Virus record (IMG/VR): IMGVR_UViG_3300024339_000012
Span: 25,237 to 89,236 of that record
Source: a virus
DNA length: 64,000 bases
Direction: 5' to 3' (one strand)
Shown here: piece by piece, positions 1 to 64,000 of the stretch
Layout of the letters: each line of letters begins with the position of its first letter
How positions within the stretch are numbered: the first letter of the stretch is position 1
Made by a program: the position numbers and the translations under genes
The notes under the pieces: generated by a model
What the model saw: only the letters and a program-made list of their open reading frames with translations
Databases searched by the model: none
What the model was told of the DNA's origin: nothing

Positions 1-1
1 T

Positions 2-154
2 ATTACAATATTTTCAACAAGAGGAGCAACATTATATCCACAAGGAGGACTCGTTTCTATAAATGGAGGTGCATCTTTAACATTACCTCTAAGTACTTCA
101 TGGTTTATTCACATGAAGACAGCAACAAGATGGGTAGCAGTACAAATAAGTTAA
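2..154 (+). CDS. C-terminal fragment of a gene starting left of the window (tail-fibre/structural-like)
   Basis: Frame 2 is open from the window edge: ITIFSTRGATLYPQGGLVSINGGASLTLPLSTSWFIHMKTATRWVAVQIS*. Beta-rich end, lying upstream of the lysis genes. Confidence 0.5.
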   Translation: MTIFSTRGATLYPQGGLVSINGGASLTLPLSTSWFIHMKTATRWVAVQIS

Positions 155-177
155 ATAATGAAAAAAACAAAATAGCC

Positions 178-810
178 ATGTCAGTAGTAGTAGAGTCAAT
201 ACAAATAATAGGCAGTTCAGCAACAACATTGTTGTTAACCTTCCTTGGATTTAAAGGAAAGTTTAGATTTGATAAGTTCGACACTAAACTTGAAAACCTG
301 GAGATGAAAAATCAAGAAGAGTATGAACAGATCCAACGAACTATAGCCTATGTTAATTCAAGGGATAGTTTAAGCCATGCACTTGCAAAAGTCTGTAATA
401 GTAGTATTTCATATACAGTAGGAGATAATGACCTGAATACCTTTAAAACAATGTTCACTAACTCAATAATTAAGCTTGGTACTTCAACAGTACGTACAGG
501 TTTTAAGCATTTGAATAAAGATATCTTTCATGGATACATGGTTGTAGGTGGTACTGAAATAAAAAAATCATACGCTGAATTGGATGATGTATTTACTGCT
601 TTAGTGGATAATCATATTCAGGAAGCGTCTGAGGTTTACTATACTGGAATCCTTGCATTGATTAACGATGATGTGTTTAACGACAAGTATGACAGGTTTG
701 TTGATGCGACAATTTCTTTCCTAAGAACTGAGCTTATGATTATAACAAAACACTGGTGGAGTTATAAAGCAATGAGTGACCCTATTATTGAAAAGGAGGC
801 AAAAAAATAA
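178..810 (+). CDS. hypothetical protein with N-terminal hydrophobic segment
   Basis: ORF track 100..810. ATG 178 preferred because it follows the upstream stop at 154. IQIIGSSATTLLLTFLGF is hydrophobic. Confidence 0.6.
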   Translation: MSVVVESIQIIGSSATTLLLTFLGFKGKFRFDKFDTKLENLEMKNQEEYEQIQRTIAYVNSRDSLSHALAKVCNSSISYTVGDNDLNTFKTMFTNSIIKLGTSTVRTGFKHLNKDIFHGYMVVGGTEIKKSYAELDDVFTALVDNHIQEASEVYYTGILALINDDVFNDKYDRFVDATISFLRTELMIITKHWWSYKAMSDPIIEKEAKK

Positions 811-818
811 ATTCTTTA

Positions 819-826
819 TATATTTG
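819..826 (+). promoter_or_regulatory. Bacteroidota-type -7 promoter box (TATATTTG)
   Basis: Matches the TAnnTTTG consensus, intergenic, about 30 nt before ATG 854. Confidence 0.5.
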
Positions 827-853
827 CAATTAAATAAACTTAAAATCAAAACG

Positions 854-1210
854 ATGGGACTAATTAATTCAAACGGTAACTATGCTATTATCACTAATAC
901 TGACAAGCATAGAGTAGATGTTCAGGTTTACAAAGACAAAGCAGAACACGATGCAGGGCTAAATCCTTTCTTCGATACGTTCACTGCTGCATCTTTCCAA
1001 TGTGGTGAAGACTTGAACACAAAATATAGTACAACTGGGGCCAGTGGTGCAGGTGGTAAAACTGTTGCTGACAATGTAATCTTAGCTGCTGAAGCATGTG
1101 TTGCTGAACAGGCTGCTGTTGATGCTGATCGTCACAGAGTAGCAAAGCATGTTGATGGAGCAACCGAATATCTTGCTGGTGATTGGACTGTTTGGGCAGC
1201 TGCTGCCTAA
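854..1210 (+). CDS. hypothetical protein
   Basis: ORF track 776..1210; likely start MGLINSNG after the promoter box and an AT-rich leader. Confidence 0.6.
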   Translation: MGLINSNGNYAIITNTDKHRVDVQVYKDKAEHDAGLNPFFDTFTAASFQCGEDLNTKYSTTGASGAGGKTVADNVILAAEACVAEQAAVDADRHRVAKHVDGATEYLAGDWTVWAAAA

Positions 1211-1458
1211 TGTCCGAACCGGGCAACATAGAGCATCAAAAGACCTTTACTAACGCACAAGTAATAAGGATAGTTATAGCAACCATTCTAATTACTTTTA
1301 CGCTTACAGGTATCTTCTTTCGTTTTTTAGAGCTTGAGAAAGATATGAAATCTATGCAGACAATTCATGACTTAGAAACTCAAGTTTTGAAAGATAAAAT
1401 TGATTATGTTAATGAGAGATTATCACGTAAAATAGGAAAAGATGAACCAACTGATTGA
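1210..1458 (+). CDS. small membrane protein (one TM + coiled coil), lysis-region
   Basis: TAATG coupling at 1208-1212; IVIATILITFTLTGIFF hydrophobic helix followed by a heptad-rich tail. Confidence 0.55.
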   Translation: MSEPGNIEHQKTFTNAQVIRIVIATILITFTLTGIFFRFLELEKDMKSMQTIHDLETQVLKDKIDYVNERLSRKIGKDEPTD

Positions 1459-1825
1459 TTACTTAAAAGAACTTGACTGGTTACTATTAGGGTTTATTGC
1501 CCTGTGTGGATTAGCCAATAGGTTATTCGACGAGTTACAAGACCATTCAATGACTAACAGGTGGACAAAGTTCACTTGGTTTCTGAATACTAATGAGGGA
1601 TGGAAAAGGAAGTGGAAAAAAGGCAGTACAACAATTCCTCGATTTTGGTTATCCTCTACAGCCCTCGTATTTGTCACTGATGGCGAACACCTTTTCCAAT
1701 TCCTTAAAAATAGAATGATTGAAGTAGCCTTACTGATCATATGCTGGCAGTTTGCTGTTGTATGGATAGTTGGCTCAATACTCATGTCGTTCATTAAAGA
1801 GAAGTTCTTAAAAAGAGTACAATGA
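1442..1825 (+). CDS. multi-pass membrane protein
   Basis: Several hydrophobic segments, Trp-rich, FVTDGEHLFQ motif. Confidence 0.55.
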   Translation: MNQLIDYLKELDWLLLGFIALCGLANRLFDELQDHSMTNRWTKFTWFLNTNEGWKRKWKKGSTTIPRFWLSSTALVFVTDGEHLFQFLKNRMIEVALLIICWQFAVVWIVGSILMSFIKEKFLKRVQ

Positions 1826-2076
1826 AACAGTCAATAATAAAAGATGAAAGAGGAAAGACCAGTAGCAAACGAGTTACAGGTCTTTTGCTCATTGTATATG
1901 CCTTGGTTGTGACTACACTTGATGGATTTGATTTCTTTGATGTAGATGCCACTATAATCATATCATTACTATCCTTGGCTGCAGCTATGCTAAGTTTAGA
2001 TTCAGTAACAGATATTTGGAAACAAAACTCAGGAAATAATGGCACGACAACGAACACTCAAGGGGAGCCGGACTAA
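1822..2076 (+). CDS. putative holin
   Basis: 84 aa with two TM helices after a GKTSSKR motif, directly upstream of the putative endolysin. Confidence 0.55.
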   Translation: MKQSIIKDERGKTSSKRVTGLLLIVYALVVTTLDGFDFFDVDATIIISLLSLAAAMLSLDSVTDIWKQNSGNNGTTTNTQGEPD

Positions 2077-2503
2077 TTACTATTCTCGCACTACTATTGG
2101 AAAACTCCATGTAGAAGGACAGTATTTCGGTTTCACATTAGAAGATACCGTAAGACCTTTTGGTATCAAACTCTACGGAGAAACAGCAATACCTGAAAAT
2201 CCCATCGAGGGTTACAAAATAGGTATTCATTACTCAGCAAGATTCAAAAGAGAAGTTCTTATTATTTATACCGAAGCCGATGGCAAGACACTCAAGTACG
2301 GGGGGATCTCCTTTGAGTACACTTACTTTCATGGTATGAATACTCACGAACATACTTTAGGCTGTGTTGGTATAGCTAAGAACCATAATGCAAATACTAT
2401 TCAAGGCTCATTGGAAAAGGAACTATTTGATAAAGTAGCACCTTGGGTAAGAGCTGGTGATGATGTTCGTTATTTCGTAGAGAACCAACCTCAAGCAGCA
2501 TGA
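2039..2503 (+). CDS. DUF5675-family (L,D-peptidase-like) putative endolysin
   Basis: TIGKL...FTLED...GETAIP...FHGMN...HTLGCVG motif pattern typical of DUF5675; lies between holin-like and spanin-like genes. Confidence 0.75.
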   Translation: MARQRTLKGSRTNYYSRTTIGKLHVEGQYFGFTLEDTVRPFGIKLYGETAIPENPIEGYKIGIHYSARFKREVLIIYTEADGKTLKYGGISFEYTYFHGMNTHEHTLGCVGIAKNHNANTIQGSLEKELFDKVAPWVRAGDDVRYFVENQPQAA

Positions 2504-2838
2504 TACAAAAAAATCTATTCCTAATATGCGCCCTAATTGCTATGGGCATATTTGCTTACCTGTATTTCACTAAGGAAACCCTAATTGTAAACACCGGTGA
2601 TGCTGAGATACTGAAACTAAAAACTGAAATTTCCACTCTTGAAAATGCATACAATCTGGATATTGAAAGATTGCAGGATAGTATTGCCAGGGAAATACAT
2701 GTAAAGGATTCAATCATAAAACAGAAGAATGTTAACTACTGGTACTTAAAAAAGAAGCATGAAAAAGAACTTGCTGATATTATGGATATGCCTATTGACA
2801 GTCTCTATAAGCTATTCTCAAGACTCACTACAGAGTAA
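2500..2838 (+). CDS. i-spanin-like protein (N-terminal TM + coiled coil)
   Basis: N-terminal TM helix then a long coiled coil; overlaps the next gene; follows the endolysin. Confidence 0.5.
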   Translation: MIQKNLFLICALIAMGIFAYLYFTKETLIVNTGDAEILKLKTEISTLENAYNLDIERLQDSIAREIHVKDSIIKQKNVNYWYLKKKHEKELADIMDMPIDSLYKLFSRLTTE

Positions 2839-3163
2839 GAAATACTTTGTTACAGCAGACCAGCTCAGGGTATCTGTATTCAAGATGGTACGATTTGAGC
2901 AGTTAGAAATTGAAGTGGATTCTCTCGTTAAGATTAATGAAGACCTGTCCGTTTTAAACCTTGACTATTTCAACCAGAGCGAGATTGATAAGCGTGCCAT
3001 TGAGAACCTTAAAAAACGCGTTGTTCACTATAAAGATTACGTGGTCCGGGATAGTATTCAAGATGTGAAAATAAAAAAAGATAATAAAAAGAAAAGAGTA
3101 AAGCAGGGTATAGTTGCTGTTTCTGCAGGTATAATTGTTGGACTATTATTGTCTTTGCTTTAA
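2759..3163 (+). CDS. spanin-partner-like secreted coiled-coil protein with C-terminal TM
   Basis: Signal peptide ending SYS-Q, coiled coil, C-terminal GIVAVSAGIIVGLLLSLL; overlaps the upstream gene by about 80 nt. Confidence 0.45.
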   Translation: MKKNLLILWICLLTVSISYSQDSLQSKKYFVTADQLRVSVFKMVRFEQLEIEVDSLVKINEDLSVLNLDYFNQSEIDKRAIENLKKRVVHYKDYVVRDSIQDVKIKKDNKKKRVKQGIVAVSAGIIVGLLLSLL

Positions 3164-3216
3164 ATGAAAATTAAGTACATTTACCAAATATTTATATAAA
3201 TTAAATTCTCTCTCTA

Positions 3217-4260
3217 ATGAAAAAAATTATTATTAATGCAGATCTCGCTTTCATGCAGACTGCCCTACAGGGTAAAGGAATTAACTCCAAGCCAAAAGCC
3301 ACACACAGGATCACCGTATCACGTAGACGTAAGCAAATAGATGCTGAATTAAAGCATATTGGCGAAGCTATGGCAGCTGACGACGACTACAAAGAATACA
3401 TTACCGAACTTAAAGAATTAAAGGATAAGTACTGTGATAAAACCGAATCAGGTAAGCCTGTTGAGGAAGAAGTCGGCACCGGTAAGGAAAAAGTTAAAAT
3501 CCCTGTTATTACCAAAAAGCTCGATACTTATATGAAAGCAATGCAGAACCTTAAAAAGAAACATAAGGTTGCTATTGATAAGTACGATACTATTAATGAA
3601 ACCTATGAAGAAAGTTTACTGGAAGTTGCTGATGTGAAACTCGCACCTGTTGTATTGGCTGACTTTGTACAGGAAAAAACAGCCTTCGGTGAACTGTTTG
3701 GTTTGTTCCCACTAATTGATGATTTTGAAGATGATAAACTGTTAAAGACCAAGGTTGATATTACTCTTACTGTACGTGAGATAATGGGTCGTGAGAATGT
3801 GGTTGGACTATTCAGCCCTCAAACTGTCACACAGCTTAATTCATTCATTAATTGGGATCTTAATCTTATACTTGCTTTTAACTTGAGATCAATACGTTCT
3901 CATGGATTTTTGATCAAAAAGGAAAAAGTATATGCCGATTACTTTGATGGTTACGAAAATAAACGTAACAAGCTAATTATTAAGCATTCGAAAAAGAACA
4001 TTGACGATATGCCAATAGTAAGTGAAAATAGCTATGTCCTTGAAGATGCATCATTATTCAACAAGGAAATGGCTGTACTTGAAAAAGAGTCAAAAGGTAT
4101 TATAAAAGCCTTTGATAAATTCTTAGACAAGGAAATAATAGTCAAAGCTGTAATGATTCCTGATGTTCTGTTAACAGAGCTTGATAAATTACTTGAAGAC
4201 GATGAATTCAAGATAAGTATCCAGCAGTCTGACATTCTCGACTATTTTGTAAAAATTTAG
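3217..4260 (+). CDS. hypothetical protein with two internally similar halves (possible assembly chaperone)
   Basis: 347-aa ORF; ELKELKDKYCDKTESGKPV and KRNKLIIKHSKKNIDDMPI are similar segments. Confidence 0.5.
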   Translation: MKKIIINADLAFMQTALQGKGINSKPKATHRITVSRRRKQIDAELKHIGEAMAADDDYKEYITELKELKDKYCDKTESGKPVEEEVGTGKEKVKIPVITKKLDTYMKAMQNLKKKHKVAIDKYDTINETYEESLLEVADVKLAPVVLADFVQEKTAFGELFGLFPLIDDFEDDKLLKTKVDITLTVREIMGRENVVGLFSPQTVTQLNSFINWDLNLILAFNLRSIRSHGFLIKKEKVYADYFDGYENKRNKLIIKHSKKNIDDMPIVSENSYVLEDASLFNKEMAVLEKESKGIIKAFDKFLDKEIIVKAVMIPDVLLTELDKLLEDDEFKISIQQSDILDYFVKI

Positions 4261-4315
4261 TTTAGAACAGAATAATTTCTTTACTTTTGTTTCATATATA
4301 TATAAAATTTATGAA

Positions 4316-6196
4316 ATGAAAGAAAAAACAATTTGCCTTACATTTATCTGCAAAGACAACGAAGACACTATCAAAAGAATGATTGATAGTTGTCTTCCTC
4401 TTGTCGACGAGATCATTGCCTGTGACACCGGATCAAAAGACGACACAGTAAAACTGATCCATAAATTCAAAAAAAACCTCCCCGTAACCACATACTACCA
4501 CAAATGGAAGAATTTCGGTCATAACCGAACCCTTATGATGCAAGCAGCTGCTAAGTCCAAATGCGATTATATATTAGTAATGGACAGCGACGAAAAGATG
4601 ATGCATTTAGAATCCTTTGATTTTAAGAATATGGTTGGTGACGTTGTTATGATAAAAACTGTTTCAGGTAGCATGGAATACTATAGAGACAGGATGTTCA
4701 AAAATAGCCATGACTGGAAATGGATAGGCTATGCCCACGAGTACCCACATTCAGAAACATTCAAACTAAAGCAGCATGCCAAATCAATACAGCTCGAACT
4801 GTATCCTAAACATAACTCAAACCACATTACCCGTAACTACAACCTATTACAGGAAGAGGAAAAAGACGGCCTCGCAACTTCAAGAACATATTTCTACTTA
4901 GGACAATCTGCTAAAGACCTCGGCTTACTTAATGAAGCTTTGGAATATTACATGAAGTGTATTGGTCTTGCAATTTGGGATCAGGAAAAGTTCTTTGCAT
5001 TGTATGACATTGCCAGGATAAATCATCAGCTAAATAAATTCGATATTGCTCAGGAGTATTATCTCAAAGCACATGAAGTATTACCTGAAAGGGCAGAGCC
5101 TTTATATAATCTCGCTAAGTGCCTAAGAGAGCAGGAACTATACAATCAAGCACTAATATATTTAAAAGTCGCTTTAGGCATTCCTATTCCATCTGATGGA
5201 CTATTCCTTGAGTGGGCTGTATATAAGTATTTGATCGAATTTGAAATGTCAATTTGCAGTTACTGGACAGAAGATTATATGAAAGCATTAATCTGTTCTA
5301 AAAAGGTAAAAGAAACGATTACAGCTGACAAAATATCTGATCATGGGGTAGAAGTACAAAATCTAAAGAACATATCATATACCCGTCTTAAATTGATTGC
5401 TCAGGGAAATTTGGACATACTTATAATAGAGCTTCCTGAAGGATATGACGGACTTGGTGATCATTTGTTATTTTCACACATTCCGGAACTTGCAAAAAAG
5501 AAAGGTTTTAAGGAAGTTCTTGTAAGTGACCATAACAAATATAAGACTGCAGGAACTAAAGAAGCAGTATGGGAAACCAATCCTTTTGTTGATGGATTCA
5601 TTGATGAGAGAGGAACCCACTTTGATGCAGCACAGCTATTCGAAATACTCAACGGTAAACCTATTGTAAATAACATGCCAATGCTTAAACAGATATCAAT
5701 GGTCTATGATGTGTACGATGATGACTACAATGGTTTGCCAATACTGTATATGGGTGAAAGAAAGTCTGTATTTGACAATGTACAGGAACTTGTTGATTTA
5801 GAAATGAAAAAAACAAGAGAGGGTAAAAATAAACACTTGTTTTATGATGGTAACTGGAAGCATTATGCCGGTATTGAACAGAAAGATGTGGATGATTATT
5901 TTTTAACAAATTCTGAAATATATGACCTTGAATATCCTGTTAAGTATCAGGCTGAAAATTTAGGAAGTTGTTTAACTGCAAAAGTTCTTGGAATGGATGA
6001 ATGGGAAACGGGAACACTTGAAACCTACATACTAAGAATACTTGCCTGTCACAGATTCATATGCCTTATGTCAGGTGGAAGTGTTGTATCCGCAGCGATA
6101 GGAAAACCATGTGTTGTTATTGATGATAAATCAAGTAGCAAATACTATAAATTTCCACAGATTAATTTTTATTTATCCGATATACCAGATGCTTAA
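4316..6196 (+). CDS. GT2 glycosyltransferase + TPR repeats + C-terminal GT-B-like (GT9-like) domain
   Basis: ICLTFICKDNE...DTGSKDDT...NFGHNR...MDSDE (GT-A DxD) and W.GYAHE; TPRs (RTYFYLGQS, PERAEPLYNLA); GLGDHLL...SGGSVVSAAIGKP GT-B-like motifs. Confidence 0.85.
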   Translation: MKEKTICLTFICKDNEDTIKRMIDSCLPLVDEIIACDTGSKDDTVKLIHKFKKNLPVTTYYHKWKNFGHNRTLMMQAAAKSKCDYILVMDSDEKMMHLESFDFKNMVGDVVMIKTVSGSMEYYRDRMFKNSHDWKWIGYAHEYPHSETFKLKQHAKSIQLELYPKHNSNHITRNYNLLQEEEKDGLATSRTYFYLGQSAKDLGLLNEALEYYMKCIGLAIWDQEKFFALYDIARINHQLNKFDIAQEYYLKAHEVLPERAEPLYNLAKCLREQELYNQALIYLKVALGIPIPSDGLFLEWAVYKYLIEFEMSICSYWTEDYMKALICSKKVKETITADKISDHGVEVQNLKNISYTRLKLIAQGNLDILIIELPEGYDGLGDHLLFSHIPELAKKKGFKEVLVSDHNKYKTAGTKEAVWETNPFVDGFIDERGTHFDAAQLFEILNGKPIVNNMPMLKQISMVYDVYDDDYNGLPILYMGERKSVFDNVQELVDLEMKKTREGKNKHLFYDGNWKHYAGIEQKDVDDYFLTNSEIYDLEYPVKYQAENLGSCLTAKVLGMDEWETGTLETYILRILACHRFICLMSGGSVVSAAIGKPCVVIDDKSSSKYYKFPQINFYLSDIPDA

Positions 6197-6824
6197 GCAA
6201 TATGAAAAATTACCCAGCGGCGTTGTCAAACAGAAACGCATACGACAATCAGGATCTTCTCTGGTTGACTACAAGAAAGCCTACAATGATTTAGGACAGA
6301 TCGTTGAGAATATGTCATATCTTAGACTTGGCTATATTTTAGGTGTTATTAACAAGCCCGGAAGTTTACTCGATGTTGGATACGGCAATGCATCATTCCT
6401 TAGAGTAGCAAGTAGTGTTATTACCAGATGTTACGGCTATGACATTAATGACTATCCAGTACCAGATAATGTACAGCGTATTAATAATATGAAAAACTCA
6501 TACTATGATGTGATAACGTTCTTTGATAGCTTAGAACACTTTACTAACATAGACTTTGTTGGAGATTTAAGATGCAGTTTTATAGTTGTGTCAGTTCCGG
6601 AGTGTCACTATCCTGAAAACACAGAATGGTTTATCGGGTGGAAACATAGAAGACCTGACGAACACATATTTCACTTCAGTAGAAAAGCACTACTTAGGTT
6701 TATGGCCTCTCATGGATATACTTGTGTAGGTATTGGCAATGTTGAGGATTCTATACGTGGTAATCTCAATGGAGAAACCAATATTTTAACGGGAGTATTT
6801 AAGAAGATAAACGTACAGGTATGA
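6189..6824 (+). CDS. class I SAM-dependent methyltransferase
   Basis: LLDVGYGNASFL motif I; YDVITFFDSLEHF; probable ATG at 6189. Confidence 0.85.
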   Translation: MLKQYEKLPSGVVKQKRIRQSGSSLVDYKKAYNDLGQIVENMSYLRLGYILGVINKPGSLLDVGYGNASFLRVASSVITRCYGYDINDYPVPDNVQRINNMKNSYYDVITFFDSLEHFTNIDFVGDLRCSFIVVSVPECHYPENTEWFIGWKHRRPDEHIFHFSRKALLRFMASHGYTCVGIGNVEDSIRGNLNGETNILTGVFKKINVQV

Positions 6825-7309
6825 TCGATATTATAAAATACAAAGGCGATATATATCCTGAATTTCAAACAATAGGATTTGCATCACAATTTGCTATTCC
6901 TTATGCAAAGCATGTATGCAAAGGCAAGGGCGTTGACATAGGTTGTGGTAAAGAAGAATGGGCTTTTCCGGGAGCTATGATTGTAGATACTAAGATTAGC
7001 TATAATGCAATGGAATTTCCTCATTCGAATTTAGATTATATCTTTTCCTCTCATACGTTGGAACATTTACCTTTATGGGTAGAGGCATTAGATTACTGGA
7101 CACACAAACTAAAATCAGGTGGTACATTGTTTTTGTACCTGCCCGACTATTCTCAAGAGTATTGGAGACCATGGAATAACAGAAAACACTTCAATATATT
7201 TACACCTGAAATAATTGAAGATTACATGGAAGAACATGGGTATCACAAGATATTTCGTTCATGTGTTGATCTTAACAATTCATTTATGATAATGGGAGAG
7301 AAGTTATGA
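6821..7309 (+). CDS. class I SAM-dependent methyltransferase (Methyltransf_11-like)
   Basis: GVDIGCG; LDYIFSSHTLEH; LKSGGTLFLYLP. Confidence 0.85.
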   Translation: MIDIIKYKGDIYPEFQTIGFASQFAIPYAKHVCKGKGVDIGCGKEEWAFPGAMIVDTKISYNAMEFPHSNLDYIFSSHTLEHLPLWVEALDYWTHKLKSGGTLFLYLPDYSQEYWRPWNNRKHFNIFTPEIIEDYMEEHGYHKIFRSCVDLNNSFMIMGEKL

Positions 7310-7539
7310 CAGAACAGTATAACCAAGTATGTGAGTGGCATGGGGATTTAGCAATACATCTGCTATGGTGGCCTGTTGGGTTTGTTGATAAGCATGTTTA
7401 TGATGGTATTGGCGTTCTTAATTACATGGAAAAAGAAATGAGTAGAATGTCAGGAATACCGAAGGATATGTTTGGCCCTAAGACATCAACCAGTTTATTA
7501 TTACTTGATATGTCAAAAAAAGTACCCCGACTTGATTAG
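7306..7539 (+). CDS. hypothetical protein
   Basis: ATGA-coupled 77-aa ORF. Confidence 0.45.
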   Translation: MTEQYNQVCEWHGDLAIHLLWWPVGFVDKHVYDGIGVLNYMEKEMSRMSGIPKDMFGPKTSTSLLLLDMSKKVPRLD

Positions 7540-7566
7540 TCAGGGTACTTAACTTATTTTTGCAGT

Positions 7567-7824
7567 ATGACACAAGATCAATTAGATATCCTTTGCGTAA
7601 ATACTCAGTCCGATATTGGAGATCAGGCAGTAGTACTGGTAAGGCTCATTAAAAATGTAGACCTAAGCGCACAAGCCTATGCAGCAAATTTCTTTGCCCT
7701 GCATGCACACATGAAATCTATTCAACATATGGACATTGATTCAGGAGACCTGACCGATGAACAAATGTTCCTGTGCCAACAAAATATTACATGGTTGGTA
7801 AACAATGCCCAGCGTTGGCATTAA
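7567..7824 (+). CDS. hypothetical protein
   Basis: 85-aa ORF after a hairpin at 7520-7550. Confidence 0.55.
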   Translation: MTQDQLDILCVNTQSDIGDQAVVLVRLIKNVDLSAQAYAANFFALHAHMKSIQHMDIDSGDLTDEQMFLCQQNITWLVNNAQRWH

Positions 7825-7930
7825 TCATGTACCTGCATAATCCTTGCCGGGGCGTCAACCAATCTGTTTCGTGATTCAGCCCCATAAATTCTGCGATTCT
7901 TTTATTGTTTTCCATATTATATATTTTTAT

Positions 7931-8524
7931 CTATTTATTGTTTTCTTCCACTTTATGCATGGCGTCATTATATATTTCTTCTATTTCCTCCTTCTTTGCG
8001 TAAGGACAATCTTCTAAAGCATCTTCTAAAGTAAGGTGCTCATCAGCAAACATCGAACTTAAATCAGATTCCCAACCTATAATATTTTCTATGTATCGCC
8101 ATTCCCCATAAGAGTACTCCTCATCTTTTACTATTCCGCTTTGATTAAATGTTGTCCTACCTGCGAAATCACATCCAGGTTCTTCATACTCTATACATGC
8201 TTCAAGTTCGTACTTTTTACAAATTTCTTCGACAAGTTTAATTGGGGGGGACCAAGCAGAATCACCAATGACTATTAATCCATTATCATTCCATTCAATT
8301 TCAAAATCAAACCATTTAGTCCCATACATATAGTAGACACCAAAGTCAGTTCCATACTTTTTTTCAAAGCCTTCGCCTCCATCAAGTTCACCTTTACCTA
8401 TAACATATTCACTCCACTCCGTAAAGTATTCAGATTTGTCATAAGTTTTTAATTTCTCTTCTAATTTGTTGAGAGCAGTTTTACTGCCATCAAACGATAT
8501 CCAGTTGTAACAATAATTTGCCAT
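7931..8524 (-). CDS. DUF1281/YubB ferredoxin-like domain protein
   Basis: MANYCYN..., YGTKW.D, DSAWSPP and YEEPGCDFAG motifs. Confidence 0.75.
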   Translation of the reverse strand: MANYCYNWISFDGSKTALNKLEEKLKTYDKSEYFTEWSEYVIGKGELDGGEGFEKKYGTDFGVYYMYGTKWFDFEIEWNDNGLIVIGDSAWSPPIKLVEEICKKYELEACIEYEEPGCDFAGRTTFNQSGIVKDEEYSYGEWRYIENIIGWESDLSSMFADEHLTLEDALEDCPYAKKEEIEEIYNDAMHKVEENNK

Positions 8525-8563
8525 ACTATATAGTTTTATTATATTCGTTTTTAATTCTTTTAG

Positions 8564-8740
8564 TTATTCACTTGTTATCAGTAGTACTTCTCCTTCTGGA
8601 TATCCACTACTTCCTTTTCTATACTCTTCAACTTCAACAACCCAATAATTAGTCGGATCATCGCTGCCGCTCATGACTGTGTTTACTTCACTATCAGGGT
8701 CACAAAACTGTAACTCGTGTATTAATTCTTGTACTGTCAT
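8564..8740 (-). CDS. small hypothetical protein (58 aa, not in the ORF track)
   Basis: Translated by hand: MTVQELIHELQFCDPDSEV...LLITSE*, a common small phage ORF start. Confidence 0.6.
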   Translation of the reverse strand: MTVQELIHELQFCDPDSEVNTVMSGSDDPTNYWVVEVEEYRKGSSGYPEGEVLLITSE

Positions 8741-8773
8741 AATGCTTAGTTTAAATTTTTAAGTCTATTTTGT

Positions 8774-9043
8774 TTAATCAAAATGTGAATACAACCCTTG
8801 TAAGAAATTAGGAACAGAGTTGTGTTGTTCAATTCCATCTTCATCGCCTGAATGTTCAACCATAGAGGTGCCACCGACTTTTAGGGTAACTGTTATGGTT
8901 TTATCTCTACGAACTATTGAATCTATACCAATAGAGGCATATCCTTCCCAACAGAAAGCATCTTCAATTCTGAGTTCTTCGTCGACTGACTTTATAAACT
9001 CTTCATTCACTGTTAATTTTTTCATATCTCTTAATTTATGCAA
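8774..9043 (-). CDS. hypothetical protein
   Basis: ORF in a tightly packed minus-strand run. Confidence 0.5.
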   Translation of the reverse strand: MHKLRDMKKLTVNEEFIKSVDEELRIEDAFCWEGYASIGIDSIVRRDKTITVTLKVGGTSMVEHSGDEDGIEQHNSVPNFLQGLYSHFD

Positions 9044-9246
9044 ACTGAATTAATTGGTTGGTCATCTTGTAAGTCATCTGTACTGAAATCATCATTCTCA
9101 TCCAAATGTCCTTTTGTTGGTGTAAACAGAACTTTGTTGTAGGAGTTTCCTTCATCGTCTGAACTTGAAACAACTTCCATTTCTTTACACTCAGGATTTT
9201 TGTTCAGGAAATCATTAAGTGTTGCTACGTAATCTATAAATTTCAT
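9031..9246 (-). CDS. hypothetical phage protein
   Basis: SSDDEGNSY motif seen in many small phage proteins. Confidence 0.6.
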   Translation of the reverse strand: MKFIDYVATLNDFLNKNPECKEMEVVSSSDDEGNSYNKVLFTPTKGHLDENDDFSTDDLQDDQPINSVCIN

Positions 9247-9497
9247 TATTCTATGGGTTTAGTAGGCTTAATAGCCTGTAAGTAATCATCATAACCTATT
9301 CGTATTCCATCGTACTTTATAAAGCTACATCTTCCAATGTGAGCCCAATAAATAGAGTCTTTCCAATGCTGATATTTTACTAATTCTGTAATACTATCAG
9401 TTAGGATTGTGTTCTTTGATTGCTCGTCATGTACCTGTCTTACAGATACAACACATACAGCAACCAATAATGCAATTATTACTACCGATACTTTCAT
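9246..9497 (-). CDS. hypothetical protein with signal/TM segment
   Basis: N-terminal hydrophobic stretch. Confidence 0.5.
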   Translation of the reverse strand: MKVSVVIIALLVAVCVVSVRQVHDEQSKNTILTDSITELVKYQHWKDSIYWAHIGRCSFIKYDGIRIGYDDYLQAIKPTKPIE

Positions 9498-9525
9498 AAA
9501 TAATAAGTGTTAGTTAAAAACAAAA

Positions 9526-9551
9526 AGCCCCATAACTTTCGTTATGAGGCT
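9526..9551 (-). terminator. intrinsic terminator
   Basis: agccccataac/gttatgaggct stem (one G-U pair on the minus strand) followed by a U-run on the minus strand. Confidence 0.6.
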
Positions 9552-9571
9552 CACAGATGAAATATTCCCTA

Positions 9572-10057
9572 TTATTTAATAGGCTCTTTTTGTTCAGGCA
9601 ATGGATTGCTGAACAGTATGTTTTGGTTTACTCCAAGTATATCCTGCCAATGAATTATGGCAAAGATAGTTTGTTCTTCTCCAAATTTTATAGGTTCCCA
9701 GTTAGGTGACAGCGTTATTTCATCGCCAAGCTGTAGTTCATCCTCTTCTGAAAATTCTGCAATTTGCTTTTCATTCTTAACGTATTCCGGAATAAGGTTT
9801 ACTTTGTTCATCCTGAGCTGTTCATTAACTTCAGGAGCCATTGCTACAACAAAGTATCTGTTACCGGCATCAGGATTTTCAGTTGCACGGTTGTCCATAT
9901 TCTTTTCTATGGCAAGATCTTTAGGTATGAGTATATCAACGCCTTTAGCCTTAGTATATCTATCATCCCTCATTATATTCAGGACTATACGACCGTTAAC
10001 AGGTCTTAGTCGTGGTGACTGTAATTTAAAATCATCTTTTTTTTCTGATTCTTCCAT
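9572..10057 (-). CDS. GroES-like co-chaperonin
   Basis: LRPVNGRIVL, mobile-loop-like GVDILIP, VVAM, LGDEI, IIHWQDILGV. Confidence 0.65.
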   Translation of the reverse strand: MEESEKKDDFKLQSPRLRPVNGRIVLNIMRDDRYTKAKGVDILIPKDLAIEKNMDNRATENPDAGNRYFVVAMAPEVNEQLRMNKVNLIPEYVKNEKQIAEFSEEDELQLGDEITLSPNWEPIKFGEEQTIFAIIHWQDILGVNQNILFSNPLPEQKEPIK

Positions 10058-10060
10058 TGG

Positions 10061-10906
10061 TTAAGTTTTAAAATTGATTTCGTATAACTTTCTAATCTTT
10101 GGATCGTTCATGGCAATAAATTCTCCAATACGACCGTTGACAAATTTAATAGTATTTGTGAGGTTTTCTTCCTCGATGCTGATATTCTTTATTTGTAGCC
10201 ATTCCCTTATATGATCTGACAGGTCTTTCCAGTCATATCGTTCAGTAATCAGATCTCGCATACTCTCAAAGAATATCTGTTGTAGCAGGGCCTGTATTTG
10301 TGTAAAGTGACCATTGCCAAAGAATCCTTTGTCAGCTGACAATGGTGAGGGGTGTACACCTGTAAGAACAAAGTGTTTAAATGAATCTATTTCACATTCA
10401 AGGTTTTTAGCATTGTTTCCCCATAGAACGAATATTACACGTCTGGGATACTTTTCAGAAATTTCATGAATAACCTTGGTAGTAAAGTACTCCCAGCCTT
10501 TGTCTTTATGGCTATTACTTGCACCCTCGACAACGGTAAGCACTCTATTCAAAAGCAGTACTCCCTGTTCTGCCCATGGCGTAAGATCATTACTCTTAAA
10601 TAAATCGTGTTTTCCACCATACAGTTGAGCAGAGATCTCTTTAAATATGTTTCCTAATGATTTGGGTGTCTTAGGTGATTTTGAGCTAAATGACAGCCCA
10701 TGTGCATCCTTTGAATTTGGATAGGGGTCTTGGCCTATTATGACAACTTTAAGTTTGTCATATGGACATAGCTTAAAAGCATTGAGTACTTCCTCTTTTT
10801 TCGGTAGTACTTCTTTGTATTTACGTTCATAATTTACAAACGCTCTAAGGTCAGCCATCTTTGGCTCTTTCAGTATCGGGCTAATTATATGATCCCAGTC
10901 TTTCAT
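10061..10906 (-). CDS. ung: uracil-DNA glycosylase (family 1) with C-terminal extension
   Basis: VVIIGQDPY, AHGLSFS, GVLLLN, SHKDKGWE, LWG and HPSPLS catalytic motifs. Confidence 0.95.
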   Translation of the reverse strand: MKDWDHIISPILKEPKMADLRAFVNYERKYKEVLPKKEEVLNAFKLCPYDKLKVVIIGQDPYPNSKDAHGLSFSSKSPKTPKSLGNIFKEISAQLYGGKHDLFKSNDLTPWAEQGVLLLNRVLTVVEGASNSHKDKGWEYFTTKVIHEISEKYPRRVIFVLWGNNAKNLECEIDSFKHFVLTGVHPSPLSADKGFFGNGHFTQIQALLQQIFFESMRDLITERYDWKDLSDHIREWLQIKNISIEEENLTNTIKFVNGRIGEFIAMNDPKIRKLYEINFKT

Positions 10907-11097
10907 ACGAATAGTCTTTGTCGTGATTCTGTATTATCGAGTTCGTTTCTGAGAAAACTGACACTCTTATTTTTACTGAATACTCTACTGAAAGTATGTA
11001 TCATTTTCACAGTACACATTAGTTGTGTATATGTTTTACATGATTCTATACATTTCTCTATCTTGTCGAAATGCACATAAATGTTAGGATTTGTCAT
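10903..11097 (-). CDS. hypothetical protein
   Basis: ATGA-coupled ORF. Confidence 0.5.
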   Translation of the reverse strand: MTNPNIYVHFDKIEKCIESCKTYTQLMCTVKMIHTFSRVFSKNKSVSFLRNELDNTESRQRLFV

Positions 11098-11411
11098 AAG
11101 TTCAGATTTTCAATTGCATTAAGCAACCCTAATTCAAATGTGCCGTCCTTTCTTGTAAATTCTCTGATTTCTCCTACAAGATTATTTGCGATTTCTCCGA
11201 ATCCTGCTAATTGTTCATCTTTAGCATCACAATCACTTATCATATGATTAGTGCGTTTCTGATATTCTGCTATTCTATATATTTCAATAGCTTGATTCAT
11301 TGTAACATTTGATGATTTCATCAAATCTTCACATACCATTGTTATCTCTTCAAGATATGGTAATGTCATGAAATTGTTTTTTCTTTGTGATTGATCAAAT
11401 AGTGTTCCCAT
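11094..11411 (-). CDS. hypothetical protein
   Basis: Coupled ORF with a DAKDEQLAGFGE motif. Confidence 0.55.
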   Translation of the reverse strand: MGTLFDQSQRKNNFMTLPYLEEITMVCEDLMKSSNVTMNQAIEIYRIAEYQKRTNHMISDCDAKDEQLAGFGEIANNLVGEIREFTRKDGTFELGLLNAIENLNL

Positions 11412-11871
11412 CGTTTTTATTTTTAATTTGTAAATTAACTCCGTATTTGTAATGATCAGGTGGTAACGGGTGTATATCCTTTTCTGCTAAGAAATTCAAT
11501 ACATCCTCAATATAAACAGCCATCTGACCAACGCTGTACTGTTTAAGATCATCAACATATCTTAAGATGTTTTCTGATCCATCCGGAAATACAACAACCT
11601 TGGTATTTGTTCTCAAATGAGCAACAATAGCCTGGTGTATTTCATCGTATGTCCAACCAGCAAATGCTGTTGATTTCATACATGTACCCTTGATAATACC
11701 TCCGAAATAATATGCCCATTGATATTTAGTTACAGGCTCATGCTCAAGCTCAAGAGAAACATCCACACGCTTACCCTCAAGTGACTTTAACTTGCCAGAA
11801 TATAGTTTCGGATAATCATAAACTATTATACCATTCCTTACAGTTCCTTTATGTAGTACAGTAACATCCAT
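11395..11871 (-). CDS. NinB/Orf-like recombination accessory protein
   Basis: QWAYYFG, GWTYDEIH and YSVGQMAVYIEDV resemble NinB-like proteins; next to SSB-like and AAA genes. Confidence 0.55.
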   Translation of the reverse strand: MDVTVLHKGTVRNGIIVYDYPKLYSGKLKSLEGKRVDVSLELEHEPVTKYQWAYYFGGIIKGTCMKSTAFAGWTYDEIHQAIVAHLRTNTKVVVFPDGSENILRYVDDLKQYSVGQMAVYIEDVLNFLAEKDIHPLPPDHYKYGVNLQIKNKNDGNTI

Positions 11872-11925
11872 TTCGTTATATTAAAAAGTTAAGGAAGGAA
11901 ATAACTCCCTCCTTAACTCTAATGA

Positions 11926-12576
11926 CTAAAAATCGTCTTCTGCAATTTCCATGTCTGGATTAGCGTTCGTAGTTGCAGCTGGTGCATCACTCTTTGGCTG
12001 TGCTTCTTTTCTTTCAATGGTAGGTTCTGGTTCTGCAGGTGCTCCTGCAGGTGGTCTTTTATCATCAGTTCTTTTGTAAAAGTCTCCTGACGGTACTCCT
12101 CCACTTTGTTTCAAAGAAGGATCTCCAATTATTGCAGGTGGTGTATCTCCATCGGAAAAGAACTTCTTAGCAAGAAAGCTATATTCTTTACCTGTAGGTT
12201 TGCCATTCCAATAATGTACATCAAGACCAACGATTCCCCAACATTTAGCTTTTGCAAGCTGTTCTTTAGAAACTTCACCTTCAGGAAAGCCTAATGCTTT
12301 CTTCATATTGGTTAACAGGAATTCGCTTTTACAACGAATATTGTCATCTTTCCTGCCAGGATCTCCAATTGGTAGAGTTGAGTAATAGAATCCGCCGTTT
12401 ATGGTTTCTTTATTGACATTAATAAATGTTATATCCAATCCGGGGTTTCCATTTTTATCCTTTAATTCTTTTCCACTCTTATCCACAAAGGGTTTAATAG
12501 ATAAGATTTTCATTCTGTGCAATCCGGGGCTCATTATGCCTCCAGTTGACTTTTCAGTTGCTGGTAATCCACTCAT
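11926..12576 (-). CDS. putative single-stranded DNA-binding protein (DUF669-like)
   Basis: PGLHRMKI N-terminus, Pro/Ala linker, acidic aromatic tail EDDF; adjacent to the AAA_24 ATPase. Confidence 0.55.
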   Translation of the reverse strand: MSGLPATEKSTGGIMSPGLHRMKILSIKPFVDKSGKELKDKNGNPGLDITFINVNKETINGGFYYSTLPIGDPGRKDDNIRCKSEFLLTNMKKALGFPEGEVSKEQLAKAKCWGIVGLDVHYWNGKPTGKEYSFLAKKFFSDGDTPPAIIGDPSLKQSGGVPSGDFYKRTDDKRPPAGAPAEPEPTIERKEAQPKSDAPAATTNANPDMEIAEDDF

Positions 12577-12593
12577 AAGTGTAAGTATTAGTA

Positions 12594-13331
12594 TTAGTTA
12601 TAAAATTCTTCAAATTTAGCAAAAACCTCAACCAAATCATTAGGAATGAATTGATCATCAAACATTCCAAGAGGTGATTTAGCCTGTGTGCCATTTCCTT
12701 TTTGTGTACGGAAAACATATTTGTTTCCTTGATCAGATTCCTGAACTTCTGCCCAGAATACTGTTGTGAATAATCCTTCAGGAGTAATTGCCTCTCTGGT
12801 AAACTGTCCTGATGGTATTTTAAATTCACGAGTAGGAGTTGTATCATTAGTACTCTTACTTTGAGTAACATCTTCATGTGACATGATAACAACGATGAAG
12901 TCATTACGCAGTTTCTTAATGGTATCAACGAGATCTTTAAACTCTTTTGCAAACTTCTTATATTTGCTCCAGTTGTCATCCTCAAGCACGTCAAGAACAC
13001 TTCTCAGCATTGCGTAAGTAAATGTATCAATGATGACATAATCAATCGGACGTGCCTTTATTTGGTTTTCAGGCATATTGTGGATATCGATCAGAATCTT
13101 TTTTATTTCAGGAATGTAATCTTCCGGAATATAATTAGACTTCAATGAATACTTAGAAGTTCCTTCTTTAACTTCCTTTTTGTAAAGAGTTCTGAAATTC
13201 TTTGCAAATCCACGAAAAGGTAGTTCCTTGTCTTCAGGTACAATCCATATGCCCCTTTCGGGATCAAGGTTTCTCCCGCTTGTTGTTTTGCCACTACCCG
13301 AAGGTGCAACAACTAAAATTGCTCTCGCCAT
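12594..13331 (-). CDS. AAA_24 / Sak4-like P-loop ATPase
   Basis: APSGSGKTT Walker A, VIIDT Walker B, MSH, AKSPLGMF. Confidence 0.85.
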   Translation of the reverse strand: MARAILVVAPSGSGKTTSGRNLDPERGIWIVPEDKELPFRGFAKNFRTLYKKEVKEGTSKYSLKSNYIPEDYIPEIKKILIDIHNMPENQIKARPIDYVIIDTFTYAMLRSVLDVLEDDNWSKYKKFAKEFKDLVDTIKKLRNDFIVVIMSHEDVTQSKSTNDTTPTREFKIPSGQFTREAITPEGLFTTVFWAEVQESDQGNKYVFRTQKGNGTQAKSPLGMFDDQFIPNDLVEVFAKFEEFYN

Positions 13332-13370
13332 CTTTTATGATTTTAATTAAAATATTTAGTAAAAAAATAA

Positions 13371-13697
13371 TCACTTCAATTTCATTTTGTATTTCTCTAT
13401 TAAGTTTTTGTATGCATTTTTATTCTCAAACTTGCGCCTGATCTTATACCTTAGCTTTTCGTTATACACTTTTTTGTGGAAATAGAATTTCCCAAATCCA
13501 TATATACTTATTTCTATGCCCAACTTAATGAAGTATTTAATCCCATACTTTCCAAAGAATGCATCTACATACTGCTTTACCTTTACTGGTGGTAAATTCA
13601 TATCAGATGCTATTCTCTGGATAGCCTTGAAATTACTTGTAGGTTCTTTAGAATAGTGTGATATCCTCTGATTCCTGAAAACTTTCTTTTTGTTCAT
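13371..13697 (-). CDS. HU/IHF-like DNA-binding protein
   Basis: IA...LP...VK..VD.FF...EISIYGFGKF pattern. Confidence 0.6.
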   Translation of the reverse strand: MNKKKVFRNQRISHYSKEPTSNFKAIQRIASDMNLPPVKVKQYVDAFFGKYGIKYFIKLGIEISIYGFGKFYFHKKVYNEKLRYKIRRKFENKNAYKNLIEKYKMKLK

Positions 13698-15516
13698 TTT
13701 TCGCAATTAATATTGGATCGGTTTCATTGTAATTCAAGAAGTGATGATCACGACCTCTGAAACGTAATAATACTGGATATTCCTTTCTTGTCTTAACTCC
13801 AATTAGCTTAGGTGTTTTAACTTTCTGGACATGAACTTCACTTATAACTTCCTCTTTATTTTCATCTTTCAAATGAACACAAAGGATCTCATAAAACTTC
13901 TTATTCCATACTGCACCACCAGTAATCTGAAACACTGATGGAGCTGATGGATTCTTTCTATCCTCACCTTGAGGTGTTGGGGGATGCACTACAATAACTT
14001 TAATGATATTGTGAGTAGTACAGAATCTCTGTTCGGCTGATAATTCATTTTCAAGATACTGATCTAATGAGCCAGTATATCTATGATTTAATGCGTTCCA
14101 AGGGTCTGTAACAAAACCTATAATACCACGTTGACGTATCATTCTCCTTGCTACCTGACGTAATTCTTCAGGTGTATATCCCTCTTCACGATCAATAAAT
14201 TCGAAATGCTCAGATATAAACTTCTTAGCAATAGCCATGTCCTTTTCAGTAGCACGCCCATTAACATCTAAATCTATGGTGTTACCAATATAAATTTCAA
14301 TGAATATTATGTAAGCATCTTCTACGGGATAGTTCTCTGGTAGGTAACATCCGAATTTATAACCATATTTTATAGCGGCTAATATTAACAGATTAAACAT
14401 GAATGTACTCTTACCCATATTACCATAACCATTGAATCCTACTAAGTGGCCAGTCTTCCATCGGAAATGAGCCTCAAGATCTCTTACACCTGTAGGCTTA
14501 CCCTTTTTCAATCCATAAGTATATTGTTCATTGATTTTATCGCTAACATCATCAATAGTAACTACATCATCCAAAGGAAAGCTTTCAGCTCTGTCAAATG
14601 CTTCCTGTAATGCTTCAGGACCGATATGCCAAAGCACATCATTACCATCATTGCAGACAATCATTTTACCCTTCTTATCTTCATAAGTGTAATTATGGAA
14701 CTTGATTATCCTGCATTTGTCATAGCCAAAACGTCTGCCTATTTCATTACGCAGTTTAATGCCAGCGCCATCATTGTCAGTTGCAATGTAAATGATCTCA
14801 ACCTCTTCAAAATACTGATATGTATGATCAAAGTAGGATAGTGCTAAGTGATTACCTGAGTCAACTTTACCAGTCTTTACATAATACTCATTTTCCTCAA
14901 CAGATATTGACGATCCATTAGGAACACTGCAGGAATGTACTATTCCTATTTCATGGAATGATAGTGTGTCAATTTCTCCTTCAGTAATAACACAATAGTT
15001 CTTGTTATTGCGTACCCAGTCAATACCCCATGGTATAAGTTTACTACCTTTCTCAATCTTAAAATTCTTCTGACCATCACGATATTTAATCATGGTTAGC
15101 CAGCCATTTTCACGATACGAGAATGCTATACAGGGCTTCTCTACAAATGTATTGTTATGCTTTTGCCTGATAGATACTGTGGCATTACGAACTTCTCTTG
15201 AATCAAGCGTTTGGTTACTGATACCACGCTTATTAAAGTATTCACGTTGCTTGTCAGTAAGGTCTTGTAAGTGTTTTTTCTCGATTATAGGTTTGTTCTT
15301 AACCCAGTCTTTAGGAGTAAGTCCACCAGTATGACCACAATGCTGACAATACCACGTTCCTTTAACAACGTTTACAGCAAGTTTCTTCTGACCTTTCTTC
15401 TTACGGTGAGGTTCACACTTAGGACATATAACATACGCTTCGTCCTGTTCGTTTACTTTTGCCTCTACAACTCCTACAATACTAAATTCCTGATAATTAT
15501 TTGCGAATTCTGTCAT
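13648..15516 (-). CDS. Twinkle/T7-gp4-like primase-helicase
   Basis: Zn finger CPKC...CQHC; TOPRIM ITEGEID and ATDNDGAG; SF4 helicase GYGNMGKST, DPWN, VHP. Confidence 0.9.
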   Translation of the reverse strand: MTEFANNYQEFSIVGVVEAKVNEQDEAYVICPKCEPHRKKKGQKKLAVNVVKGTWYCQHCGHTGGLTPKDWVKNKPIIEKKHLQDLTDKQREYFNKRGISNQTLDSREVRNATVSIRQKHNNTFVEKPCIAFSYRENGWLTMIKYRDGQKNFKIEKGSKLIPWGIDWVRNNKNYCVITEGEIDTLSFHEIGIVHSCSVPNGSSISVEENEYYVKTGKVDSGNHLALSYFDHTYQYFEEVEIIYIATDNDGAGIKLRNEIGRRFGYDKCRIIKFHNYTYEDKKGKMIVCNDGNDVLWHIGPEALQEAFDRAESFPLDDVVTIDDVSDKINEQYTYGLKKGKPTGVRDLEAHFRWKTGHLVGFNGYGNMGKSTFMFNLLILAAIKYGYKFGCYLPENYPVEDAYIIFIEIYIGNTIDLDVNGRATEKDMAIAKKFISEHFEFIDREEGYTPEELRQVARRMIRQRGIIGFVTDPWNALNHRYTGSLDQYLENELSAEQRFCTTHNIIKVIVVHPPTPQGEDRKNPSAPSVFQITGGAVWNKKFYEILCVHLKDENKEEVISEVHVQKVKTPKLIGVKTRKEYPVLLRFRGRDHHFLNYNETDPILIAKNEQKESFQESEDITLF

Positions 15517-15519
15517 TGG

Positions 15520-16185
15520 TTATTCAAATTTCTTGTCAACATCATCTCTACTGGTAATAGTGTTGGCACTTTCTTGTTGCTTGTCGCCACCACTTTCTTT
15601 TACAATCGCCTCTTCTAAGTATTCCGTCCAGTTTTCGGAAAACCGTTGTGTTTCAAGATTAAGAAAAGTCGTTATATTCATTATGCTCCTGAAACCGGTA
15701 CTTGGATGGTTCAGGTATTTAAAGTAAGCCTCTTTCTGATCATTTATGTACTGTGATCCTACTCTGGCCACCACTTTATTATAGAGTTCTTTTCCAGCTT
15801 TTTTACTGCCATGCCATTTCCTGTCACCACGTTTTTGCCAAAAGAATTCATAGTCATCGTCAAGCTCTATTTTGTGAGCTTTCTGATATCGCTTGCTAAC
15901 AAAGAATTTATCTTCTCCATCAACAACTTTAACCTCGTACAGTCCTTTACTTTTAAGACTGCTGAGTATGGGTCTTACTTCATCAACTTTCATTGCAATC
16001 CACCTCAAAAGCCTACCTTCAGTAAACTCTTTATTCTGAATGGATAATCTGTGAATTAAGTCAATGACAACATATTCATCATTAGACAATTTTAGTCGGT
16101 GTCTAACCTTATGATTTATCACGGATTTACCATGTATGCCTCTTGTTGTGGAGAGGAACTTTTCAAACATATTACCTGTAGTCAT
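15520..16185 (-). CDS. putative replication initiator (wHTH + conserved C-terminal domain)
   Basis: wHTH-like N-terminus; YEFFW...GSKKAG...Y...NITTFLN...RF pattern of phage initiator C-termini; directly upstream of the primase-helicase. Confidence 0.55.
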   Translation of the reverse strand: MTTGNMFEKFLSTTRGIHGKSVINHKVRHRLKLSNDEYVVIDLIHRLSIQNKEFTEGRLLRWIAMKVDEVRPILSSLKSKGLYEVKVVDGEDKFFVSKRYQKAHKIELDDDYEFFWQKRGDRKWHGSKKAGKELYNKVVARVGSQYINDQKEAYFKYLNHPSTGFRSIMNITTFLNLETQRFSENWTEYLEEAIVKESGGDKQQESANTITSRDDVDKKFE

Positions 16186-16220
16186 TGTTATGAGATTAGG
16201 GATAAAAATAATGATATTCG

Positions 16221-17690
16221 TTACTCTGCATTCTGACTAACAATCTTCTTAGCCTCGTAGTACTGACCAGCTGTGATATTACCTTTCAGATCATAATTCC
16301 ATTTTCTGAGGTCTCTAAGCTGCCATGGCTTTGCAGGTAGGTTACTAATGAATTCACTTGCCTGACCTTTAGTATAAGTTATGTCGTCAGTCCATATTCC
16401 TTCATTTTTGAGCCAACCTAATTGTTTTTCAGTTGCAGGTTCGTTGAGTCTTCCAACGTGCCTTATACTGCGTTTCTTTGGTAGATTGAACAGATCAAAT
16501 CTACCTGTCTCTTGAGTTAACCGTTTAATTCTGGCTTCTCTTACTACGCGAATCTTTTCAATGTAAATATCTCTTTGTTCTTCAGAAATAAGCACACGCT
16601 CTTCCATAGGAACATCTTTTTCGATAGTCCAGTGATTTACTAAGCGATGCTGTCCAAAGTTGTCAACGAAGTCAACGATAGTACAATCAGCACGACCAAA
16701 TATAGATTTATATAGTTCTGATTTCAAACGAGTACCACGACCTATCATTTGCATATATAATGCAAGTGATTCTGTTGGCCTTGCCATAAGGATAATACCT
16801 ACATCACTGTAATCAAATCCTTCAGTCAGGATATTAACATTAGTGAGTACTTTAATGTCGCCGTTCTTAAACTTACGAACTAAAGCTTTACGTTCATCAG
16901 GATCTGTCTTACTGGTTATACATTCGCAACTAATACCATGGTTATGCTTAAATACATCTCGTACATTTTCAGCATGCTTGATATTAGCACAGAATACTAT
17001 TCCCTGCCTGTCAGCACCATATTGCTTATACTTTGTAACAATAAGGTTATTACGAACAGAGATATCTACCTTGGTGGACAGTTCCTTTATGTTAAAGTCT
17101 CCCATTGACCTTTTCACTCCTGCAATATCAACATCGGTCTTTACTCTATATGCTTCAAGTGCACATAGCCAGCCCTCGTTGATTCCTTGCTGAATAGTAT
17201 ATTCAAATGATATTTTCTCAAACAGATCAGTAAAGTTCAATCCGTCTAATCTTATTGGAGTAGCAGTAAAACCATATCTGTGTTTAACTTCAAAATACTC
17301 AACTGATTCTTTGTATGTTGGCGCAAGATAATGGTGCACTTCATCAATCAATATACAGTCGAAATGTTTTGGTTTTATTTTATCCAGGCGATTGTATATG
17401 GTCTGAACAGATGCTATTACTATTTTACGATCTATTTCAAATCGTGGGCCTTTCACAATGCCAACTTCCATAGGATACATCTGTGCGAAATCAATGTATG
17501 CCTGTTCTATTAGTTCCTCTCTATGACAAAGGAATAGAATCTTTTTGTATGACTGAGATATACCCACTGAGAGTATTCTCTTGCCTGTACCGGTTGCCAT
17601 AACAATAAGATGGTTTACTATACCATTACCTATCTCTTTGGCTACAGACTCAAACATCCTATCCTGATAGGGTCTCCATGTTATATTCAT
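16221..17690 (-). CDS. SF2 DEAD/DEAH-box helicase (Irc3/YejH-like)
   Basis: RPYQ, MATGTGK, DEVHH, TATP, LTEGFD, QMIGRGTR; C-terminal PATEKQ repeats. Confidence 0.92.
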   Translation of the reverse strand: MNITWRPYQDRMFESVAKEIGNGIVNHLIVMATGTGKRILSVGISQSYKKILFLCHREELIEQAYIDFAQMYPMEVGIVKGPRFEIDRKIVIASVQTIYNRLDKIKPKHFDCILIDEVHHYLAPTYKESVEYFEVKHRYGFTATPIRLDGLNFTDLFEKISFEYTIQQGINEGWLCALEAYRVKTDVDIAGVKRSMGDFNIKELSTKVDISVRNNLIVTKYKQYGADRQGIVFCANIKHAENVRDVFKHNHGISCECITSKTDPDERKALVRKFKNGDIKVLTNVNILTEGFDYSDVGIILMARPTESLALYMQMIGRGTRLKSELYKSIFGRADCTIVDFVDNFGQHRLVNHWTIEKDVPMEERVLISEEQRDIYIEKIRVVREARIKRLTQETGRFDLFNLPKKRSIRHVGRLNEPATEKQLGWLKNEGIWTDDITYTKGQASEFISNLPAKPWQLRDLRKWNYDLKGNITAGQYYEAKKIVSQNAE

Positions 17691-17715
17691 GTTGTTTTGA
17701 TTAAAATTTGATTGA

Positions 17716-17769
17716 CAAAGGTAGCCTTTTTATTTCACATAACGGTTAATTAAATGAAATAAAAAGGCT
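17716..17769 (-). promoter_or_regulatory. 15-bp perfect inverted repeat abutting a -7 promoter box
   Basis: agcctttttatttca (17723-17737) / tgaaataaaaaggct (17755-17769); TACCTTTG on the minus strand at 17716-17723. Confidence 0.55.
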
Positions 17770-17775
17770 GAGTAT

Positions 17776-18582
17776 TTATACACTCATGGCTGTTATCGGT
17801 TGACTCTTTTCAAGGTCAATGAAATATCCATGATGTTTAATTTGGTGATCTTTGACAAGTTGCCATATGATCTTTGCAGCATAAGTTGCTACAATAGAAT
17901 TAATGAAAGGGTCTTGTCTTTTCAAGGCTTCGAATGTACTACAGCTTGCTTCTTTATCTTCAGATTCAGATGCTTTATTCAGGTCATTACTGCTGAACAC
18001 ATCAAATATCCCGCGCAGTCTTTTCTTATAACCTTTGCCGGGCTGTTTAATATCTGCAGTAGTTCCACAAATTACCTGACCTTTATCGTATGAGTTACCA
18101 CAATCAATGTGATAGTATATCTGATCAGAATTATGATATCCATGCCTATATGTACTCGGACCTTTAATGATATGATCCATTTCAAATCTTGCTGACACAT
18201 TATCAACACAGCACACATTGAAGTTAGACGCCTTATACACTATATGATCAAAATCATCACTGTACTTCATGTATCTGTCAATAGCAGACCAGTTAAATCC
18301 AAAGTTCCTGTTTATGCGCTCGATGGTTGTACTTGCCTTTTGCTTTCCAATATCTTCCACATAATACAGCTGTCTACCAACATTAGAATCAGAAACTATA
18401 TCACCATCAATGACTGTAACATGTAGTCCTACATGATCAAGTTTTCTAAGCATGATGTTCATTCTGACAAGTTCAGAAATTAGCCTGGTACCGGTTCCTC
18501 CACATCCTACGATTGTAATAGAAATTACTTCGTCAGGATTCGTGATCTTTGCAGGAGCAAAGTGTGTATAAGTCTTTTTCAT
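17776..18582 (-). CDS. PRTRC-system ThiF/E1-like activating enzyme
   Basis: VGCGGTG, DGD.V..SNVGRQ, CVDN..AR, DCGN...GQV, SCS..EAL..Q...IN (candidate catalytic Cys). Confidence 0.9.
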   Translation of the reverse strand: MKKTYTHFAPAKITNPDEVISITIVGCGGTGTRLISELVRMNIMLRKLDHVGLHVTVIDGDIVSDSNVGRQLYYVEDIGKQKASTTIERINRNFGFNWSAIDRYMKYSDDFDHIVYKASNFNVCCVDNVSARFEMDHIIKGPSTYRHGYHNSDQIYYHIDCGNSYDKGQVICGTTADIKQPGKGYKKRLRGIFDVFSSNDLNKASESEDKEASCSTFEALKRQDPFINSIVATYAAKIIWQLVKDHQIKHHGYFIDLEKSQPITAMSV

Positions 18583-19301
18583 ATTAAATCTCCTATCGTT
18601 TTATCGTGAGGAATTATTGGCAACAGCCTTATTTCTTTCTTTTTGATATACATATTCCAAGCGTCTACAAATGTCTTAGGCTTGAATGATTTCTTATACA
18701 TATCCATTTGCTTATTCATGTGCGTAAATGGACTCTTGAAGAATATCTGTTCCCAATGAATCAGGAACTCAGCAATAGACTTACATTCATAAAGAGTCAT
18801 GATATTCTGTGACCCTAAACAAACATTATCTTTGTAATCAACATTCATAAATGGAGTAGGATACAGAATAGTATCCATTCCTTCATTTTCCTTTGCGAAA
18901 TATACATTCAGGTCTCTCTCGCTGGCATGAAATACCATCGCGGGTATCATTATATCATATCTGCCCTGCTTAATAGTTCCGTATCTATTAACTATTACTG
19001 TACGAATACATTTCTCAACGTACCATATGGCATTGTCATAGCTTTTTAGATTAAAGTAAATCAAGCCTTTTGGAATCTGATTATAAGTAACAGCACTATT
19101 CTTTATTAGCACCTCGTCTTTCTGTATGAGAATGGTTAACATGTTCTGAAGTATCTTAGCCTCAAATGGCCTGAATGAATTATCATTCTCACCTTTCATT
19201 TCAGCATAACAAACAGTATTGGCACCATTCTCATAGAAACGCATTTCTGTTTTGAGTGACATTTTACCAACGGGAATGTCTACGATTTTCTTTTTTTCCA
19301 T
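18579..19301 (-). CDS. PRTRC-system protein B (prokaryotic E2-like)
   Basis: IPAMVF...LY.TPFMNV...VCLGS...WE..FF.S.FTH motif series. Confidence 0.85.
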   Translation of the reverse strand: MEKKKIVDIPVGKMSLKTEMRFYENGANTVCYAEMKGENDNSFRPFEAKILQNMLTILIQKDEVLIKNSAVTYNQIPKGLIYFNLKSYDNAIWYVEKCIRTVIVNRYGTIKQGRYDIMIPAMVFHASERDLNVYFAKENEGMDTILYPTPFMNVDYKDNVCLGSQNIMTLYECKSIAEFLIHWEQIFFKSPFTHMNKQMDMYKKSFKPKTFVDAWNMYIKKKEIRLLPIIPHDKTIGDLI

Positions 19302-20352
19302 GTTTCTTGTTTATGAAATTATTAACCATTTTACCATTTACAAATTCATTTGCATCTAAGAACCTGTTTGCTATGTATGCTATTCCGCCATTCCTCCAAA
19401 TTGGTTTGCAATCTGTTTTCTTTCCGGGCTTATGCAATACAGACCTCATGAACGGATATACATATACATTCTTAGAATTCTTAATACCATGCCAATCATG
19501 CATTGTTAATCCACCTTTTGTACATGACCAAACAAATTTAATCCTGTGCTGATTATCTGCAAGTTTCATATTCTCAGCATTACAAAAATCAAGTATTACA
19601 TCATCAACATTGTACTTAGATAATTTGAATGAATCTCTATTAAATATGCTGTATAATTTCTTCTGCAGCTTTCGTACTGTTCCAAACTTCCTTTCTTTCT
19701 TAAAGTATGCAGTTATTGATGATTTCCTCATAGTAGCGCCTTTATTGAGTAATTTGATAGCACGACTAAGTTCCGGAGTTTCTTCACGACCTTGCATATA
19801 TTCCTTGAAATAAGGATCATTTGCAGGACAGTATAGTTCAAAGTTTTTAGACATCCATCCAATTGCTTTGAACATATCGTCAACAAATTCAGGATCTCTT
19901 TCCTTTATGCTGTAGATTATATCCAATGGTATTGTCGATGCTAATTCAAGCCATGTAAAACAATCTGTTATCATTACAGCAAGTCGTACATCATATGATT
20001 TTTCACAGTAATACTGTACAAATTCATATGTATAACTGAACGTATCCAATGGAACGTAAAAGTTATGCCTGATCTTTATATCACAAGCATCCCTTGTCAT
20101 CTTAATTATTCGATGTGATTTGAATCCTTTATTGAAATACTTAATAATTGTATCGAATACATCCAACCAAGACCTACTACTTGAAAATTCAGTTATAATA
20201 GGCAGTTTAGGATTGAGTCTGCAATACAGGTTATAAGCATCCTTAATAAGAACTTGTGGGGCTATCTGGAGTAATTCTTTATTATTGCCAACATCAAGCA
20301 TCCCCGGCTTTGCGTTTGTACCCATTAGGGCCATTATGTTATTTATGCTCAT
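19264..20352 (-). CDS. hypothetical protein at the PRTRC protein F position
   Basis: 362-aa ORF between C and B; assigned by position only. Confidence 0.45.
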   Translation of the reverse strand: MSINNIMALMGTNAKPGMLDVGNNKELLQIAPQVLIKDAYNLYCRLNPKLPIITEFSSSRSWLDVFDTIIKYFNKGFKSHRIIKMTRDACDIKIRHNFYVPLDTFSYTYEFVQYYCEKSYDVRLAVMITDCFTWLELASTIPLDIIYSIKERDPEFVDDMFKAIGWMSKNFELYCPANDPYFKEYMQGREETPELSRAIKLLNKGATMRKSSITAYFKKERKFGTVRKLQKKLYSIFNRDSFKLSKYNVDDVILDFCNAENMKLADNQHRIKFVWSCTKGGLTMHDWHGIKNSKNVYVYPFMRSVLHKPGKKTDCKPIWRNGGIAYIANRFLDANEFVNGKMVNNFINKKHGKKENRRHSRW

Positions 20353-20549
20353 GGTAGTTCCTGTTTAAGTTCAGCTATTGGAAGTATTCTCTTTTCCTTC
20401 ATAACCTGATCAGTAGTGTGTCTGTCGTGGTATTTCAAATGATTGGTCTCTTTAATGATCAATGATATTTTTATACCACTTTCCTTAATAGAAAAAGGCA
20501 GGTCAATCAACCTGCCTTCTGTCTGTTTAAAATACTCTTCGATTTTCAT
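20349..20549 (-). CDS. hypothetical protein inside the PRTRC cassette
   Basis: Translationally coupled on both sides. Confidence 0.5.
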   Translation of the reverse strand: MKIEEYFKQTEGRLIDLPFSIKESGIKISLIIKETNHLKYHDRHTTDQVMKEKRILPIAELKQELP

Positions 20550-20752
20550 TACCCTTTAGGTTTAAATGATAATGTAAATACGTATTCAGCTTTTCCTGTC
20601 TTGTATTCAGGGCCTTTTATGGTCGCTGTTGCAAGTTCCGGAAACTGATTAGCATAGAAGCTCTGGACTTCTTTCGGAGACATGTTCGGATTTGGATCCG
20701 TTAAGTCTTTCTTTTCAAACTTGAAAACTCGAGGTATAGTCTTAGTCGCCAT
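20549..20752 (-). CDS. PRTRC-system protein C (prokaryotic ubiquitin-like)
   Basis: RVFKF...L.DPNP.MSP.EV..FYA.QFPEL..A.I.GP...F...KG*, ending in a free Gly. Confidence 0.9.
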   Translation of the reverse strand: MATKTIPRVFKFEKKDLTDPNPNMSPKEVQSFYANQFPELATATIKGPEYKTGKAEYVFTLSFKPKG

Positions 20753-20761
20753 AGTCGTAGT

Positions 20762-21346
20762 TTAAAAGTCATCTTCAATATCATTATTCATACCAGCAAA
20801 TGCATCACCTTTTTCTTCAGGTTCAACTGCTTTTGGTTCAACAACCTTTTCAGCTGCTTTTTCAAGTGGAGCTTTTGGTTTTTCTTTAACCTCTTCTTCA
20901 ACCTGTTTGAACATATCACCAGTTTCACCTGTTGGAGCAACCTTTTCCTTAACTTCTTCCACTGCTTTCACATCAGTCTTAGTTTCAGTAGTTTTAGTTT
21001 CAGTAGTCTTTGGAACAGGTTTCTTTCGTGGTGTGGTAGTCTTTGTGCCAGTAGCTTTCTTTTGCTTCTCGTCTGCAACTCTTTTGATTTGCTTATCGAA
21101 AAACTCTACATTGTCAGTCATTTCAACAACTTTATTCAATGATGGTTTTAAAGCATCATAGAAGTTATCTTCTAACTGTTCGGGAGTGCCTGATATTACT
21201 AAATTAGGCATGTGAGTATCTTTGTCCTTTGACTTAAAGAATATAGCCATAGTGACAATTCCATTCTTACTTGAGAATATGATATTCATATCCAACTTCT
21301 CACAATAGTCGGATATGAATTCAAAAAACGTAGGTATATTTTCCAT
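20762..21346 (-). CDS. PRTRC-system protein E
   Basis: FFE.I...PNLVISGTPEQLE..F...L then a low-complexity K/E/T/P tail. Confidence 0.85.
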   Translation of the reverse strand: MENIPTFFEFISDYCEKLDMNIIFSSKNGIVTMAIFFKSKDKDTHMPNLVISGTPEQLEDNFYDALKPSLNKVVEMTDNVEFFDKQIKRVADEKQKKATGTKTTTPRKKPVPKTTETKTTETKTDVKAVEEVKEKVAPTGETGDMFKQVEEEVKEKPKAPLEKAAEKVVEPKAVEPEEKGDAFAGMNNDIEDDF

Positions 21347-22374
21347 TACGGTAGTCCTTGTTCGTTAGTTTCACCAGATTTATCTTTATCCTCTTCTTCA
21401 AGAGTATTTGGAGTAGGCTCATCTTCCATGATGTCCTTAGCATTTTCAGCATCTTCTTTTTCAAGATCAATAACTTCAATTATTTCGCCCAGGCGATATC
21501 TGTCAGTAAAGAATTTACCGGTTGCAGCAGATTGAATTATTCTTGCTTCTAATCTGTTACTGGAAGAGGTTACAGCTGTTATGTGATTAAAGAAATCCCA
21601 CAACGGTACGAGGTTGTCACCTTTGTCATCATAAGAAAGCATATTTGCAGCAAGTTTGGAACATTCGCTTATGTTCAATGGTACTTCAAGAGTACTGTCA
21701 ATATAAGCACCTTTAACCGCAAGTGATAGTAAGCTACCAAGGATGCTGTTTCTCTCTGTTATAGCAGGTACGCGCATCATAATAAGCCTATTAATGAATG
21801 CACCCTGTTCTTGCCAAAACTCTTTGATATTATCAATACGCTTTTCAATCAATTCAAGAATGTGACTGAAATCCATACCGTCTTTACCATAATTTCTGAA
21901 GATGTGATTAGCACCCATTATAGTGAAGTTTGAGCATATTGTAACACGAGCACCAACACCAAAGATAAAACCCTTTTCATTCTGAGTAATACCAATAACA
22001 AGACCAATCTCATCATTAGTAAACTCACCAAGTACTCTTATCGAGCATATCATTTCACGAATGATAGTAACGGTTGTGTCATTAACCTCAACAAGATCTT
22101 TAGATTCTGGATTGTCCTTGAGGGCTCTTTTGTTCATTCGATCAACTTGCTTCTGTGTTCCTGGAATTGTTCCTTTTTCGGTTATGAATAAATCACACAC
22201 CTCGAAAGGTATTTTCCTTGAGTCAAGCATATCAGTTATTTCAGCGATAACATCATAATGCGACATTGGAAATTTCTTTTCATTTTGGTTACGATAGTCC
22301 GCAGACTTCTCCAAAGTCTCAAGATCAATTTCCATTACTTTTTGGCCTTCACCAAAGACAATTTGTTTTTGCAT
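21346..22374 (-). CDS. DUF932-like protein
   Basis: SHYDVI..., FGVGARVTICSN, LWDFFNHIT patterns. Confidence 0.55.
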   Translation of the reverse strand: MQKQIVFGEGQKVMEIDLETLEKSADYRNQNEKKFPMSHYDVIAEITDMLDSRKIPFEVCDLFITEKGTIPGTQKQVDRMNKRALKDNPESKDLVEVNDTTVTIIREMICSIRVLGEFTNDEIGLVIGITQNEKGFIFGVGARVTICSNFTIMGANHIFRNYGKDGMDFSHILELIEKRIDNIKEFWQEQGAFINRLIMMRVPAITERNSILGSLLSLAVKGAYIDSTLEVPLNISECSKLAANMLSYDDKGDNLVPLWDFFNHITAVTSSSNRLEARIIQSAATGKFFTDRYRLGEIIEVIDLEKEDAENAKDIMEDEPTPNTLEEEDKDKSGETNEQGLP

Positions 22375-22414
22375 TTTTATAAAGATTAGTTAAAAATATT
22401 AAGAAGAAAAATAA

Positions 22415-22780
22415 TCAATTTGGAAGTATTGGGAAGAGGTTTGCCATGTCACTCATGGATACGTTGGGGGCTGTTTCAACCTTGCGTATGAACGCTCTCA
22501 CGTTGTCTATAACCTCATTTATGTTCGGGAATGCATGAAGGGTAGCAATGGATCGTATATAGCTTACAATAGCTTTCTCGTCATCGGTTGTTATAGCCAT
22601 AAATGTATTGTCTGGCATTCTAAATAGTAGGTGAATGATATCACCACTTGATATTAATAATGAATTCACCACACCTGTATCCTTAGAAATGTTATTAAAC
22701 CACTTCATGGTTTCATCATTGCGTACATTCTTACGAATCCACTCTTCGATATCTTGTGTATTAAATGTAGTAAAAAACAT
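22415..22780 (-). CDS. hypothetical protein
   Basis: 121-aa ORF. Confidence 0.5.
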   Translation of the reverse strand: MFFTTFNTQDIEEWIRKNVRNDETMKWFNNISKDTGVVNSLLISSGDIIHLLFRMPDNTFMAITTDDEKAIVSYIRSIATLHAFPNINEVIDNVRAFIRKVETAPNVSMSDMANLFPILPN

Positions 22781-22861
22781 ATTACAGAATTATTGGGTAA
22801 AATTAACATTAATTATTAGATTAAATAATGAAGTCACAGCCTGTGAATCTATATTACAAAT

Positions 22862-22897
22862 AAAACCCCAAACTGGGTAGATAGCTTGGGGCTTTTT
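22862..22897. terminator. possible bidirectional intrinsic terminator
   Basis: aaaaccccaa...ttggggcttttt stem with A/T runs on both sides. Confidence 0.5.
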
Positions 22898-22970
22898 ATG
22901 TTTATCTGTCAATCAGATATTCGGGAATCATATGGCTCGAACACTTGCCTTGTTAAAGGACTTTCAGGAT

Positions 22971-23363
22971 CTAATTGACATTGTAAAAATTTGATAGGTC
23001 AGTTTCAAATGAAAGACCGATCGCCTCTCTTTCTTGCTTATAGATATCAGTACCGGTTTTAGTGGCTGATGGGGTCTCAGAGTAGTAGATCTTTTTAGTT
23101 GCCTCAAACTCATTCGATGTGTAATAAACTTTGACATCTGCTTCGAGCATAAACGTGGTAAAGTACCAACTGTTCTCATTTTCCTGGGCAGTGAACTTAG
23201 AGTCCGTTATAGTTATAATGTCATCAGCTGTAAATTCGCTGTCAACAACATAGACAATTTCATCTGCCTCGCTCTTCGCATCGGTGATATAGATCACGTC
23301 CGCGGCAACTGATAAGCTAAACATTAGCGCAATCAGGAATAAATAAACCGTTTTCATAAGCAT
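22971..23363 (-). CDS. secreted DUF6150-like repeat protein (moron-like)
   Basis: Signal peptide; repeated (V/I)Y...S.F.AD units; own TATATTTG box at 23390-23397 (-). Confidence 0.6.
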   Translation of the reverse strand: MLMKTVYLFLIALMFSLSVAADVIYITDAKSEADEIVYVVDSEFTADDIITITDSKFTAQENENSWYFTTFMLEADVKVYYTSNEFEATKKIYYSETPSATKTGTDIYKQEREAIGLSFETDLSNFYNVN

Positions 23364-23422
23364 TGATTTTAATTAGTAATAAAGTGATACAAATATAATA
23401 TAATTGAGATATTTACAATAGC

Positions 23423-23740
23423 TTATATCAGACCATTGTAAAGTATAACACTTGGATGACCATGTTCACAATGACCATCTGGTTCTGTTACGCAGCCCTG
23501 AGAACAGCAAGCATCAACTATACTGTCCAAAAGAAGTGAGGGATTATCCATATAAGAACTTAACCCTATTGGCTGGAAATAGGACTTGTATCGTTTCTGT
23601 TTAGCCTCTTCCATTTTGAGGATCTTACTGGCACGAGATTGAAGTTTCTTTTCGACATTATCAGGGAGCATTACTACACCCCCTGCTCTTTCAATATCGT
23701 CAATCTTTTCTTTTAGCCTATCAATTTCACCTGTTTTCAT
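23423..23740 (-). CDS. hypothetical protein with C-terminal Cys/His metal-binding motif
   Basis: GC.TEPDG.C.HGHPS motif; ATG 23740 (MKTGEID) preferred. Confidence 0.55.
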   Translation of the reverse strand: MKTGEIDRLKEKIDDIERAGGVVMLPDNVEKKLQSRASKILKMEEAKQKRYKSYFQPIGLSSYMDNPSLLLDSIVDACCSQGCVTEPDGHCEHGHPSVILYNGLI

Positions 23741-23741
23741 A

Positions 23742-24005
23742 TCAGGTATGTATTGACCAGCCTTTGCTGTGTTCATGATAAATAATGCCACCATTCATTT
23801 TATGCCCTTCTCTTTCAATAGCAAATGACATTGACATATGAGCAAAGTCTGTACCTATTACTACATCATAGCCTTCAGATAAGTATCTGTACAGTCTTGA
23901 CATTGTTAACCAGAATTCATCAGTTAAGTTGTTCGTATCAGCAAAGTCAATGATTTCCTTGAGTCTGCCATTGGTGTAATCTGTAATCGTTTTTTCTTTT
24001 TCCAT
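23742..24005 (-). CDS. hypothetical protein (DUF4120-like)
   Basis: DFA..S..F...NGGIIYH....WSIHT ending, typical of a Bacteroidota family. Confidence 0.55.
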   Translation of the reverse strand: MEKEKTITDYTNGRLKEIIDFADTNNLTDEFWLTMSRLYRYLSEGYDVVIGTDFAHMSMSFAIEREGHKMNGGIIYHEHSKGWSIHT

Positions 24006-24016
24006 GATTTAATTGT

Positions 24017-24337
24017 TTATGAATTATCGCCAGCAAATTGAGCTGCAAATTTACCATGAAATATCTTCCAGTCTTCGTCTAAGCCATATCTACAGAACCT
24101 TGTTATTCGTTTAGGTCTGTTCTTTTGAGTATCATTATCAAACCAGTCATCCATAATGGCATAACCAAGTTTCTTATCATCAAAGTTTGGTACATCAAAC
24201 ATTCTTAAGTTGAAGTTCTTTCCATCACATACCTGTCTTGTTTCGGAGATCTTTATACAGTAATGAAGCATCCCTTGAGTCCACTCGTCCAGTGGTACTT
24301 CTTTAAGTCCTTCCGGAGTTTTATTATAGTCGTTCAT
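24017..24337 (-). CDS. hypothetical protein
   Basis: 106-aa ORF. Confidence 0.5.
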   Translation of the reverse strand: MNDYNKTPEGLKEVPLDEWTQGMLHYCIKISETRQVCDGKNFNLRMFDVPNFDDKKLGYAIMDDWFDNDTQKNRPKRITRFCRYGLDEDWKIFHGKFAAQFAGDNS

Positions 24338-24349
24338 AGCTATGCTTTT

Positions 24350-24805
24350 TTAGTGAATTAATCCTTCATCTGCAAATGAATAATATTTATAATTCTCTGA
24401 TGAGAGTATTATATGGTCAAGCAACCTAATGCTAAAATAGTTTAATGCTTTCTTAATATTATTAGTTATTCTTATGTCTTGATCACTGGGTTTCATTCTT
24501 CCCGATGGATGGTTATGACATAGTATAACTGCTACACATAATGATTCAATAGCATATTTAGTTATTAATCTTTCATCAACGACTGTGCCCATGAGACCTC
24601 CTTGACTTATCTTAACCCAACCAATAGTATTGTTAGCACTGTTAAGGAATACGGTAAAGAAACTCTCATAGATAGCAATATCATCATGATAGAACTGCCT
24701 TGCATATTCATCAATATCTCCTGACTTAGTAATTTTTACTTTTTTAATATTTGTTGGTTCTTTAACTAATCTGTACTGTGGTGTATTTGATTTATAAGTT
24801 TTCAT
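24350..24805 (-). CDS. RadC-like JAB/MPN domain protein
   Basis: E.F...LN.AN, GG..GT.VD, HNHPSG...PS..D, LLDHII (intact JAMM motif). Confidence 0.92.
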   Translation of the reverse strand: MKTYKSNTPQYRLVKEPTNIKKVKITKSGDIDEYARQFYHDDIAIYESFFTVFLNSANNTIGWVKISQGGLMGTVVDERLITKYAIESLCVAVILCHNHPSGRMKPSDQDIRITNNIKKALNYFSIRLLDHIILSSENYKYYSFADEGLIH

Positions 24806-24849
24806 AATAAATAGTTTAGTTAATAAAAAAAATAAGTAGAGCGTTAGCC

Positions 24850-25086
24850 CTACTTAGTGTCATCAATGTTAAAGAATTCAATTTCTTTGGTATGTCTTGT
24901 AATCTTTTTGTATTCCAAAGCATTGAAATTGTTCTTGTTAATTTTGTCGGCAATAAGAGTAATCCCTTTTGCCATTTCGAAACTCATTTCTCCGCGCCTT
25001 ACATCAAGTAAAGCACCCGTAAGCATCTTGGTTAGATTCTCTGATGAGTCTGCCTTAATCTTTGTTAAATCTCTTTCCATGTTCAT
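24850..25086 (-). CDS. hypothetical protein (coupled to the upstream Zn-finger gene)
   Basis: ATGA overlap with the upstream ORF. Confidence 0.55.
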   Translation of the reverse strand: MNMERDLTKIKADSSENLTKMLTGALLDVRRGEMSFEMAKGITLIADKINKNNFNALEYKKITRHTKEIEFFNIDDTK

Positions 25087-25673
25087 GATTGCATAGTTTT
25101 AAGTTCACGTTTTATAAGTATTGTTAATCTTTTCTGTTCAATTAATTCTTTAGGAATATCTAAAGATTCCAATCCATTATTATATCTTTTAATACTTTTT
25201 ATGATATAATGATCAGGTAATTCTTTGGTTCGTTTATCATCTTTCTTTTTATTCCTAACTTTCCATTTTTGAGGATTGGTCTTTCGGTCATTTCTTAATC
25301 TCTCATTTATACTATCCCTATTGTTCTTTTCATATTTACGTCTTATTTCAACAATCTTTTCAGGATACTTTTTATAATATTTATCTCGTCTTATTTTATC
25401 GTTTTCCTTTATCATTAAGTCAGCTTTTTCAGGATCTGATTTTCTAAGCTCCATTATAATAACTTTTCTTTTATATGTACTGTCAGTTTTCATTCTTTCT
25501 TTTCTGTATTCCTTTTGTTTCTTTGCATTTCGGACTCTATTTGCTTTAGCTATACATTTTTTACAAGCATAAGTAAAATAGACTCTATCATATCCTTTGC
25601 ATTTAACTGGTTTGAAGTTTTTCTTAGTTAATGGCAATTCATCACCACATTGCTTACATATTCTGGTTTCCAT
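25083..25673 (-). CDS. basic Zn-finger protein (CxxC...CxxC + K/R-rich helix)
   Basis: RICKQCG...ACKKC; start at METRIC after the repeated leader motif. Confidence 0.6.
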   Translation of the reverse strand: METRICKQCGDELPLTKKNFKPVKCKGYDRVYFTYACKKCIAKANRVRNAKKQKEYRKERMKTDSTYKRKVIIMELRKSDPEKADLMIKENDKIRRDKYYKKYPEKIVEIRRKYEKNNRDSINERLRNDRKTNPQKWKVRNKKKDDKRTKELPDHYIIKSIKRYNNGLESLDIPKELIEQKRLTILIKRELKTMQS

Positions 25674-25724
25674 AATAAATAGTTTAGTTAATAAAAAAAA
25701 TAATCTCAAAAGAAAAAAGCCTGG

Positions 25725-26204
25725 CTAATTGCCAAGCTTAGTTTTAATTTCCATAACATACTTCTTCGGTTTCTCTCCTGGTCGGAGTCGTTCCAAGTTA
25801 ATTCCTTGCATCGTCATAATACTGTCATGATAGTGCATAGCCTCAATTACTTTCATGTTGGCTGAGTTATTACTATCAGAAATGATCTGAGTATATAACT
25901 GCAAGTATTTCATTGCCTGCTCTTCGGTAATTAACTCACCTTTTACCCGGTTACATGAGAACATGCCATGATCAGAACTACCAAAGAATCTACAAATAAA
26001 TGGTCTGTTCTCATACTGTGAACAGCCCTCATCAGTCATGAATTCACATTCATATTTGTCATTCCAGTTGGTGTACAGTCTACCTTCAGGTAAACCCATT
26101 GCTTTAGCCTCACTCGGAAGCATATAAACAGGACTGCAACACACGTTACAGTCCTTCTGACATTCAACGTCAGGTAAGCATTTGTTAAGCTTTTTTAAGT
26201 TCAT
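25725..26204 (-). CDS. YkgJ-family CxxxCxxCC (Zn/Fe-S cluster) protein
   Basis: CQKDCNVCC...CEF....CSQYENRPFICRFF. Confidence 0.8.
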   Translation of the reverse strand: MNLKKLNKCLPDVECQKDCNVCCSPVYMLPSEAKAMGLPEGRLYTNWNDKYECEFMTDEGCSQYENRPFICRFFGSSDHGMFSCNRVKGELITEEQAMKYLQLYTQIISDSNNSANMKVIEAMHYHDSIMTMQGINLERLRPGEKPKKYVMEIKTKLGN

Positions 26205-26370
26205 CTTCTTTTAGTTCTTTAATCCAACGCTTGAGCCTTTGGATACGTGCAATTAAATTTGTTATTTGAAGTCTTACATCAACAGTTTTCTTGAGTTTCT
26301 TAAGCTCTGTAAGCCTTGCAGGTAATGGTACAAGTTTCTGTTCAATGAATGCTATGTCTGCTTTACTCAT
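26185..26370 (-). CDS. small basic helical protein
   Basis: 61-aa ORF, similar to 26363..26533. Confidence 0.55.
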   Translation of the reverse strand: MSKADIAFIEQKLVPLPARLTELKKLKKTVDVRLQITNLIARIQRLKRWIKELKEDELKKA

Positions 26371-26533
26371 GTGCTGACTCCTTTCTGATTATCCATGCAT
26401 GTGCAGTTTTAATACGTCCGCGAATGTAGTTAATTCTTGACTTAACATCACTGGTGCGTTTGAGTGGCAGTAATCTTTGCAACTCTGTTTTCTTACTTTT
26501 CAGTAATCTTTTAACAATTTTGATTTCACTCAT
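26363..26533 (-). CDS. small basic helical protein (56 aa, not in the ORF track)
   Basis: Translated by hand: MSEIKIVKRLLKSKKTELQRLLPLKRTSDVKSRINYIRGRIKTAHAWIIRKESAHE*. Confidence 0.55.
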   Translation of the reverse strand: MSEIKIVKRLLKSKKTELQRLLPLKRTSDVKSRINYIRGRIKTAHAWIIRKESAHE

Positions 26534-26554
26534 AATTTCATATTTAGAGGTTAA

Positions 26555-26690
26555 AAAGGAAGCTACCCTTCAAAAGATCAACAGCGAGATCAACCGAAGC
26601 TAACCTGTCAGGGATTTGACATTGGGCTAATACGGGTCGTTTTATCCCGTAAATTTCATGAAGGCATCATTGATCTTTACAGCTCCCTTT
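26555..26690 (-). ncRNA. candidate multi-stem structured RNA
   Basis: Two nested closing stems, three internal hairpins (one with a cUUCGg loop), G-U pairs favouring the minus strand, a U-run after the closing stem, no ORF. Confidence 0.5.
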
Positions 26691-26880
26691 GTAATAATTA
26701 TCAACAAGAATAAAAATAATCATTGCTTACAACCAAGAGAATAGCAAGCCTTTTGTACTTACTGCTACCATAAGGTTGGGGCCTGCTATCTCTCAATCAA
26801 AGTATTATGAGCCGATCCAAAATGTTACCAAAAAACGGCACGCACAGCTTCACAGACAATGCGATACTTTAATTTATTCA

Positions 26881-27150
26881 CTAAACTAATCTTGTATTGT
26901 TCTTCCTATTGAATTCGCTCAATGATATGTAAGTTCTATCGAAATCATCTTCCTCTTTACAAAATTCAGCCAGTTCTTTCTCTTTGTTATCAATCTTATC
27001 AGTTATCATTGTAGGTATATCTTTCGTGTATTCTATATACGATATGGCTGTGTTGTTAATGGTACGAGCATATCGTTTAGTTACAGTTACCAGCTTTCTT
27101 GAAAAGATATTGATAAACCTATTCTTTTGATTGGGGTCTTCAAATAACAT
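26881..27150 (-). CDS. hypothetical protein
   Basis: 89-aa ORF. Confidence 0.5.
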   Translation of the reverse strand: MLFEDPNQKNRFINIFSRKLVTVTKRYARTINNTAISYIEYTKDIPTMITDKIDNKEKELAEFCKEEDDFDRTYISLSEFNRKNNTRLV

Positions 27151-27181
27151 GGTCGTAAATATTGGTTAAAAATAGAAATAA

Positions 27182-27730
27182 TCATTTTATGATAACCGAT
27201 AATATCATGCATTCGTTTTTATTCTTAGGAAATTCAAGCTTCTTAATATGGCTGTAACCTCCTTTGTACTGCATATGCTTGAACATTTTGAGCTTCATCT
27301 TGAATATTTCTGTTCCCCAGCCTTTGGTATCAACAATCATGTTGTGGTCCGGGAGATAGAAGTCAGCTACCCATTTAATGGCTCGGATGGTCTTACCGTC
27401 TCGCTTAAATGAAGGCTGAAGTGTAATTACATACTGTAGCTCCATTTTGATGTTTTTAGCCTTAAATAGCTTATACATGTATGCCTCAAGCTTTGAATCA
27501 AACTTGATCTTATTAACCTCGACTTTGGTTGCATTTCTTACTCTGGCATTACCTTTCTTCATCTTATTTGGATTGAATTTAACTGGTTCCAATGGTGTAG
27601 GATCTACGTTGATCTTCAAATTCGATTTAGGGCCATAGTCGAGCATGGGGCTCTCCTTAGACACTAACCTGCCTTTAATGATTACGATGCGACCATCAGC
27701 AATCATTTCCTGTAGTTCTTGACCTGTCAT
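27182..27730 (-). CDS. DUF1064-family PD-(D/E)XK nuclease-like protein
   Basis: KFDSKLEA..Y, LQP.F, I.WVADF, VDTKG motifs. Confidence 0.8.
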   Translation of the reverse strand: MTGQELQEMIADGRIVIIKGRLVSKESPMLDYGPKSNLKINVDPTPLEPVKFNPNKMKKGNARVRNATKVEVNKIKFDSKLEAYMYKLFKAKNIKMELQYVITLQPSFKRDGKTIRAIKWVADFYLPDHNMIVDTKGWGTEIFKMKLKMFKHMQYKGGYSHIKKLEFPKNKNECMILSVIIK

Positions 27731-27731
27731 C

Positions 27732-27899
27732 TTATTCTTCATTAGTGAACATATCTGTTTGTCCTGATAACTCTTTATCAACCTTTGCTTCTAATTCCTT
27801 AGCTATTGGAAGAATGATAAATTTATCTCTTGTCCTGAAATACTCTTTCTGAGCATCACGCATAGCTTTTACAAGCTTCTTAAATTGTTCGTCTTTCAT
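27732..27899 (-). CDS. hypothetical protein
   Basis: V..MR.AQKEYFRTR...AKELE..VD, a small Bacteroidota phage protein pattern. Confidence 0.6.
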   Translation of the reverse strand: MKDEQFKKLVKAMRDAQKEYFRTRDKFIILPIAKELEAKVDKELSGQTDMFTNEE

Positions 27900-28085
27900 A
27901 ACATTATGTGGTATAGTGCGAACATTACAACAAAACAAAGCAGCATGAAATACATCAGTGCTGAAAACATTTTGTCAAGGAAGTCGCCTCTAAATAATGC
28001 AACATCTCTTACTTCATCAAAAATAATTCTGAATAGTTTCATATTTGGTATTGTTATTAAGTGAGTGTAAAATTAGTTTAAATAA

Positions 28086-28116
28086 TTGAAGTTAGATAGT
28101 AAAATAAGTATATTTG
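28086..28116 (+). promoter_or_regulatory. Bacteroidota sigma-A-like promoter (-33 TTG, -7 TATATTTG)
   Basis: TTG 28086-28088, 20-nt spacer, TATATTTG 28109-28116. Confidence 0.65.
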
Positions 28117-28137
28117 CTTCAAATTAAAATACTAAAC

Positions 28138-28683
28138 ATGAAACCGTCAACGACACTGCGCTACAAAGAGAAGTATGAATTCAATCCTTTGACCAAATCA
28201 AATGAGATATATCTGACTAAGGATACTAAACTTATCAACGTGGATGGTAAGGAAATAGATATTGTACATGATATCCCTGCCATAGATATTTATGAAGCGT
28301 TTGTAAAATATATAACAACAGCTCTCAAGCTATCTAACAAAGCCAAAGCTGTGCTTAGGTATATTGTAATGTACAGCAAACTCACTGATGATATAACCGT
28401 TATTGATATGGATAAGCTCAAAGAGAATACAGGTTATAACTCTCTTGGGCCAATATATGCAGGATTTAATGAGCTTATCGAAGCACAGCTACTAGCAAGG
28501 ACTAAGTACGATGATCAGTTCTTTATCAATCCTAACTTCATTTATGACAAGGTAAATGTTATTGCATTAAACAATAAATATCTTATCGAGAAATACACTG
28601 AAGCACCAGTTCCAAAGAAAAAACAAGATCTACCTGCTGGTTTTGATATTTCCAGCAAGATAGATCCAGGGGAAGACTTTTAA
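28138..28683 (+). CDS. RepL-like winged-helix protein
   Basis: LS..A..VL.YI...wHTH...ELIE..LLART....FFINP.F; lone plus-strand gene with its own promoter. Confidence 0.7.
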   Translation: MKPSTTLRYKEKYEFNPLTKSNEIYLTKDTKLINVDGKEIDIVHDIPAIDIYEAFVKYITTALKLSNKAKAVLRYIVMYSKLTDDITVIDMDKLKENTGYNSLGPIYAGFNELIEAQLLARTKYDDQFFINPNFIYDKVNVIALNNKYLIEKYTEAPVPKKKQDLPAGFDISSKIDPGEDF

Positions 28684-28686
28684 AGG

Positions 28687-28959
28687 TTAGTGTTCATAAC
28701 CGGTGTCGTGTACTACCATATCATCACCATATATTTGTTTCAGCTGTTCTGCGCTGGTATCAAAGCATAGATCACAATGGTCGTGGTAAACTTTACGTGC
28801 AAGCAATTGTGTCTCACAACGAGGACATTCTTTAAATGAATGTTTCTTGGCTAGCTTCCATAGATATTCAATTAATACCCAGAATAGGAATATGCCAATA
28901 ACGAGAAGTATCCACCAATACTGATGGAAGTTGTCGATTAAATTAAATGTGTTTTCCAT
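28687..28959 (-). CDS. membrane-anchored Zn-ribbon protein
   Basis: TM helix followed by CPRC...CDLC. Confidence 0.55.
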   Translation of the reverse strand: MENTFNLIDNFHQYWWILLVIGIFLFWVLIEYLWKLAKKHSFKECPRCETQLLARKVYHDHCDLCFDTSAEQLKQIYGDDMVVHDTGYEH

Positions 28960-29174
28960 GATTACTCTTCTTTTAACTGTTCATACTGTAATTCGGTCAT
29001 GGCTACATAGCCAGTGTTCTTACTCATAATGTATATCGCCTACTTTAATCTCTTCAACGATTACGTTCCCTTTGGTGTTTGTCATATTTATTAAGTTTAG
29101 TGAATGTCTGCCATAGTTAAGAAAGGGCGACAAAAAACATACCCGCTCGCGCGGGCTATGCTTTATTAGCAATA

Positions 29175-29732
29175 CTAATATGTTTCTTGCTTTACTGCAA
29201 CTTGTTTCAATACTCTGAAACCAGTTACCTTATCGGAAGTCTTACCGTCAAACTCTTCTGCCTCTATGATAATGTTAAGCTCGCAACTTACTAAGTCACG
29301 ATAACCACTACCCTCTGGCAAAGCACATGCCTCAAAGAATTGATTAACGATGTTGGCACAACTTGCAGAACGGTCAGTATCCTCAAGACGCATCTTGGTT
29401 ACTTTGTCTACTGCATATCCCTCACTACCGAGTTCATCATATGACTTACGGTCTTTCTTAGCCAATTCGTCAAAACGAACAAACCCTTTACCGTTAAATC
29501 TGCGTACTGCAACGCCTTGCTTATTGTGAAACACAACAGCCATTTGTGGAGTGGCATCCAACCATTCAGGAAGATTCTTCTTCTCAATTGGGTTTTTCAA
29601 ACCAGACTTACGGTCATCAATGATGTACACTTCATGTACCTTTACTGAATGAGTTCCTACTGGAAGACGACTTACACCTTTGTCGTCAAAATTGTTTTCT
29701 GATGGTGCACTAACATGTTTAATAAAATCCAT
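29175..29732 (-). CDS. second SSB/DUF669-like protein
   Basis: LPVGTHSVKV N-terminus and a C-terminal E.FDGK..DKV.GF strand, resembling DUF669-like OB folds. Confidence 0.4.
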   Translation of the reverse strand: MDFIKHVSAPSENNFDDKGVSRLPVGTHSVKVHEVYIIDDRKSGLKNPIEKKNLPEWLDATPQMAVVFHNKQGVAVRRFNGKGFVRFDELAKKDRKSYDELGSEGYAVDKVTKMRLEDTDRSASCANIVNQFFEACALPEGSGYRDLVSCELNIIIEAEEFDGKTSDKVTGFRVLKQVAVKQETY

Positions 29733-29907
29733 TTTATAAATGTGTTTGTTATTAATAAAAAACTAAAAAGAAAAATAATAAAAGCTGACTACTATAAATG
29801 TGGAACAAAATGAAATGACACATAATGTGAATGAGGTACTCGAAAAGAGTGTTGGGGATGTCCTCTCACTTAACCGAGCGTTAACGTGTTATTTATTTTA
29901 TTAAGAA

Positions 29908-29988
29908 TATTATTATTATTATTATATATATATATATTATACTAAGAAATAGCTGTGCGCACGCACACGCGTACACGCGCACGCGAGG
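29908..29988. repeat. (TAT)n/(TA)n microsatellite followed by an alternating purine-pyrimidine GC tract
   Basis: tattattattattatatatatatatattat then tgtgcgcacgcacacgcgtacacgcgcacgcg, in a non-coding gap of about 380 bp. Confidence 0.8.
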
Positions 29989-30111
29989 GTTACATTTCTG
30001 ACATAGTAAACGTGAAGTGGTAAAAACAAAGAGCCACATAATGTGATCCTTTTATTGTTTACTGGTTTTGTCATCCGAGGATTTATTATTTGAACCAGCA
30101 TCCTCTGTATC

Positions 30112-30540
30112 TTACAACCAATCTTCTAATTCCTCGATTGCATCATTCAGTTTACTCTTTGCAACACTCTTTTTGTATATGATAATATCTTCTGGTGAGA
30201 AACAAAGTAGTGTGTTATCAATTCTTTTACCACGTTCACAAAGCATGAGGTATTCCTCTTTCCATGTGATAGCCTCACGGATATCACTCTTCATGGCACG
30301 AGCCTCATCCATTTCTTTGTCCATTACATAGCTAATGTCAGTACCACTGGCTTTAGCATATTCAGCGATCTCTCTGATCTTCTGTGTTTGGATTGCCATA
30401 GCGTAAAAGAGGTATTGTAGGTCAAGCTCTGACCAGTACCTCTTAAGTTTGTGACATGCAACCTTTGGTTTTGTTTCATCAAGCTTAACCTGATCATCAA
30501 TGTTCTTGTCACGTAATTCAATAACATCTGCATAATTCAT
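30112..30540 (-). CDS. hypothetical protein
   Basis: 142-aa ORF preceded by the repeated leader motif. Confidence 0.6.
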   Translation of the reverse strand: MNYADVIELRDKNIDDQVKLDETKPKVACHKLKRYWSELDLQYLFYAMAIQTQKIREIAEYAKASGTDISYVMDKEMDEARAMKSDIREAITWKEEYLMLCERGKRIDNTLLCFSPEDIIIYKKSVAKSKLNDAIEELEDWL

Positions 30541-30604
30541 AAAGCGTATAGTTTAAGTTAAAAAGAAAAATAACTCTTGCGATGATCTGCAAGAGCCACT
30601 CAAA

Positions 30605-30982
30605 CTAATTCATACTTAACCATACTGCCATGGGATAACCTGTCTTATTAAGTTTATAATAACAGTACTTGCCCTTTGGACTTTTGTGAACAATGAAACC
30701 TTTGTACTCGTGTTCTGTCTGCTCGTGAATCCAAACGGGGTATTCATTGCCACTCTTGGCACTGATGCACTTCACGAAGTTAGCGCCACTCTTAGTTTCG
30801 AATACAGGAAACACTGTTCCCTCAACATCTATTGTTTCGCCGATGTCAATGGCGATGTTCAGGTCAGTTTTAAATGGTTGTGCCTCCGAGAAGGTCTGAC
30901 CGGTACAATTAAATACTCCAATGAGTAATAATCCAACAACTGATATTGCAAGCAGTAAAGCTTTTGCACGATGATTTTTCAT
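30605..30982 (-). CDS. hypothetical secreted protein
   Basis: Signal peptide; two similar beta repeats (TKSGANF / KSPKGKY). Confidence 0.55.
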   Translation of the reverse strand: MKNHRAKALLLAISVVGLLLIGVFNCTGQTFSEAQPFKTDLNIAIDIGETIDVEGTVFPVFETKSGANFVKCISAKSGNEYPVWIHEQTEHEYKGFIVHKSPKGKYCYYKLNKTGYPMAVWLSMN

Positions 30983-31023
30983 GATAATAGTGTTTGTTAA
31001 TAGTTAAAAAGAAAAATAACTCC

Positions 31024-31188
31024 CTACTGGGGAGCTATTGGTAAAGGGTTATTCTGAATGTGTTCATAGTGTTCCTGTGCTTGTGCCTCAGCTATAGCCT
31101 CAGCATCTGCACGGGTATGACCGTCATCCATTAAGTGTACTATGTACTCTGCATCACTAATGCAATGGTATGTCTCTTCTGTACTCAT
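31024..31188 (-). CDS. hypothetical protein
   Basis: Start MSTEE after the repeated leader motif. Confidence 0.5.
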   Translation of the reverse strand: MSTEETYHCISDAEYIVHLMDDGHTRADAEAIAEAQAQEHYEHIQNNPLPIAPQ

Positions 31189-31243
31189 GGTAGCATATGT
31201 ATTGGTTAATAAGAAAAATAAGCACGCGTTAGCGTGCCTACTA

Positions 31244-31450
31244 CTACATACGTACACCTACACTCACACCTGTTGTACCTACACCTATGGCCTTGGCTCT
31301 GTTGCTGGCCTCAGTAGTAAGTGCATCATGCAAGTAGTACAATTCATTCCAACGTATAGTGTCCTTACCGTGCACCTTATACATTTCCTCTTGTACTTCA
31401 TTGATCTTGTTGTTTAACTCTTGATAAGTCATCTGCTTAATGTGTCTCAT
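31244..31450 (-). CDS. hypothetical protein (first gene of the leftward arm)
   Basis: 68-aa ORF. Confidence 0.55.
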   Translation of the reverse strand: MRHIKQMTYQELNNKINEVQEEMYKVHGKDTIRWNELYYLHDALTTEASNRAKAIGVGTTGVSVGVRM

Positions 31451-31634
31451 GTCTGTAAGATTAAATTAGTTAATTAAAAAAATAAAAAGTCTTAGCTACA
31501 CAAAACAAGCCCCCCTACCCCGATCCAAAAAGAAAAGTTGAAAAACCCGTATATGACCCTCTCGAAGTTTTCTAAAATTAAATTTTTTTTGGTTTCACGT
31601 TTACGTGCCTTATTATGGATTCGCTTATAAGTTG

Positions 31635-31642
31635 TATATTTG
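31635..31642 (+). promoter_or_regulatory. -7 promoter box upstream of the cassette-array operon
   Basis: TATATTTG about 40 nt before ATG 31682. Confidence 0.55.
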
Positions 31643-31681
31643 TAGTGATTATTTTTCTTTTAGAATTTAAAATTTTAATTT

Positions 31682-31936
31682 ATGAAAACGTATATTGATA
31701 GTGCTGGCAGTTCTCATCATATTGACGAGAATAATATTTTTGGATTGGCTTATATAAAACCTGTAATGATTATTGTAAATGGTTTGTGTGTAAGTTTTAA
31801 TGGTAAGGATGCGGCTACTGATGCTTATGAGGAGTTATTGCATACTATGATGGCTAAGGCTCAGAAGGAGAAGGATAGGCTTGCTGTAAAGGCTAATAAT
31901 GAGAGGGTGGAGAAGTTGAGGGAGTTGTATGGGTAA
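31682..31936 (+). CDS. hypothetical protein; its stop codon is the TAA of the first attC-like site
   Basis: 84-aa ORF ending at GGG-TAA-C. Confidence 0.6.
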   Translation: MKTYIDSAGSSHHIDENNIFGLAYIKPVMIIVNGLCVSFNGKDAATDAYEELLHTMMAKAQKEKDRLAVKANNERVEKLRELYG

Positions 31937-32062
31937 CGGTTTGACTATGTTTAGTGCCGACAAAAAGAAACGAAATTTTTATAAACTTAAACACTTTAGA
32001 AATGAAAAAAGGAACTAATAAATTACCACAAAATGAGGCATTAAATATAAGTATTGTTATGC
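31931..32062 (+). repeat. attC-like hairpin element 1
   Basis: gggTAAC...GTTatgc; arms tatgtttagtgcc (31946-58) / ggcattaaatata (32037-49). Confidence 0.7.
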
Positions 32063-32238
32063 CCCGTTTTAAGGTTTTCACCTACTCGGTATACAAAACA
32101 GATAAAATAGGATATTGCCATTGGGCAAAGGGGCTTAATATGATTATTGAAAAAGATGGTGTAAAAATAGAGCTAAGTAGTGATGAGGTGCAAAAGATAG
32201 TAAAATCTTTGCCCCGTACAATAGGGGGCAGATACTAA
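32002..32238 (+). CDS. cassette gene 1, hypothetical
   Basis: ATG in the loop of element 1; reads through the right arm (ALNISIVMPR). Confidence 0.55.
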   Translation: MKKGTNKLPQNEALNISIVMPRFKVFTYSVYKTDKIGYCHWAKGLNMIIEKDGVKIELSSDEVQKIVKSLPRTIGGRY

Positions 32239-32243
32239 ATGGG

Positions 32244-32372
32244 GCATAACGGTGTTGGTATGTTGTCGTTGCGTAATTATAATACAAATTTTAAAAATAT
32301 AGCAAATGATACAGTTTATTAAAAACCTATTTAATGGCAGTAAGCAGCAATGCAATATACCTGTTGTTAGGC
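32244..32372 (+). repeat. attC-like hairpin element 2
   Basis: gcaTAAC...GTTaggc; arms ggtatgttgtcgttgc (32257-72) / gcaatgcaatatacc (32347-61). Confidence 0.7.
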
Positions 32373-32596
32373 GTATGTGCCTTGAGCAGGAGGAAATGAA
32401 TGAATACCAATACACGGATGTAGTTATTAATGTACTGAATGTCCCTTTTATGACTTTAACGGAGAGTAAAATGGGAAACGTATGGTATCATGATGAAATT
32501 GATGCATTATTTTGTTTAACAGCAAGAGGCTTTAAGGTTATAAAAGGTAGTAAGAAAATATTGTTTGAGCGTGGACTTGGGAGGCATTACGCCTAA
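32306..32596 (+). CDS. cassette gene 2, hypothetical
   Basis: ATG in the loop of element 2 (QQCNIPVVRR); stop is the TAA of element 3. Confidence 0.55.
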   Translation: MIQFIKNLFNGSKQQCNIPVVRRMCLEQEEMNEYQYTDVVINVLNVPFMTLTESKMGNVWYHDEIDALFCLTARGFKVIKGSKKILFERGLGRHYA

Positions 32597-32678
32597 CGGT
32601 TTGTGTATGGCAAGTAGCCCAAGCCAACGAATTAAAAACTAAATATTAATAGGCTATTTGCTATACACGTTGTTATGT
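32591..32678 (+). repeat. attC-like hairpin element 3
   Basis: gccTAAC...GTTatgt; arms gtgtatggcaagtagcc (32603-19) / ggctatttgctatacac (32652-68). Confidence 0.7.
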
Positions 32679-32712
32679 GTTGTGCGGATTTAAAGCAAAA
32701 AACTTAATTAAA

Positions 32713-33123
32713 ATGACTGATAAAGAGATTTACGAAAGATTTATGTTATGGATGGGAATGAAGCCTTCTAAAACAAAACAAGTAGAAGAAAACACAGTAA
32801 TAAGATATGAGGATATTGACAACTGTGATGTTAGATTTACAAAAACTGGTTATGGTGAATTTTATGCTGGTGCTGCTATAAAGGGTGGTAAGAAAGTTGC
32901 GAGAGCTGGTTGGAACGGCAGGGATATGTATGCTGTTATAATGCCAGGGTATCCAGATGGCGTTACTGTGAATGAAGTGACACAGAAAGCGCATAATCTT
33001 CCGGAAGGAACTGTTTTGTATTACAGGCCCTATTTCCAATTGTACACAGCACAGAAGGATGTGGCGATGTGGGCACCGAGTGGATCGGATGCATTGGCAG
33101 AGGATTGGTTGATTGTTGAGTAA
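32713..33123 (+). CDS. Tad2-like (DUF2829) anti-defence sponge domain with an unrelated N-terminal segment
   Basis: IK.GKKVARAGWNG..MY...PY.......WAPS.SDALAEDW.IVE signature. Confidence 0.8.
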   Translation: MTDKEIYERFMLWMGMKPSKTKQVEENTVIRYEDIDNCDVRFTKTGYGEFYAGAAIKGGKKVARAGWNGRDMYAVIMPGYPDGVTVNEVTQKAHNLPEGTVLYYRPYFQLYTAQKDVAMWAPSGSDALAEDWLIVE

Positions 33124-33163
33124 TCAGCGATAATTATTTTCTTTTTTGTTTGTTATTAATACT

Positions 33164-33205
33164 ACAGTCCGTTGGTTGTCATGATTGATCAACGGGCTGT
33201 TTTTT
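33164..33205 (+). terminator. intrinsic terminator
   Basis: acagtccgttg...caacgggctgt followed by a T-run. Confidence 0.7.
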
Positions 33206-33218
33206 AAACCTGATAAGA

Positions 33219-33599
33219 ATGTTAAGTAAAGTAAAACAAATTGCGATACAACCGATAGTTGAATATCTGAAAGAAAATGCTGTTGGAAAAGAAAATGAAG
33301 TTAAGAATATAGAACTTAAATGCTACATATCCGACTGGTATAATATTTCTCTTGAAGATACTGATGTAAGAAGAATAATTAATTTGATCAGATTGAATAG
33401 ATTAATTAAAGGATTACTTGCGGGAAAGAAAGGTTATTACATTTCTACCAAGGTTGAAGAGGTTGACGCTTATGTAACCTCACTTAAGAAAAGAATAATG
33501 AAGCTACAGCAACTGGCAGGCTCATTTGAGAAAGGATATGACGAGATACTGAATCCAAAACAAATATCAGAAAATAAGGATGTCGATGCTGACTTCTAA
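33219..33599 (+). CDS. putative wHTH DNA-binding protein
   Basis: D..VRRIIN.IR.......L.A..KGYYI...EE...Y..SL pattern. Confidence 0.65.
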   Translation: MLSKVKQIAIQPIVEYLKENAVGKENEVKNIELKCYISDWYNISLEDTDVRRIINLIRLNRLIKGLLAGKKGYYISTKVEEVDAYVTSLKKRIMKLQQLAGSFEKGYDEILNPKQISENKDVDADF

Positions 33600-33678
33600 G
33601 ATAATTACTTTATATTTGTAGCCAATAAGTGAAACGATGTGATTATTTTTATTTTTAACCAAACAATAGTAATAGTGT

Positions 33679-33969
33679 ATGAATAGAATGTTTAGTGTCG
33701 ATGAAATAATCGATCAGAATGCATTTCGAGTATCAATCCAAAAATACGCTACCGAGTTTACCCCGCGCTCAATTGAGAAATTTGAGAATCAGGCAATGTC
33801 ATGTAGTAGCATTGGCCCTGTTATATGGTGGTGTGAAATCGGAAGAGTATTCTCCGGAACAATATATATTTTCGAAAGTGTAGAGGACTATAACAAGTTC
33901 ACAAAATTAAACCAGGATCTTAAATTTAAAATAAACTTTATACCATGGGCAAAAAAATTAGAATCGTAA
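33679..33969 (+). CDS. hypothetical protein
   Basis: 96-aa ORF after TATATTTG at 33611. Confidence 0.5.
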   Translation: MNRMFSVDEIIDQNAFRVSIQKYATEFTPRSIEKFENQAMSCSSIGPVIWWCEIGRVFSGTIYIFESVEDYNKFTKLNQDLKFKINFIPWAKKLES

Positions 33970-34715
33970 GTATTAAACTTCTCAACGATGGAATGAGAGG
34001 CGTTGAATATGTGGCTGACAGCCCAGTATTCAAACAGAACGTTGAGATTAAAACCTCGGCAAAAGTAACATATCCATTACCGGTACCAGACGAGATCAAG
34101 AATTTGATCCAACGCATGAAACGCTACATGCTGCATCTATCAGGACATTGGATTAAGGAATACGATAAGTTCCTTAGCAAAGGTGAAATAGTTGATACAG
34201 GTGATAATGATGAAAATTATTACAAACTTGTATCACTGATGCAGAAAACTAAAGTTGAAACAATAGCTCGCGTCAATAACAAGTTTGATATAAAAGGCAT
34301 CTTCATTAATGAATGGCATCTTGTAGTTAAAATCGAAGTTAAGGGAATTACAATAAATACAGGATACAGTGATTATACCAAAGTTAATAAAGGTATGAAT
34401 CATATATTCGACCTTACAACAGCTTGGATTTTTGAGGATAATATCCGTAAGATGAATTCTACACAGTACATGCTGAAACTATGGGAGGGCAAAGAGGAAT
34501 TGCTTGAACGCCTTAATGATCTTGATGAAGGTCAGATTGACGAGTTAATGATTAAACACCTTGAGGAAAAAGGCCATCTTGTATTGCAGGAAGATCTCGA
34601 ACATAAGACTGACGAGAAAGTTCAGGATACCGGTACTACAGAAAAAACAGATGACAGTGTTGCTCCTGAACCTGAAGAAAAGGATTTAGAAAGCGACAAA
34701 AAGGTTGAGCTGTAA
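33945..34715 (+). CDS. hypothetical protein
   Basis: 256-aa ORF with an acidic tail. Confidence 0.6.
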   Translation: MGKKIRIVSIKLLNDGMRGVEYVADSPVFKQNVEIKTSAKVTYPLPVPDEIKNLIQRMKRYMLHLSGHWIKEYDKFLSKGEIVDTGDNDENYYKLVSLMQKTKVETIARVNNKFDIKGIFINEWHLVVKIEVKGITINTGYSDYTKVNKGMNHIFDLTTAWIFEDNIRKMNSTQYMLKLWEGKEELLERLNDLDEGQIDELMIKHLEEKGHLVLQEDLEHKTDEKVQDTGTTEKTDDSVAPEPEEKDLESDKKVEL

Positions 34716-35605
34716 TGATAGCCAGAACTAAAGATATTGTTTTTGAACCAATAAAGCATACTTACACCCATGTAGAAACTGGTCTCCTATTGAGATCGGT
34801 TTCTCGTGTATATAGAGAGTTCATTGAACCCTTTGATGCAGAAAAGATAAGTTGGTTTGTTGCTCAAAAAGAATTACGACTTGAGATAAGTCCTACATGG
34901 CAGAAAGGTGATCCACAACCCAGTGATCAAGCAATCTTGGAAAGACAGAAGATTGTAAAAGCTCAATGGGAAAAGAAGCGTGACGATGCTGGTGGATACG
35001 GAACTACTATTCATGACATCTGTGAAAAGATAATGCTTGGTCAGGAAGTTGATCCTGTCTATGGCAAATTAGTAGTTGCTCTTAATGGCTTATTCGGTCA
35101 CTACCACAAAACATTTCCTGAGTTCATTGCATACTCTATGAAATGGGGAGTGGCTGGAACACCCGACTTGCCACTTGTAAGGCAACGCTCAGATAAATCT
35201 ATTATTGATATTGATGACTTTAAGACCAATGTTGAAAAAGGAATTGTCTTTGACTCTACGAGCCTTGATAAAAAATCAGGCAAACTAAAACATTACAACC
35301 GATTCATGTTAGATCCTGTATCTCACCTTGAAGATTGTAATTATAATAACTATGCTCTTGCCGAGAGTATTTACGGTGTACTATTGGAAGATATGTTTCC
35401 AACTCATAAGATTGGGCGAATCAGTTTAACATTTGTCGAAGAGCATATATTGCCTGGTCTAAACGACTACACTATTACTACTATACCCATGCCGTACTTG
35501 AAACTTGAAGCGATCGCTATACTAAATGCGTTTAATAAAAAGTATCCATTCAAGAGTGAAAAGAAGATAAAAGTTGTCGAAACGTCGGGAACTGAAGATT
35601 TTTAG
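34715..35605 (+). CDS. PD-(D/E)XK (Cas4/RecB-like) exonuclease
   Basis: F....H.Y, SVS, GT.IH, E......VAGTPD, I.DFKTN, Y.L..S.Y; usual crAss position before the terminase. Confidence 0.8.
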   Translation: MIARTKDIVFEPIKHTYTHVETGLLLRSVSRVYREFIEPFDAEKISWFVAQKELRLEISPTWQKGDPQPSDQAILERQKIVKAQWEKKRDDAGGYGTTIHDICEKIMLGQEVDPVYGKLVVALNGLFGHYHKTFPEFIAYSMKWGVAGTPDLPLVRQRSDKSIIDIDDFKTNVEKGIVFDSTSLDKKSGKLKHYNRFMLDPVSHLEDCNYNNYALAESIYGVLLEDMFPTHKIGRISLTFVEEHILPGLNDYTITTIPMPYLKLEAIAILNAFNKKYPFKSEKKIKVVETSGTEDF

Positions 35606-35660
35606 TACTTTTGCAATGTTTCACACACTAAACAGCATTTGGTTAAATGTTAAACATCGG

Positions 35661-35691
35661 AACCTCTACCACTCGGTAGGGGTTTTTTTTT
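35661..35691 (+). terminator. intrinsic terminator
   Basis: aacctctacc-actc-ggtaggggtt followed by a T-run. Confidence 0.75.
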
Positions 35692-35739
35692 GACACAAGA
35701 ATTGGTTTATGCTTTCTTTGTTGAAAATCTCTCTCTATT

Positions 35740-36297
35740 ATGCCCGGTATATTTACAGTCAACAATAGCCATACGGTTATTCTTTCCTCAGAAGCAGTTA
35801 AACTCTGCACAGAACTTTCCAAACTTACAGAAGAACAGGTGCTCTATATAATCTTAGCTTATGATTATTTAGATAGTCCATGGCGTAGATATCCACTTGA
35901 GGATCGGAAACGACTTTCTAAAAGAAAAATTTGGGGTGATCAGGAATTTGTCCCGGAAGAATTTGCCAACATGCAATTGGCGATCGACGAATACAAAGGA
36001 TTGATTTACGATATAGATTATGAGATGCGTGATGCATTGCTCAGTAAATTAAAAACCTTAGATCATAATCTGATTATCGAAACAGATACAAGTAAGATTA
36101 ATTTGATATTACGTTCTCAGGATATTTTAAAAGCCAGGCTCGATGAACTTGATATAAAAATTGATATAAAGCAGGAAGCTATAAAACTTAAATCCAGTAA
36201 GAAGCTCAGTTATATTGAAATGTTCATGCGTAATCGCGAACAGTACAATATAAAAATGGCTGAAGTAATGAGATTAAAGGAAGAAGCTGATGCTTAA
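35740..36297 (+). CDS. protein upstream of the terminase (possible small subunit)
   Basis: Helical 185-aa ORF overlapping the TerL start; YI...D..SP.R.Y motif; assigned by synteny. Confidence 0.45.
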   Translation: MPGIFTVNNSHTVILSSEAVKLCTELSKLTEEQVLYIILAYDYLDSPWRRYPLEDRKRLSKRKIWGDQEFVPEEFANMQLAIDEYKGLIYDIDYEMRDALLSKLKTLDHNLIIETDTSKINLILRSQDILKARLDELDIKIDIKQEAIKLKSSKKLSYIEMFMRNREQYNIKMAEVMRLKEEADA

Positions 36298-38317
36298 TCT
36301 TGACAGGACAGAGTATATCTATACTCCCATAATTAAACAGGGTGGGTTTAATCCCTCTCCTGTAGCTGGCAGAATTCCTTACTGGGCGGATTCTATATCG
36401 AATCCAAAATGTGCAGGAACTAAAGCATGGGAAGATTTCTGGCTTGAGCAAATATATTATTGTTTCAATGGATACGATACTGGTGGCATACATATACCCG
36501 GGCCATATTATCACTACCTGAATTTCAATTCGATTAAAGGATTACATGGAACGATATACCCTCACTTTCTTGACGTTCACCAATCCTTATTTACCATTCG
36601 TGAAGAGATTAAAGCAGATGACACTCTTGTAGGAGCGATCATACCAAAGGCCCGTAGAAAGGGTCTTTCTTTATTTGGTAATGCACTGGCCGCTTATGGC
36701 ATGCGCTTTATTGAGGATTACCGAATGGCTGTAGCTGGTGGTCTTGAACGCTATGTAAATGGTTTCCGTGCCAAGTTATATATGTCGTACAATAACGTTC
36801 CTCCGGAACTTGCCTTGAATCACATTCGCAGAAATAGCGAAGAGATAGTTGTGGGTTATGAGGAAATGATCAACAATCAATATGAAGATGTAATTAATGC
36901 AATTGGTCTTTTCAAAACTTTACAGGACAAAGCATCAAAACTTGAAGGTGAGTTTTTCCATGATTGTATTTTTGAAGAGATGGGCGAATTTGAGAACTCA
37001 AGACCGGCATATGAGTCTATACGTCCAGCGCTTGAAATTGGTGAACAAACAAAGGGTACGTTCTGGTTCTACGGCACAGGTGGTAACATGCTTAAAGGAT
37101 CAGGTCCGTTCAAACAATTCTGGCATGAGGCTGAATCATACGGATTAGTAAAATTCTTTATCAGTGGTGCTCGTTACTATTTTCCATATTATCGTGGAGC
37201 TGTAAACCAAGATGGAATAAGCGAAGCCAAGACTCCAATACTCGACGCACAATATCCAGATCTAAAACCTGAACAGCTATTAGGTTGTGAAGATGTTAAA
37301 GCTGCTACTGATTCAATCAAGACTGAACGTTTAAAGAGAGCTAAGAATCCAAACAAAAAAGCATTAGCCGAATGGAACCAAAAATATCCACTAACAGTTG
37401 AGGAAGTATTTACATCTTCAGGATTTAATAATTTCAACAGCGATCTTCTTTATAATCAGCAATACCAAAATGATTCTAAGGAACGCAGATGGACTGAGCA
37501 TGTACTTGACTTTGTAAAAGATGACAAAGGAAATATTCAGTTACCACTTGAAGTAACAGCAAGACCGGCAAAGAAAACTGATAAGGAATGGGAGATTGTA
37601 GATATATACCTGCATCCTAAAAAGAATTATAAAAATCTTGACATTGGTGGTTTCGATGGTTATAACGAAGATCTAACTTTAACAAGTAAATCCCTGGGGG
37701 GAATTGTTGTTGTCAGAAGATTCGACGAATTTGAATATGCCGAAAAGGAACATAATGAAAAAACGGTTATCTGCCATTACATGAAGCGACCACCGAGAAA
37801 AGAACTTCATTGGGATATTGGATTAAAGGTTGCTGTTTATTATGGCCTGCTAAAAAATATGATGATATCTGCAGAGAGTGATCTTGTCATTGGATACTTC
37901 AAAGCAAACAACGGCAGAAAGTTTTTATCACCACGTCCTAAGTCATTCGAATCACAAGATTCAAAATTAGTTCATGACTATGGTGCAAAAATGACGACAT
38001 ATTCTAAGCCAAGGATGTTAGGTTTACTACAAAGTTTTGTAGAAGATTCTATAATGACATGTTTCTTTAATGTGCTTATACAAAACTTCCTTGCTTATGA
38101 CTATGAGAACATCGGAACTGACTGGGATGATGTTGATGCACTCGGGCTGGCACTCATGAGAATCAGCGACATGAAACAAAAACCTGAGAAGACTGGAGAT
38201 GCAGAATCATATGAAATTGAGATGGGCTTAGGTGATTTTAAACTGGTAAATGGTGAGATCGTAATGGAGGGAGAATATGATGATTCTCTTGATCAGGATT
38301 TCAGTTCTATGTTTTAA
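36290..38317 (+). CDS. terL: terminase large subunit (crAss-type)
   Basis: G.YYHYLNF, KARRKGLS Walker A, IFEEMGEF Walker B, GTGG, YP.T.EE.F, RNase-H GGFDGY and DDVDA. Confidence 0.9.
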   Translation: MLNLDRTEYIYTPIIKQGGFNPSPVAGRIPYWADSISNPKCAGTKAWEDFWLEQIYYCFNGYDTGGIHIPGPYYHYLNFNSIKGLHGTIYPHFLDVHQSLFTIREEIKADDTLVGAIIPKARRKGLSLFGNALAAYGMRFIEDYRMAVAGGLERYVNGFRAKLYMSYNNVPPELALNHIRRNSEEIVVGYEEMINNQYEDVINAIGLFKTLQDKASKLEGEFFHDCIFEEMGEFENSRPAYESIRPALEIGEQTKGTFWFYGTGGNMLKGSGPFKQFWHEAESYGLVKFFISGARYYFPYYRGAVNQDGISEAKTPILDAQYPDLKPEQLLGCEDVKAATDSIKTERLKRAKNPNKKALAEWNQKYPLTVEEVFTSSGFNNFNSDLLYNQQYQNDSKERRWTEHVLDFVKDDKGNIQLPLEVTARPAKKTDKEWEIVDIYLHPKKNYKNLDIGGFDGYNEDLTLTSKSLGGIVVVRRFDEFEYAEKEHNEKTVICHYMKRPPRKELHWDIGLKVAVYYGLLKNMMISAESDLVIGYFKANNGRKFLSPRPKSFESQDSKLVHDYGAKMTTYSKPRMLGLLQSFVEDSIMTCFFNVLIQNFLAYDYENIGTDWDDVDALGLALMRISDMKQKPEKTGDAESYEIEMGLGDFKLVNGEIVMEGEYDDSLDQDFSSMF

Positions 38318-38371
38318 CAGTTGACATATTTCTCATAATTTGTTTTTTTTGTATTAAATAAGAACAAAATA

Positions 38372-40573
38372 ATGTCATTACCTATAGCGACAGTTGAATC
38401 TGAAAAGACCAAGGATAAGAATATGGAATACATTGATTCCATAATTCAATTCCATAAAAACAATGCAGGTGTTAGGGAAACAGTCATAAACGACCTATAT
38501 GATTCCTATAATGGCATTGTTAAAAAGAAAACTAAAGTTCTACTTGAGAAGAAATTCGGAAAACAGATATCAACCCAATTCCTCGACTACAAGTTGGGGC
38601 ATGCTAAAATAAAGCTCTTAAAGGGCGAGTACTTAGGTATTGAATTCTCTCCAACCGTAACATCAATAAACCCAGACATACTTGACAAAAGGATAAAGTT
38701 CGCCAACAAATTACGTGGCGCAGCTAAAATGAAAAAATTCCTCACTGCATTAAAGAAGCAACATGACGTAGATCCTATGGAGGGGCTTGACATTCCTGAA
38801 CCAGATGATCCGGACATGCAAAACAAAATGTTTCCGAAGACTGCTAACGAAATTGTTATGCAGCATATCATTGACGAAAAGATTGAATCAGGATACTTAA
38901 AGCTAAAAGGCCAAAGCACTTTCATGGATATTATAATTGGAAGTGAATGTCATGCAGTTGTTGAGAGAGACGCTTATGGTGAGGATACCATAAGAATGAT
39001 AGCTCCTGAAGATGCCGTATTTCAGGAACTGACTGACGATCCATTTGCTCTTGAATCTCCATTCAAAGGTGAACGTAAGTGGATGTATGTCAAAGATGTT
39101 ATTACTCGGTTTCCAAAATTAACAGATCCGGAACGCAAAAGATTAAAAGAAGGTTTTGCAATGGCTTCTGGTAATCATGGAGGTGATAACAAAGGTTTCC
39201 GTTCAATCAATGGTATTCCTGCAGTTGAGGTTTATATTCTACAATGGAAGAATACGAAAGCTGAATACACTAAGGTTACTGAAGTTGATGGCAAACCCAA
39301 CTATTACAGAGACATTACAAAAAAATACACTGAGGATAAGAAGTATAAGAAAGAAGTCGATCGTGATGTTAAGGCAGGTAAGTATAAAGTTGAAGTTGAT
39401 TACCATGACGATCTATGGCAAGGTATAAGAATTGATCAGGATATCTATACTGAAGTTGAAAGGACTGAATCACAAATCCAAAGATTAACAAGCAGCAATA
39501 AATACCGGGCTGAATACGATTATGTTAATTTCCTTTTCGGAACAGTCAATGGTATTCGTATGAGTCTTCAGGGACTAATCTCAGGACTTTCTGAAGTGAA
39601 CAATATTATCATGCATATGATGGTGCGTGAAATAAAGAAAATGAAAGGAAAAGTTTTCGTTTATGATGAAGCTGTAAAGCCTAAGCATAAGCTAATGAAA
39701 AACATTTTCTTTGACATTACTGAAAATGGTGTAATCACTATCAACTCAAGTGCTGAAGGTAACTTTAGCAATACCGATGTTCAGAATGCAGTCAAACTTA
39801 TACAGGAATTAGATCTTGGTCTTTCACAGAGTTTTGATATACTTCTCAAAGTAAAGAATGATGTTGAGAATACGATGGATCGTATTACCGGCATCAATGA
39901 AAGCAGGGAAGGTCAAAGTCCAACCTCACAGACTGCTACTGGTACAATGCAGAACATTGAAGCATCAAGATCAATTACCAGAGATATATTCTACGGACAT
40001 CAAATGTTTATGAATAGATTGTTCTCTAATTTAGTTGAGAAAACGAAATTGAATGCAAAGTATCTGGATTCCAATCGTGCTAAGATATTACTTGGCGACA
40101 ATGGAATAAATTTCATAAAAGCATCTTCGGACTTTATGTTCGATGACTTTGATGTTAAGTTCACTGATGGTGGCAGGGAAAAGGAAATTCGTGATAAGGT
40201 AGCCAGGTTCTTTGATGTTGAGATTAACAGTGGAAATCTAAGGACTCAAGATGTTATTAAGTTTGATATGACTAAGAATCTTAATGATGGTATCAGGGTA
40301 CTTCAAGCTGCATGGGGAACTATAACTCAAGTAAGACGTGAGGAACTTCAGGCACAAAGCGAACAGCAACAGCAACAAATACAAGGACAGCAACAATTAG
40401 CACAGGAAGATCGTGAAGATCGTCAAGCTCATGAGAAGGAATTGAAACAAATGGATCTTGATAGTAAAGAACGTACCAAAGGAACTGAACTTGAACAAAA
40501 GGATAAATCTGATCAGGTAAAATCTGACACAATTATAAATAAAGAATCTATATCTAATAACGATTCAAATTAA
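38372..40573 (+). CDS. portal protein
   Basis: 733 aa after TerL; YNG..., LDLGLS, ITGI...REGQ, Q-rich coiled C-terminus. Confidence 0.85.
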   Translation: MSLPIATVESEKTKDKNMEYIDSIIQFHKNNAGVRETVINDLYDSYNGIVKKKTKVLLEKKFGKQISTQFLDYKLGHAKIKLLKGEYLGIEFSPTVTSINPDILDKRIKFANKLRGAAKMKKFLTALKKQHDVDPMEGLDIPEPDDPDMQNKMFPKTANEIVMQHIIDEKIESGYLKLKGQSTFMDIIIGSECHAVVERDAYGEDTIRMIAPEDAVFQELTDDPFALESPFKGERKWMYVKDVITRFPKLTDPERKRLKEGFAMASGNHGGDNKGFRSINGIPAVEVYILQWKNTKAEYTKVTEVDGKPNYYRDITKKYTEDKKYKKEVDRDVKAGKYKVEVDYHDDLWQGIRIDQDIYTEVERTESQIQRLTSSNKYRAEYDYVNFLFGTVNGIRMSLQGLISGLSEVNNIIMHMMVREIKKMKGKVFVYDEAVKPKHKLMKNIFFDITENGVITINSSAEGNFSNTDVQNAVKLIQELDLGLSQSFDILLKVKNDVENTMDRITGINESREGQSPTSQTATGTMQNIEASRSITRDIFYGHQMFMNRLFSNLVEKTKLNAKYLDSNRAKILLGDNGINFIKASSDFMFDDFDVKFTDGGREKEIRDKVARFFDVEINSGNLRTQDVIKFDMTKNLNDGIRVLQAAWGTITQVRREELQAQSEQQQQQIQGQQQLAQEDREDRQAHEKELKQMDLDSKERTKGTELEQKDKSDQVKSDTIINKESISNNDSN

Positions 40574-40583
40574 ACTCTCTATC

Positions 40584-41873
40584 ATGAAAAATGAAAATGG
40601 AAATGAAATTGATGAAAACAAAGACCTCAACGATCCTAAGAAAACTGGATATGAAGGCACAGGTGAGACCGACACGTTTGGTCAAATAGAAGTTGAAGAC
40701 AATGTTGAAACTCCCGGTGAGAAGAAACCTGCCATTGACGAAGAAAAAGCCAAAGCCAAAGATCTTGAGAAAGATGACAAGGATGGCGAACAGAAGGCCA
40801 AAGATCAGGCTGCTGAATTTGAGGCTGAACAGGAAAAAACAGGTAAGGAACTTGAAGAAGAAATTGACAAAGACCTACCTGATGCTGAAAAGGATAAGGA
40901 CAAAGAAAAAGACAAGGAAACTGTTGATGACAAGGACAAAGAAAAAGAGCCTGAACTGTTCGATACTGATAAGCTGGAAGAGGATCTGGAAACAGAAACC
41001 AATGTTAAGAAAACTGCTGAAACTGTCAACTGGGAAGATGTTTCTAAAACTATCAAATTACCAGATGACTTAAAGATCGTTCCTAAAGAAAATACTCTTG
41101 AGGGATTTAAAGAAGCCGTTAAAGTTTCCATTGAAGCCGCAACCAAAAAGACTGAATTCAATCTTGATGGTTTTGAAGATGATACCAAAGAAGTTATTAA
41201 TTACTTTGTAAATAAAGGCAGTAAGGAAGACTTACTTAGACCATTAAAAGAAATTGATGATTACATAATAATGAAGCCAGAGGAAAAGGTAAAAGAATTC
41301 CTGATGGAGTCTGAAAAGTTATCTGAAGAAGATGCTGATGCCAAGATCAATGATATGATTGAGGCAGAAACATTTGATGCCAAGGTTAAGGATATTGACA
41401 GTAAACTACTTAACTTAAGGGAGACTACATTTAAAAGTATTATCTCTAAAAGGCAGGATGACACTACTGTTTTGGCAGAAGCCAAGAAAGAAGAAAATAA
41501 AGAAATGACCGACTATGTTGACGAAATGAAATCCTTTATGGGGGTTAAACTTCCAGACAAAGTTAAATCATATATCAAAAAAGAAATTGATGCCGGAAAG
41601 TTAGCAAAGATGAATAACAATGCAGAAGCACAGGTTCTCGCTCGCTTATTTATGCTTTACGGAACAGATATTCTCAAAAAAATCAATGAAGGAACAAAAG
41701 ATGCTTCTCGTAAGGGGTATAATGATGGATTGAAAAAAGAAAAAAGTAAAATCCATAATTTGCCTCCTAAAGAAAAGGCCAAAAGCGCTATTGAACAGCA
41801 GAAGCAAAGTATTTCGACAGATCCTCTTGCATTGTTTGAGAATATGGATGACGATTCTATTGGCATAGAATAG
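40584..41873 (+). CDS. acidic scaffold-like protein
   Basis: Very D/E/K-rich, between portal and major capsid. Confidence 0.6.
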   Translation: MKNENGNEIDENKDLNDPKKTGYEGTGETDTFGQIEVEDNVETPGEKKPAIDEEKAKAKDLEKDDKDGEQKAKDQAAEFEAEQEKTGKELEEEIDKDLPDAEKDKDKEKDKETVDDKDKEKEPELFDTDKLEEDLETETNVKKTAETVNWEDVSKTIKLPDDLKIVPKENTLEGFKEAVKVSIEAATKKTEFNLDGFEDDTKEVINYFVNKGSKEDLLRPLKEIDDYIIMKPEEKVKEFLMESEKLSEEDADAKINDMIEAETFDAKVKDIDSKLLNLRETTFKSIISKRQDDTTVLAEAKKEENKEMTDYVDEMKSFMGVKLPDKVKSYIKKEIDAGKLAKMNNNAEAQVLARLFMLYGTDILKKINEGTKDASRKGYNDGLKKEKSKIHNLPPKEKAKSAIEQQKQSISTDPLALFENMDDDSIGIE

Positions 41874-41920
41874 CTGATCGCCCGGAGTTTATTATTTATT
41901 AATATTTTAAACTCAAGAAA

Positions 41921-43435
41921 ATGGGAAAAATACAAATTACTGAGGGAACATGGAATGATGAGTGTACGACTCATTTGAACCTTACTAATGCGAATACATT
42001 AGATCCCTCGAAAGGTTACGATAAAGTGATCACTTATGGCGAGAAACGCTATCTGATGACCTTTATCACAGCAGGCGCTACCAATGGTGCGTTTACTGTA
42101 CCTCGTACAACTGAAGCTTATAAAACCAGAATTCCACAAGTACCGAAAGGTGAGTTGATTGATGGTAAAGCATGGCGTTATAATATCATGGGCAGAATTC
42201 AACGTGCCGCTGAGATATTAGGAACTGCTCCTGTAGGAACACCAACAGCTGGTACAACCAGTGCAGGTGGATTCTTTGTATTGAAAATGCTTGATAATTA
42301 CCTACAGCCTGACATGAATGCTGTTTTCTATAATGGAAAAATGGCTCGTGTACAAGGACAACCTCGTAAGGCTCCTGGTTATTATATTTATACTTTCCAA
42401 ACCTTCCCCGGCGAAACTTTTGCATGGAGTACTTGGATTGCACCACAGCCCGGAAAGAAAACTCTATTTGGTGGTTATACCACTCATGGTGAGCGTTCAT
42501 TAAGGGGTTACGGAAGAGCTCATTATCCTAACCAGTATATTAACCACATGACTATTCAACGTAAAGGTGCTGCTATCACAGGTGATGCCAACGCTGAAAG
42601 AGTTTTATGGTATATGACTACTAAGGGTGAAGAATCGAGTAAAGGTTGGATCTACTGGGTAGAACAGCAAGCTCGTGCTCAATTCCTAATGGAAGATGAA
42701 TATCAAAAATGGTGGGGAAAATCTACTATGAAAGATGCCAATGGTAACTTACTTAGTACTCCTTCTATGATTGATCCTGAAACTGGAATGCCAATTACAG
42801 CCGGTGACGGTTATGTTGAGCAGGTTAAAGGTGCAAATGATGTTGAAGCTTCTGGAACTGACGGATTAGCCGAATGGGATGACTTTTCTGACTTGATCAG
42901 AGAGGTTAAGAAACATGCCAATGATACAGGTGGTCGTTTGTTTTATTTCGTGACTGGTGCCGATGGTATTGAGAACGTACATAATAAGGCTTTGGCTCAT
43001 GGTATTACCAATTACAATCTTACACAGTTTGTTAAGCAGACTTCTGCAGTTGGTGGTGCTACTCCAGGTGTTGGTATGAATTTCCAAATTCTTAACATAC
43101 ATGGTCAAACATGTGTATTTGTTGAGAACCCAATGATGGATGATGCTGAGAAGTTCCCACGTAGATTAAGTAACGGTCGTTTGGCTATGTCAAATACTTA
43201 TTACTTAGTTGATGCGTCAAGGAATGAAACTGGTCGTCCTAACGTTGAGATCAGAACTCGTGGTCGTCAAGGTGTAAACCGTAATATGGTATATTTCTAC
43301 CTAAACGGAATGACCGGTGATGGTAAACCTATGACAGCTGTTGATGCTAAGGAATTCCAAATGTTAAAGGAAAATATGTTCGTGATTTACTGTACTAAAT
43401 CTAATGGTATTATAAGTCCTCCTGAAACTGCCTAA
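41921..43435 (+). CDS. major capsid protein (crAss-type)
   Basis: 504 aa; N.MTIQRK...ITG, WWGKS, G..I..GDG..EQ, TG..G motifs; followed by a terminator; synteny. Confidence 0.85.
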   Translation: MGKIQITEGTWNDECTTHLNLTNANTLDPSKGYDKVITYGEKRYLMTFITAGATNGAFTVPRTTEAYKTRIPQVPKGELIDGKAWRYNIMGRIQRAAEILGTAPVGTPTAGTTSAGGFFVLKMLDNYLQPDMNAVFYNGKMARVQGQPRKAPGYYIYTFQTFPGETFAWSTWIAPQPGKKTLFGGYTTHGERSLRGYGRAHYPNQYINHMTIQRKGAAITGDANAERVLWYMTTKGEESSKGWIYWVEQQARAQFLMEDEYQKWWGKSTMKDANGNLLSTPSMIDPETGMPITAGDGYVEQVKGANDVEASGTDGLAEWDDFSDLIREVKKHANDTGGRLFYFVTGADGIENVHNKALAHGITNYNLTQFVKQTSAVGGATPGVGMNFQILNIHGQTCVFVENPMMDDAEKFPRRLSNGRLAMSNTYYLVDASRNETGRPNVEIRTRGRQGVNRNMVYFYLNGMTGDGKPMTAVDAKEFQMLKENMFVIYCTKSNGIISPPETA

Positions 43436-43443
43436 TAGAAATT

Positions 43444-43478
43444 ACTAAGGGGGTACTTAACGGTATCCCCATTAGTTT
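43444..43478 (+). terminator. terminator hairpin after the major capsid gene
   Basis: actaagggggtac...gtatccccattagt. Confidence 0.6.
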
Positions 43479-43523
43479 ACTTAAATATATATATATATAA
43501 AAAACAATAAAAATCTCTCTCTC

Positions 43524-44387
43524 ATGGAAAATAGGTTAAAAGGTAATCAGACATTAATAACATTCGAGCAACGGGAAGAAATGCCTTTTCTCGAATACGG
43601 TGAAAATATAAAAGTAAGAGTTTGTGACTTTGAGAAGTTCAGACAGGAAATTATTAAAGATCGGAAAGAAAAAGGAATGGCAATGACCATAGAATTGAAA
43701 GCTATAAAGATCGATAAGAACAAAGAACTTAGCGATACTATATCATGGAGTAAAGACCATGCTACGGCTATCTATTACGGTATCCCATTCGGATTGCACC
43801 CTGACGGCAACGTTAAGTGGCGCAAGATTCTTCTCCAGGAATTTAACAGTTTCAACCTAATGAACCCGGACGAAGCAAAACAATGGATAACATTGATGAT
43901 GCACCCGCACGTTCAAGGATCTCCTTTTCAACGCACAGACCCGTTATTCTATGTTTATGATGAGGATGTAGAAGCAGCAAAAGATGCAAGTAAAGCCATG
44001 ACCGTTTCAAATGCAATTCAAAAGGCATTTAAAATGAAAGGGCCGGAAATACTTTCTTTCCACAGGTATCTTGCGCTTCCATTACCTGCAGAAGTAAATA
44101 AAAAACGCATTAAGAATGACCTGACTAAATTTGCAATGGAAAACCCAGAAGAATTCATGAATAGGTACGATGATCCAAATCGTAAACTCGGTGAAATTTT
44201 TGGCAGCGGCAAAGCCCTCGGTGTAATCATTTTCGATGCGGATAAAGGATTTACTTATAAAGGAACTTTCCTCGGACACACTGACATTGAAAGTCTACGT
44301 TTTCTCGAAGAAGACACGATTACCCTGAGCAGTCTGAAAGCTCGTATAGACGAACTGGATACTGATCAGAAGAATTTTGTAAATTAA
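43524..44387 (+). CDS. conserved crAss-like protein downstream of the major capsid gene
   Basis: A.ENPEEF...A..LGVI.....F.Y.G..LG pattern; synteny. Confidence 0.65.
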   Translation: MENRLKGNQTLITFEQREEMPFLEYGENIKVRVCDFEKFRQEIIKDRKEKGMAMTIELKAIKIDKNKELSDTISWSKDHATAIYYGIPFGLHPDGNVKWRKILLQEFNSFNLMNPDEAKQWITLMMHPHVQGSPFQRTDPLFYVYDEDVEAAKDASKAMTVSNAIQKAFKMKGPEILSFHRYLALPLPAEVNKKRIKNDLTKFAMENPEEFMNRYDDPNRKLGEIFGSGKALGVIIFDADKGFTYKGTFLGHTDIESLRFLEEDTITLSSLKARIDELDTDQKNFVN

Positions 44388-44405
44388 CACTCTAAATATA
44401 ATGTC

Positions 44406-45245
44406 ATGAATATAGTTGCCCTACAATATAAATCGATGTTTTTTCTCGATTCTGAGAAGAGTCCGAGATTTAAGAAGAAAGCAATTGATAAGGCTATCAA
44501 TTCAGCTATTAATGATATTGTGCTTGACAGGTATGATAACATTCGAAAAAAACAAAAAGAATACGCTTTTCAGACAGCCCAGCGACTACGTGATGAATTA
44601 TACAGTATTGTTAAAGAGGCACCAGCTTTAACTGTTGCCAGTGATATTATTGCTTTGACACAGATAACCGACTATTGGCTCTTGTTAGCCATGAGGGTTG
44701 ATATCAGTGGCAAGGTAATTAATACCATTCCTTTGACATATGATGAGTTAAACATAGTGGAGATCGATCCATTTGTACGACCATCAATTGTATATCCTGA
44801 ACGTGTATATCGCATAGAGTCATCTGAAGGTGTTAAAATTGTTTTTGGAGATACAGGATCATTAGTTTCCGGACATGCTTATTACTTGATGAAACCTGCA
44901 AAGGTTAACATTGGTACGGAAATAAGTGATACCGTTACTGAAATTTTGTCAGAAACAAAGATCATTGCTTACGTTGACAGTGCTTACGATTTATATGCAG
45001 TAGGTGGTGGAATTATTGGTTCAGGAACTCTTGCTGAAGAGGAAGAGTTTACAGTACCAGTAGATCCTGTTAAATACATCAAACTAACCTCTGGCATTGT
45101 GTTTAAAGATTATACTGACACAGATTTACCTGACATGCTACATGAAGAGATAGCTCGCAAGGCAGCAGCTATCCTGAGTGGAAATGTAGAAAACTACAAT
45201 CGCGAAAAATCGCTTGAAAAGGATATCCACAATAATGATCAGTAA
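44406..45245 (+). CDS. tail ring / head-tail connector protein
   Basis: D...SP.F....ID..IN.A; C-terminal LP..LHEEI...A. Confidence 0.7.
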   Translation: MNIVALQYKSMFFLDSEKSPRFKKKAIDKAINSAINDIVLDRYDNIRKKQKEYAFQTAQRLRDELYSIVKEAPALTVASDIIALTQITDYWLLLAMRVDISGKVINTIPLTYDELNIVEIDPFVRPSIVYPERVYRIESSEGVKIVFGDTGSLVSGHAYYLMKPAKVNIGTEISDTVTEILSETKIIAYVDSAYDLYAVGGGIIGSGTLAEEEEFTVPVDPVKYIKLTSGIVFKDYTDTDLPDMLHEEIARKAAAILSGNVENYNREKSLEKDIHNNDQ

Positions 45246-45315
45246 TTGCCTTTTGAAATTACTTGATGTAGCTTTGTCATAATTATTAACTAACAATTAA
45301 CAAATATCTAATACG

Positions 45316-46479
45316 ATGGAAACTATTGTTGTAAAAAAAGGCATCATAAATGTAGCAGAAGCTGCAGGTGCAAACGTTAAAGTAGACGCCGCTGACGGCG
45401 CATTTCCGGGACAAACAATTGTCTGCTTAGATGCAGCTGTTACGCCTCCTGTTGAGATTATTTCCCCAATACCTAAAGGTGTACCCGTAAAAGGGATCAA
45501 AATGAATGCTCAGGCTGAGGTCAGGCAACATACACTTATTGGTAGAGCTCAAGAAACTATTGTAGCAAGTACACGTTATCGCATTGAGTTGTGGAACGGT
45601 AAAGAACATGAAGGTGAACGTCAAAGTCCTTTCAGGTTTGCATTTACATCAGCCGCTGTGCTTTCGGGCAATGCAGCAACTGATAGAGTAAATGTATATA
45701 CCGCTTTGCAGAATAAGATCAATGCTTACGGAGGTGCTTATGCAACTGCATATATTGTATCTTCAGTAGCTTACACACTTGGTAAAACTGCCGTTCCTGT
45801 TGTGGGTGAAACCGTAACACAGGAAACTTCAGGTGCTACTGCAATTATCGCTGCTGTTGTTCAGGCAACTAACGATATTGATGGTGCTGATTCAACTGGA
45901 GTAATTTACTTATGTAACCTTTCAGGAACATGGAGTGCTGCTGCAAAAACCTTAACAGGTGGAACATCAACTGCAGTAATGACAACCAACGCAGTTTTAA
46001 CAGCTGGTGAAGGATTACTGATCATTGATGACGCAGGATATTACGGTCCACGTCCTAACGGTCAAAGAAAACTTTCTGAAATTCAAGTTACACAAGGATT
46101 CACAACTGCTATTGTTGAAGGTCTTGCCTCTACAATTACAACTTTGACTGCTGATGGTGTAGCAACTGGATTGCCTGGTCTATACTCATTTGGAATTGGA
46201 ACACGAATGTTGCAAGACGTTCCTACTTTCTTTCCCGGTGGTTACGGACTTGTTGATGGAGAAGCAGAAGCACAATATAATGTTGCGCCTCTTGCTGGAA
46301 CTACCTATCGTTGTTTCATAATTGAAACTGACTACAATGCCTCTGATACTAACATGCGTAATGCAGCAATGAATACTCCTTACTGGTGGATTCTTTATGT
46401 TAATATTGATGCAGGATCTACAAAAGTTGACGCTTTTGAAACCGCTTTGGAAGCTGGACTGGGAATAACATTCTCATAA
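45316..46479 (+). CDS. putative auxiliary capsid/decoration protein
   Basis: A/G/T-rich; inserted VGETVTQ.TSGATA beta domain; followed by a strong terminator; synteny. Confidence 0.5.
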   Translation: METIVVKKGIINVAEAAGANVKVDAADGAFPGQTIVCLDAAVTPPVEIISPIPKGVPVKGIKMNAQAEVRQHTLIGRAQETIVASTRYRIELWNGKEHEGERQSPFRFAFTSAAVLSGNAATDRVNVYTALQNKINAYGGAYATAYIVSSVAYTLGKTAVPVVGETVTQETSGATAIIAAVVQATNDIDGADSTGVIYLCNLSGTWSAAAKTLTGGTSTAVMTTNAVLTAGEGLLIIDDAGYYGPRPNGQRKLSEIQVTQGFTTAIVEGLASTITTLTADGVATGLPGLYSFGIGTRMLQDVPTFFPGGYGLVDGEAEAQYNVAPLAGTTYRCFIIETDYNASDTNMRNAAMNTPYWWILYVNIDAGSTKVDAFETALEAGLGITFS

Positions 46480-46501
46480 TATTATCATTTAATTGAAACT
46501 T

Positions 46502-46537
46502 AAAAGGGTAAGGATTAAATTGCCTTACCCTTTTTTT
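46502..46537 (+). terminator. intrinsic terminator
   Basis: aaaagggtaagg...ccttacccttttttt. Confidence 0.8.
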
Positions 46538-46566
46538 ATAAATATAAATAATTAAAAGACAAAGCG

Positions 46567-48822
46567 ATGAACAGAAATCCCAAATTTGGCTCAAACATAT
46601 TACAATCGTTTGTAACCTTTATGAACGACACTGGCAATATACGCTTCGGTGTTGAAGGAACAAAGCTGTTTTATGAGGCTGGCGAAACAAAGGTTTACAT
46701 TACGAATGATGACGGTAATGTAACTGCTTCAGGAATAGCAGACCTTTCAGTAAGCACAGCAAAACTTGTTGATCTTGCAGTAACAGCTGCAAAATTAGGC
46801 ACTGATGCTGTCACAACATCAAAAATACTTAACGCAAACGTTACTGCAGAAAAATTAGCTGCATCACTTGATCTATCAGGTAAAACACTTAGTAACCTTG
46901 CAATAGAATCCGGAACCCCAGTTAATGCTGTCGCATCTGTAGGAACACTTACAGTATCTGGTGATATGCTTGAAGATGAAGAAATAGTAATCAATGGCAG
47001 AACATATACAGCATCTTCCGATGCAAGTTTCTCTGGTGATGTAAGAATTGACATTTCTGCAGGAGCAACCGCCGCAACAGGCACGATAACATTTGCAGGT
47101 ACTGTAGATGATGGAGAAGATGTAACAATTAATGGTAGAGTATATGAATTTGATACCGATGCATCCATATCAGGTGATGTAGCAGTGGACATATCAGCTG
47201 GAACTAAAGTTCAGGCTACCGGAACACTTACAATTGCCTCAACTGTCATTGACGGTGAAACTGTAACAATAGGTGACGAAACCTATGAATTTAACAGCGT
47301 TGGCGGTTATGGTGATGGAAATATAGAAGTTGATATATCTGGTAGTACAAAAACACAAGCCGTTGGAACACTTACATTAACAGGTGTATTTGTTGAAGGA
47401 GAATTCTTCAGAATAGGTAATGAAGTTTATGAGATAGATGCTAATGGGTCTGTTAGTGGTGGAAACATCGCTGTTGATGTATCAGCATTTATGACAGCTT
47501 CTCAGGGTACTCTTACTCTCGGTGGTGCAATACCATCAAATAATGAAGCCATTACTGTAGGATCACAAACATATACATGGAAAACAACCCTCACTGGTGC
47601 TGCTGACGAAATAAAAATAGGATCAACTGTAGATGACTGTATTGACAATTTCACTTATGCTATAAATGCAGGAATTGGAGAAGGCACATTATACGGAACT
47701 GGAACGACTGCAAATGCATTAGTAACTGCAGCGAAAACTGGTGGAACTACATCGGTACTTACTTCAATAATTTGGGGTACTGTAGGAGATGCAACTGCAA
47801 CTACTGAAACAATGGTAGATGGTGCAAATATATTTGATGCCGGAACTCTTGGAACTACAACTGCAGGTGTTGATTGTACTGCTGCAAATGCTGACGGAGT
47901 AATGATAACTGCTTTCACAAATGGTACAGCTCTTGCAATCACAGCCTCTCAAGGTGGTGGTACAACTGTAGTATTTACTGCAACTGCTGCAGGTGTACTT
48001 GATGGTTCTCCTGGTAATGCAATAATATCTGACGGAACTATGGCAAATGGTTCATTTGGTACTGCATATCTAATAGGCGGAACTGATGCAACTGCAAACG
48101 AAGCAAGTGCAGCTTTACATTCATCTTTCACAGCAAACTCAGCATTGGATATAACATCTACTGACGGAACAGGTTCTGTTGATTTTGATGCCGATGCCGC
48201 AGGTGCTTTAGATGGATCGCTTGGTAACGCTGTTGCAACTACTGAAGTAATGGCAAACGGTTCTTTTGCTCAAGTAACATTAACAGGAGCTTCAGATGCT
48301 ACGGCTAATGAGGCCGCTACAGCTTTAACTTCTGCAATTGTAGGAGATGGATCAAAAGAAGTTAATGGAGCAGATGGAACAGGGAATGTAGTTGTAACTG
48401 CAATAGAAGAAGGTACTGGTCCGAACTCATGGACTACTACAGAAACATGTGCCAATGGATCATGGGGTGCAGGTACATTAGGAAGTGGGTCTGATATTGG
48501 AGCAGCTGATGCCGTAACTGCAATAGCTTTAGCAATAACAAACGATGGAAGCGCTGAGGTTACAGCCGTTGATGGAGCTGCCGATACTGTTGTTATGACA
48601 GCAAAAATAAAGGGCACTTCTGGTGATGCTATAACCACTACAACTGATATGAGTAATGGAGCATTTGGTCAAGGTACTTTAGGAGATACTGTAGCAGGTG
48701 TTGACGGAACTGTTGGAACTGTAAGGAAAGTATTAGCCGATGCTACAAGTTTGTTTTATGCAACTGCTGCAAATACCATAGCTGATGCAAATTGGAAAAA
48801 AATAGACTGGACAAGTTTATAA
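46567..48822 (+). CDS. fibre/decoration protein with five nested repeat domains
   Basis: N-terminal VT.AKL fibre repeats; four half-domains, one whole domain, then four complementary half-domains. Confidence 0.7.
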   Translation: MNRNPKFGSNILQSFVTFMNDTGNIRFGVEGTKLFYEAGETKVYITNDDGNVTASGIADLSVSTAKLVDLAVTAAKLGTDAVTTSKILNANVTAEKLAASLDLSGKTLSNLAIESGTPVNAVASVGTLTVSGDMLEDEEIVINGRTYTASSDASFSGDVRIDISAGATAATGTITFAGTVDDGEDVTINGRVYEFDTDASISGDVAVDISAGTKVQATGTLTIASTVIDGETVTIGDETYEFNSVGGYGDGNIEVDISGSTKTQAVGTLTLTGVFVEGEFFRIGNEVYEIDANGSVSGGNIAVDVSAFMTASQGTLTLGGAIPSNNEAITVGSQTYTWKTTLTGAADEIKIGSTVDDCIDNFTYAINAGIGEGTLYGTGTTANALVTAAKTGGTTSVLTSIIWGTVGDATATTETMVDGANIFDAGTLGTTTAGVDCTAANADGVMITAFTNGTALAITASQGGGTTVVFTATAAGVLDGSPGNAIISDGTMANGSFGTAYLIGGTDATANEASAALHSSFTANSALDITSTDGTGSVDFDADAAGALDGSLGNAVATTEVMANGSFAQVTLTGASDATANEAATALTSAIVGDGSKEVNGADGTGNVVVTAIEEGTGPNSWTTTETCANGSWGAGTLGSGSDIGAADAVTAIALAITNDGSAEVTAVDGAADTVVMTAKIKGTSGDAITTTTDMSNGAFGQGTLGDTVAGVDGTVGTVRKVLADATSLFYATAANTIADANWKKIDWTSL

Positions 48823-48831
48823 TCTACTGAT

Positions 48832-49671
48832 ATGAAAATTGATAAAATTGTATATGACTTAAAGCATTTATTAAACGCCTTGACGGATGATACTCGTGTA
48901 AATGATGCTCACCTGATCTTCAAGATCAATAACTACTGGGCATTATTTTTAAAAGCCGATTATCAAGAGACTGGTAATATTTCTAAGAAGTATTATCAAA
49001 GGATTCCGTTAATTGATGTTCATGGTGTTTCAAGTGCTGATGATCCGAACGTATTAGGGGGCACCATTCGTTTTGGTAAATTTACAATGCCATCAATACT
49101 TGACCTTGGTGATGAAGAGCCCCCAGTTGATATATACACAGCGCAACGTCAGGAACGTTTGTATTTCATTGAAAGAGATCTTCTATTCGAATTGATCCGG
49201 AATAAAGATGAACGACTGGATGTATTCAAGTATTATTTCTATGAAGAGAATACTGCATATACATATCCTGTAGTTGATAGAGTATCATTCCTTGGACTCA
49301 TACAGAATCCTTTAGAAGCATCATTGTTTTACACTACACCTGAACCTTTGTATAATCTCGCAAATGGTATTCAGTATATCGTTACTCAGGGAAGTGTTAA
49401 ATGTGATACCGGTAGTAAGGAAAACATCTATTTAAAAGGCTACACGCTTAATGCTAATACGTCATACACATATTCTGGTGACGGAGTGCTTTATAGGACT
49501 AATCAAGTTATTGATGTTACAAACGATATGGAATATCCAATATCCCCTGATATGGCAGAACGCATTATTCTGGAAATACTTACTAAAGATTTCATGCTTG
49601 AGAAACAAACCATAGCAGATATCTTTAATGATTCGAAAGATCAGTTTCAAGCAATAAGAAGTGGTGGATGA
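48832..49671 (+). CDS. tail ring protein
   Basis: I..IVYD...DD......I...IN.Y.A; C-terminal EYPI..DM...I. Confidence 0.65.
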   Translation: MKIDKIVYDLKHLLNALTDDTRVNDAHLIFKINNYWALFLKADYQETGNISKKYYQRIPLIDVHGVSSADDPNVLGGTIRFGKFTMPSILDLGDEEPPVDIYTAQRQERLYFIERDLLFELIRNKDERLDVFKYYFYEENTAYTYPVVDRVSFLGLIQNPLEASLFYTTPEPLYNLANGIQYIVTQGSVKCDTGSKENIYLKGYTLNANTSYTYSGDGVLYRTNQVIDVTNDMEYPISPDMAERIILEILTKDFMLEKQTIADIFNDSKDQFQAIRSGG

Positions 49672-50087
49672 TAGGAAAAAAAGAAATAATCGACAATATT
49701 GAAAATTATCAGAACAATAAAATAACGAAAGTAATTAAGCATAGGGAAGAAAAAAAAGTATTTTCAACTGTAATCTATCTCTATATAAAGTATATGTTAG
49801 AAGCTCTGTTAAATGGACACCGTTGGCGAATACATAGATTTGGAACGTTTGAAATAATAAAAGAGAATATTGAGGGTGATAAATTGAAATTCACGCCTAA
49901 ATTTTATAAGGACAATGAAGTAAGAAGAAACACAAGAGTTATGAATCCAAAAACCATAGGTCTTGTGTTTTCTTTAAAATTGGAAAGTGAATTTCTCGAC
50001 AATAATAAATGCAGGTTTAAATCTGCAGACTGCTTTAGAAAAGCGATGAATAGAAAGTTGGTAGAAACAGGAAAAATAACAGTATAA
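49668..50087 (+). CDS. IHF/HU-like protein of the crAss tail module
   Basis: LLNG....I.RFGTF.I.K; typical position before the tail tubular and muzzle genes. Confidence 0.55.
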   Translation: MIGKKEIIDNIENYQNNKITKVIKHREEKKVFSTVIYLYIKYMLEALLNGHRWRIHRFGTFEIIKENIEGDKLKFTPKFYKDNEVRRNTRVMNPKTIGLVFSLKLESEFLDNNKCRFKSADCFRKAMNRKLVETGKITV

Positions 50088-50818
50088 TGGCAATAAATAA
50101 ATTAGTATCAATCGGAAACGCATTCAGTTTATTAGGTGAAGAAACTTCAGCTGATGTATTGAGAATGAAGCCTACGCTCGTGCGTTGGGGCAAATATGCT
50201 GAAAATAGGATAGGTAGCCTGTATTCATACGAAACTAATTACTATCTTCTTGATGTAGTTAATATGAAGGCCACATTACCATTAGCAGCTCACAGGTTAG
50301 ACGATATGATCATTGGTGATGTCTTAGATCAAACACCTCAGATATTCGATAGTATCCCGCCATCTTACAATGAAACGCCTGCAACCTATATGGGTGAACA
50401 GATCATATGGAAATGGTCAACACTTGACGATCAAAGCTATTACAACTGTTACAAACTAAACTGGTCAGTCCAGGATAATCAAATTGTATTCCAAAGTTCA
50501 TTCACAAATACCCAGATAACTGTCAAGATGCTTACCTACAAGACAGATGTTGACGGGTTGCCATTAGTTCCGGAAAATCACATTGAGGCTATTGCTTCTT
50601 TCTTAAAGGGTAAAATAGCCATGAAGGAACAGTGGAATAAGTTTAAAAGAGGTAAGCTTTCACATATGGATCTTGCTTATATCAATACTCTCAAAACAGA
50701 GTATGTTAATCAGGCCCGACTATCTTCAGCTGAGGATGACAATTATTCAGAAAATAGAGAATTAGAAGTAAGTGATATGATATCGAATCCATTTAATGGA
50801 GCATCAAATATATACTAA
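50087..50818 (+). CDS. tail tubular/ring protein
   Basis: A.LP...; Y....D.DGLPLVPE..EAI..F motif. Confidence 0.7.
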   Translation: MAINKLVSIGNAFSLLGEETSADVLRMKPTLVRWGKYAENRIGSLYSYETNYYLLDVVNMKATLPLAAHRLDDMIIGDVLDQTPQIFDSIPPSYNETPATYMGEQIIWKWSTLDDQSYYNCYKLNWSVQDNQIVFQSSFTNTQITVKMLTYKTDVDGLPLVPENHIEAIASFLKGKIAMKEQWNKFKRGKLSHMDLAYINTLKTEYVNQARLSSAEDDNYSENRELEVSDMISNPFNGASNIY

Positions 50819-53800
50819 TGAGAACTGAAAACACATTTGAAGGTGGAATGCATGTCGATAATGATTTCTCCGAACAGCCAAAAGGCACATACCGATTTAG
50901 TAAGAATGGATATGTATTCAGTATTGGTGAAAAGAATTTCATCTGGTCTCCTGCAATTGGTAATGTTCAGGTAGAAGATTATCCCTCTAATTACAAACCT
51001 ATTGGAATGTTTTCTGCTCGTGAAAAGATTATAGTATTGTCTGTTAACGAAGATGATGATTTAGGATCAATAGGTTGGCTATATCTTTTGAATGGTGTGT
51101 ATTTGTTTACATATGGATATGTAAGGCCAAATTCAGAATTAAATTTCTCAACATCTAATCCAATAAGAGGATATTCATATTACGAGAATAGCGAAACTGA
51201 ACGCATATACTGGTCAGATTCTGTACAAAAACCTAAGTCATTAAATATACCTGCTATTAATTTTGGAATGTCATATGTTTCTGGAAAAAAATATCTTGTA
51301 TTATTTGGTCAGGTAGAACATAACGGTTTTACATACTATGCTGGTGATGCTTTTGTCTATTGGACATACACAGGATTTAGCATGGTAGGTGATACTCGTA
51401 TTATAGAATACTTTGAACCAATAATACTTGATTGGAATCCAAACTTATTATTCGACAAAATAACAAGCGCGTCAGTTATAGACGGAACCCTTGATTGTGC
51501 AAGTTATGCCTTTACATATAGATTCCTTACTGAATTTGATAATGTAACCCCTTGGGCCCCTTTGTCTGAATTGTACACTATAATGTCACAGAATGGAACG
51601 ACTGAAGATCCTGATGACTTTCCAGCTATAAAGAATTGGAACTTTTTACAAGGAGCTCTCGATAAATTTAGTGAACGTGGATTACGCATTACTCTTGATG
51701 GAATACCTTTTGATAAATACCAATATGTTGAATTTGCTGCATTCAAGTATAAGAATGAAGTTGTTGACACAGGTGTAATATTTTCAAAAGTAGAAATTCC
51801 AAAAGTAAGACCCACTGAGTTATTAGGTGAATATTCAAATACAATAACAGCTGACATTATACAATATACAGGAGAATATTTAACATTAGAACAATACGCA
51901 ATACAATCCATAAGTCTGCTAAGTGTTAATGATCTCGACATTATTAAAGATATTCAATCGGTATCTGGTACTGAAGAAGAGGGTGACATAGGCATCGGTA
52001 ACAGCATGGACAATACAAATATAACAGAACCAGTCAGAACGTGTATATACGAAATTCCAGCAGATGTTTTAAATCATACTGATTATGATAATGATAAACC
52101 ACTTTCCGGAATATATGGATATGATTCTGAAGGATATGTTTCAAGTGGACAGATATTGAAAGGTCAATATTATAAAGTAAAGAAATTCGATCTGACATAT
52201 GAATCTACTCCTTATATCGTTGGAGATATATTTCTTGGAACAACATCAGCTACATTCATATCAGCACCTGGTTTCCCTGCAAAAGCAAAACCTGTTATTA
52301 GGATCTGCGAATACATTGATAATACTAATACACCTATATTTAAGTATATAGAAATGGATGATGCTCCATTACCAAAGGGCACACTTGCTACTCAATTTGC
52401 AGGATACTGGGGTAAAGAAATTTATCGGGTAGGAGTATTACCAATAAGCCTTACAGGTAAATTCTTGCCTGTCAGACATGTTTTAGATTATCAAGTTCCA
52501 GATCGTTCATTAACGAATGCTACAAGTGTAGATATGTTTAATGAAGATGGTAGTTTTACTTCTGTAATTAATTTATTAACATCCGGACCACACACAAGAT
52601 TATCTCCATCTTCAGATGAAGAAAAATATCAATACAATGTTAATATAGACTCACTACTTGTTTCTGTTGACTTAACTGATATAATTAATCAGATAAGTGG
52701 TTTCTGTATTGTAAGAGCTGTAAGAGATAAAGGTGTTATGTCCGAAGGCTTCATAGATCCTGTACATAAATTAAAGCATTACTATTATGATACTGCCCAA
52801 TCATCATACTTAGAAAGAAACAATTTCTACAGGTGCTCACATTTTAACATAAGAAATACACCATTTATCAGGCCATTGTGGACATCAAATGTTTTTATAG
52901 AAACACTATTAAAAAAGTATTACTATACAAATCCTGAAATCCAAATGAACAAAGAAACGTTTGAGGGTGGTGATACTATGCAATTAGTAAGAAAATATGG
53001 TGGTGATATAAAGAGGGATAACTCATATATAAGACAAACAGGTGAGCCATATGATACAATTCCATTTGGTGAAATAACTGCAACAAATAAAGAATTCTAT
53101 ACAAGATGTTTTAAGGCTTATAATGAACTGGTTTTAACTGAAAATAATACAGAAAGCGTCGACCTGAAAACATTGGATATTATAGATTCTGCAAAAGAAG
53201 ATTTTGATGTTGCTACCGAAGAGGATAACTTTTTCAACTATGCACCGGGAGATAATGTAAGACAAATTGGAGCTGGCAGTCTTCCGTTACTAATATGGCA
53301 AGATCCTGCATGTAAATCGGCACTTATAGAAATAGATTACAATAGGCAATGGTTTGTTGGATTTGAATCAGATGGCACCGACAAATTACCAGAAACAGTT
53401 TATGTAACCGAACATAAAAGAGGATCATCCGTTTATACTACTAATGACAATTTAGGAACAACTGAATATATTTTTACAGGACACTATCAAAAAGTTGATG
53501 CGGCTTTCAAAGCAGCTATCAAATATGGAGAGAATTATATTGCTAAGGATATTCAAATCTTTGGTGGTGATACTCATGTAAATTTATTTGGAATAGCACG
53601 CGTTATACCAGATGGAATGCATGTAAAAGTTGGTGATGAATTAGATGTTACCGTTAAATCATTTGGTGACTATGTTATAGTTCCATTACAATCAAGATAC
53701 AATTCCTCTTCTGTTATAGGAAGAAATGGAGCTCTTGATAACATAGGTGTTAAAGATGGTACGTCAATATGTGCAAATAAATTCAAACCATTTGAAACAG

Positions 53801-54957
53801 TAGGTAACACTGTTCCAAGATATTTCTCCTTAGAGCCTAACTACTTTGAAAGTAATGAATATACAGAAAAGGGATTTATTGATGATAACAAAATAAAATT
53901 TCCCGGATTAGCTCCATTTGCATCCACTAATAATATCTACTTGAATAGAATACGTCATTCAAGTAAAAAACAGGTTGGATTTGCAATAGATGAATTCTTA
54001 GACTTTCCAGCTTTAAATAAAATAGATATTCCCGGAGATAATGGATTAATAACCAATATTAGGGCAAAAGGATCAAGGTTATTTGTATGGCAGGAAAGTG
54101 CAATAGGTTACATTCCTGTTGGAGAAAGAGCTTTAACTTCTGGTGGATTAGAAGCCACTATTCAACTTGGTACCGGTGATCAGTTCTTACGGTATGATAT
54201 CATAAATGAAACATATGGTAATCAAGATAAATTAAGCTTGATTGAAACAGATGCTAACTGGTTCTGGTTCGACTTCTATAGGAAAACATTGCTAATGATG
54301 GAATTTAATGGACAATGGAAACCTGAGTCAGTTTTAAAAGGTATGGATTCTTATTTTCAGAATACATTACCTAATCGTGACAATATGGTTATCAGATCAG
54401 GATATGACCCAAAAGCAAAAGTGGTTCTGTTCTCATTCATTGATTTAATAGGATCTGCTACAAAAACCATATCGATCAATACTAAGAATGGTAAATTCAA
54501 TGGTGAGCATGAATTTGTTGCAGACTTGTATAGCAATACACTTAATGAACTATTTTCTGTAAAGAATGATTATGAACTTATCTACTTACATAATCAGGAT
54601 ACAGGTCTCATATACGGTAAATCTTATCAATGTCAGATAAGTTTTATTGTAAATCATCAAAACGATGAAATGAAAAAATTTATGTCTGCAATCTTCAGGG
54701 GTGGAAGAACGTTCTTTGATACTGTTAAGTATGAAACCATGTACGACTTTGATTCAGGTGTATTCCTAAATATTGTTGAAGAAGCTGGAAATACTACAAA
54801 TTACGAATTTGTTATTGACGAATGGAGAGCCGGCATACCAGAGGGTGATTATGGCAGAATGGATGGTCGATATATGTTAGTGACCTTGACAGTCGGCAGT
54901 ACTGATAGTAAACTTAGGTTAAGAAAAATGATAACTGAATACTTAAAACAACATTAA
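50818..54957 (+). CDS. tail muzzle / stabilisation protein (P22 gp10-like, crAss-type)
   Basis: NTF.GGM..D, LNF....PI, IYWSD....PK.LN, IFGGDT.V, G.ITNI, YG.Q, RM.GRY. Confidence 0.8.
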   Translation: MRTENTFEGGMHVDNDFSEQPKGTYRFSKNGYVFSIGEKNFIWSPAIGNVQVEDYPSNYKPIGMFSAREKIIVLSVNEDDDLGSIGWLYLLNGVYLFTYGYVRPNSELNFSTSNPIRGYSYYENSETERIYWSDSVQKPKSLNIPAINFGMSYVSGKKYLVLFGQVEHNGFTYYAGDAFVYWTYTGFSMVGDTRIIEYFEPIILDWNPNLLFDKITSASVIDGTLDCASYAFTYRFLTEFDNVTPWAPLSELYTIMSQNGTTEDPDDFPAIKNWNFLQGALDKFSERGLRITLDGIPFDKYQYVEFAAFKYKNEVVDTGVIFSKVEIPKVRPTELLGEYSNTITADIIQYTGEYLTLEQYAIQSISLLSVNDLDIIKDIQSVSGTEEEGDIGIGNSMDNTNITEPVRTCIYEIPADVLNHTDYDNDKPLSGIYGYDSEGYVSSGQILKGQYYKVKKFDLTYESTPYIVGDIFLGTTSATFISAPGFPAKAKPVIRICEYIDNTNTPIFKYIEMDDAPLPKGTLATQFAGYWGKEIYRVGVLPISLTGKFLPVRHVLDYQVPDRSLTNATSVDMFNEDGSFTSVINLLTSGPHTRLSPSSDEEKYQYNVNIDSLLVSVDLTDIINQISGFCIVRAVRDKGVMSEGFIDPVHKLKHYYYDTAQSSYLERNNFYRCSHFNIRNTPFIRPLWTSNVFIETLLKKYYYTNPEIQMNKETFEGGDTMQLVRKYGGDIKRDNSYIRQTGEPYDTIPFGEITATNKEFYTRCFKAYNELVLTENNTESVDLKTLDIIDSAKEDFDVATEEDNFFNYAPGDNVRQIGAGSLPLLIWQDPACKSALIEIDYNRQWFVGFESDGTDKLPETVYVTEHKRGSSVYTTNDNLGTTEYIFTGHYQKVDAAFKAAIKYGENYIAKDIQIFGGDTHVNLFGIARVIPDGMHVKVGDELDVTVKSFGDYVIVPLQSRYNSSSVIGRNGALDNIGVKDGTSICANKFKPFETVGNTVPRYFSLEPNYFESNEYTEKGFIDDNKIKFPGLAPFASTNNIYLNRIRHSSKKQVGFAIDEFLDFPALNKIDIPGDNGLITNIRAKGSRLFVWQESAIGYIPVGERALTSGGLEATIQLGTGDQFLRYDIINETYGNQDKLSLIETDANWFWFDFYRKTLLMMEFNGQWKPESVLKGMDSYFQNTLPNRDNMVIRSGYDPKAKVVLFSFIDLIGSATKTISINTKNGKFNGEHEFVADLYSNTLNELFSVKNDYELIYLHNQDTGLIYGKSYQCQISFIVNHQNDEMKKFMSAIFRGGRTFFDTVKYETMYDFDSGVFLNIVEEAGNTTNYEFVIDEWRAGIPEGDYGRMDGRYMLVTLTVGSTDSKLRLRKMITEYLKQH

Positions 54958-54959
54958 AG

Positions 54960-55598
54960 ATGGCAGCAGCAATAGCATTAGGAGTACTCCAAGCAGGTAT
55001 GAGTCTTTATCAGATGTACAAAGCATCTAAAGAAAAAGCTCCTCTCGAACAGGTAAATGATCCTGCCGATGATAGAACTGCAGCGAAATACGAAAGTATA
55101 TTCCGTAAACTTTCCGAAGAGCAATCGTCGAAAATACAACGATTAACAAATAGATCTATCCAATCTAATACAGCTAATCAAATAGCTACTACTAATAAAA
55201 TATTCCGTGATCCGTCAACAAGATTTAGGGCGAGTGTAATGGCATCATTACAGGCAAATGAAGCGAATATAAAGTCTGGTATAACATCAGATAGAACTAA
55301 GCTTGCGTATTTGGAAAAAGCAGCAAGCATGGGCATAAATCAACGCACTTATAATAGGCGCGTATGGAGTGACATGGCTGTTCAGAAGAGTCGTGAACAG
55401 GGCTTGTATAATGAACGTCAAGCTGCATCAGGTGAATTGTTAGGTGCAGGTATCCATAATGTAATGGGATCATTAGACCCTTCAATGCAAACCCCTGAAG
55501 GATACAAAATGTCGATAGAGGCTTATCGTCAAGCGAAAAAAGCTGGTGGTGATGACTTCCCGGACTATAAAGAATGGAAATATAAAAACTTTGGATAA
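54960..55598 (+). CDS. putative internal virion (cargo) protein
   Basis: A/Q-rich with an amphipathic N-terminus; follows the muzzle gene. Confidence 0.5.
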   Translation: MAAAIALGVLQAGMSLYQMYKASKEKAPLEQVNDPADDRTAAKYESIFRKLSEEQSSKIQRLTNRSIQSNTANQIATTNKIFRDPSTRFRASVMASLQANEANIKSGITSDRTKLAYLEKAASMGINQRTYNRRVWSDMAVQKSREQGLYNERQAASGELLGAGIHNVMGSLDPSMQTPEGYKMSIEAYRQAKKAGGDDFPDYKEWKYKNFG

Positions 55599-55609
55599 TA
55601 ATATAAGAT

Positions 55610-57115
55610 ATGGCTTTTTTAGATTTTGGCTTCGGAAGAGGCGCAGCACATAAAGTTGATTTCAATGCCCGCTATAACAGGGAAAGACAGACTTATCAGG
55701 ATCAGTTATCTGAAAAGCGTTATAAAGATGAACAGCAACATAGAGAAGAACGCGAAAAGTTAAATGATGATCTTAAGCAAGAACAGATAAATTGGGATCG
55801 CAATTGGCAAATAAAACAAGATGCCAGAGATCAGGCTGAAACATATGTTCCCCCACAATATGCTACATTATACCAGGCAAAGAGAGCTGAATATTCAGAC
55901 CCCTTACTTACTGAAATAGGCGATCTTGAAACGTCACCAGACTTACATACAAGTCCTGAAAAGATAAAACGACTAAATGAGCTACAAAGAAAAGTCATAA
56001 GTATGCCCGGTGAAGAAGGATACCGTAGTGCTGTTGATGACTATGACCAAATGGTAAAAGATCATGATAGCGGTAAAATAGATGATGATGAATTCGAAAA
56101 AGAAGTTGCTGAATGGGAAAAGTACAACAATCAGACTGGGGAGATAACAGAACATTACTCATATATTCCAAAACCTGAATTCGTTGTTACCAATCAAATA
56201 AACTCTTACTTGGAAGGTAATCAAGCTACTGTAACTTATGATGATGATGGAAGAGGTTATTATTCATTCGACCCTGCTACGTTAAGCACAATGTCAAAGA
56301 ACTTCTACAATACTAATCAGAAGGATGTGGATACTCAATTTGCAGGCTTAGGAGCTCCGGGAATGAAGGAATATAATAATGATCCTGAAGCATGGATACG
56401 TTCACTAATGAAAGCAAACTTAGGTGTAGGTAAACAAACTAAACCTAATAAAGTTCCTGCCGTTAAAGATCCTTATTTTACAAAAAATACAACTGATCCA
56501 AATTCACCTTTTATGAAAAACATCGTTCATAACAAAGGTGGTCATGATCCCGGTATTAGAAACTTCATTCCAGTAACTATTGACGGTAACATAAGAAAAT
56601 TACAAAATGCTCAGAAAGTACGCTTTGGTGCAGATGTTGACGGAACTATGAATACTACAGGAAGTTTGAATTTACCTGAAGGAATGAATGTATTCATAAC
56701 AAATCATGGATACACAAATATGGGAGAATGGCAAACTTTTAAAGATGGTCATAAATATGCAAAAGTTCAGATGTACATTAAAGCATCTGATGTCAAATCT
56801 CAAACTGAGCTTAAAGAAAATCCCACTTATTTGCTATTACCTAATACATGGTATAATGATGAAGATATTAATGCTGTCAAAGATGAAATGTCAAAAAATG
56901 GAATACCATATAAAGAACAGAAAAGTGGTTTAACTGATGCAGATACTAAAGAAGTGGCTACTTCAATAGTAGTATTTGAAGGTTGGATACCAATGCAACT
57001 ATCAGATAGTAAGAAACAAGCTGAATATAATAAATCAAGTATAGAATACGATCCTATCAATCCAACTGGTTCAACTGGTAATGCAAATGATCCTGGTAAT
57101 CTTTTTCCACAATAA
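55610..57115 (+). CDS. putative internal virion (cargo) protein
   Basis: 501 aa, helical charged N-half; assigned by position. Confidence 0.5.
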   Translation: MAFLDFGFGRGAAHKVDFNARYNRERQTYQDQLSEKRYKDEQQHREEREKLNDDLKQEQINWDRNWQIKQDARDQAETYVPPQYATLYQAKRAEYSDPLLTEIGDLETSPDLHTSPEKIKRLNELQRKVISMPGEEGYRSAVDDYDQMVKDHDSGKIDDDEFEKEVAEWEKYNNQTGEITEHYSYIPKPEFVVTNQINSYLEGNQATVTYDDDGRGYYSFDPATLSTMSKNFYNTNQKDVDTQFAGLGAPGMKEYNNDPEAWIRSLMKANLGVGKQTKPNKVPAVKDPYFTKNTTDPNSPFMKNIVHNKGGHDPGIRNFIPVTIDGNIRKLQNAQKVRFGADVDGTMNTTGSLNLPEGMNVFITNHGYTNMGEWQTFKDGHKYAKVQMYIKASDVKSQTELKENPTYLLLPNTWYNDEDINAVKDEMSKNGIPYKEQKSGLTDADTKEVATSIVVFEGWIPMQLSDSKKQAEYNKSSIEYDPINPTGSTGNANDPGNLFPQ

Positions 57116-57130
57116 CAATAATCAATAGCC

Positions 57131-60100
57131 ATGGCTGACGAAAAAAAAAAGTATTCAGTTTCTGAATTCGCAGAAATAATAAGGAATAAATATACCGGTG
57201 CTTATGATGACAAGTCAGACGAAGACTTAGTGGGTGCTTGGCTCAAGAAATATCCCACATATGCCGATTCAATAAGTGACAGTAGATCTATACCTAAAGT
57301 AGAAGAATCTAAAAGGGCTCAATCGCAAAGACCATTTACAAGAGATAATGGTATTGATGAAAATGGAAAAACAAGTGAGTCAAGTCATAAGATGGCCACA
57401 GAAATCTATGACGGTAAATGGTATTCATTTCCTACTATATTTCCCAAAGAAGGTAATACTGGAAGTCGTGATCCTAAAGATTGGATCGATTACAAAAAAG
57501 ACCATGATGGTGCATATCAAGAAGCCAAGAAACGTGGTGAGGTATTCGGCTTTGGTGATGATAAAGAAAAGGCTCTTAAGTTCGGCGAAGGTTCTTGGAA
57601 ACCTAAAGAATCTGAAGTATCTGAGGAATCTAAAGAACCAGACAAGAAAGGCTACGAAACCATATCTATTAATGGCTCTCCAGTTGATGTTAGAAGAAAT
57701 GACGACGGTGAGGTAATTGCCAAACACCCAAAAGCCCAACAATGGAAACCTATCTCAGAATGGGAAGAAAGTAATCCAGACTTTTGGAAGAAAGCTGTAA
57801 AAGCTTATACTGATAAAATAAATCAACCTGTCCAAACAATAAAAGATAAAAGAGTTTCAGACTATCAGTTTAAACGAAAAATATTAACAGATGAAATAGA
57901 TCAGATAAATCTATTATTGATTAGATTACGCAAAGAAAGGCCTAAACCAATGTATGCTGATGAAAGAGGTGGAAAAAGTATTCAGAAACTTGATGACGCA
58001 ATAAAAGCTCTTGAAATATATGATGAACAATACAAAGATGCTGGTAAATTAATATCATATACCGAGAAAGTACAGAAAGATTATTCTACATATGTTCCAA
58101 CAGGTCAGGAAAAAGATATTATTAATACTTCTAAAGCTGCATTTAAACAAAATGAAATTCATGTAGCTGATTTATATTTAAGCTCTTCTCAGAATAAAGA
58201 ATGGGTATTAAAAACAAAAGAAGAAGAATTAGATAAGCAAATAAAAGATTTAAATTCTCTAAATGTTTCTGATGAAGAAAAAGAATCTCACAAAAAGAAA
58301 CTTGATGATTTAAATACAAAAAAGACTCGTACAAGTTTTGAATTAGCTAAACATTTAAAAGCTTCTAATGATGATGGTATAGAACGTATAAAAGAATTAA
58401 GAGTACAGATTGACAATGAAGAAGATCCTGATAAGATTGAAGAGCTTGAAAATGAAATAAGAATACAGCAAGGTTTAAGTGATGCATTCTTTAAAGCTAA
58501 AGGTGATGTTGATAAATATCAGAAAGAAGCTACAAAACAAGCTATCAATAATAATAGTGATGAAATTGTTTCTATGCTTGATGCTATTCCGGCAAACGCA
58601 ACAGAAGAAGAAGCTCTTAATATCTATTTTCAAGCATTACTTTCTGAGCAACAAGATTTGTTAGAAGAAACAAATACAGGAACAGCTATTGGAAATTATA
58701 TGTCAATTTTTGCAGATATTTTCGTACCAAGAAAAGCATATGAAAGACTAGCCGAAATAACACCAATAATACGCTCAATAGCTCCTATAGTGACTTTAAA
58801 TAAACTTCCTGACAGATTAGCTGATACAGATGAAAAAGCTCTTACAGGTAATTGGATTGAAAAAGCTGTAGAGAATGTAGGTAAAGGATTTGGTGTTACA
58901 GTTAAAGAAGCTATGAAAGCTTTTCTACCAGCAACAGCAATGGGTGATGATCATACAACAACTAAGAATGAAGCAGAAGCATTGTCACAAACTATTGAAA
59001 AGCTAGGTTTAAAAGATGCTGTAAATTTAGTTCCACAAGAAGTACTTGAAGACAGAGATTCATTTGATAGATGGACTGCAGGTTGGTTAGGTGAGAAAAC
59101 AGGTCCGACCATGGCTATTATGCTTCCTATGATGGTTGGTTCTATGGCATACACAAAACTTGCAAGACTATCTAAACCTCTTAGAGCTTTAGATAAAATA
59201 GCTAAAACAGGCAAAGTAACTAAAGGTGCTTTTGCTGCAACCAAAGCTACTAAATTAGGTAGGTTTGGTCAGAAGGCAGGCAAAAGTTTAGTTAGAGGTG
59301 GTGCAAAAGCAATCAAAACAGGTTTCCAATATGAAACTGGTGGTATAATATTCTCTGGTAATGAATTAATTGCTGACGAAGCTGATTTCTTATCAGGATT
59401 CTTAGGTACAGTTGGCGAAGGTGGAGTAATGGTTATTCCTATAATGCTCTCTAAAGTATTTGGAAAGAATCTTAGACCGTTTATGGAACTTGCTGCAAGA
59501 TTCGCTAAGAAAGTAGCAAGACCTATCGGTGGTGGTATAGGTGAGAGTAGTGAAGAATTCTTACAATCAACATGGCAGATATATAGAGATAGCGATACTG
59601 CAAAACAATTTGAAGAGCAATGGTTACAACAATTTGGTGATCGTACAGAACGCTTTGACTTTTTTGCTCATACATTTATGATGGGTATGGCTTTCAGAGG
59701 TGCAGCACAATTTGGTGAAATGATGGCTGATGCATCTGCTAAAACATATTTCGGACTATCCAAAGAAGAGAAAAAACAAGCTGATGAATTCGTAAAGAAA
59801 TATATTCAGGACTATGAAAAACAGCAGCGTAAAGAATTTATAGGATATACTGCAGAATTTGATGATGATAACTTATCAATACTTCATGAAGATGCTAAGG
59901 CATGGGTTGAGGATGCTAAAAAAGGTAAGAATAAATCAGAAATAAAAGAAGCTGAGGAAGCCCTAAAAGGTTATGAAGCTGAACTGAAACGCAGAAAAAT
60001 AAGAGATGAACATTCTCAGGTAAAAGCCAATATAGAATTTCTTGAAGCTACAAAGGCACAGCAACTACAAAATAAAAGTGTACTTAAATTAAAGACCAAA

Positions 60101-63100
60101 GCCGAGCGTAAGAAAGCAGCACTGATAGATCTTGCAATTAAGAATATTGATGAACAGCTCGTCGATCTGAATGAGAAGATGGATAAGGCCAGAATCGAAG
60201 AGGCAAAGGCTACATTACCTGTTGTCGAATTTGAAAAGGTTAATCTTCAGAAGAAAATTAGTGAGCTTACTCCTGAAGAGATTGAAGATTACGAAAGTGC
60301 TAAAGAATACTATGAGTTTTCAAAAGTAATAGACAATCCTGAAATTCTTGAAAAAGCTAAAAAGGAACTGATTGCTACTAAGAAACAGAAGCTTATTAAT
60401 CATGTCTATTCTCTTGAGTTAAGGGATAAGGAAAGTAATAAAATTATTGAAGATGATGTTGCTAAACAGGAAGAAGTTAAAGCTCAAAAAGTCATTTCAG
60501 ATAATCATCGCGAGCAGTCACTTGTAGAGGAACACATTCACAATTTAGAAAACAAACTTGAAGAACAAAATAGATTACCAAACCCAAGCGAAAGCATTGT
60601 TAAGAAACTTGAGGGAGAAATATCTGATTCAAAGACAGAACTTGAATTACTTTCTGAACAGGAAAAAGAACTTACTAAGAAACAGGAAAAAGTCACCCCA
60701 AAGAAAAAGGTAACTATTCCTGAAAAGGAAACACTTAAAGCTGAAATTTCTATCAATGTACTTGAGGCTGACGAAGCCATTGACAATGGTGAGAAATTAA
60801 GTCAAAAACAAATTGACCAGGCTTATAACGATGCCTTTGATGAAATTGATAGGCTCGATAAGGAAAAGGGTAATGAGGCCCAGATAGCAGAACTATATAC
60901 ATTCATTGATAAATTAGAAAAATATGGCACAGAAAACAAAGTCCAACCAAAAGAAACGCCTACCCTTGAGAGTGAGGTTAAAACTAAGGAAACTACCGAA
61001 GGAAAAACAGTTTCAACTGCTCGCGAAACATGGAAATCAAAGAAATCCCAGCGAATAAAAGATGAACATCTAAAGTTTAGCGACTTTGATGGTGGTTATG
61101 TTATTTCTGAAGGGAAATTAGGAAATGTAAACAAGGATAACAAAGGTAACTATACCGTTAATTTCAATGATGGAAGTAAACAGGCTGTAGCAAAAGGTGA
61201 AAGATTAGTATCTAAGAAAATGTATCCTGTAAGGGGTGAAATACATATCCATGATAATGACATGGTTTCTTTTGGAGATTCACCTTTTAAATGGAAATTA
61301 ACCGGCATTGGTAAAGGTACTATTCCTGAATCAATGAAACTCAAAAATGATACTGAGGAAATCGAGGTAACAGATCCTGCATTAGTAGAACCAATCGTCA
61401 GAAATAAACTTGAAACAGAGGTTGTAGAAAATGGTAATGTTGAGCAACTTGAACTTGAACTTGATTTTGAATTAAAAAAAGAGGAAGAGAAAAAAGAGAA
61501 AAAGGAAAAACCTCAAGTTGAGATTAAATCCAAGAAACCTGAAGATGTAAAAGAATCTACTGATAAGTCAGGTTATGTTTCCATAATGCCAAAGGCTCAT
61601 AAAGAAGTTACCAGAACCACAGGTGGTGGTGGAGCATCAGCTGCTGTAACAAGTAATTTAATATCTGAGAAGCCACAGGTTGGTGATGTTCTTGAGATTA
61701 GAATAGCAGACAATCCATCTGGTGTAAAACAATTCATTACCGGTAAAGTATATAAGCACTTCATCAATATATTTAAGAACGGCAAACAAGTCGGTGGCAT
61801 TAAATATGAATCAAAAGAAGAAGCTGCATACCTTAAGGCTATAAGTGAAGGAAAACAGCCCAAGGCACTCATAACATCAGTTAATGATAAAAGTCTCTCA
61901 TTTGAGCTTGTTGTACCCAAGACTGGGGCAAAACCTACTGCTACTGAAGATGTGTTTGAAAGTTTCAAGTCGAAGAAGCCAAAAGAAAGCGCACAGGATC
62001 TCATTGACGATGTTTTTATTAAGATTGACGAAATTAATAAAGACAGAAAAGCCAATCCTAATCCTAAAGAATTTGAACTATTCAACAGTACTTCAGGTAC
62101 TCTTAAATACTTATGGAATCTTGTTAAAAATAATGGGTCTACAACCTATAAAGGTCGTGGTGCACAGAACTTACTAAATACTCTTGAAAAATCTAAAGAC
62201 CCGGTTATTGCCGAGATAGTAAGATTATTAAAGCCAAATTTAGGTCGATTAGAAAATATAATATTTAATGGTCAGGCTCTTGGATCGAAGGCAAATAGTC
62301 AGAGAATCCAAATAGGAAAGTTAGATTCAAACAACCAATTCAATGCTGTTTTTATACATGAGCTATTTCATTCTGCTGTAGGATATAAAATAGAACAGCT
62401 TTCTAAAGGTGTAGGAACGGCTCAGGAGCTTGCAAATTACGAACAGTTAAAGGAACTGTTTGAATTCACTAAAGAAAAAGCAATAGAAGAAGGTCAAGAC
62501 TTTTACGCACTAAAAGATGTTCATGAATTTATAAGTGAATTATTCACGAATAAGGAATTCTTTAACTGGGCCAATAATACCCAGTACAATAATAAATCTG
62601 TCATTGATCAGGTTATAGACCTGCTTGCAAAACTATTCGGTTTAAAGTCCGGAAGTATTGCCCATAATGGTTTTGAGTTGGCATTTAAAATTGCTGATAC
62701 CAAAACAGATTATCAAAGCAGTTCAGTATTAGCAAACGAAGCAGCTGCAGATAAAATACTTCAGGACAAAGTAAGGTTTGTCGTAGAAAATGAAGAGTTC
62801 TACATTAACAACTTTGCTGAATTACTACATGGCTTATATCATAGTGATAAATATGACGTTCCTCCATCGCCTACATCATTGATCATTGATTTGAAAGAGG
62901 TGTTATATGCACATGAGAAATATGGTGAAGCAATTAGATTATCACATATTGTTGATGCGAATCGTCAGCAATTAATCAAGATAGCCAAGCTTTTCAAAGA
63001 TGATAAAGAATTCCTTGAATATGAAAGCGAAATAGAGCAAACATTCCAAAGCAGTTCAGCACAGCGAATGAGTTCACAGCGTAAAGCTTTTCTACCATTG

Positions 63101-64000
63101 TTTGATCAGATGAAAGAAGAGGGCGTTTCCTCTCCTGAAAGAAAGATTTACAACATATCTCATTTGCCTGGTGCAGAAAAAGCATTTAAGAATGAAAAAA
63201 CATTAAAAGCTTTCTTAAAAAGACTTGCAAAAGATGAGCCAGTTCTTGCCGGCATACTCAATGATGAAAATCTAATTAGTAAGAATAATTTACTAAGTTT
63301 GTTCAACTTTTCATCTAACACATGGTTAATACCAAGTATATCAATAAAGAGGAATAAAAAAGGTGTTCCAAGAATAATTAACATAAGTCAAAAAGAGAGT
63401 GTTACCGAGAGTATTAACACCATTAAAAAGACAATAAATAACTTTACATATGAAGACTCGAAAACCACAGCCGCTGCCATCAACAAAATGTACAACGACT
63501 ATTTCCAAGGGCCAGATTCAAAAGCCTCCAAAATTCGCAATGATACACCTGAGAAACAACAAAGAGCTAAACTCGACAGTCTCTATAACGAATTCCTAAC
63601 GAAATTAACAGGTTTAGACTGGTCAGGTTATCTGAACAGTCCAAGTACTGAAGAAGAATACGCAAGCGGTAAAATCGACAAACCGAATATCATTAAGTAC
63701 ATGAAAATCGGTGCCAACAGATTTGTTGGTTTTGCAGACTCCAAGAAAAAAGCGAGAGACTATTTCATCACTACCCCTAAGAATGTACAGTCTGAATCCA
63801 ATGTTGTTAAGTTAGTCAATACAGCAAAAGGAACAGATAATATCTCATTCAGATTTAGGAGTGTAGATAATACTATGGAAAGCAGTCTTGAACAGTCTTC
63901 CAACTTTTTACGTTCACTTCATTCTGCAGGTAATAGCATTGATCATGCTGAATATAAAAACAATGGTGTAACTCAACATCTTGCTAAAAATCCTCTTAAT
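57131..64000 (+). CDS. giant virion cargo protein (>2290 aa, truncated by the window) with a zincin-like metallopeptidase motif
   Basis: Starts MADEKKKYSVSEFAEIIRNKY; same frame at the checkpoints read (62342-62560 and the window end); FIHELFH at 62351-62371 and FYALKDVHEFISELF; probably missing from the ORF track because no stop occurs before the window edge. Confidence 0.8.
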   Translation, partial: MADEKKKYSVSEFAEIIRNKYTGAYDDKSDEDLVGAWLKKYPTYADSISDSRSIPKVEESKRAQSQRPFTRDNGIDENGKTSESSHKMATEIYDGKWYSFPTIFPKEGNTGSRDPKDWIDYKKDHDGAYQEAKKRGEVFGFGDDKEKALKFGEGSWKPKESEVSEESKEPDKKGYETISINGSPVDVRRNDDGEVIAKHPKAQQWKPISEWEESNPDFWKKAVKAYTDKINQPVQTIKDKRVSDYQFKRKILTDEIDQINLLLIRLRKERPKPMYADERGGKSIQKLDDAIKALEIYDEQYKDAGKLISYTEKVQKDYSTYVPTGQEKDIINTSKAAFKQNEIHVADLYLSSSQNKEWVLKTKEEELDKQIKDLNSLNVSDEEKESHKKKLDDLNTKKTRTSFELAKHLKASNDDGIERIKELRVQIDNEEDPDKIEELENEIRIQQGLSDAFFKAKGDVDKYQKEATKQAINNNSDEIVSMLDAIPANATEEEALNIYFQALLSEQQDLLEETNTGTAIGNYMSIFADIFVPRKAYERLAEITPIIRSIAPIVTLNKLPDRLADTDEKALTGNWIEKAVENVGKGFGVTVKEAMKAFLPATAMGDDHTTTKNEAEALSQTIEKLGLKDAVNLVPQEVLEDRDSFDRWTAGWLGEKTGPTMAIMLPMMVGSMAYTKLARLSKPLRALDKIAKTGKVTKGAFAATKATKLGRFGQKAGKSLVRGGAKAIKTGFQYETGGIIFSGNELIADEADFLSGFLGTVGEGGVMVIPIMLSKVFGKNLRPFMELAARFAKKVARPIGGGIGESSEEFLQSTWQIYRDSDTAKQFEEQWLQQFGDRTERFDFFAHTFMMGMAFRGAAQFGEMMADASAKTYFGLSKEEKKQADEFVKKYIQDYEKQQRKEFIGYTAEFDDDNLSILHEDAKAWVEDAKKGKNKSEIKEAEEALKGYEAELKRRKIRDEHSQVKANIEFLEATKAQQLQNKSVLKLKTKAERKKAALIDLAIKNIDEQLVDLNEKMDKARIEEAKATLPVVEFEKVNLQKKISELTPEEIEDYESAKEYYEFSKVIDNPEILEKAKKELIATKKQKLINHVYSLELRDKESNKIIEDDVAKQEEVKAQKVISDNHREQSLVEEHIHNLENKLEEQNRLPNPSESIVKKLEGEISDSKTELELLSEQEKELTKKQEKVTPKKKVTIPEKETLKAEISINVLEADEAIDNGEKLSQKQIDQAYNDAFDEIDRLDKEKGNEAQIAELYTFIDKLEKYGTENKVQPKETPTLESEVKTKETTEGKTVSTARETWKSKKSQRIKDEHLKFSDFDGGYVISEGKLGNVNKDNKGNYTVNFNDGSKQAVAKGERLVSKKMYPVRGEIHIHDNDMVSFGDSPFKWKLTGIGKGTIPESMKLKNDTEEIEVTDPALVEPIVRNKLETEVVENGNVEQLELELDFELKKEEEKKEKKEKPQVEIKSKKPEDVKESTDKSGYVSIMPKAHKEVTRTTGGGGASAAVTSNLISEKPQVGDVLEIRIADNPSGVKQFITGKVYKHFINIFKNGKQVGGIKYESKEEAAYLKAISEGKQPKALITSVNDKSLSFELVVPKTGAKPTATEDVFESFKSKKPKESAQDLIDDVFIKIDEINKDRKANPNPKEFELFNSTSGTLKYLWNLVKNNGSTTYKGRGAQNLLNTLEKSKDPVIAEIVRLLKPNLGRLENIIFNGQALGSKANSQRIQIGKLDSNNQFNAVFIHELFHSAVGYKIEQLSKGVGTAQELANYEQLKELFEFTKEKAIEEGQDFYALKDVHEFISELFTNKEFFNWANNTQYNNKSVIDQVIDLLAKLFGLKSGSIAHNGFELAFKIADTKTDYQSSSVLANEAAADKILQDKVRFVVENEEFYINNFAELLHGLYHSDKYDVPPSPTSLIIDLKEVLYAHEKYGEAIRLSHIVDANRQQLIKIAKLFKDDKEFLEYESEIEQTFQSSSAQRMSSQRKAFLPLFDQMKEEGVSSPERKIYNISHLPGAEKAFKNEKTLKAFLKRLAKDEPVLAGILNDENLISKNNLLSLFNFSSNTWLIPSISIKRNKKGVPRIINISQKESVTESINTIKKTINNFTYEDSKTTAAAINKMYNDYFQGPDSKASKIRNDTPEKQQRAKLDSLYNEFLTKLTGLDWSGYLNSPSTEEEYASGKIDKPNIIKYMKIGANRFVGFADSKKKARDYFITTPKNVQSESNVVKLVNTAKGTDNISFRFRSVDNTMESSLEQSSNFLRSLHSAGNSIDHAEYKNNGVTQHLAKNPLN

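Follow-up and report, generated by a model that had tools for sequence, protein, structure and literature searches.

Integrons, the standard example of gene capture, have been described chiefly in Proteobacteria, with the integrase IntI, and cleavage takes place on the folded strand of the cassette site. The window analyzed here, a stretch of 64,000 nucleotides from an 89,236-base phage record, contains three hairpin elements (E1 to E3) with small genes between them. This locus raises the question of whether a phage carries gene cassettes of the integron type, and which enzyme would move them.

Hairpin elements and genes of the window

The three hairpins share a TAACG...TGTTA core (Table 1). 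The TAACGGT starts and the closing GTTA (at 32056, 32366, and 32672) were read directly, and the + strand of E1, E2, and E3 folded into long imperfect hairpins, in agreement with the single hairpin grammar described in an earlier sequence-only reading. AAC and GTT were present at every site. For the pattern RYYYAAC...GTTRRRY, GCCTAAC and GTTAGGC fit, and GGGTAAC, GCATAAC, GTTATGC, and GTTATGT do not. Folded as RNA, E3 reached -34.5 kcal/mol on the + strand (z -3.9) versus -22.0 kcal/mol on the - strand, and the hairpins of E1 and E2 did not form on the - strand. With DNA parameters the hairpins were weak and only E3 stood out (-11.7 kcal/mol, z -2.3; E2, z +0.29; E1, no long hairpin), RNA parameters giving the better folding. 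Among 25 phage elements, compensatory changes were found in 14 of 14 predicted pairs, with 39 G·U cells and 6 C·A cells.

Two covariance models were used: R1, built from the 25 phage copies (the training set included E1 and E2, not E3), and R2, built from 132 Flavobacteriaceae chromosomal copies only; R2 was derived from R1 matches, so that the two are not fully independent. R1 scored E1, E2, and E3 at 80.5, 69.6, and 47.4 bits, respectively (E values from 4e-15 to 9e-8, the last for E3). R2 matched all three full-length, with 60.4 bits for E1 (E 3.4e-10), 64.8 bits for E2 (E 4e-11), and 52.7 bits for E3 (E 1.5e-8). Neither R1 nor R2, the latter at E ≤ 0.01, matched anything else in the window. 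The TAACGGT motif occurred 15 times versus 3.55 expected; the 12 copies outside the array were without a hairpin, lay mostly in coding sequence, and were matched by neither model. The spaced core pattern gave 2 matches versus 0.10 expected, and a pattern match at 28313-28402 (- strand) was rejected, as neither R1 nor R2 matched it.

The flanks of the elements were complementary in an offset manner, as previously proposed: those facing each other from E1 to E2 and from E2 to E3 pair, and those of a single element do not (3+2, 4+1, and 7+2 of 12 for E1 to E3). Each gene between two elements was bracketed by a stem of 14-16 bp. In the ORF2 bracket, 10 Watson-Crick pairs and one G·T form within the 12 nt outside the core, and the G·T at position 8 after GTT was present from E1 to E2 and, with one bulged T, from E2 to E3. 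No closing flank matching that of E3 was noticed by eye in the sequence read to 33200.

Divergent gene blocks meet at approximately 31450-31680, where a TAnnTTTG motif was found that we take to be a candidate Bacteroidota-type -7 promoter element. ORF1, which no flanking stem closes, delimits the array on its 5' side. No match to Pfam or PHROGs was obtained for ORF1 to ORF3, and no usable match in the ESM Atlas for ORF2 and ORF3. ORF2 has homologs in 4-5 otherwise unrelated phage records, in such cassettes every time and with the invariant C-terminus VKSLPRTIGG; ORF3 has 23 homologs besides itself, and identical ORF2 and ORF3 were present in 12-14 contigs. ORF4 was assigned by PF11195 (E 1.1e-17) and PHROG 1048 and 872. 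The gene ends and starts noticed in the earlier reading were confirmed: ORF1 and ORF3 stop on the TAA of TAAC, ORF2 stops 9 nt before TAAC, and ORF2 and ORF3 start in the loops with GTT as an in-frame Val codon. The GTT of E3 is out of frame with ORF4.

The array lacks an integrase, as had been noted: PF00589 gave 0 matches in the whole 89,236-base record. The designation "crAss-like" received distant support only, from 8 matches to the large terminase, at least 7 of them crAss-like by record name, at approximately 22% identity. Neither blastn of the locus nor tblastn of ORF2 matched any of 50,697 phage records, and exonuclease and terminase searches for close relatives returned one useful contig (L006), which begins downstream of the locus.

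Table 1. Positions of genes, hairpin elements, and putative cassettes in the window
Feature	Position	Strand	Remarks
TAnnTTTG motif TATATTTG	31635..31642	+	script match; 47 nt upstream of ORF1 start
ORF1	31682..31936	+	84 aa, no family; stop is TAA of first core
E1	31934..32060	+	TAACG core, 5' bulge, imperfect stem, AT-rich loop with ORF2 start, return arm, TGTTA
Cassette A (putative, crossover taken at AA/C)	31937..32249	+	E1 hairpin, ORF2, and closing flank
ORF2	32002..32238	+	78 aa, no family; start inside E1 loop
ORF2 bracket, 5' half	32056..32069	+	GTTA and 10 nt; G of fixed G·T at 32066
ORF2 bracket, 3' half	32237..32250	+	10 nt and TAAC
E2	32247..32370	+	ORF3 start inside loop
Cassette B (putative, as cassette A)	32250..32596	+	E2 hairpin, ORF3, and closing flank
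ORF3	32306..32596	+	96 aa, no family; start in E2 loop; stop is TAA of third core
ORF3 bracket, 5' half	32366..32382	+	one bulged T, then G·T; read directly
ORF3 bracket, 3' half	32582..32597	+	read from sequence
E3	32594..32676	+	short-loop copy; last site of the array
ORF4	32713..33123	+	Tad2-like (Thoeris anti-defence 2-like domain); after E3, not a closed cassette

Arrays and shared blocks in other phages

Scanning genomes with newly built models, a check that the sequence-only reading had suggested, recovered arrays of the E1-E3 family in phages as well as hosts. The same hairpin grammar builds arrays in unrelated phage contigs, and the cargo in or beside them includes DNA methylases and the Tad2-like gene. 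Of the 38 phage cassettes, 20 had the start codon at a regular -42 to -65 from GTT; the stop was no more than 18 nt away from AAC in 32 cassettes and at -13 in 15. In the cultured Polaribacter phage P12002L, R2 found 11 sites with filters off and 0 with default filters, while R1 gave two matches elsewhere in the record.

Cassette-sized blocks with ends at the cores were common to unrelated phages, and the attC-like boundaries proposed earlier are supported. Two phages of 33 and 70 kb with almost nothing else in common carried ORF2 cassettes that were 94% identical, the block ending at AAC+8. Units of hairpin and ORF2 common to phages spanned AAC-1 to AAC+3..+11. In general, right ends of such blocks fell at AAC +1 to +11, and whole units of hairpin and gene ran from AAC to AAC, which indicates that the hairpin with the start codon moves together with the gene behind it. 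These block boundaries, together with the analogy to folded-strand cleavage in integrons, set the putative limits of cassettes A and B. Some common blocks began near GTT (-2 to -16) rather than AAC, and a lone hairpin was 96% identical between two contigs with differing flanks on both sides; exchange was therefore not confined to one core.

A top-strand crossover at G/TT that swaps translation starts in frame had also been proposed. This was rejected, since GTT was a codon in only 7 of the 20 loop-start cassettes (frame 2 in 12, frame 1 in 1) and blocks ended at the 5' AAC core. Likewise, the expected cassette rearrangements and excision junctions were not seen in the array of the window: contigs of three seawater DNA runs (X3, X9, and X12) were colinear and contained no excision junction or joint at a core, although contigs hide rare forms and several bins had no coverage in X12 and in the RNA run X22. 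The only polymorphism seen nearby was a 345-nt deletion in ORF4, not at a core, in contigs of the same three DNA runs.

Host chromosomal arrays and alternative readings

R1 matched 87 of 101 sampled genomes from Flavobacteriaceae, the family of a Flavobacterium sp. MAG, and host arrays reached approximately 90 sites over 80 kb (G095:C1). Flank pairing was found in 78 of 111 neighboring site pairs in host arrays, with the G·T at position 8 in 78 of 78, whereas the control counts were 174 of 5,000 for flanks paired at random and 12 of 126 for the two flanks of one site. In six Flavobacteriaceae arrays (G006:C186, G086:C7, G086:C6, G095:C1, G072:C17, and G043:C13), the gene for a Xer-like tyrosine recombinase adjoined the array on its 5' side and was co-oriented with the cassette genes; in host stretches L096 and L101, the search of that side gave no homolog. 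The proposed search of hosts for IntI-like recombinases thus led to a Xer-like enzyme adjoining arrays of the E1-E3 family, an enzyme absent from the phage record. It scored 233 bits against NCBIfam NF040815 (XerA/integron integrase; cut-off 220), and 211 bits, in two stretches with the middle of the model unmatched, against the IntI model TIGR02249 (cut-off 265). The earlier suggestion of a "trans-acting or unknown recombinase" therefore stands in its first part, as a trans-acting Bacteroidota enzyme is a sound inference, and not in its second, as the kind of enzyme is known (Xer/IntI-like, NF040815).

Hosts and phages differed in strand polarity. In hosts, 100 of 101 intervals with an ORF had it opposite the folding (model) strand (a further 11 intervals lacked an ORF); in phages, 35 of 38 had it on the folding strand (a further 3 lacked one). 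This result bears on the possibility that the hairpins are chiefly elements of phage mRNA, which expose each start codon within an open, AT-rich loop and bracket cistrons with stems for insulation, stability, or processing, exchange being a side effect. Such a role fits the identity of sense and folding strand in phages, the regular placement of starts and stops, the better folding with RNA parameters, and a metatranscriptome contig (31879-32080) that crosses E1 unbroken, for which DNA carry-over is possible. Against it, host sites with the same fixed G·T and one-sided wobble (an excess of G·T that is partly built into the host copies, because the model chooses the strand) are antisense to genes and adjoin a dedicated recombinase; moreover, Rfam returned only four chance-level matches (E 2-9) and no known RNA family in 31000-33600. 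Because of the opposite orientations in hosts and phages, an RNA-only role was rejected as the primary explanation and is considered unlikely, while a co-opted secondary role of the hairpins in translation is likely.

Promoter-early stem-loops (PeSLs) of T4-type phages offer another comparison (Arbiol et al., 2010, PMC2839356; Comeau et al., 2014, PMC4122927). According to these reports, PeSLs are repeated intergenic stem-loops that flank small accessory genes in plastic regions of virulent phages and mediate module exchange, as in the phage arrays described here, and they consist of a sigma-70 promoter and a terminator and recombine by homology, with mini-circles. If E1 to E3 were linkers of this type, ordinary homologous recombination at conserved intergenic sequences would shuffle modules among phages without a site-specific recombinase. 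The six phage records concerned have no recombinase and hardly any genes in common, and blocks end at both cores and sometimes within arms, as would be expected. However, the common cores are just 5 nt long and the arms differ among copies, and the fixed bulge, mismatch, and place of the G·T point to protein recognition. In addition, the elements, read directly, have neither a sigma-70 promoter nor a terminator U-tract after their stems, their loops measure 45-80 nt, their flanks are complementary in an offset manner, and the family adjoins a recombinase in host chromosomes. We regard such linkers as distinctly improbable here.

It is very improbable that the array of the window is an inert relic of cassettes captured once and now fixed, as its colinearity in contigs and the location of the ORF4 deletion away from cores might suggest, since E1 to E3 keep full-length high scores on the host model R2, both brackets keep their pairing and fixed G·T, and rare excision is invisible in contigs.

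Proposed mechanism and relation to known systems

We conclude, with a probability of roughly two in three, that E1 to E3 are Bacteroidota attC-like recombination sites acting as folded single-stranded DNA and delimiting two cassettes in an integrase-less phage. On the folding strand, a site reads flank X, TAACG, a 4-nt bulge, a short helix, a C·A mismatch, a G·T-rich helix of approximately 15 bp, an AT-rich loop, the return arm, TGTTA, and flank X'. Flank X' pairs with the X ahead of the next site, with the fixed G·T at position 8, so that an excised circle would carry one long continuous hairpin. The one-sided G·T pairs may decide which strand folds, and the Xer-like enzyme would cut the 5' AA/C of the folded strand. 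Since the phage record has no integrase, we infer that this enzyme acts in trans on phage DNA during infection; the phage array is probably serviced by the host gene-capture machinery.

In hosts, genes are antisense to the folding strand, with the gene first and the site after, as in integrons. In phages, genes lie on the folding strand, and each cassette is headed by its own hairpin, which often provides the start codon together with an AT-rich leader and the ~17 initial codons, the core often serving as the stop of the previous gene. In this reading, the window holds two complete cassettes (E1 with ORF2, and E2 with ORF3) and a terminal E3 before the Tad2-like gene, and the array immediately follows the early divergent promoters of a marine, crAss-related phage. 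A further, tentative proposal, possible rather than probable, is that virulent integrase-less phages of Flavobacteriia hijack the host Xer-like recombinase to load and shuffle accessory genes. Phage and host cassette pools would then be mirror images on one site family, the phage site would double as 5' leader, start codon, and N-terminus with its core as stop, and a cassette crossing between pools would be silent.

Classical integrons and the E1-E3 family have several features in common: inverse AAC...GTT cores, a hairpin that is imperfect, contains unpaired features, and has a variable loop, complementarity between the two ends of a cassette, and folding of one strand. The host arrays also share with integrons the order of gene then site and an adjoining tyrosine recombinase. 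In contrast to integrons, the core region pairs over 14-16 bp with a fixed G·T instead of 7 bp, many one-sided G·T pairs seem to determine the strand that folds, and the host recombinase is Xer-like, falls below the cut-off for IntI, an integrase with a specific extra domain, and points the same way as the array. In phages, the folding strand carries the genes, which often begin within the site, whereas the integron gene is antisense and precedes it.

Partial precedents only were found in print. CALINs, integrase-less attC clusters, are reported from virulent phages, among them Polaribacter phage P12002L, where one site was recombined by IntI1 (Qi et al., 2023, PMC9892861); like them, the phage arrays here have no integrase. 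The rAID-1 clusters of gut Bacteroidales contain a 5' XerD-like recombinase (>44% identity to a B. fragilis reference), at least two co-directional low-GC genes, and a repeated intergenic motif (2019, bioRxiv 10.1101/471110; PMC12247911). By description, this layout resembles that of the six Flavobacteriaceae arrays; the genes concerned are immunity genes, and the accessible text mentions no hairpin anatomy, offset complementarity, or phages. In the openly accessible main texts searched, neither this hairpin anatomy nor the arrays of Flavobacteriaceae nor the inverted layout in phages was found described.

The system described here would represent integron logic with a different recombinase and a longer, wobble-polarized site. 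The site family is abundant in Flavobacteriaceae and extends to virulent phages that are unrelated, a marine crAss-related phage among them. Should the host enzyme act on phage DNA, phages and hosts would have a direct route for trading or separately stocking defense and counter-defense genes, which would also explain hypervariable early regions of Bacteroidota phages. Further, it offers a testable mechanism for rAID-type arrays, whose "conserved intergenic motifs" had no described anatomy in the text available, and the site, compact and portable, lends itself to the engineering of cassettes in Bacteroidota.

Window array and the fold of its sites

Minus- and plus-strand gene blocks diverge at ~31450-31680 of the window, and four small genes (ORF1 to ORF4) and three hairpin elements (E1 to E3) follow. 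No Pfam or PHROG family was matched by ORF1 to ORF3. On its + strand each element forms a long hairpin, imperfect and capped by an AT-rich loop; folding of the - strand is far poorer. Fourteen nt from the GTT of E1 pair with 14 nt ending in the AAC of E2, and 17 nt from the GTT of E2 pair with 16 nt ending in the AAC of E3 (one bulged T), each stem bracketing the gene in between; no pairing was found between the two flanks of any single window element. The sequence-only reading had described the elements, this offset complementarity, the stops and the loop starts correctly in every stated detail. The GTT of E3, which was not among its claims, is out of frame with ORF4.

Features of the array locus (window coordinates)
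Feature	Position	Strand	Remarks
TAnnTTTG motif	31635		Candidate Bacteroidota-type promoter element
ORF1	31682-31936	+	Stop on TAA of the E1 core; unbracketed 5' edge of array
E1	31934-32060	+	TAACGGT start, TTGTTA end
ORF2	32002-32238	+	Start in E1 loop; stop 9 nt before core
E2	32247-32370	+	TAACGGT start, TTGTTA end
ORF3	32306-32596	+	Start in E2 loop; stop on TAA of core
E3	32594-32676	+	TAACGGT start, TTGTTA end; last site, in front of ORF4
ORF4	32713-33123	+	Tad2-like domain (PF11195, E 1.1e-17); behind E3
Cassette A	31937-32249	+	Putative, for an assumed 5' TAA|C crossover: E1 hairpin, ORF2, closing flank
Cassette B	32250-32596	+	Putative, for an assumed 5' TAA|C crossover: E2 hairpin, ORF3, closing flank

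The window contains 15 copies of TAACGGT (3.55 expected), and the 12 that lie beyond the array (e.g., 17740, 22068, 43171, 46056) had neither a hairpin nor a model match. A 345-nt deletion covering nearly the whole of ORF4 (window 32780-33124, codon 23 to one base beyond the stop) was carried by a 24.8-kb contig of seawater DNA run X3 and by a contig of run X9, with breakpoints away from the hairpin cores. Contigs of X9 also diverged before 31651 and after 31685, indicating that in some X9 genomes this 35-nt ORF1 leader has other neighbouring sequence on either side.

Homologs of ORF2 and ORF3 were found in metagenomes, on contigs of IMG/VR records G001 to G005 and metagenome loci L057 to L070, which contained arrays built from elements like E1 to E3, with 4 to more than 12 per array. 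In the consensus fold, TAACG pairs with YGTTA, with a 4-nt bulge on the 5' side, and the arms comprise 4 bp, a 1x1 C.A mismatch and then ~15 bp rich in G.U or G.T pairs, closed by a loop of ~10-200 nt; many elements are 120-129 nt long. An alignment of 25 phage elements contained compensatory changes at 14/14 predicted pairs and 39 G.U versus 6 C.A cells, the latter implying that only one strand can fold. The gene-bracketing stems had nearly always 11 Watson-Crick pairs and one G.T, which falls on the eighth base beyond GTT and has its G in the 5' half of the stem. Brackets around ORF2 homologs in different phages differed in sequence while complementarity was kept, which represents covariation across a whole gene. 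The element grammar is that of a family, not a coincidence. The peptide N-I-P/H-V-V-R was present at the N-termini of both unrelated protein families, ORF2 and ORF3; it is the translated conserved return arm and core, so the recombination site dictates part of these proteins.

Cassette blocks shared between phages

The phage is marine, part or all of the stretch being detected in 21 seawater or marine DNA runs. Its large terminase matched only eight records, at ~22% identity, and the record names assign at least seven of these to crAss-like phages. The record ends (3-485 and 88754-89236, the latter being window 63518-64000; 483 bases each) were 92.5% identical. Judged from this match, the record may come nearer to a complete genome, terminally redundant or assembled as a circle, than its estimated completeness of 65% implies, or the match may be an internal repeat of the giant ORF.

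The six phage records, ranging from complete genomes of 33.5 kb and 70 kb to the present record of 89 kb, had almost no genes in common except cassette genes. The ORF2 modules of G001 and G004 were 94% identical in DNA over a block starting 10 nt ahead of GTT and ending 8 nt beyond the following AAC, and [hairpin + ORF2] units common to G003, G004 and L063 were 84-88% identical from AAC-1 to AAC+3..+11. G001 and L059 also shared a lone hairpin (96% identity) whose neighbouring genes differed on either side. On the right, every shared block ended at the AAC core; on the left, blocks began either at AAC or close to GTT.

The arms of E3 (32594-32612, 32659-32679) recurred on a short contig in each of runs X3 and X9 (302 nt long in X3), with different flanks on both sides and a loop of 11 nt versus 46 nt in E3, the match beginning exactly at the T of TAAC. 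This is a second copy of the E3 hairpin elsewhere in the community. Across the window array itself, the X3 contig was colinear (31000-32779) and shorter X9 and X12 contigs covering parts of it fitted without rearrangement; no joint lay at any core in these contigs.

Host arrays, strand polarity and recombinase

A covariance model built from the 25 phage elements was run on host genomes and phages. Record G001 was binned in a Flavobacterium sp. MAG, in which this model found 29 sites, many on non-phage contigs, and sites were present in 87 of 101 genomes sampled from the same family. Fifteen fetched host stretches contained 132 sites, all on the same strand within each stretch. A second model, trained on these host sites only, matched the window only at E2 (64.8 bits), E1 (60.4) and E3 (52.7), E3 being absent from the training sets of both models.

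About even odds were given, before strands were counted in hosts, to the hairpins being mRNA elements of the phage. In the window the folding strand is the sense strand, hairpin stability was higher under RNA than DNA parameters, and a contig from an RNA library spans E1. Relative to GTT, 20 of 38 cassettes had their ORF start at -42 to -65 and 11 at +19 to +56, the remaining seven having no start within 60 nt after GTT; stops lay within 18 nt of AAC in 32/38, at -13 in 15. The decisive count went against this role: of 101 host-array intervals with a long inter-site ORF, 100 had it opposite to the folding strand (11 further intervals had no ORF), whereas 35 of 38 phage-array intervals had it on that strand (three further without ORF). 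The structure is kept antisense to about a hundred host genes and so is no mRNA element; the site family works at the DNA level, with its orientation reversed in phages. Host-site wobble was likewise one-sided (406 G.T versus 60 A.C cells), an excess partly built in by the model's choice of strand. Offset complementarity was found in 78 of 111 neighbouring host pairs, with G.T at position 8 in 78/78, compared with 174/5000 random and 12/126 same-site pairings.

Host contig G006:C186 encodes a tyrosine recombinase of 345 aa that stops ~120 nt short of the first cassette and has the same direction as the cassette genes. The enzyme scored 233 bits (cut-off 220) against NF040815 'XerA / integron integrase' of NCBIfam, 211 bits (cut-off 265) against the IntI model TIGR02249, in two stretches with the model's middle unmatched, and well under the cut-offs of XerC/XerD models. 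Homologs were identified in 5/5 further genomes (43-52% identity), distinct from housekeeping Xer proteins (31-34%), and were encoded directly 5' of arrays at G086:C7, G086:C6, G095:C1, G072:C17 and G043:C13; host stretches L096 and L101 had no recombinase on the expected side. There was no PF00589 match in the phage record itself or in the two complete phage genomes.

One chromosomal array (G095:C1:531650-612000), with ~90 sites over ~80 kb, begins 1.5 kb behind a Xer-like recombinase and is comparable in size to a Vibrio superintegron. Within the G006:C186 array (L082, 12983-18066), an IS110-family transposase lies behind a 181-aa ORF in two places, which looks like a duplicated cassette and insertion sequence.

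Proposed crossover and relation to integrons

In integrons, IntI cleaves the bottom strand, once folded, at the A|C step of the 5' AAC. By analogy, crossover would occur at the 5' TAA|C of the folding strand, which fits the AAC-to-AAC shared blocks and would make the phage cassette [hairpin + gene + closing flank]. The one-sided G.T pairs would block folding of the complementary strand and so set polarity. Blocks starting near GTT and the shared lone hairpin show that exchange also occurs at the 3' core or within the arms, which may reflect rarer recombination of the other strand, or homology.

The earlier interpretation was partly supported. Its in-frame swap of translation starts at GTT was not supported: only 7 of the 20 cassettes whose ORF starts in the loop read GTT as a codon, and shared blocks run from AAC to AAC, so that the hairpin start codon travels with its own gene and a frame-keeping swap is not needed.

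Integrons and CALINs (PMC9892861) and the PeSLs of T4-type phages (PMC2839356 and PMC4122927) are among the nearest published systems. In Polaribacter phage P12002L, the host-site model, with filters off, found 11 sites on the gene strand among methyltransferase genes (30007-40949). Qi et al. (2023; PMC9892861) report a CALIN with two methyltransferases in P12002L, and recombination of one of two predicted attC sites into attI1 by IntI1 in E. coli; the published site(s) are likely identical with ours. The phage-element model found one P12002L site (14502-14626, +, 37.5 bits) between tail genes, on the opposite strand to the methyltransferase arrays and well away from them. No account of the hairpin anatomy, of the Flavobacteriaceae arrays or of the inverted layout in phages was found in the literature searched. 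The window array holds two cassettes, has no integrase and belongs to an integron-like system of Bacteroidota and their phages, in which the host enzyme would act on phage DNA.
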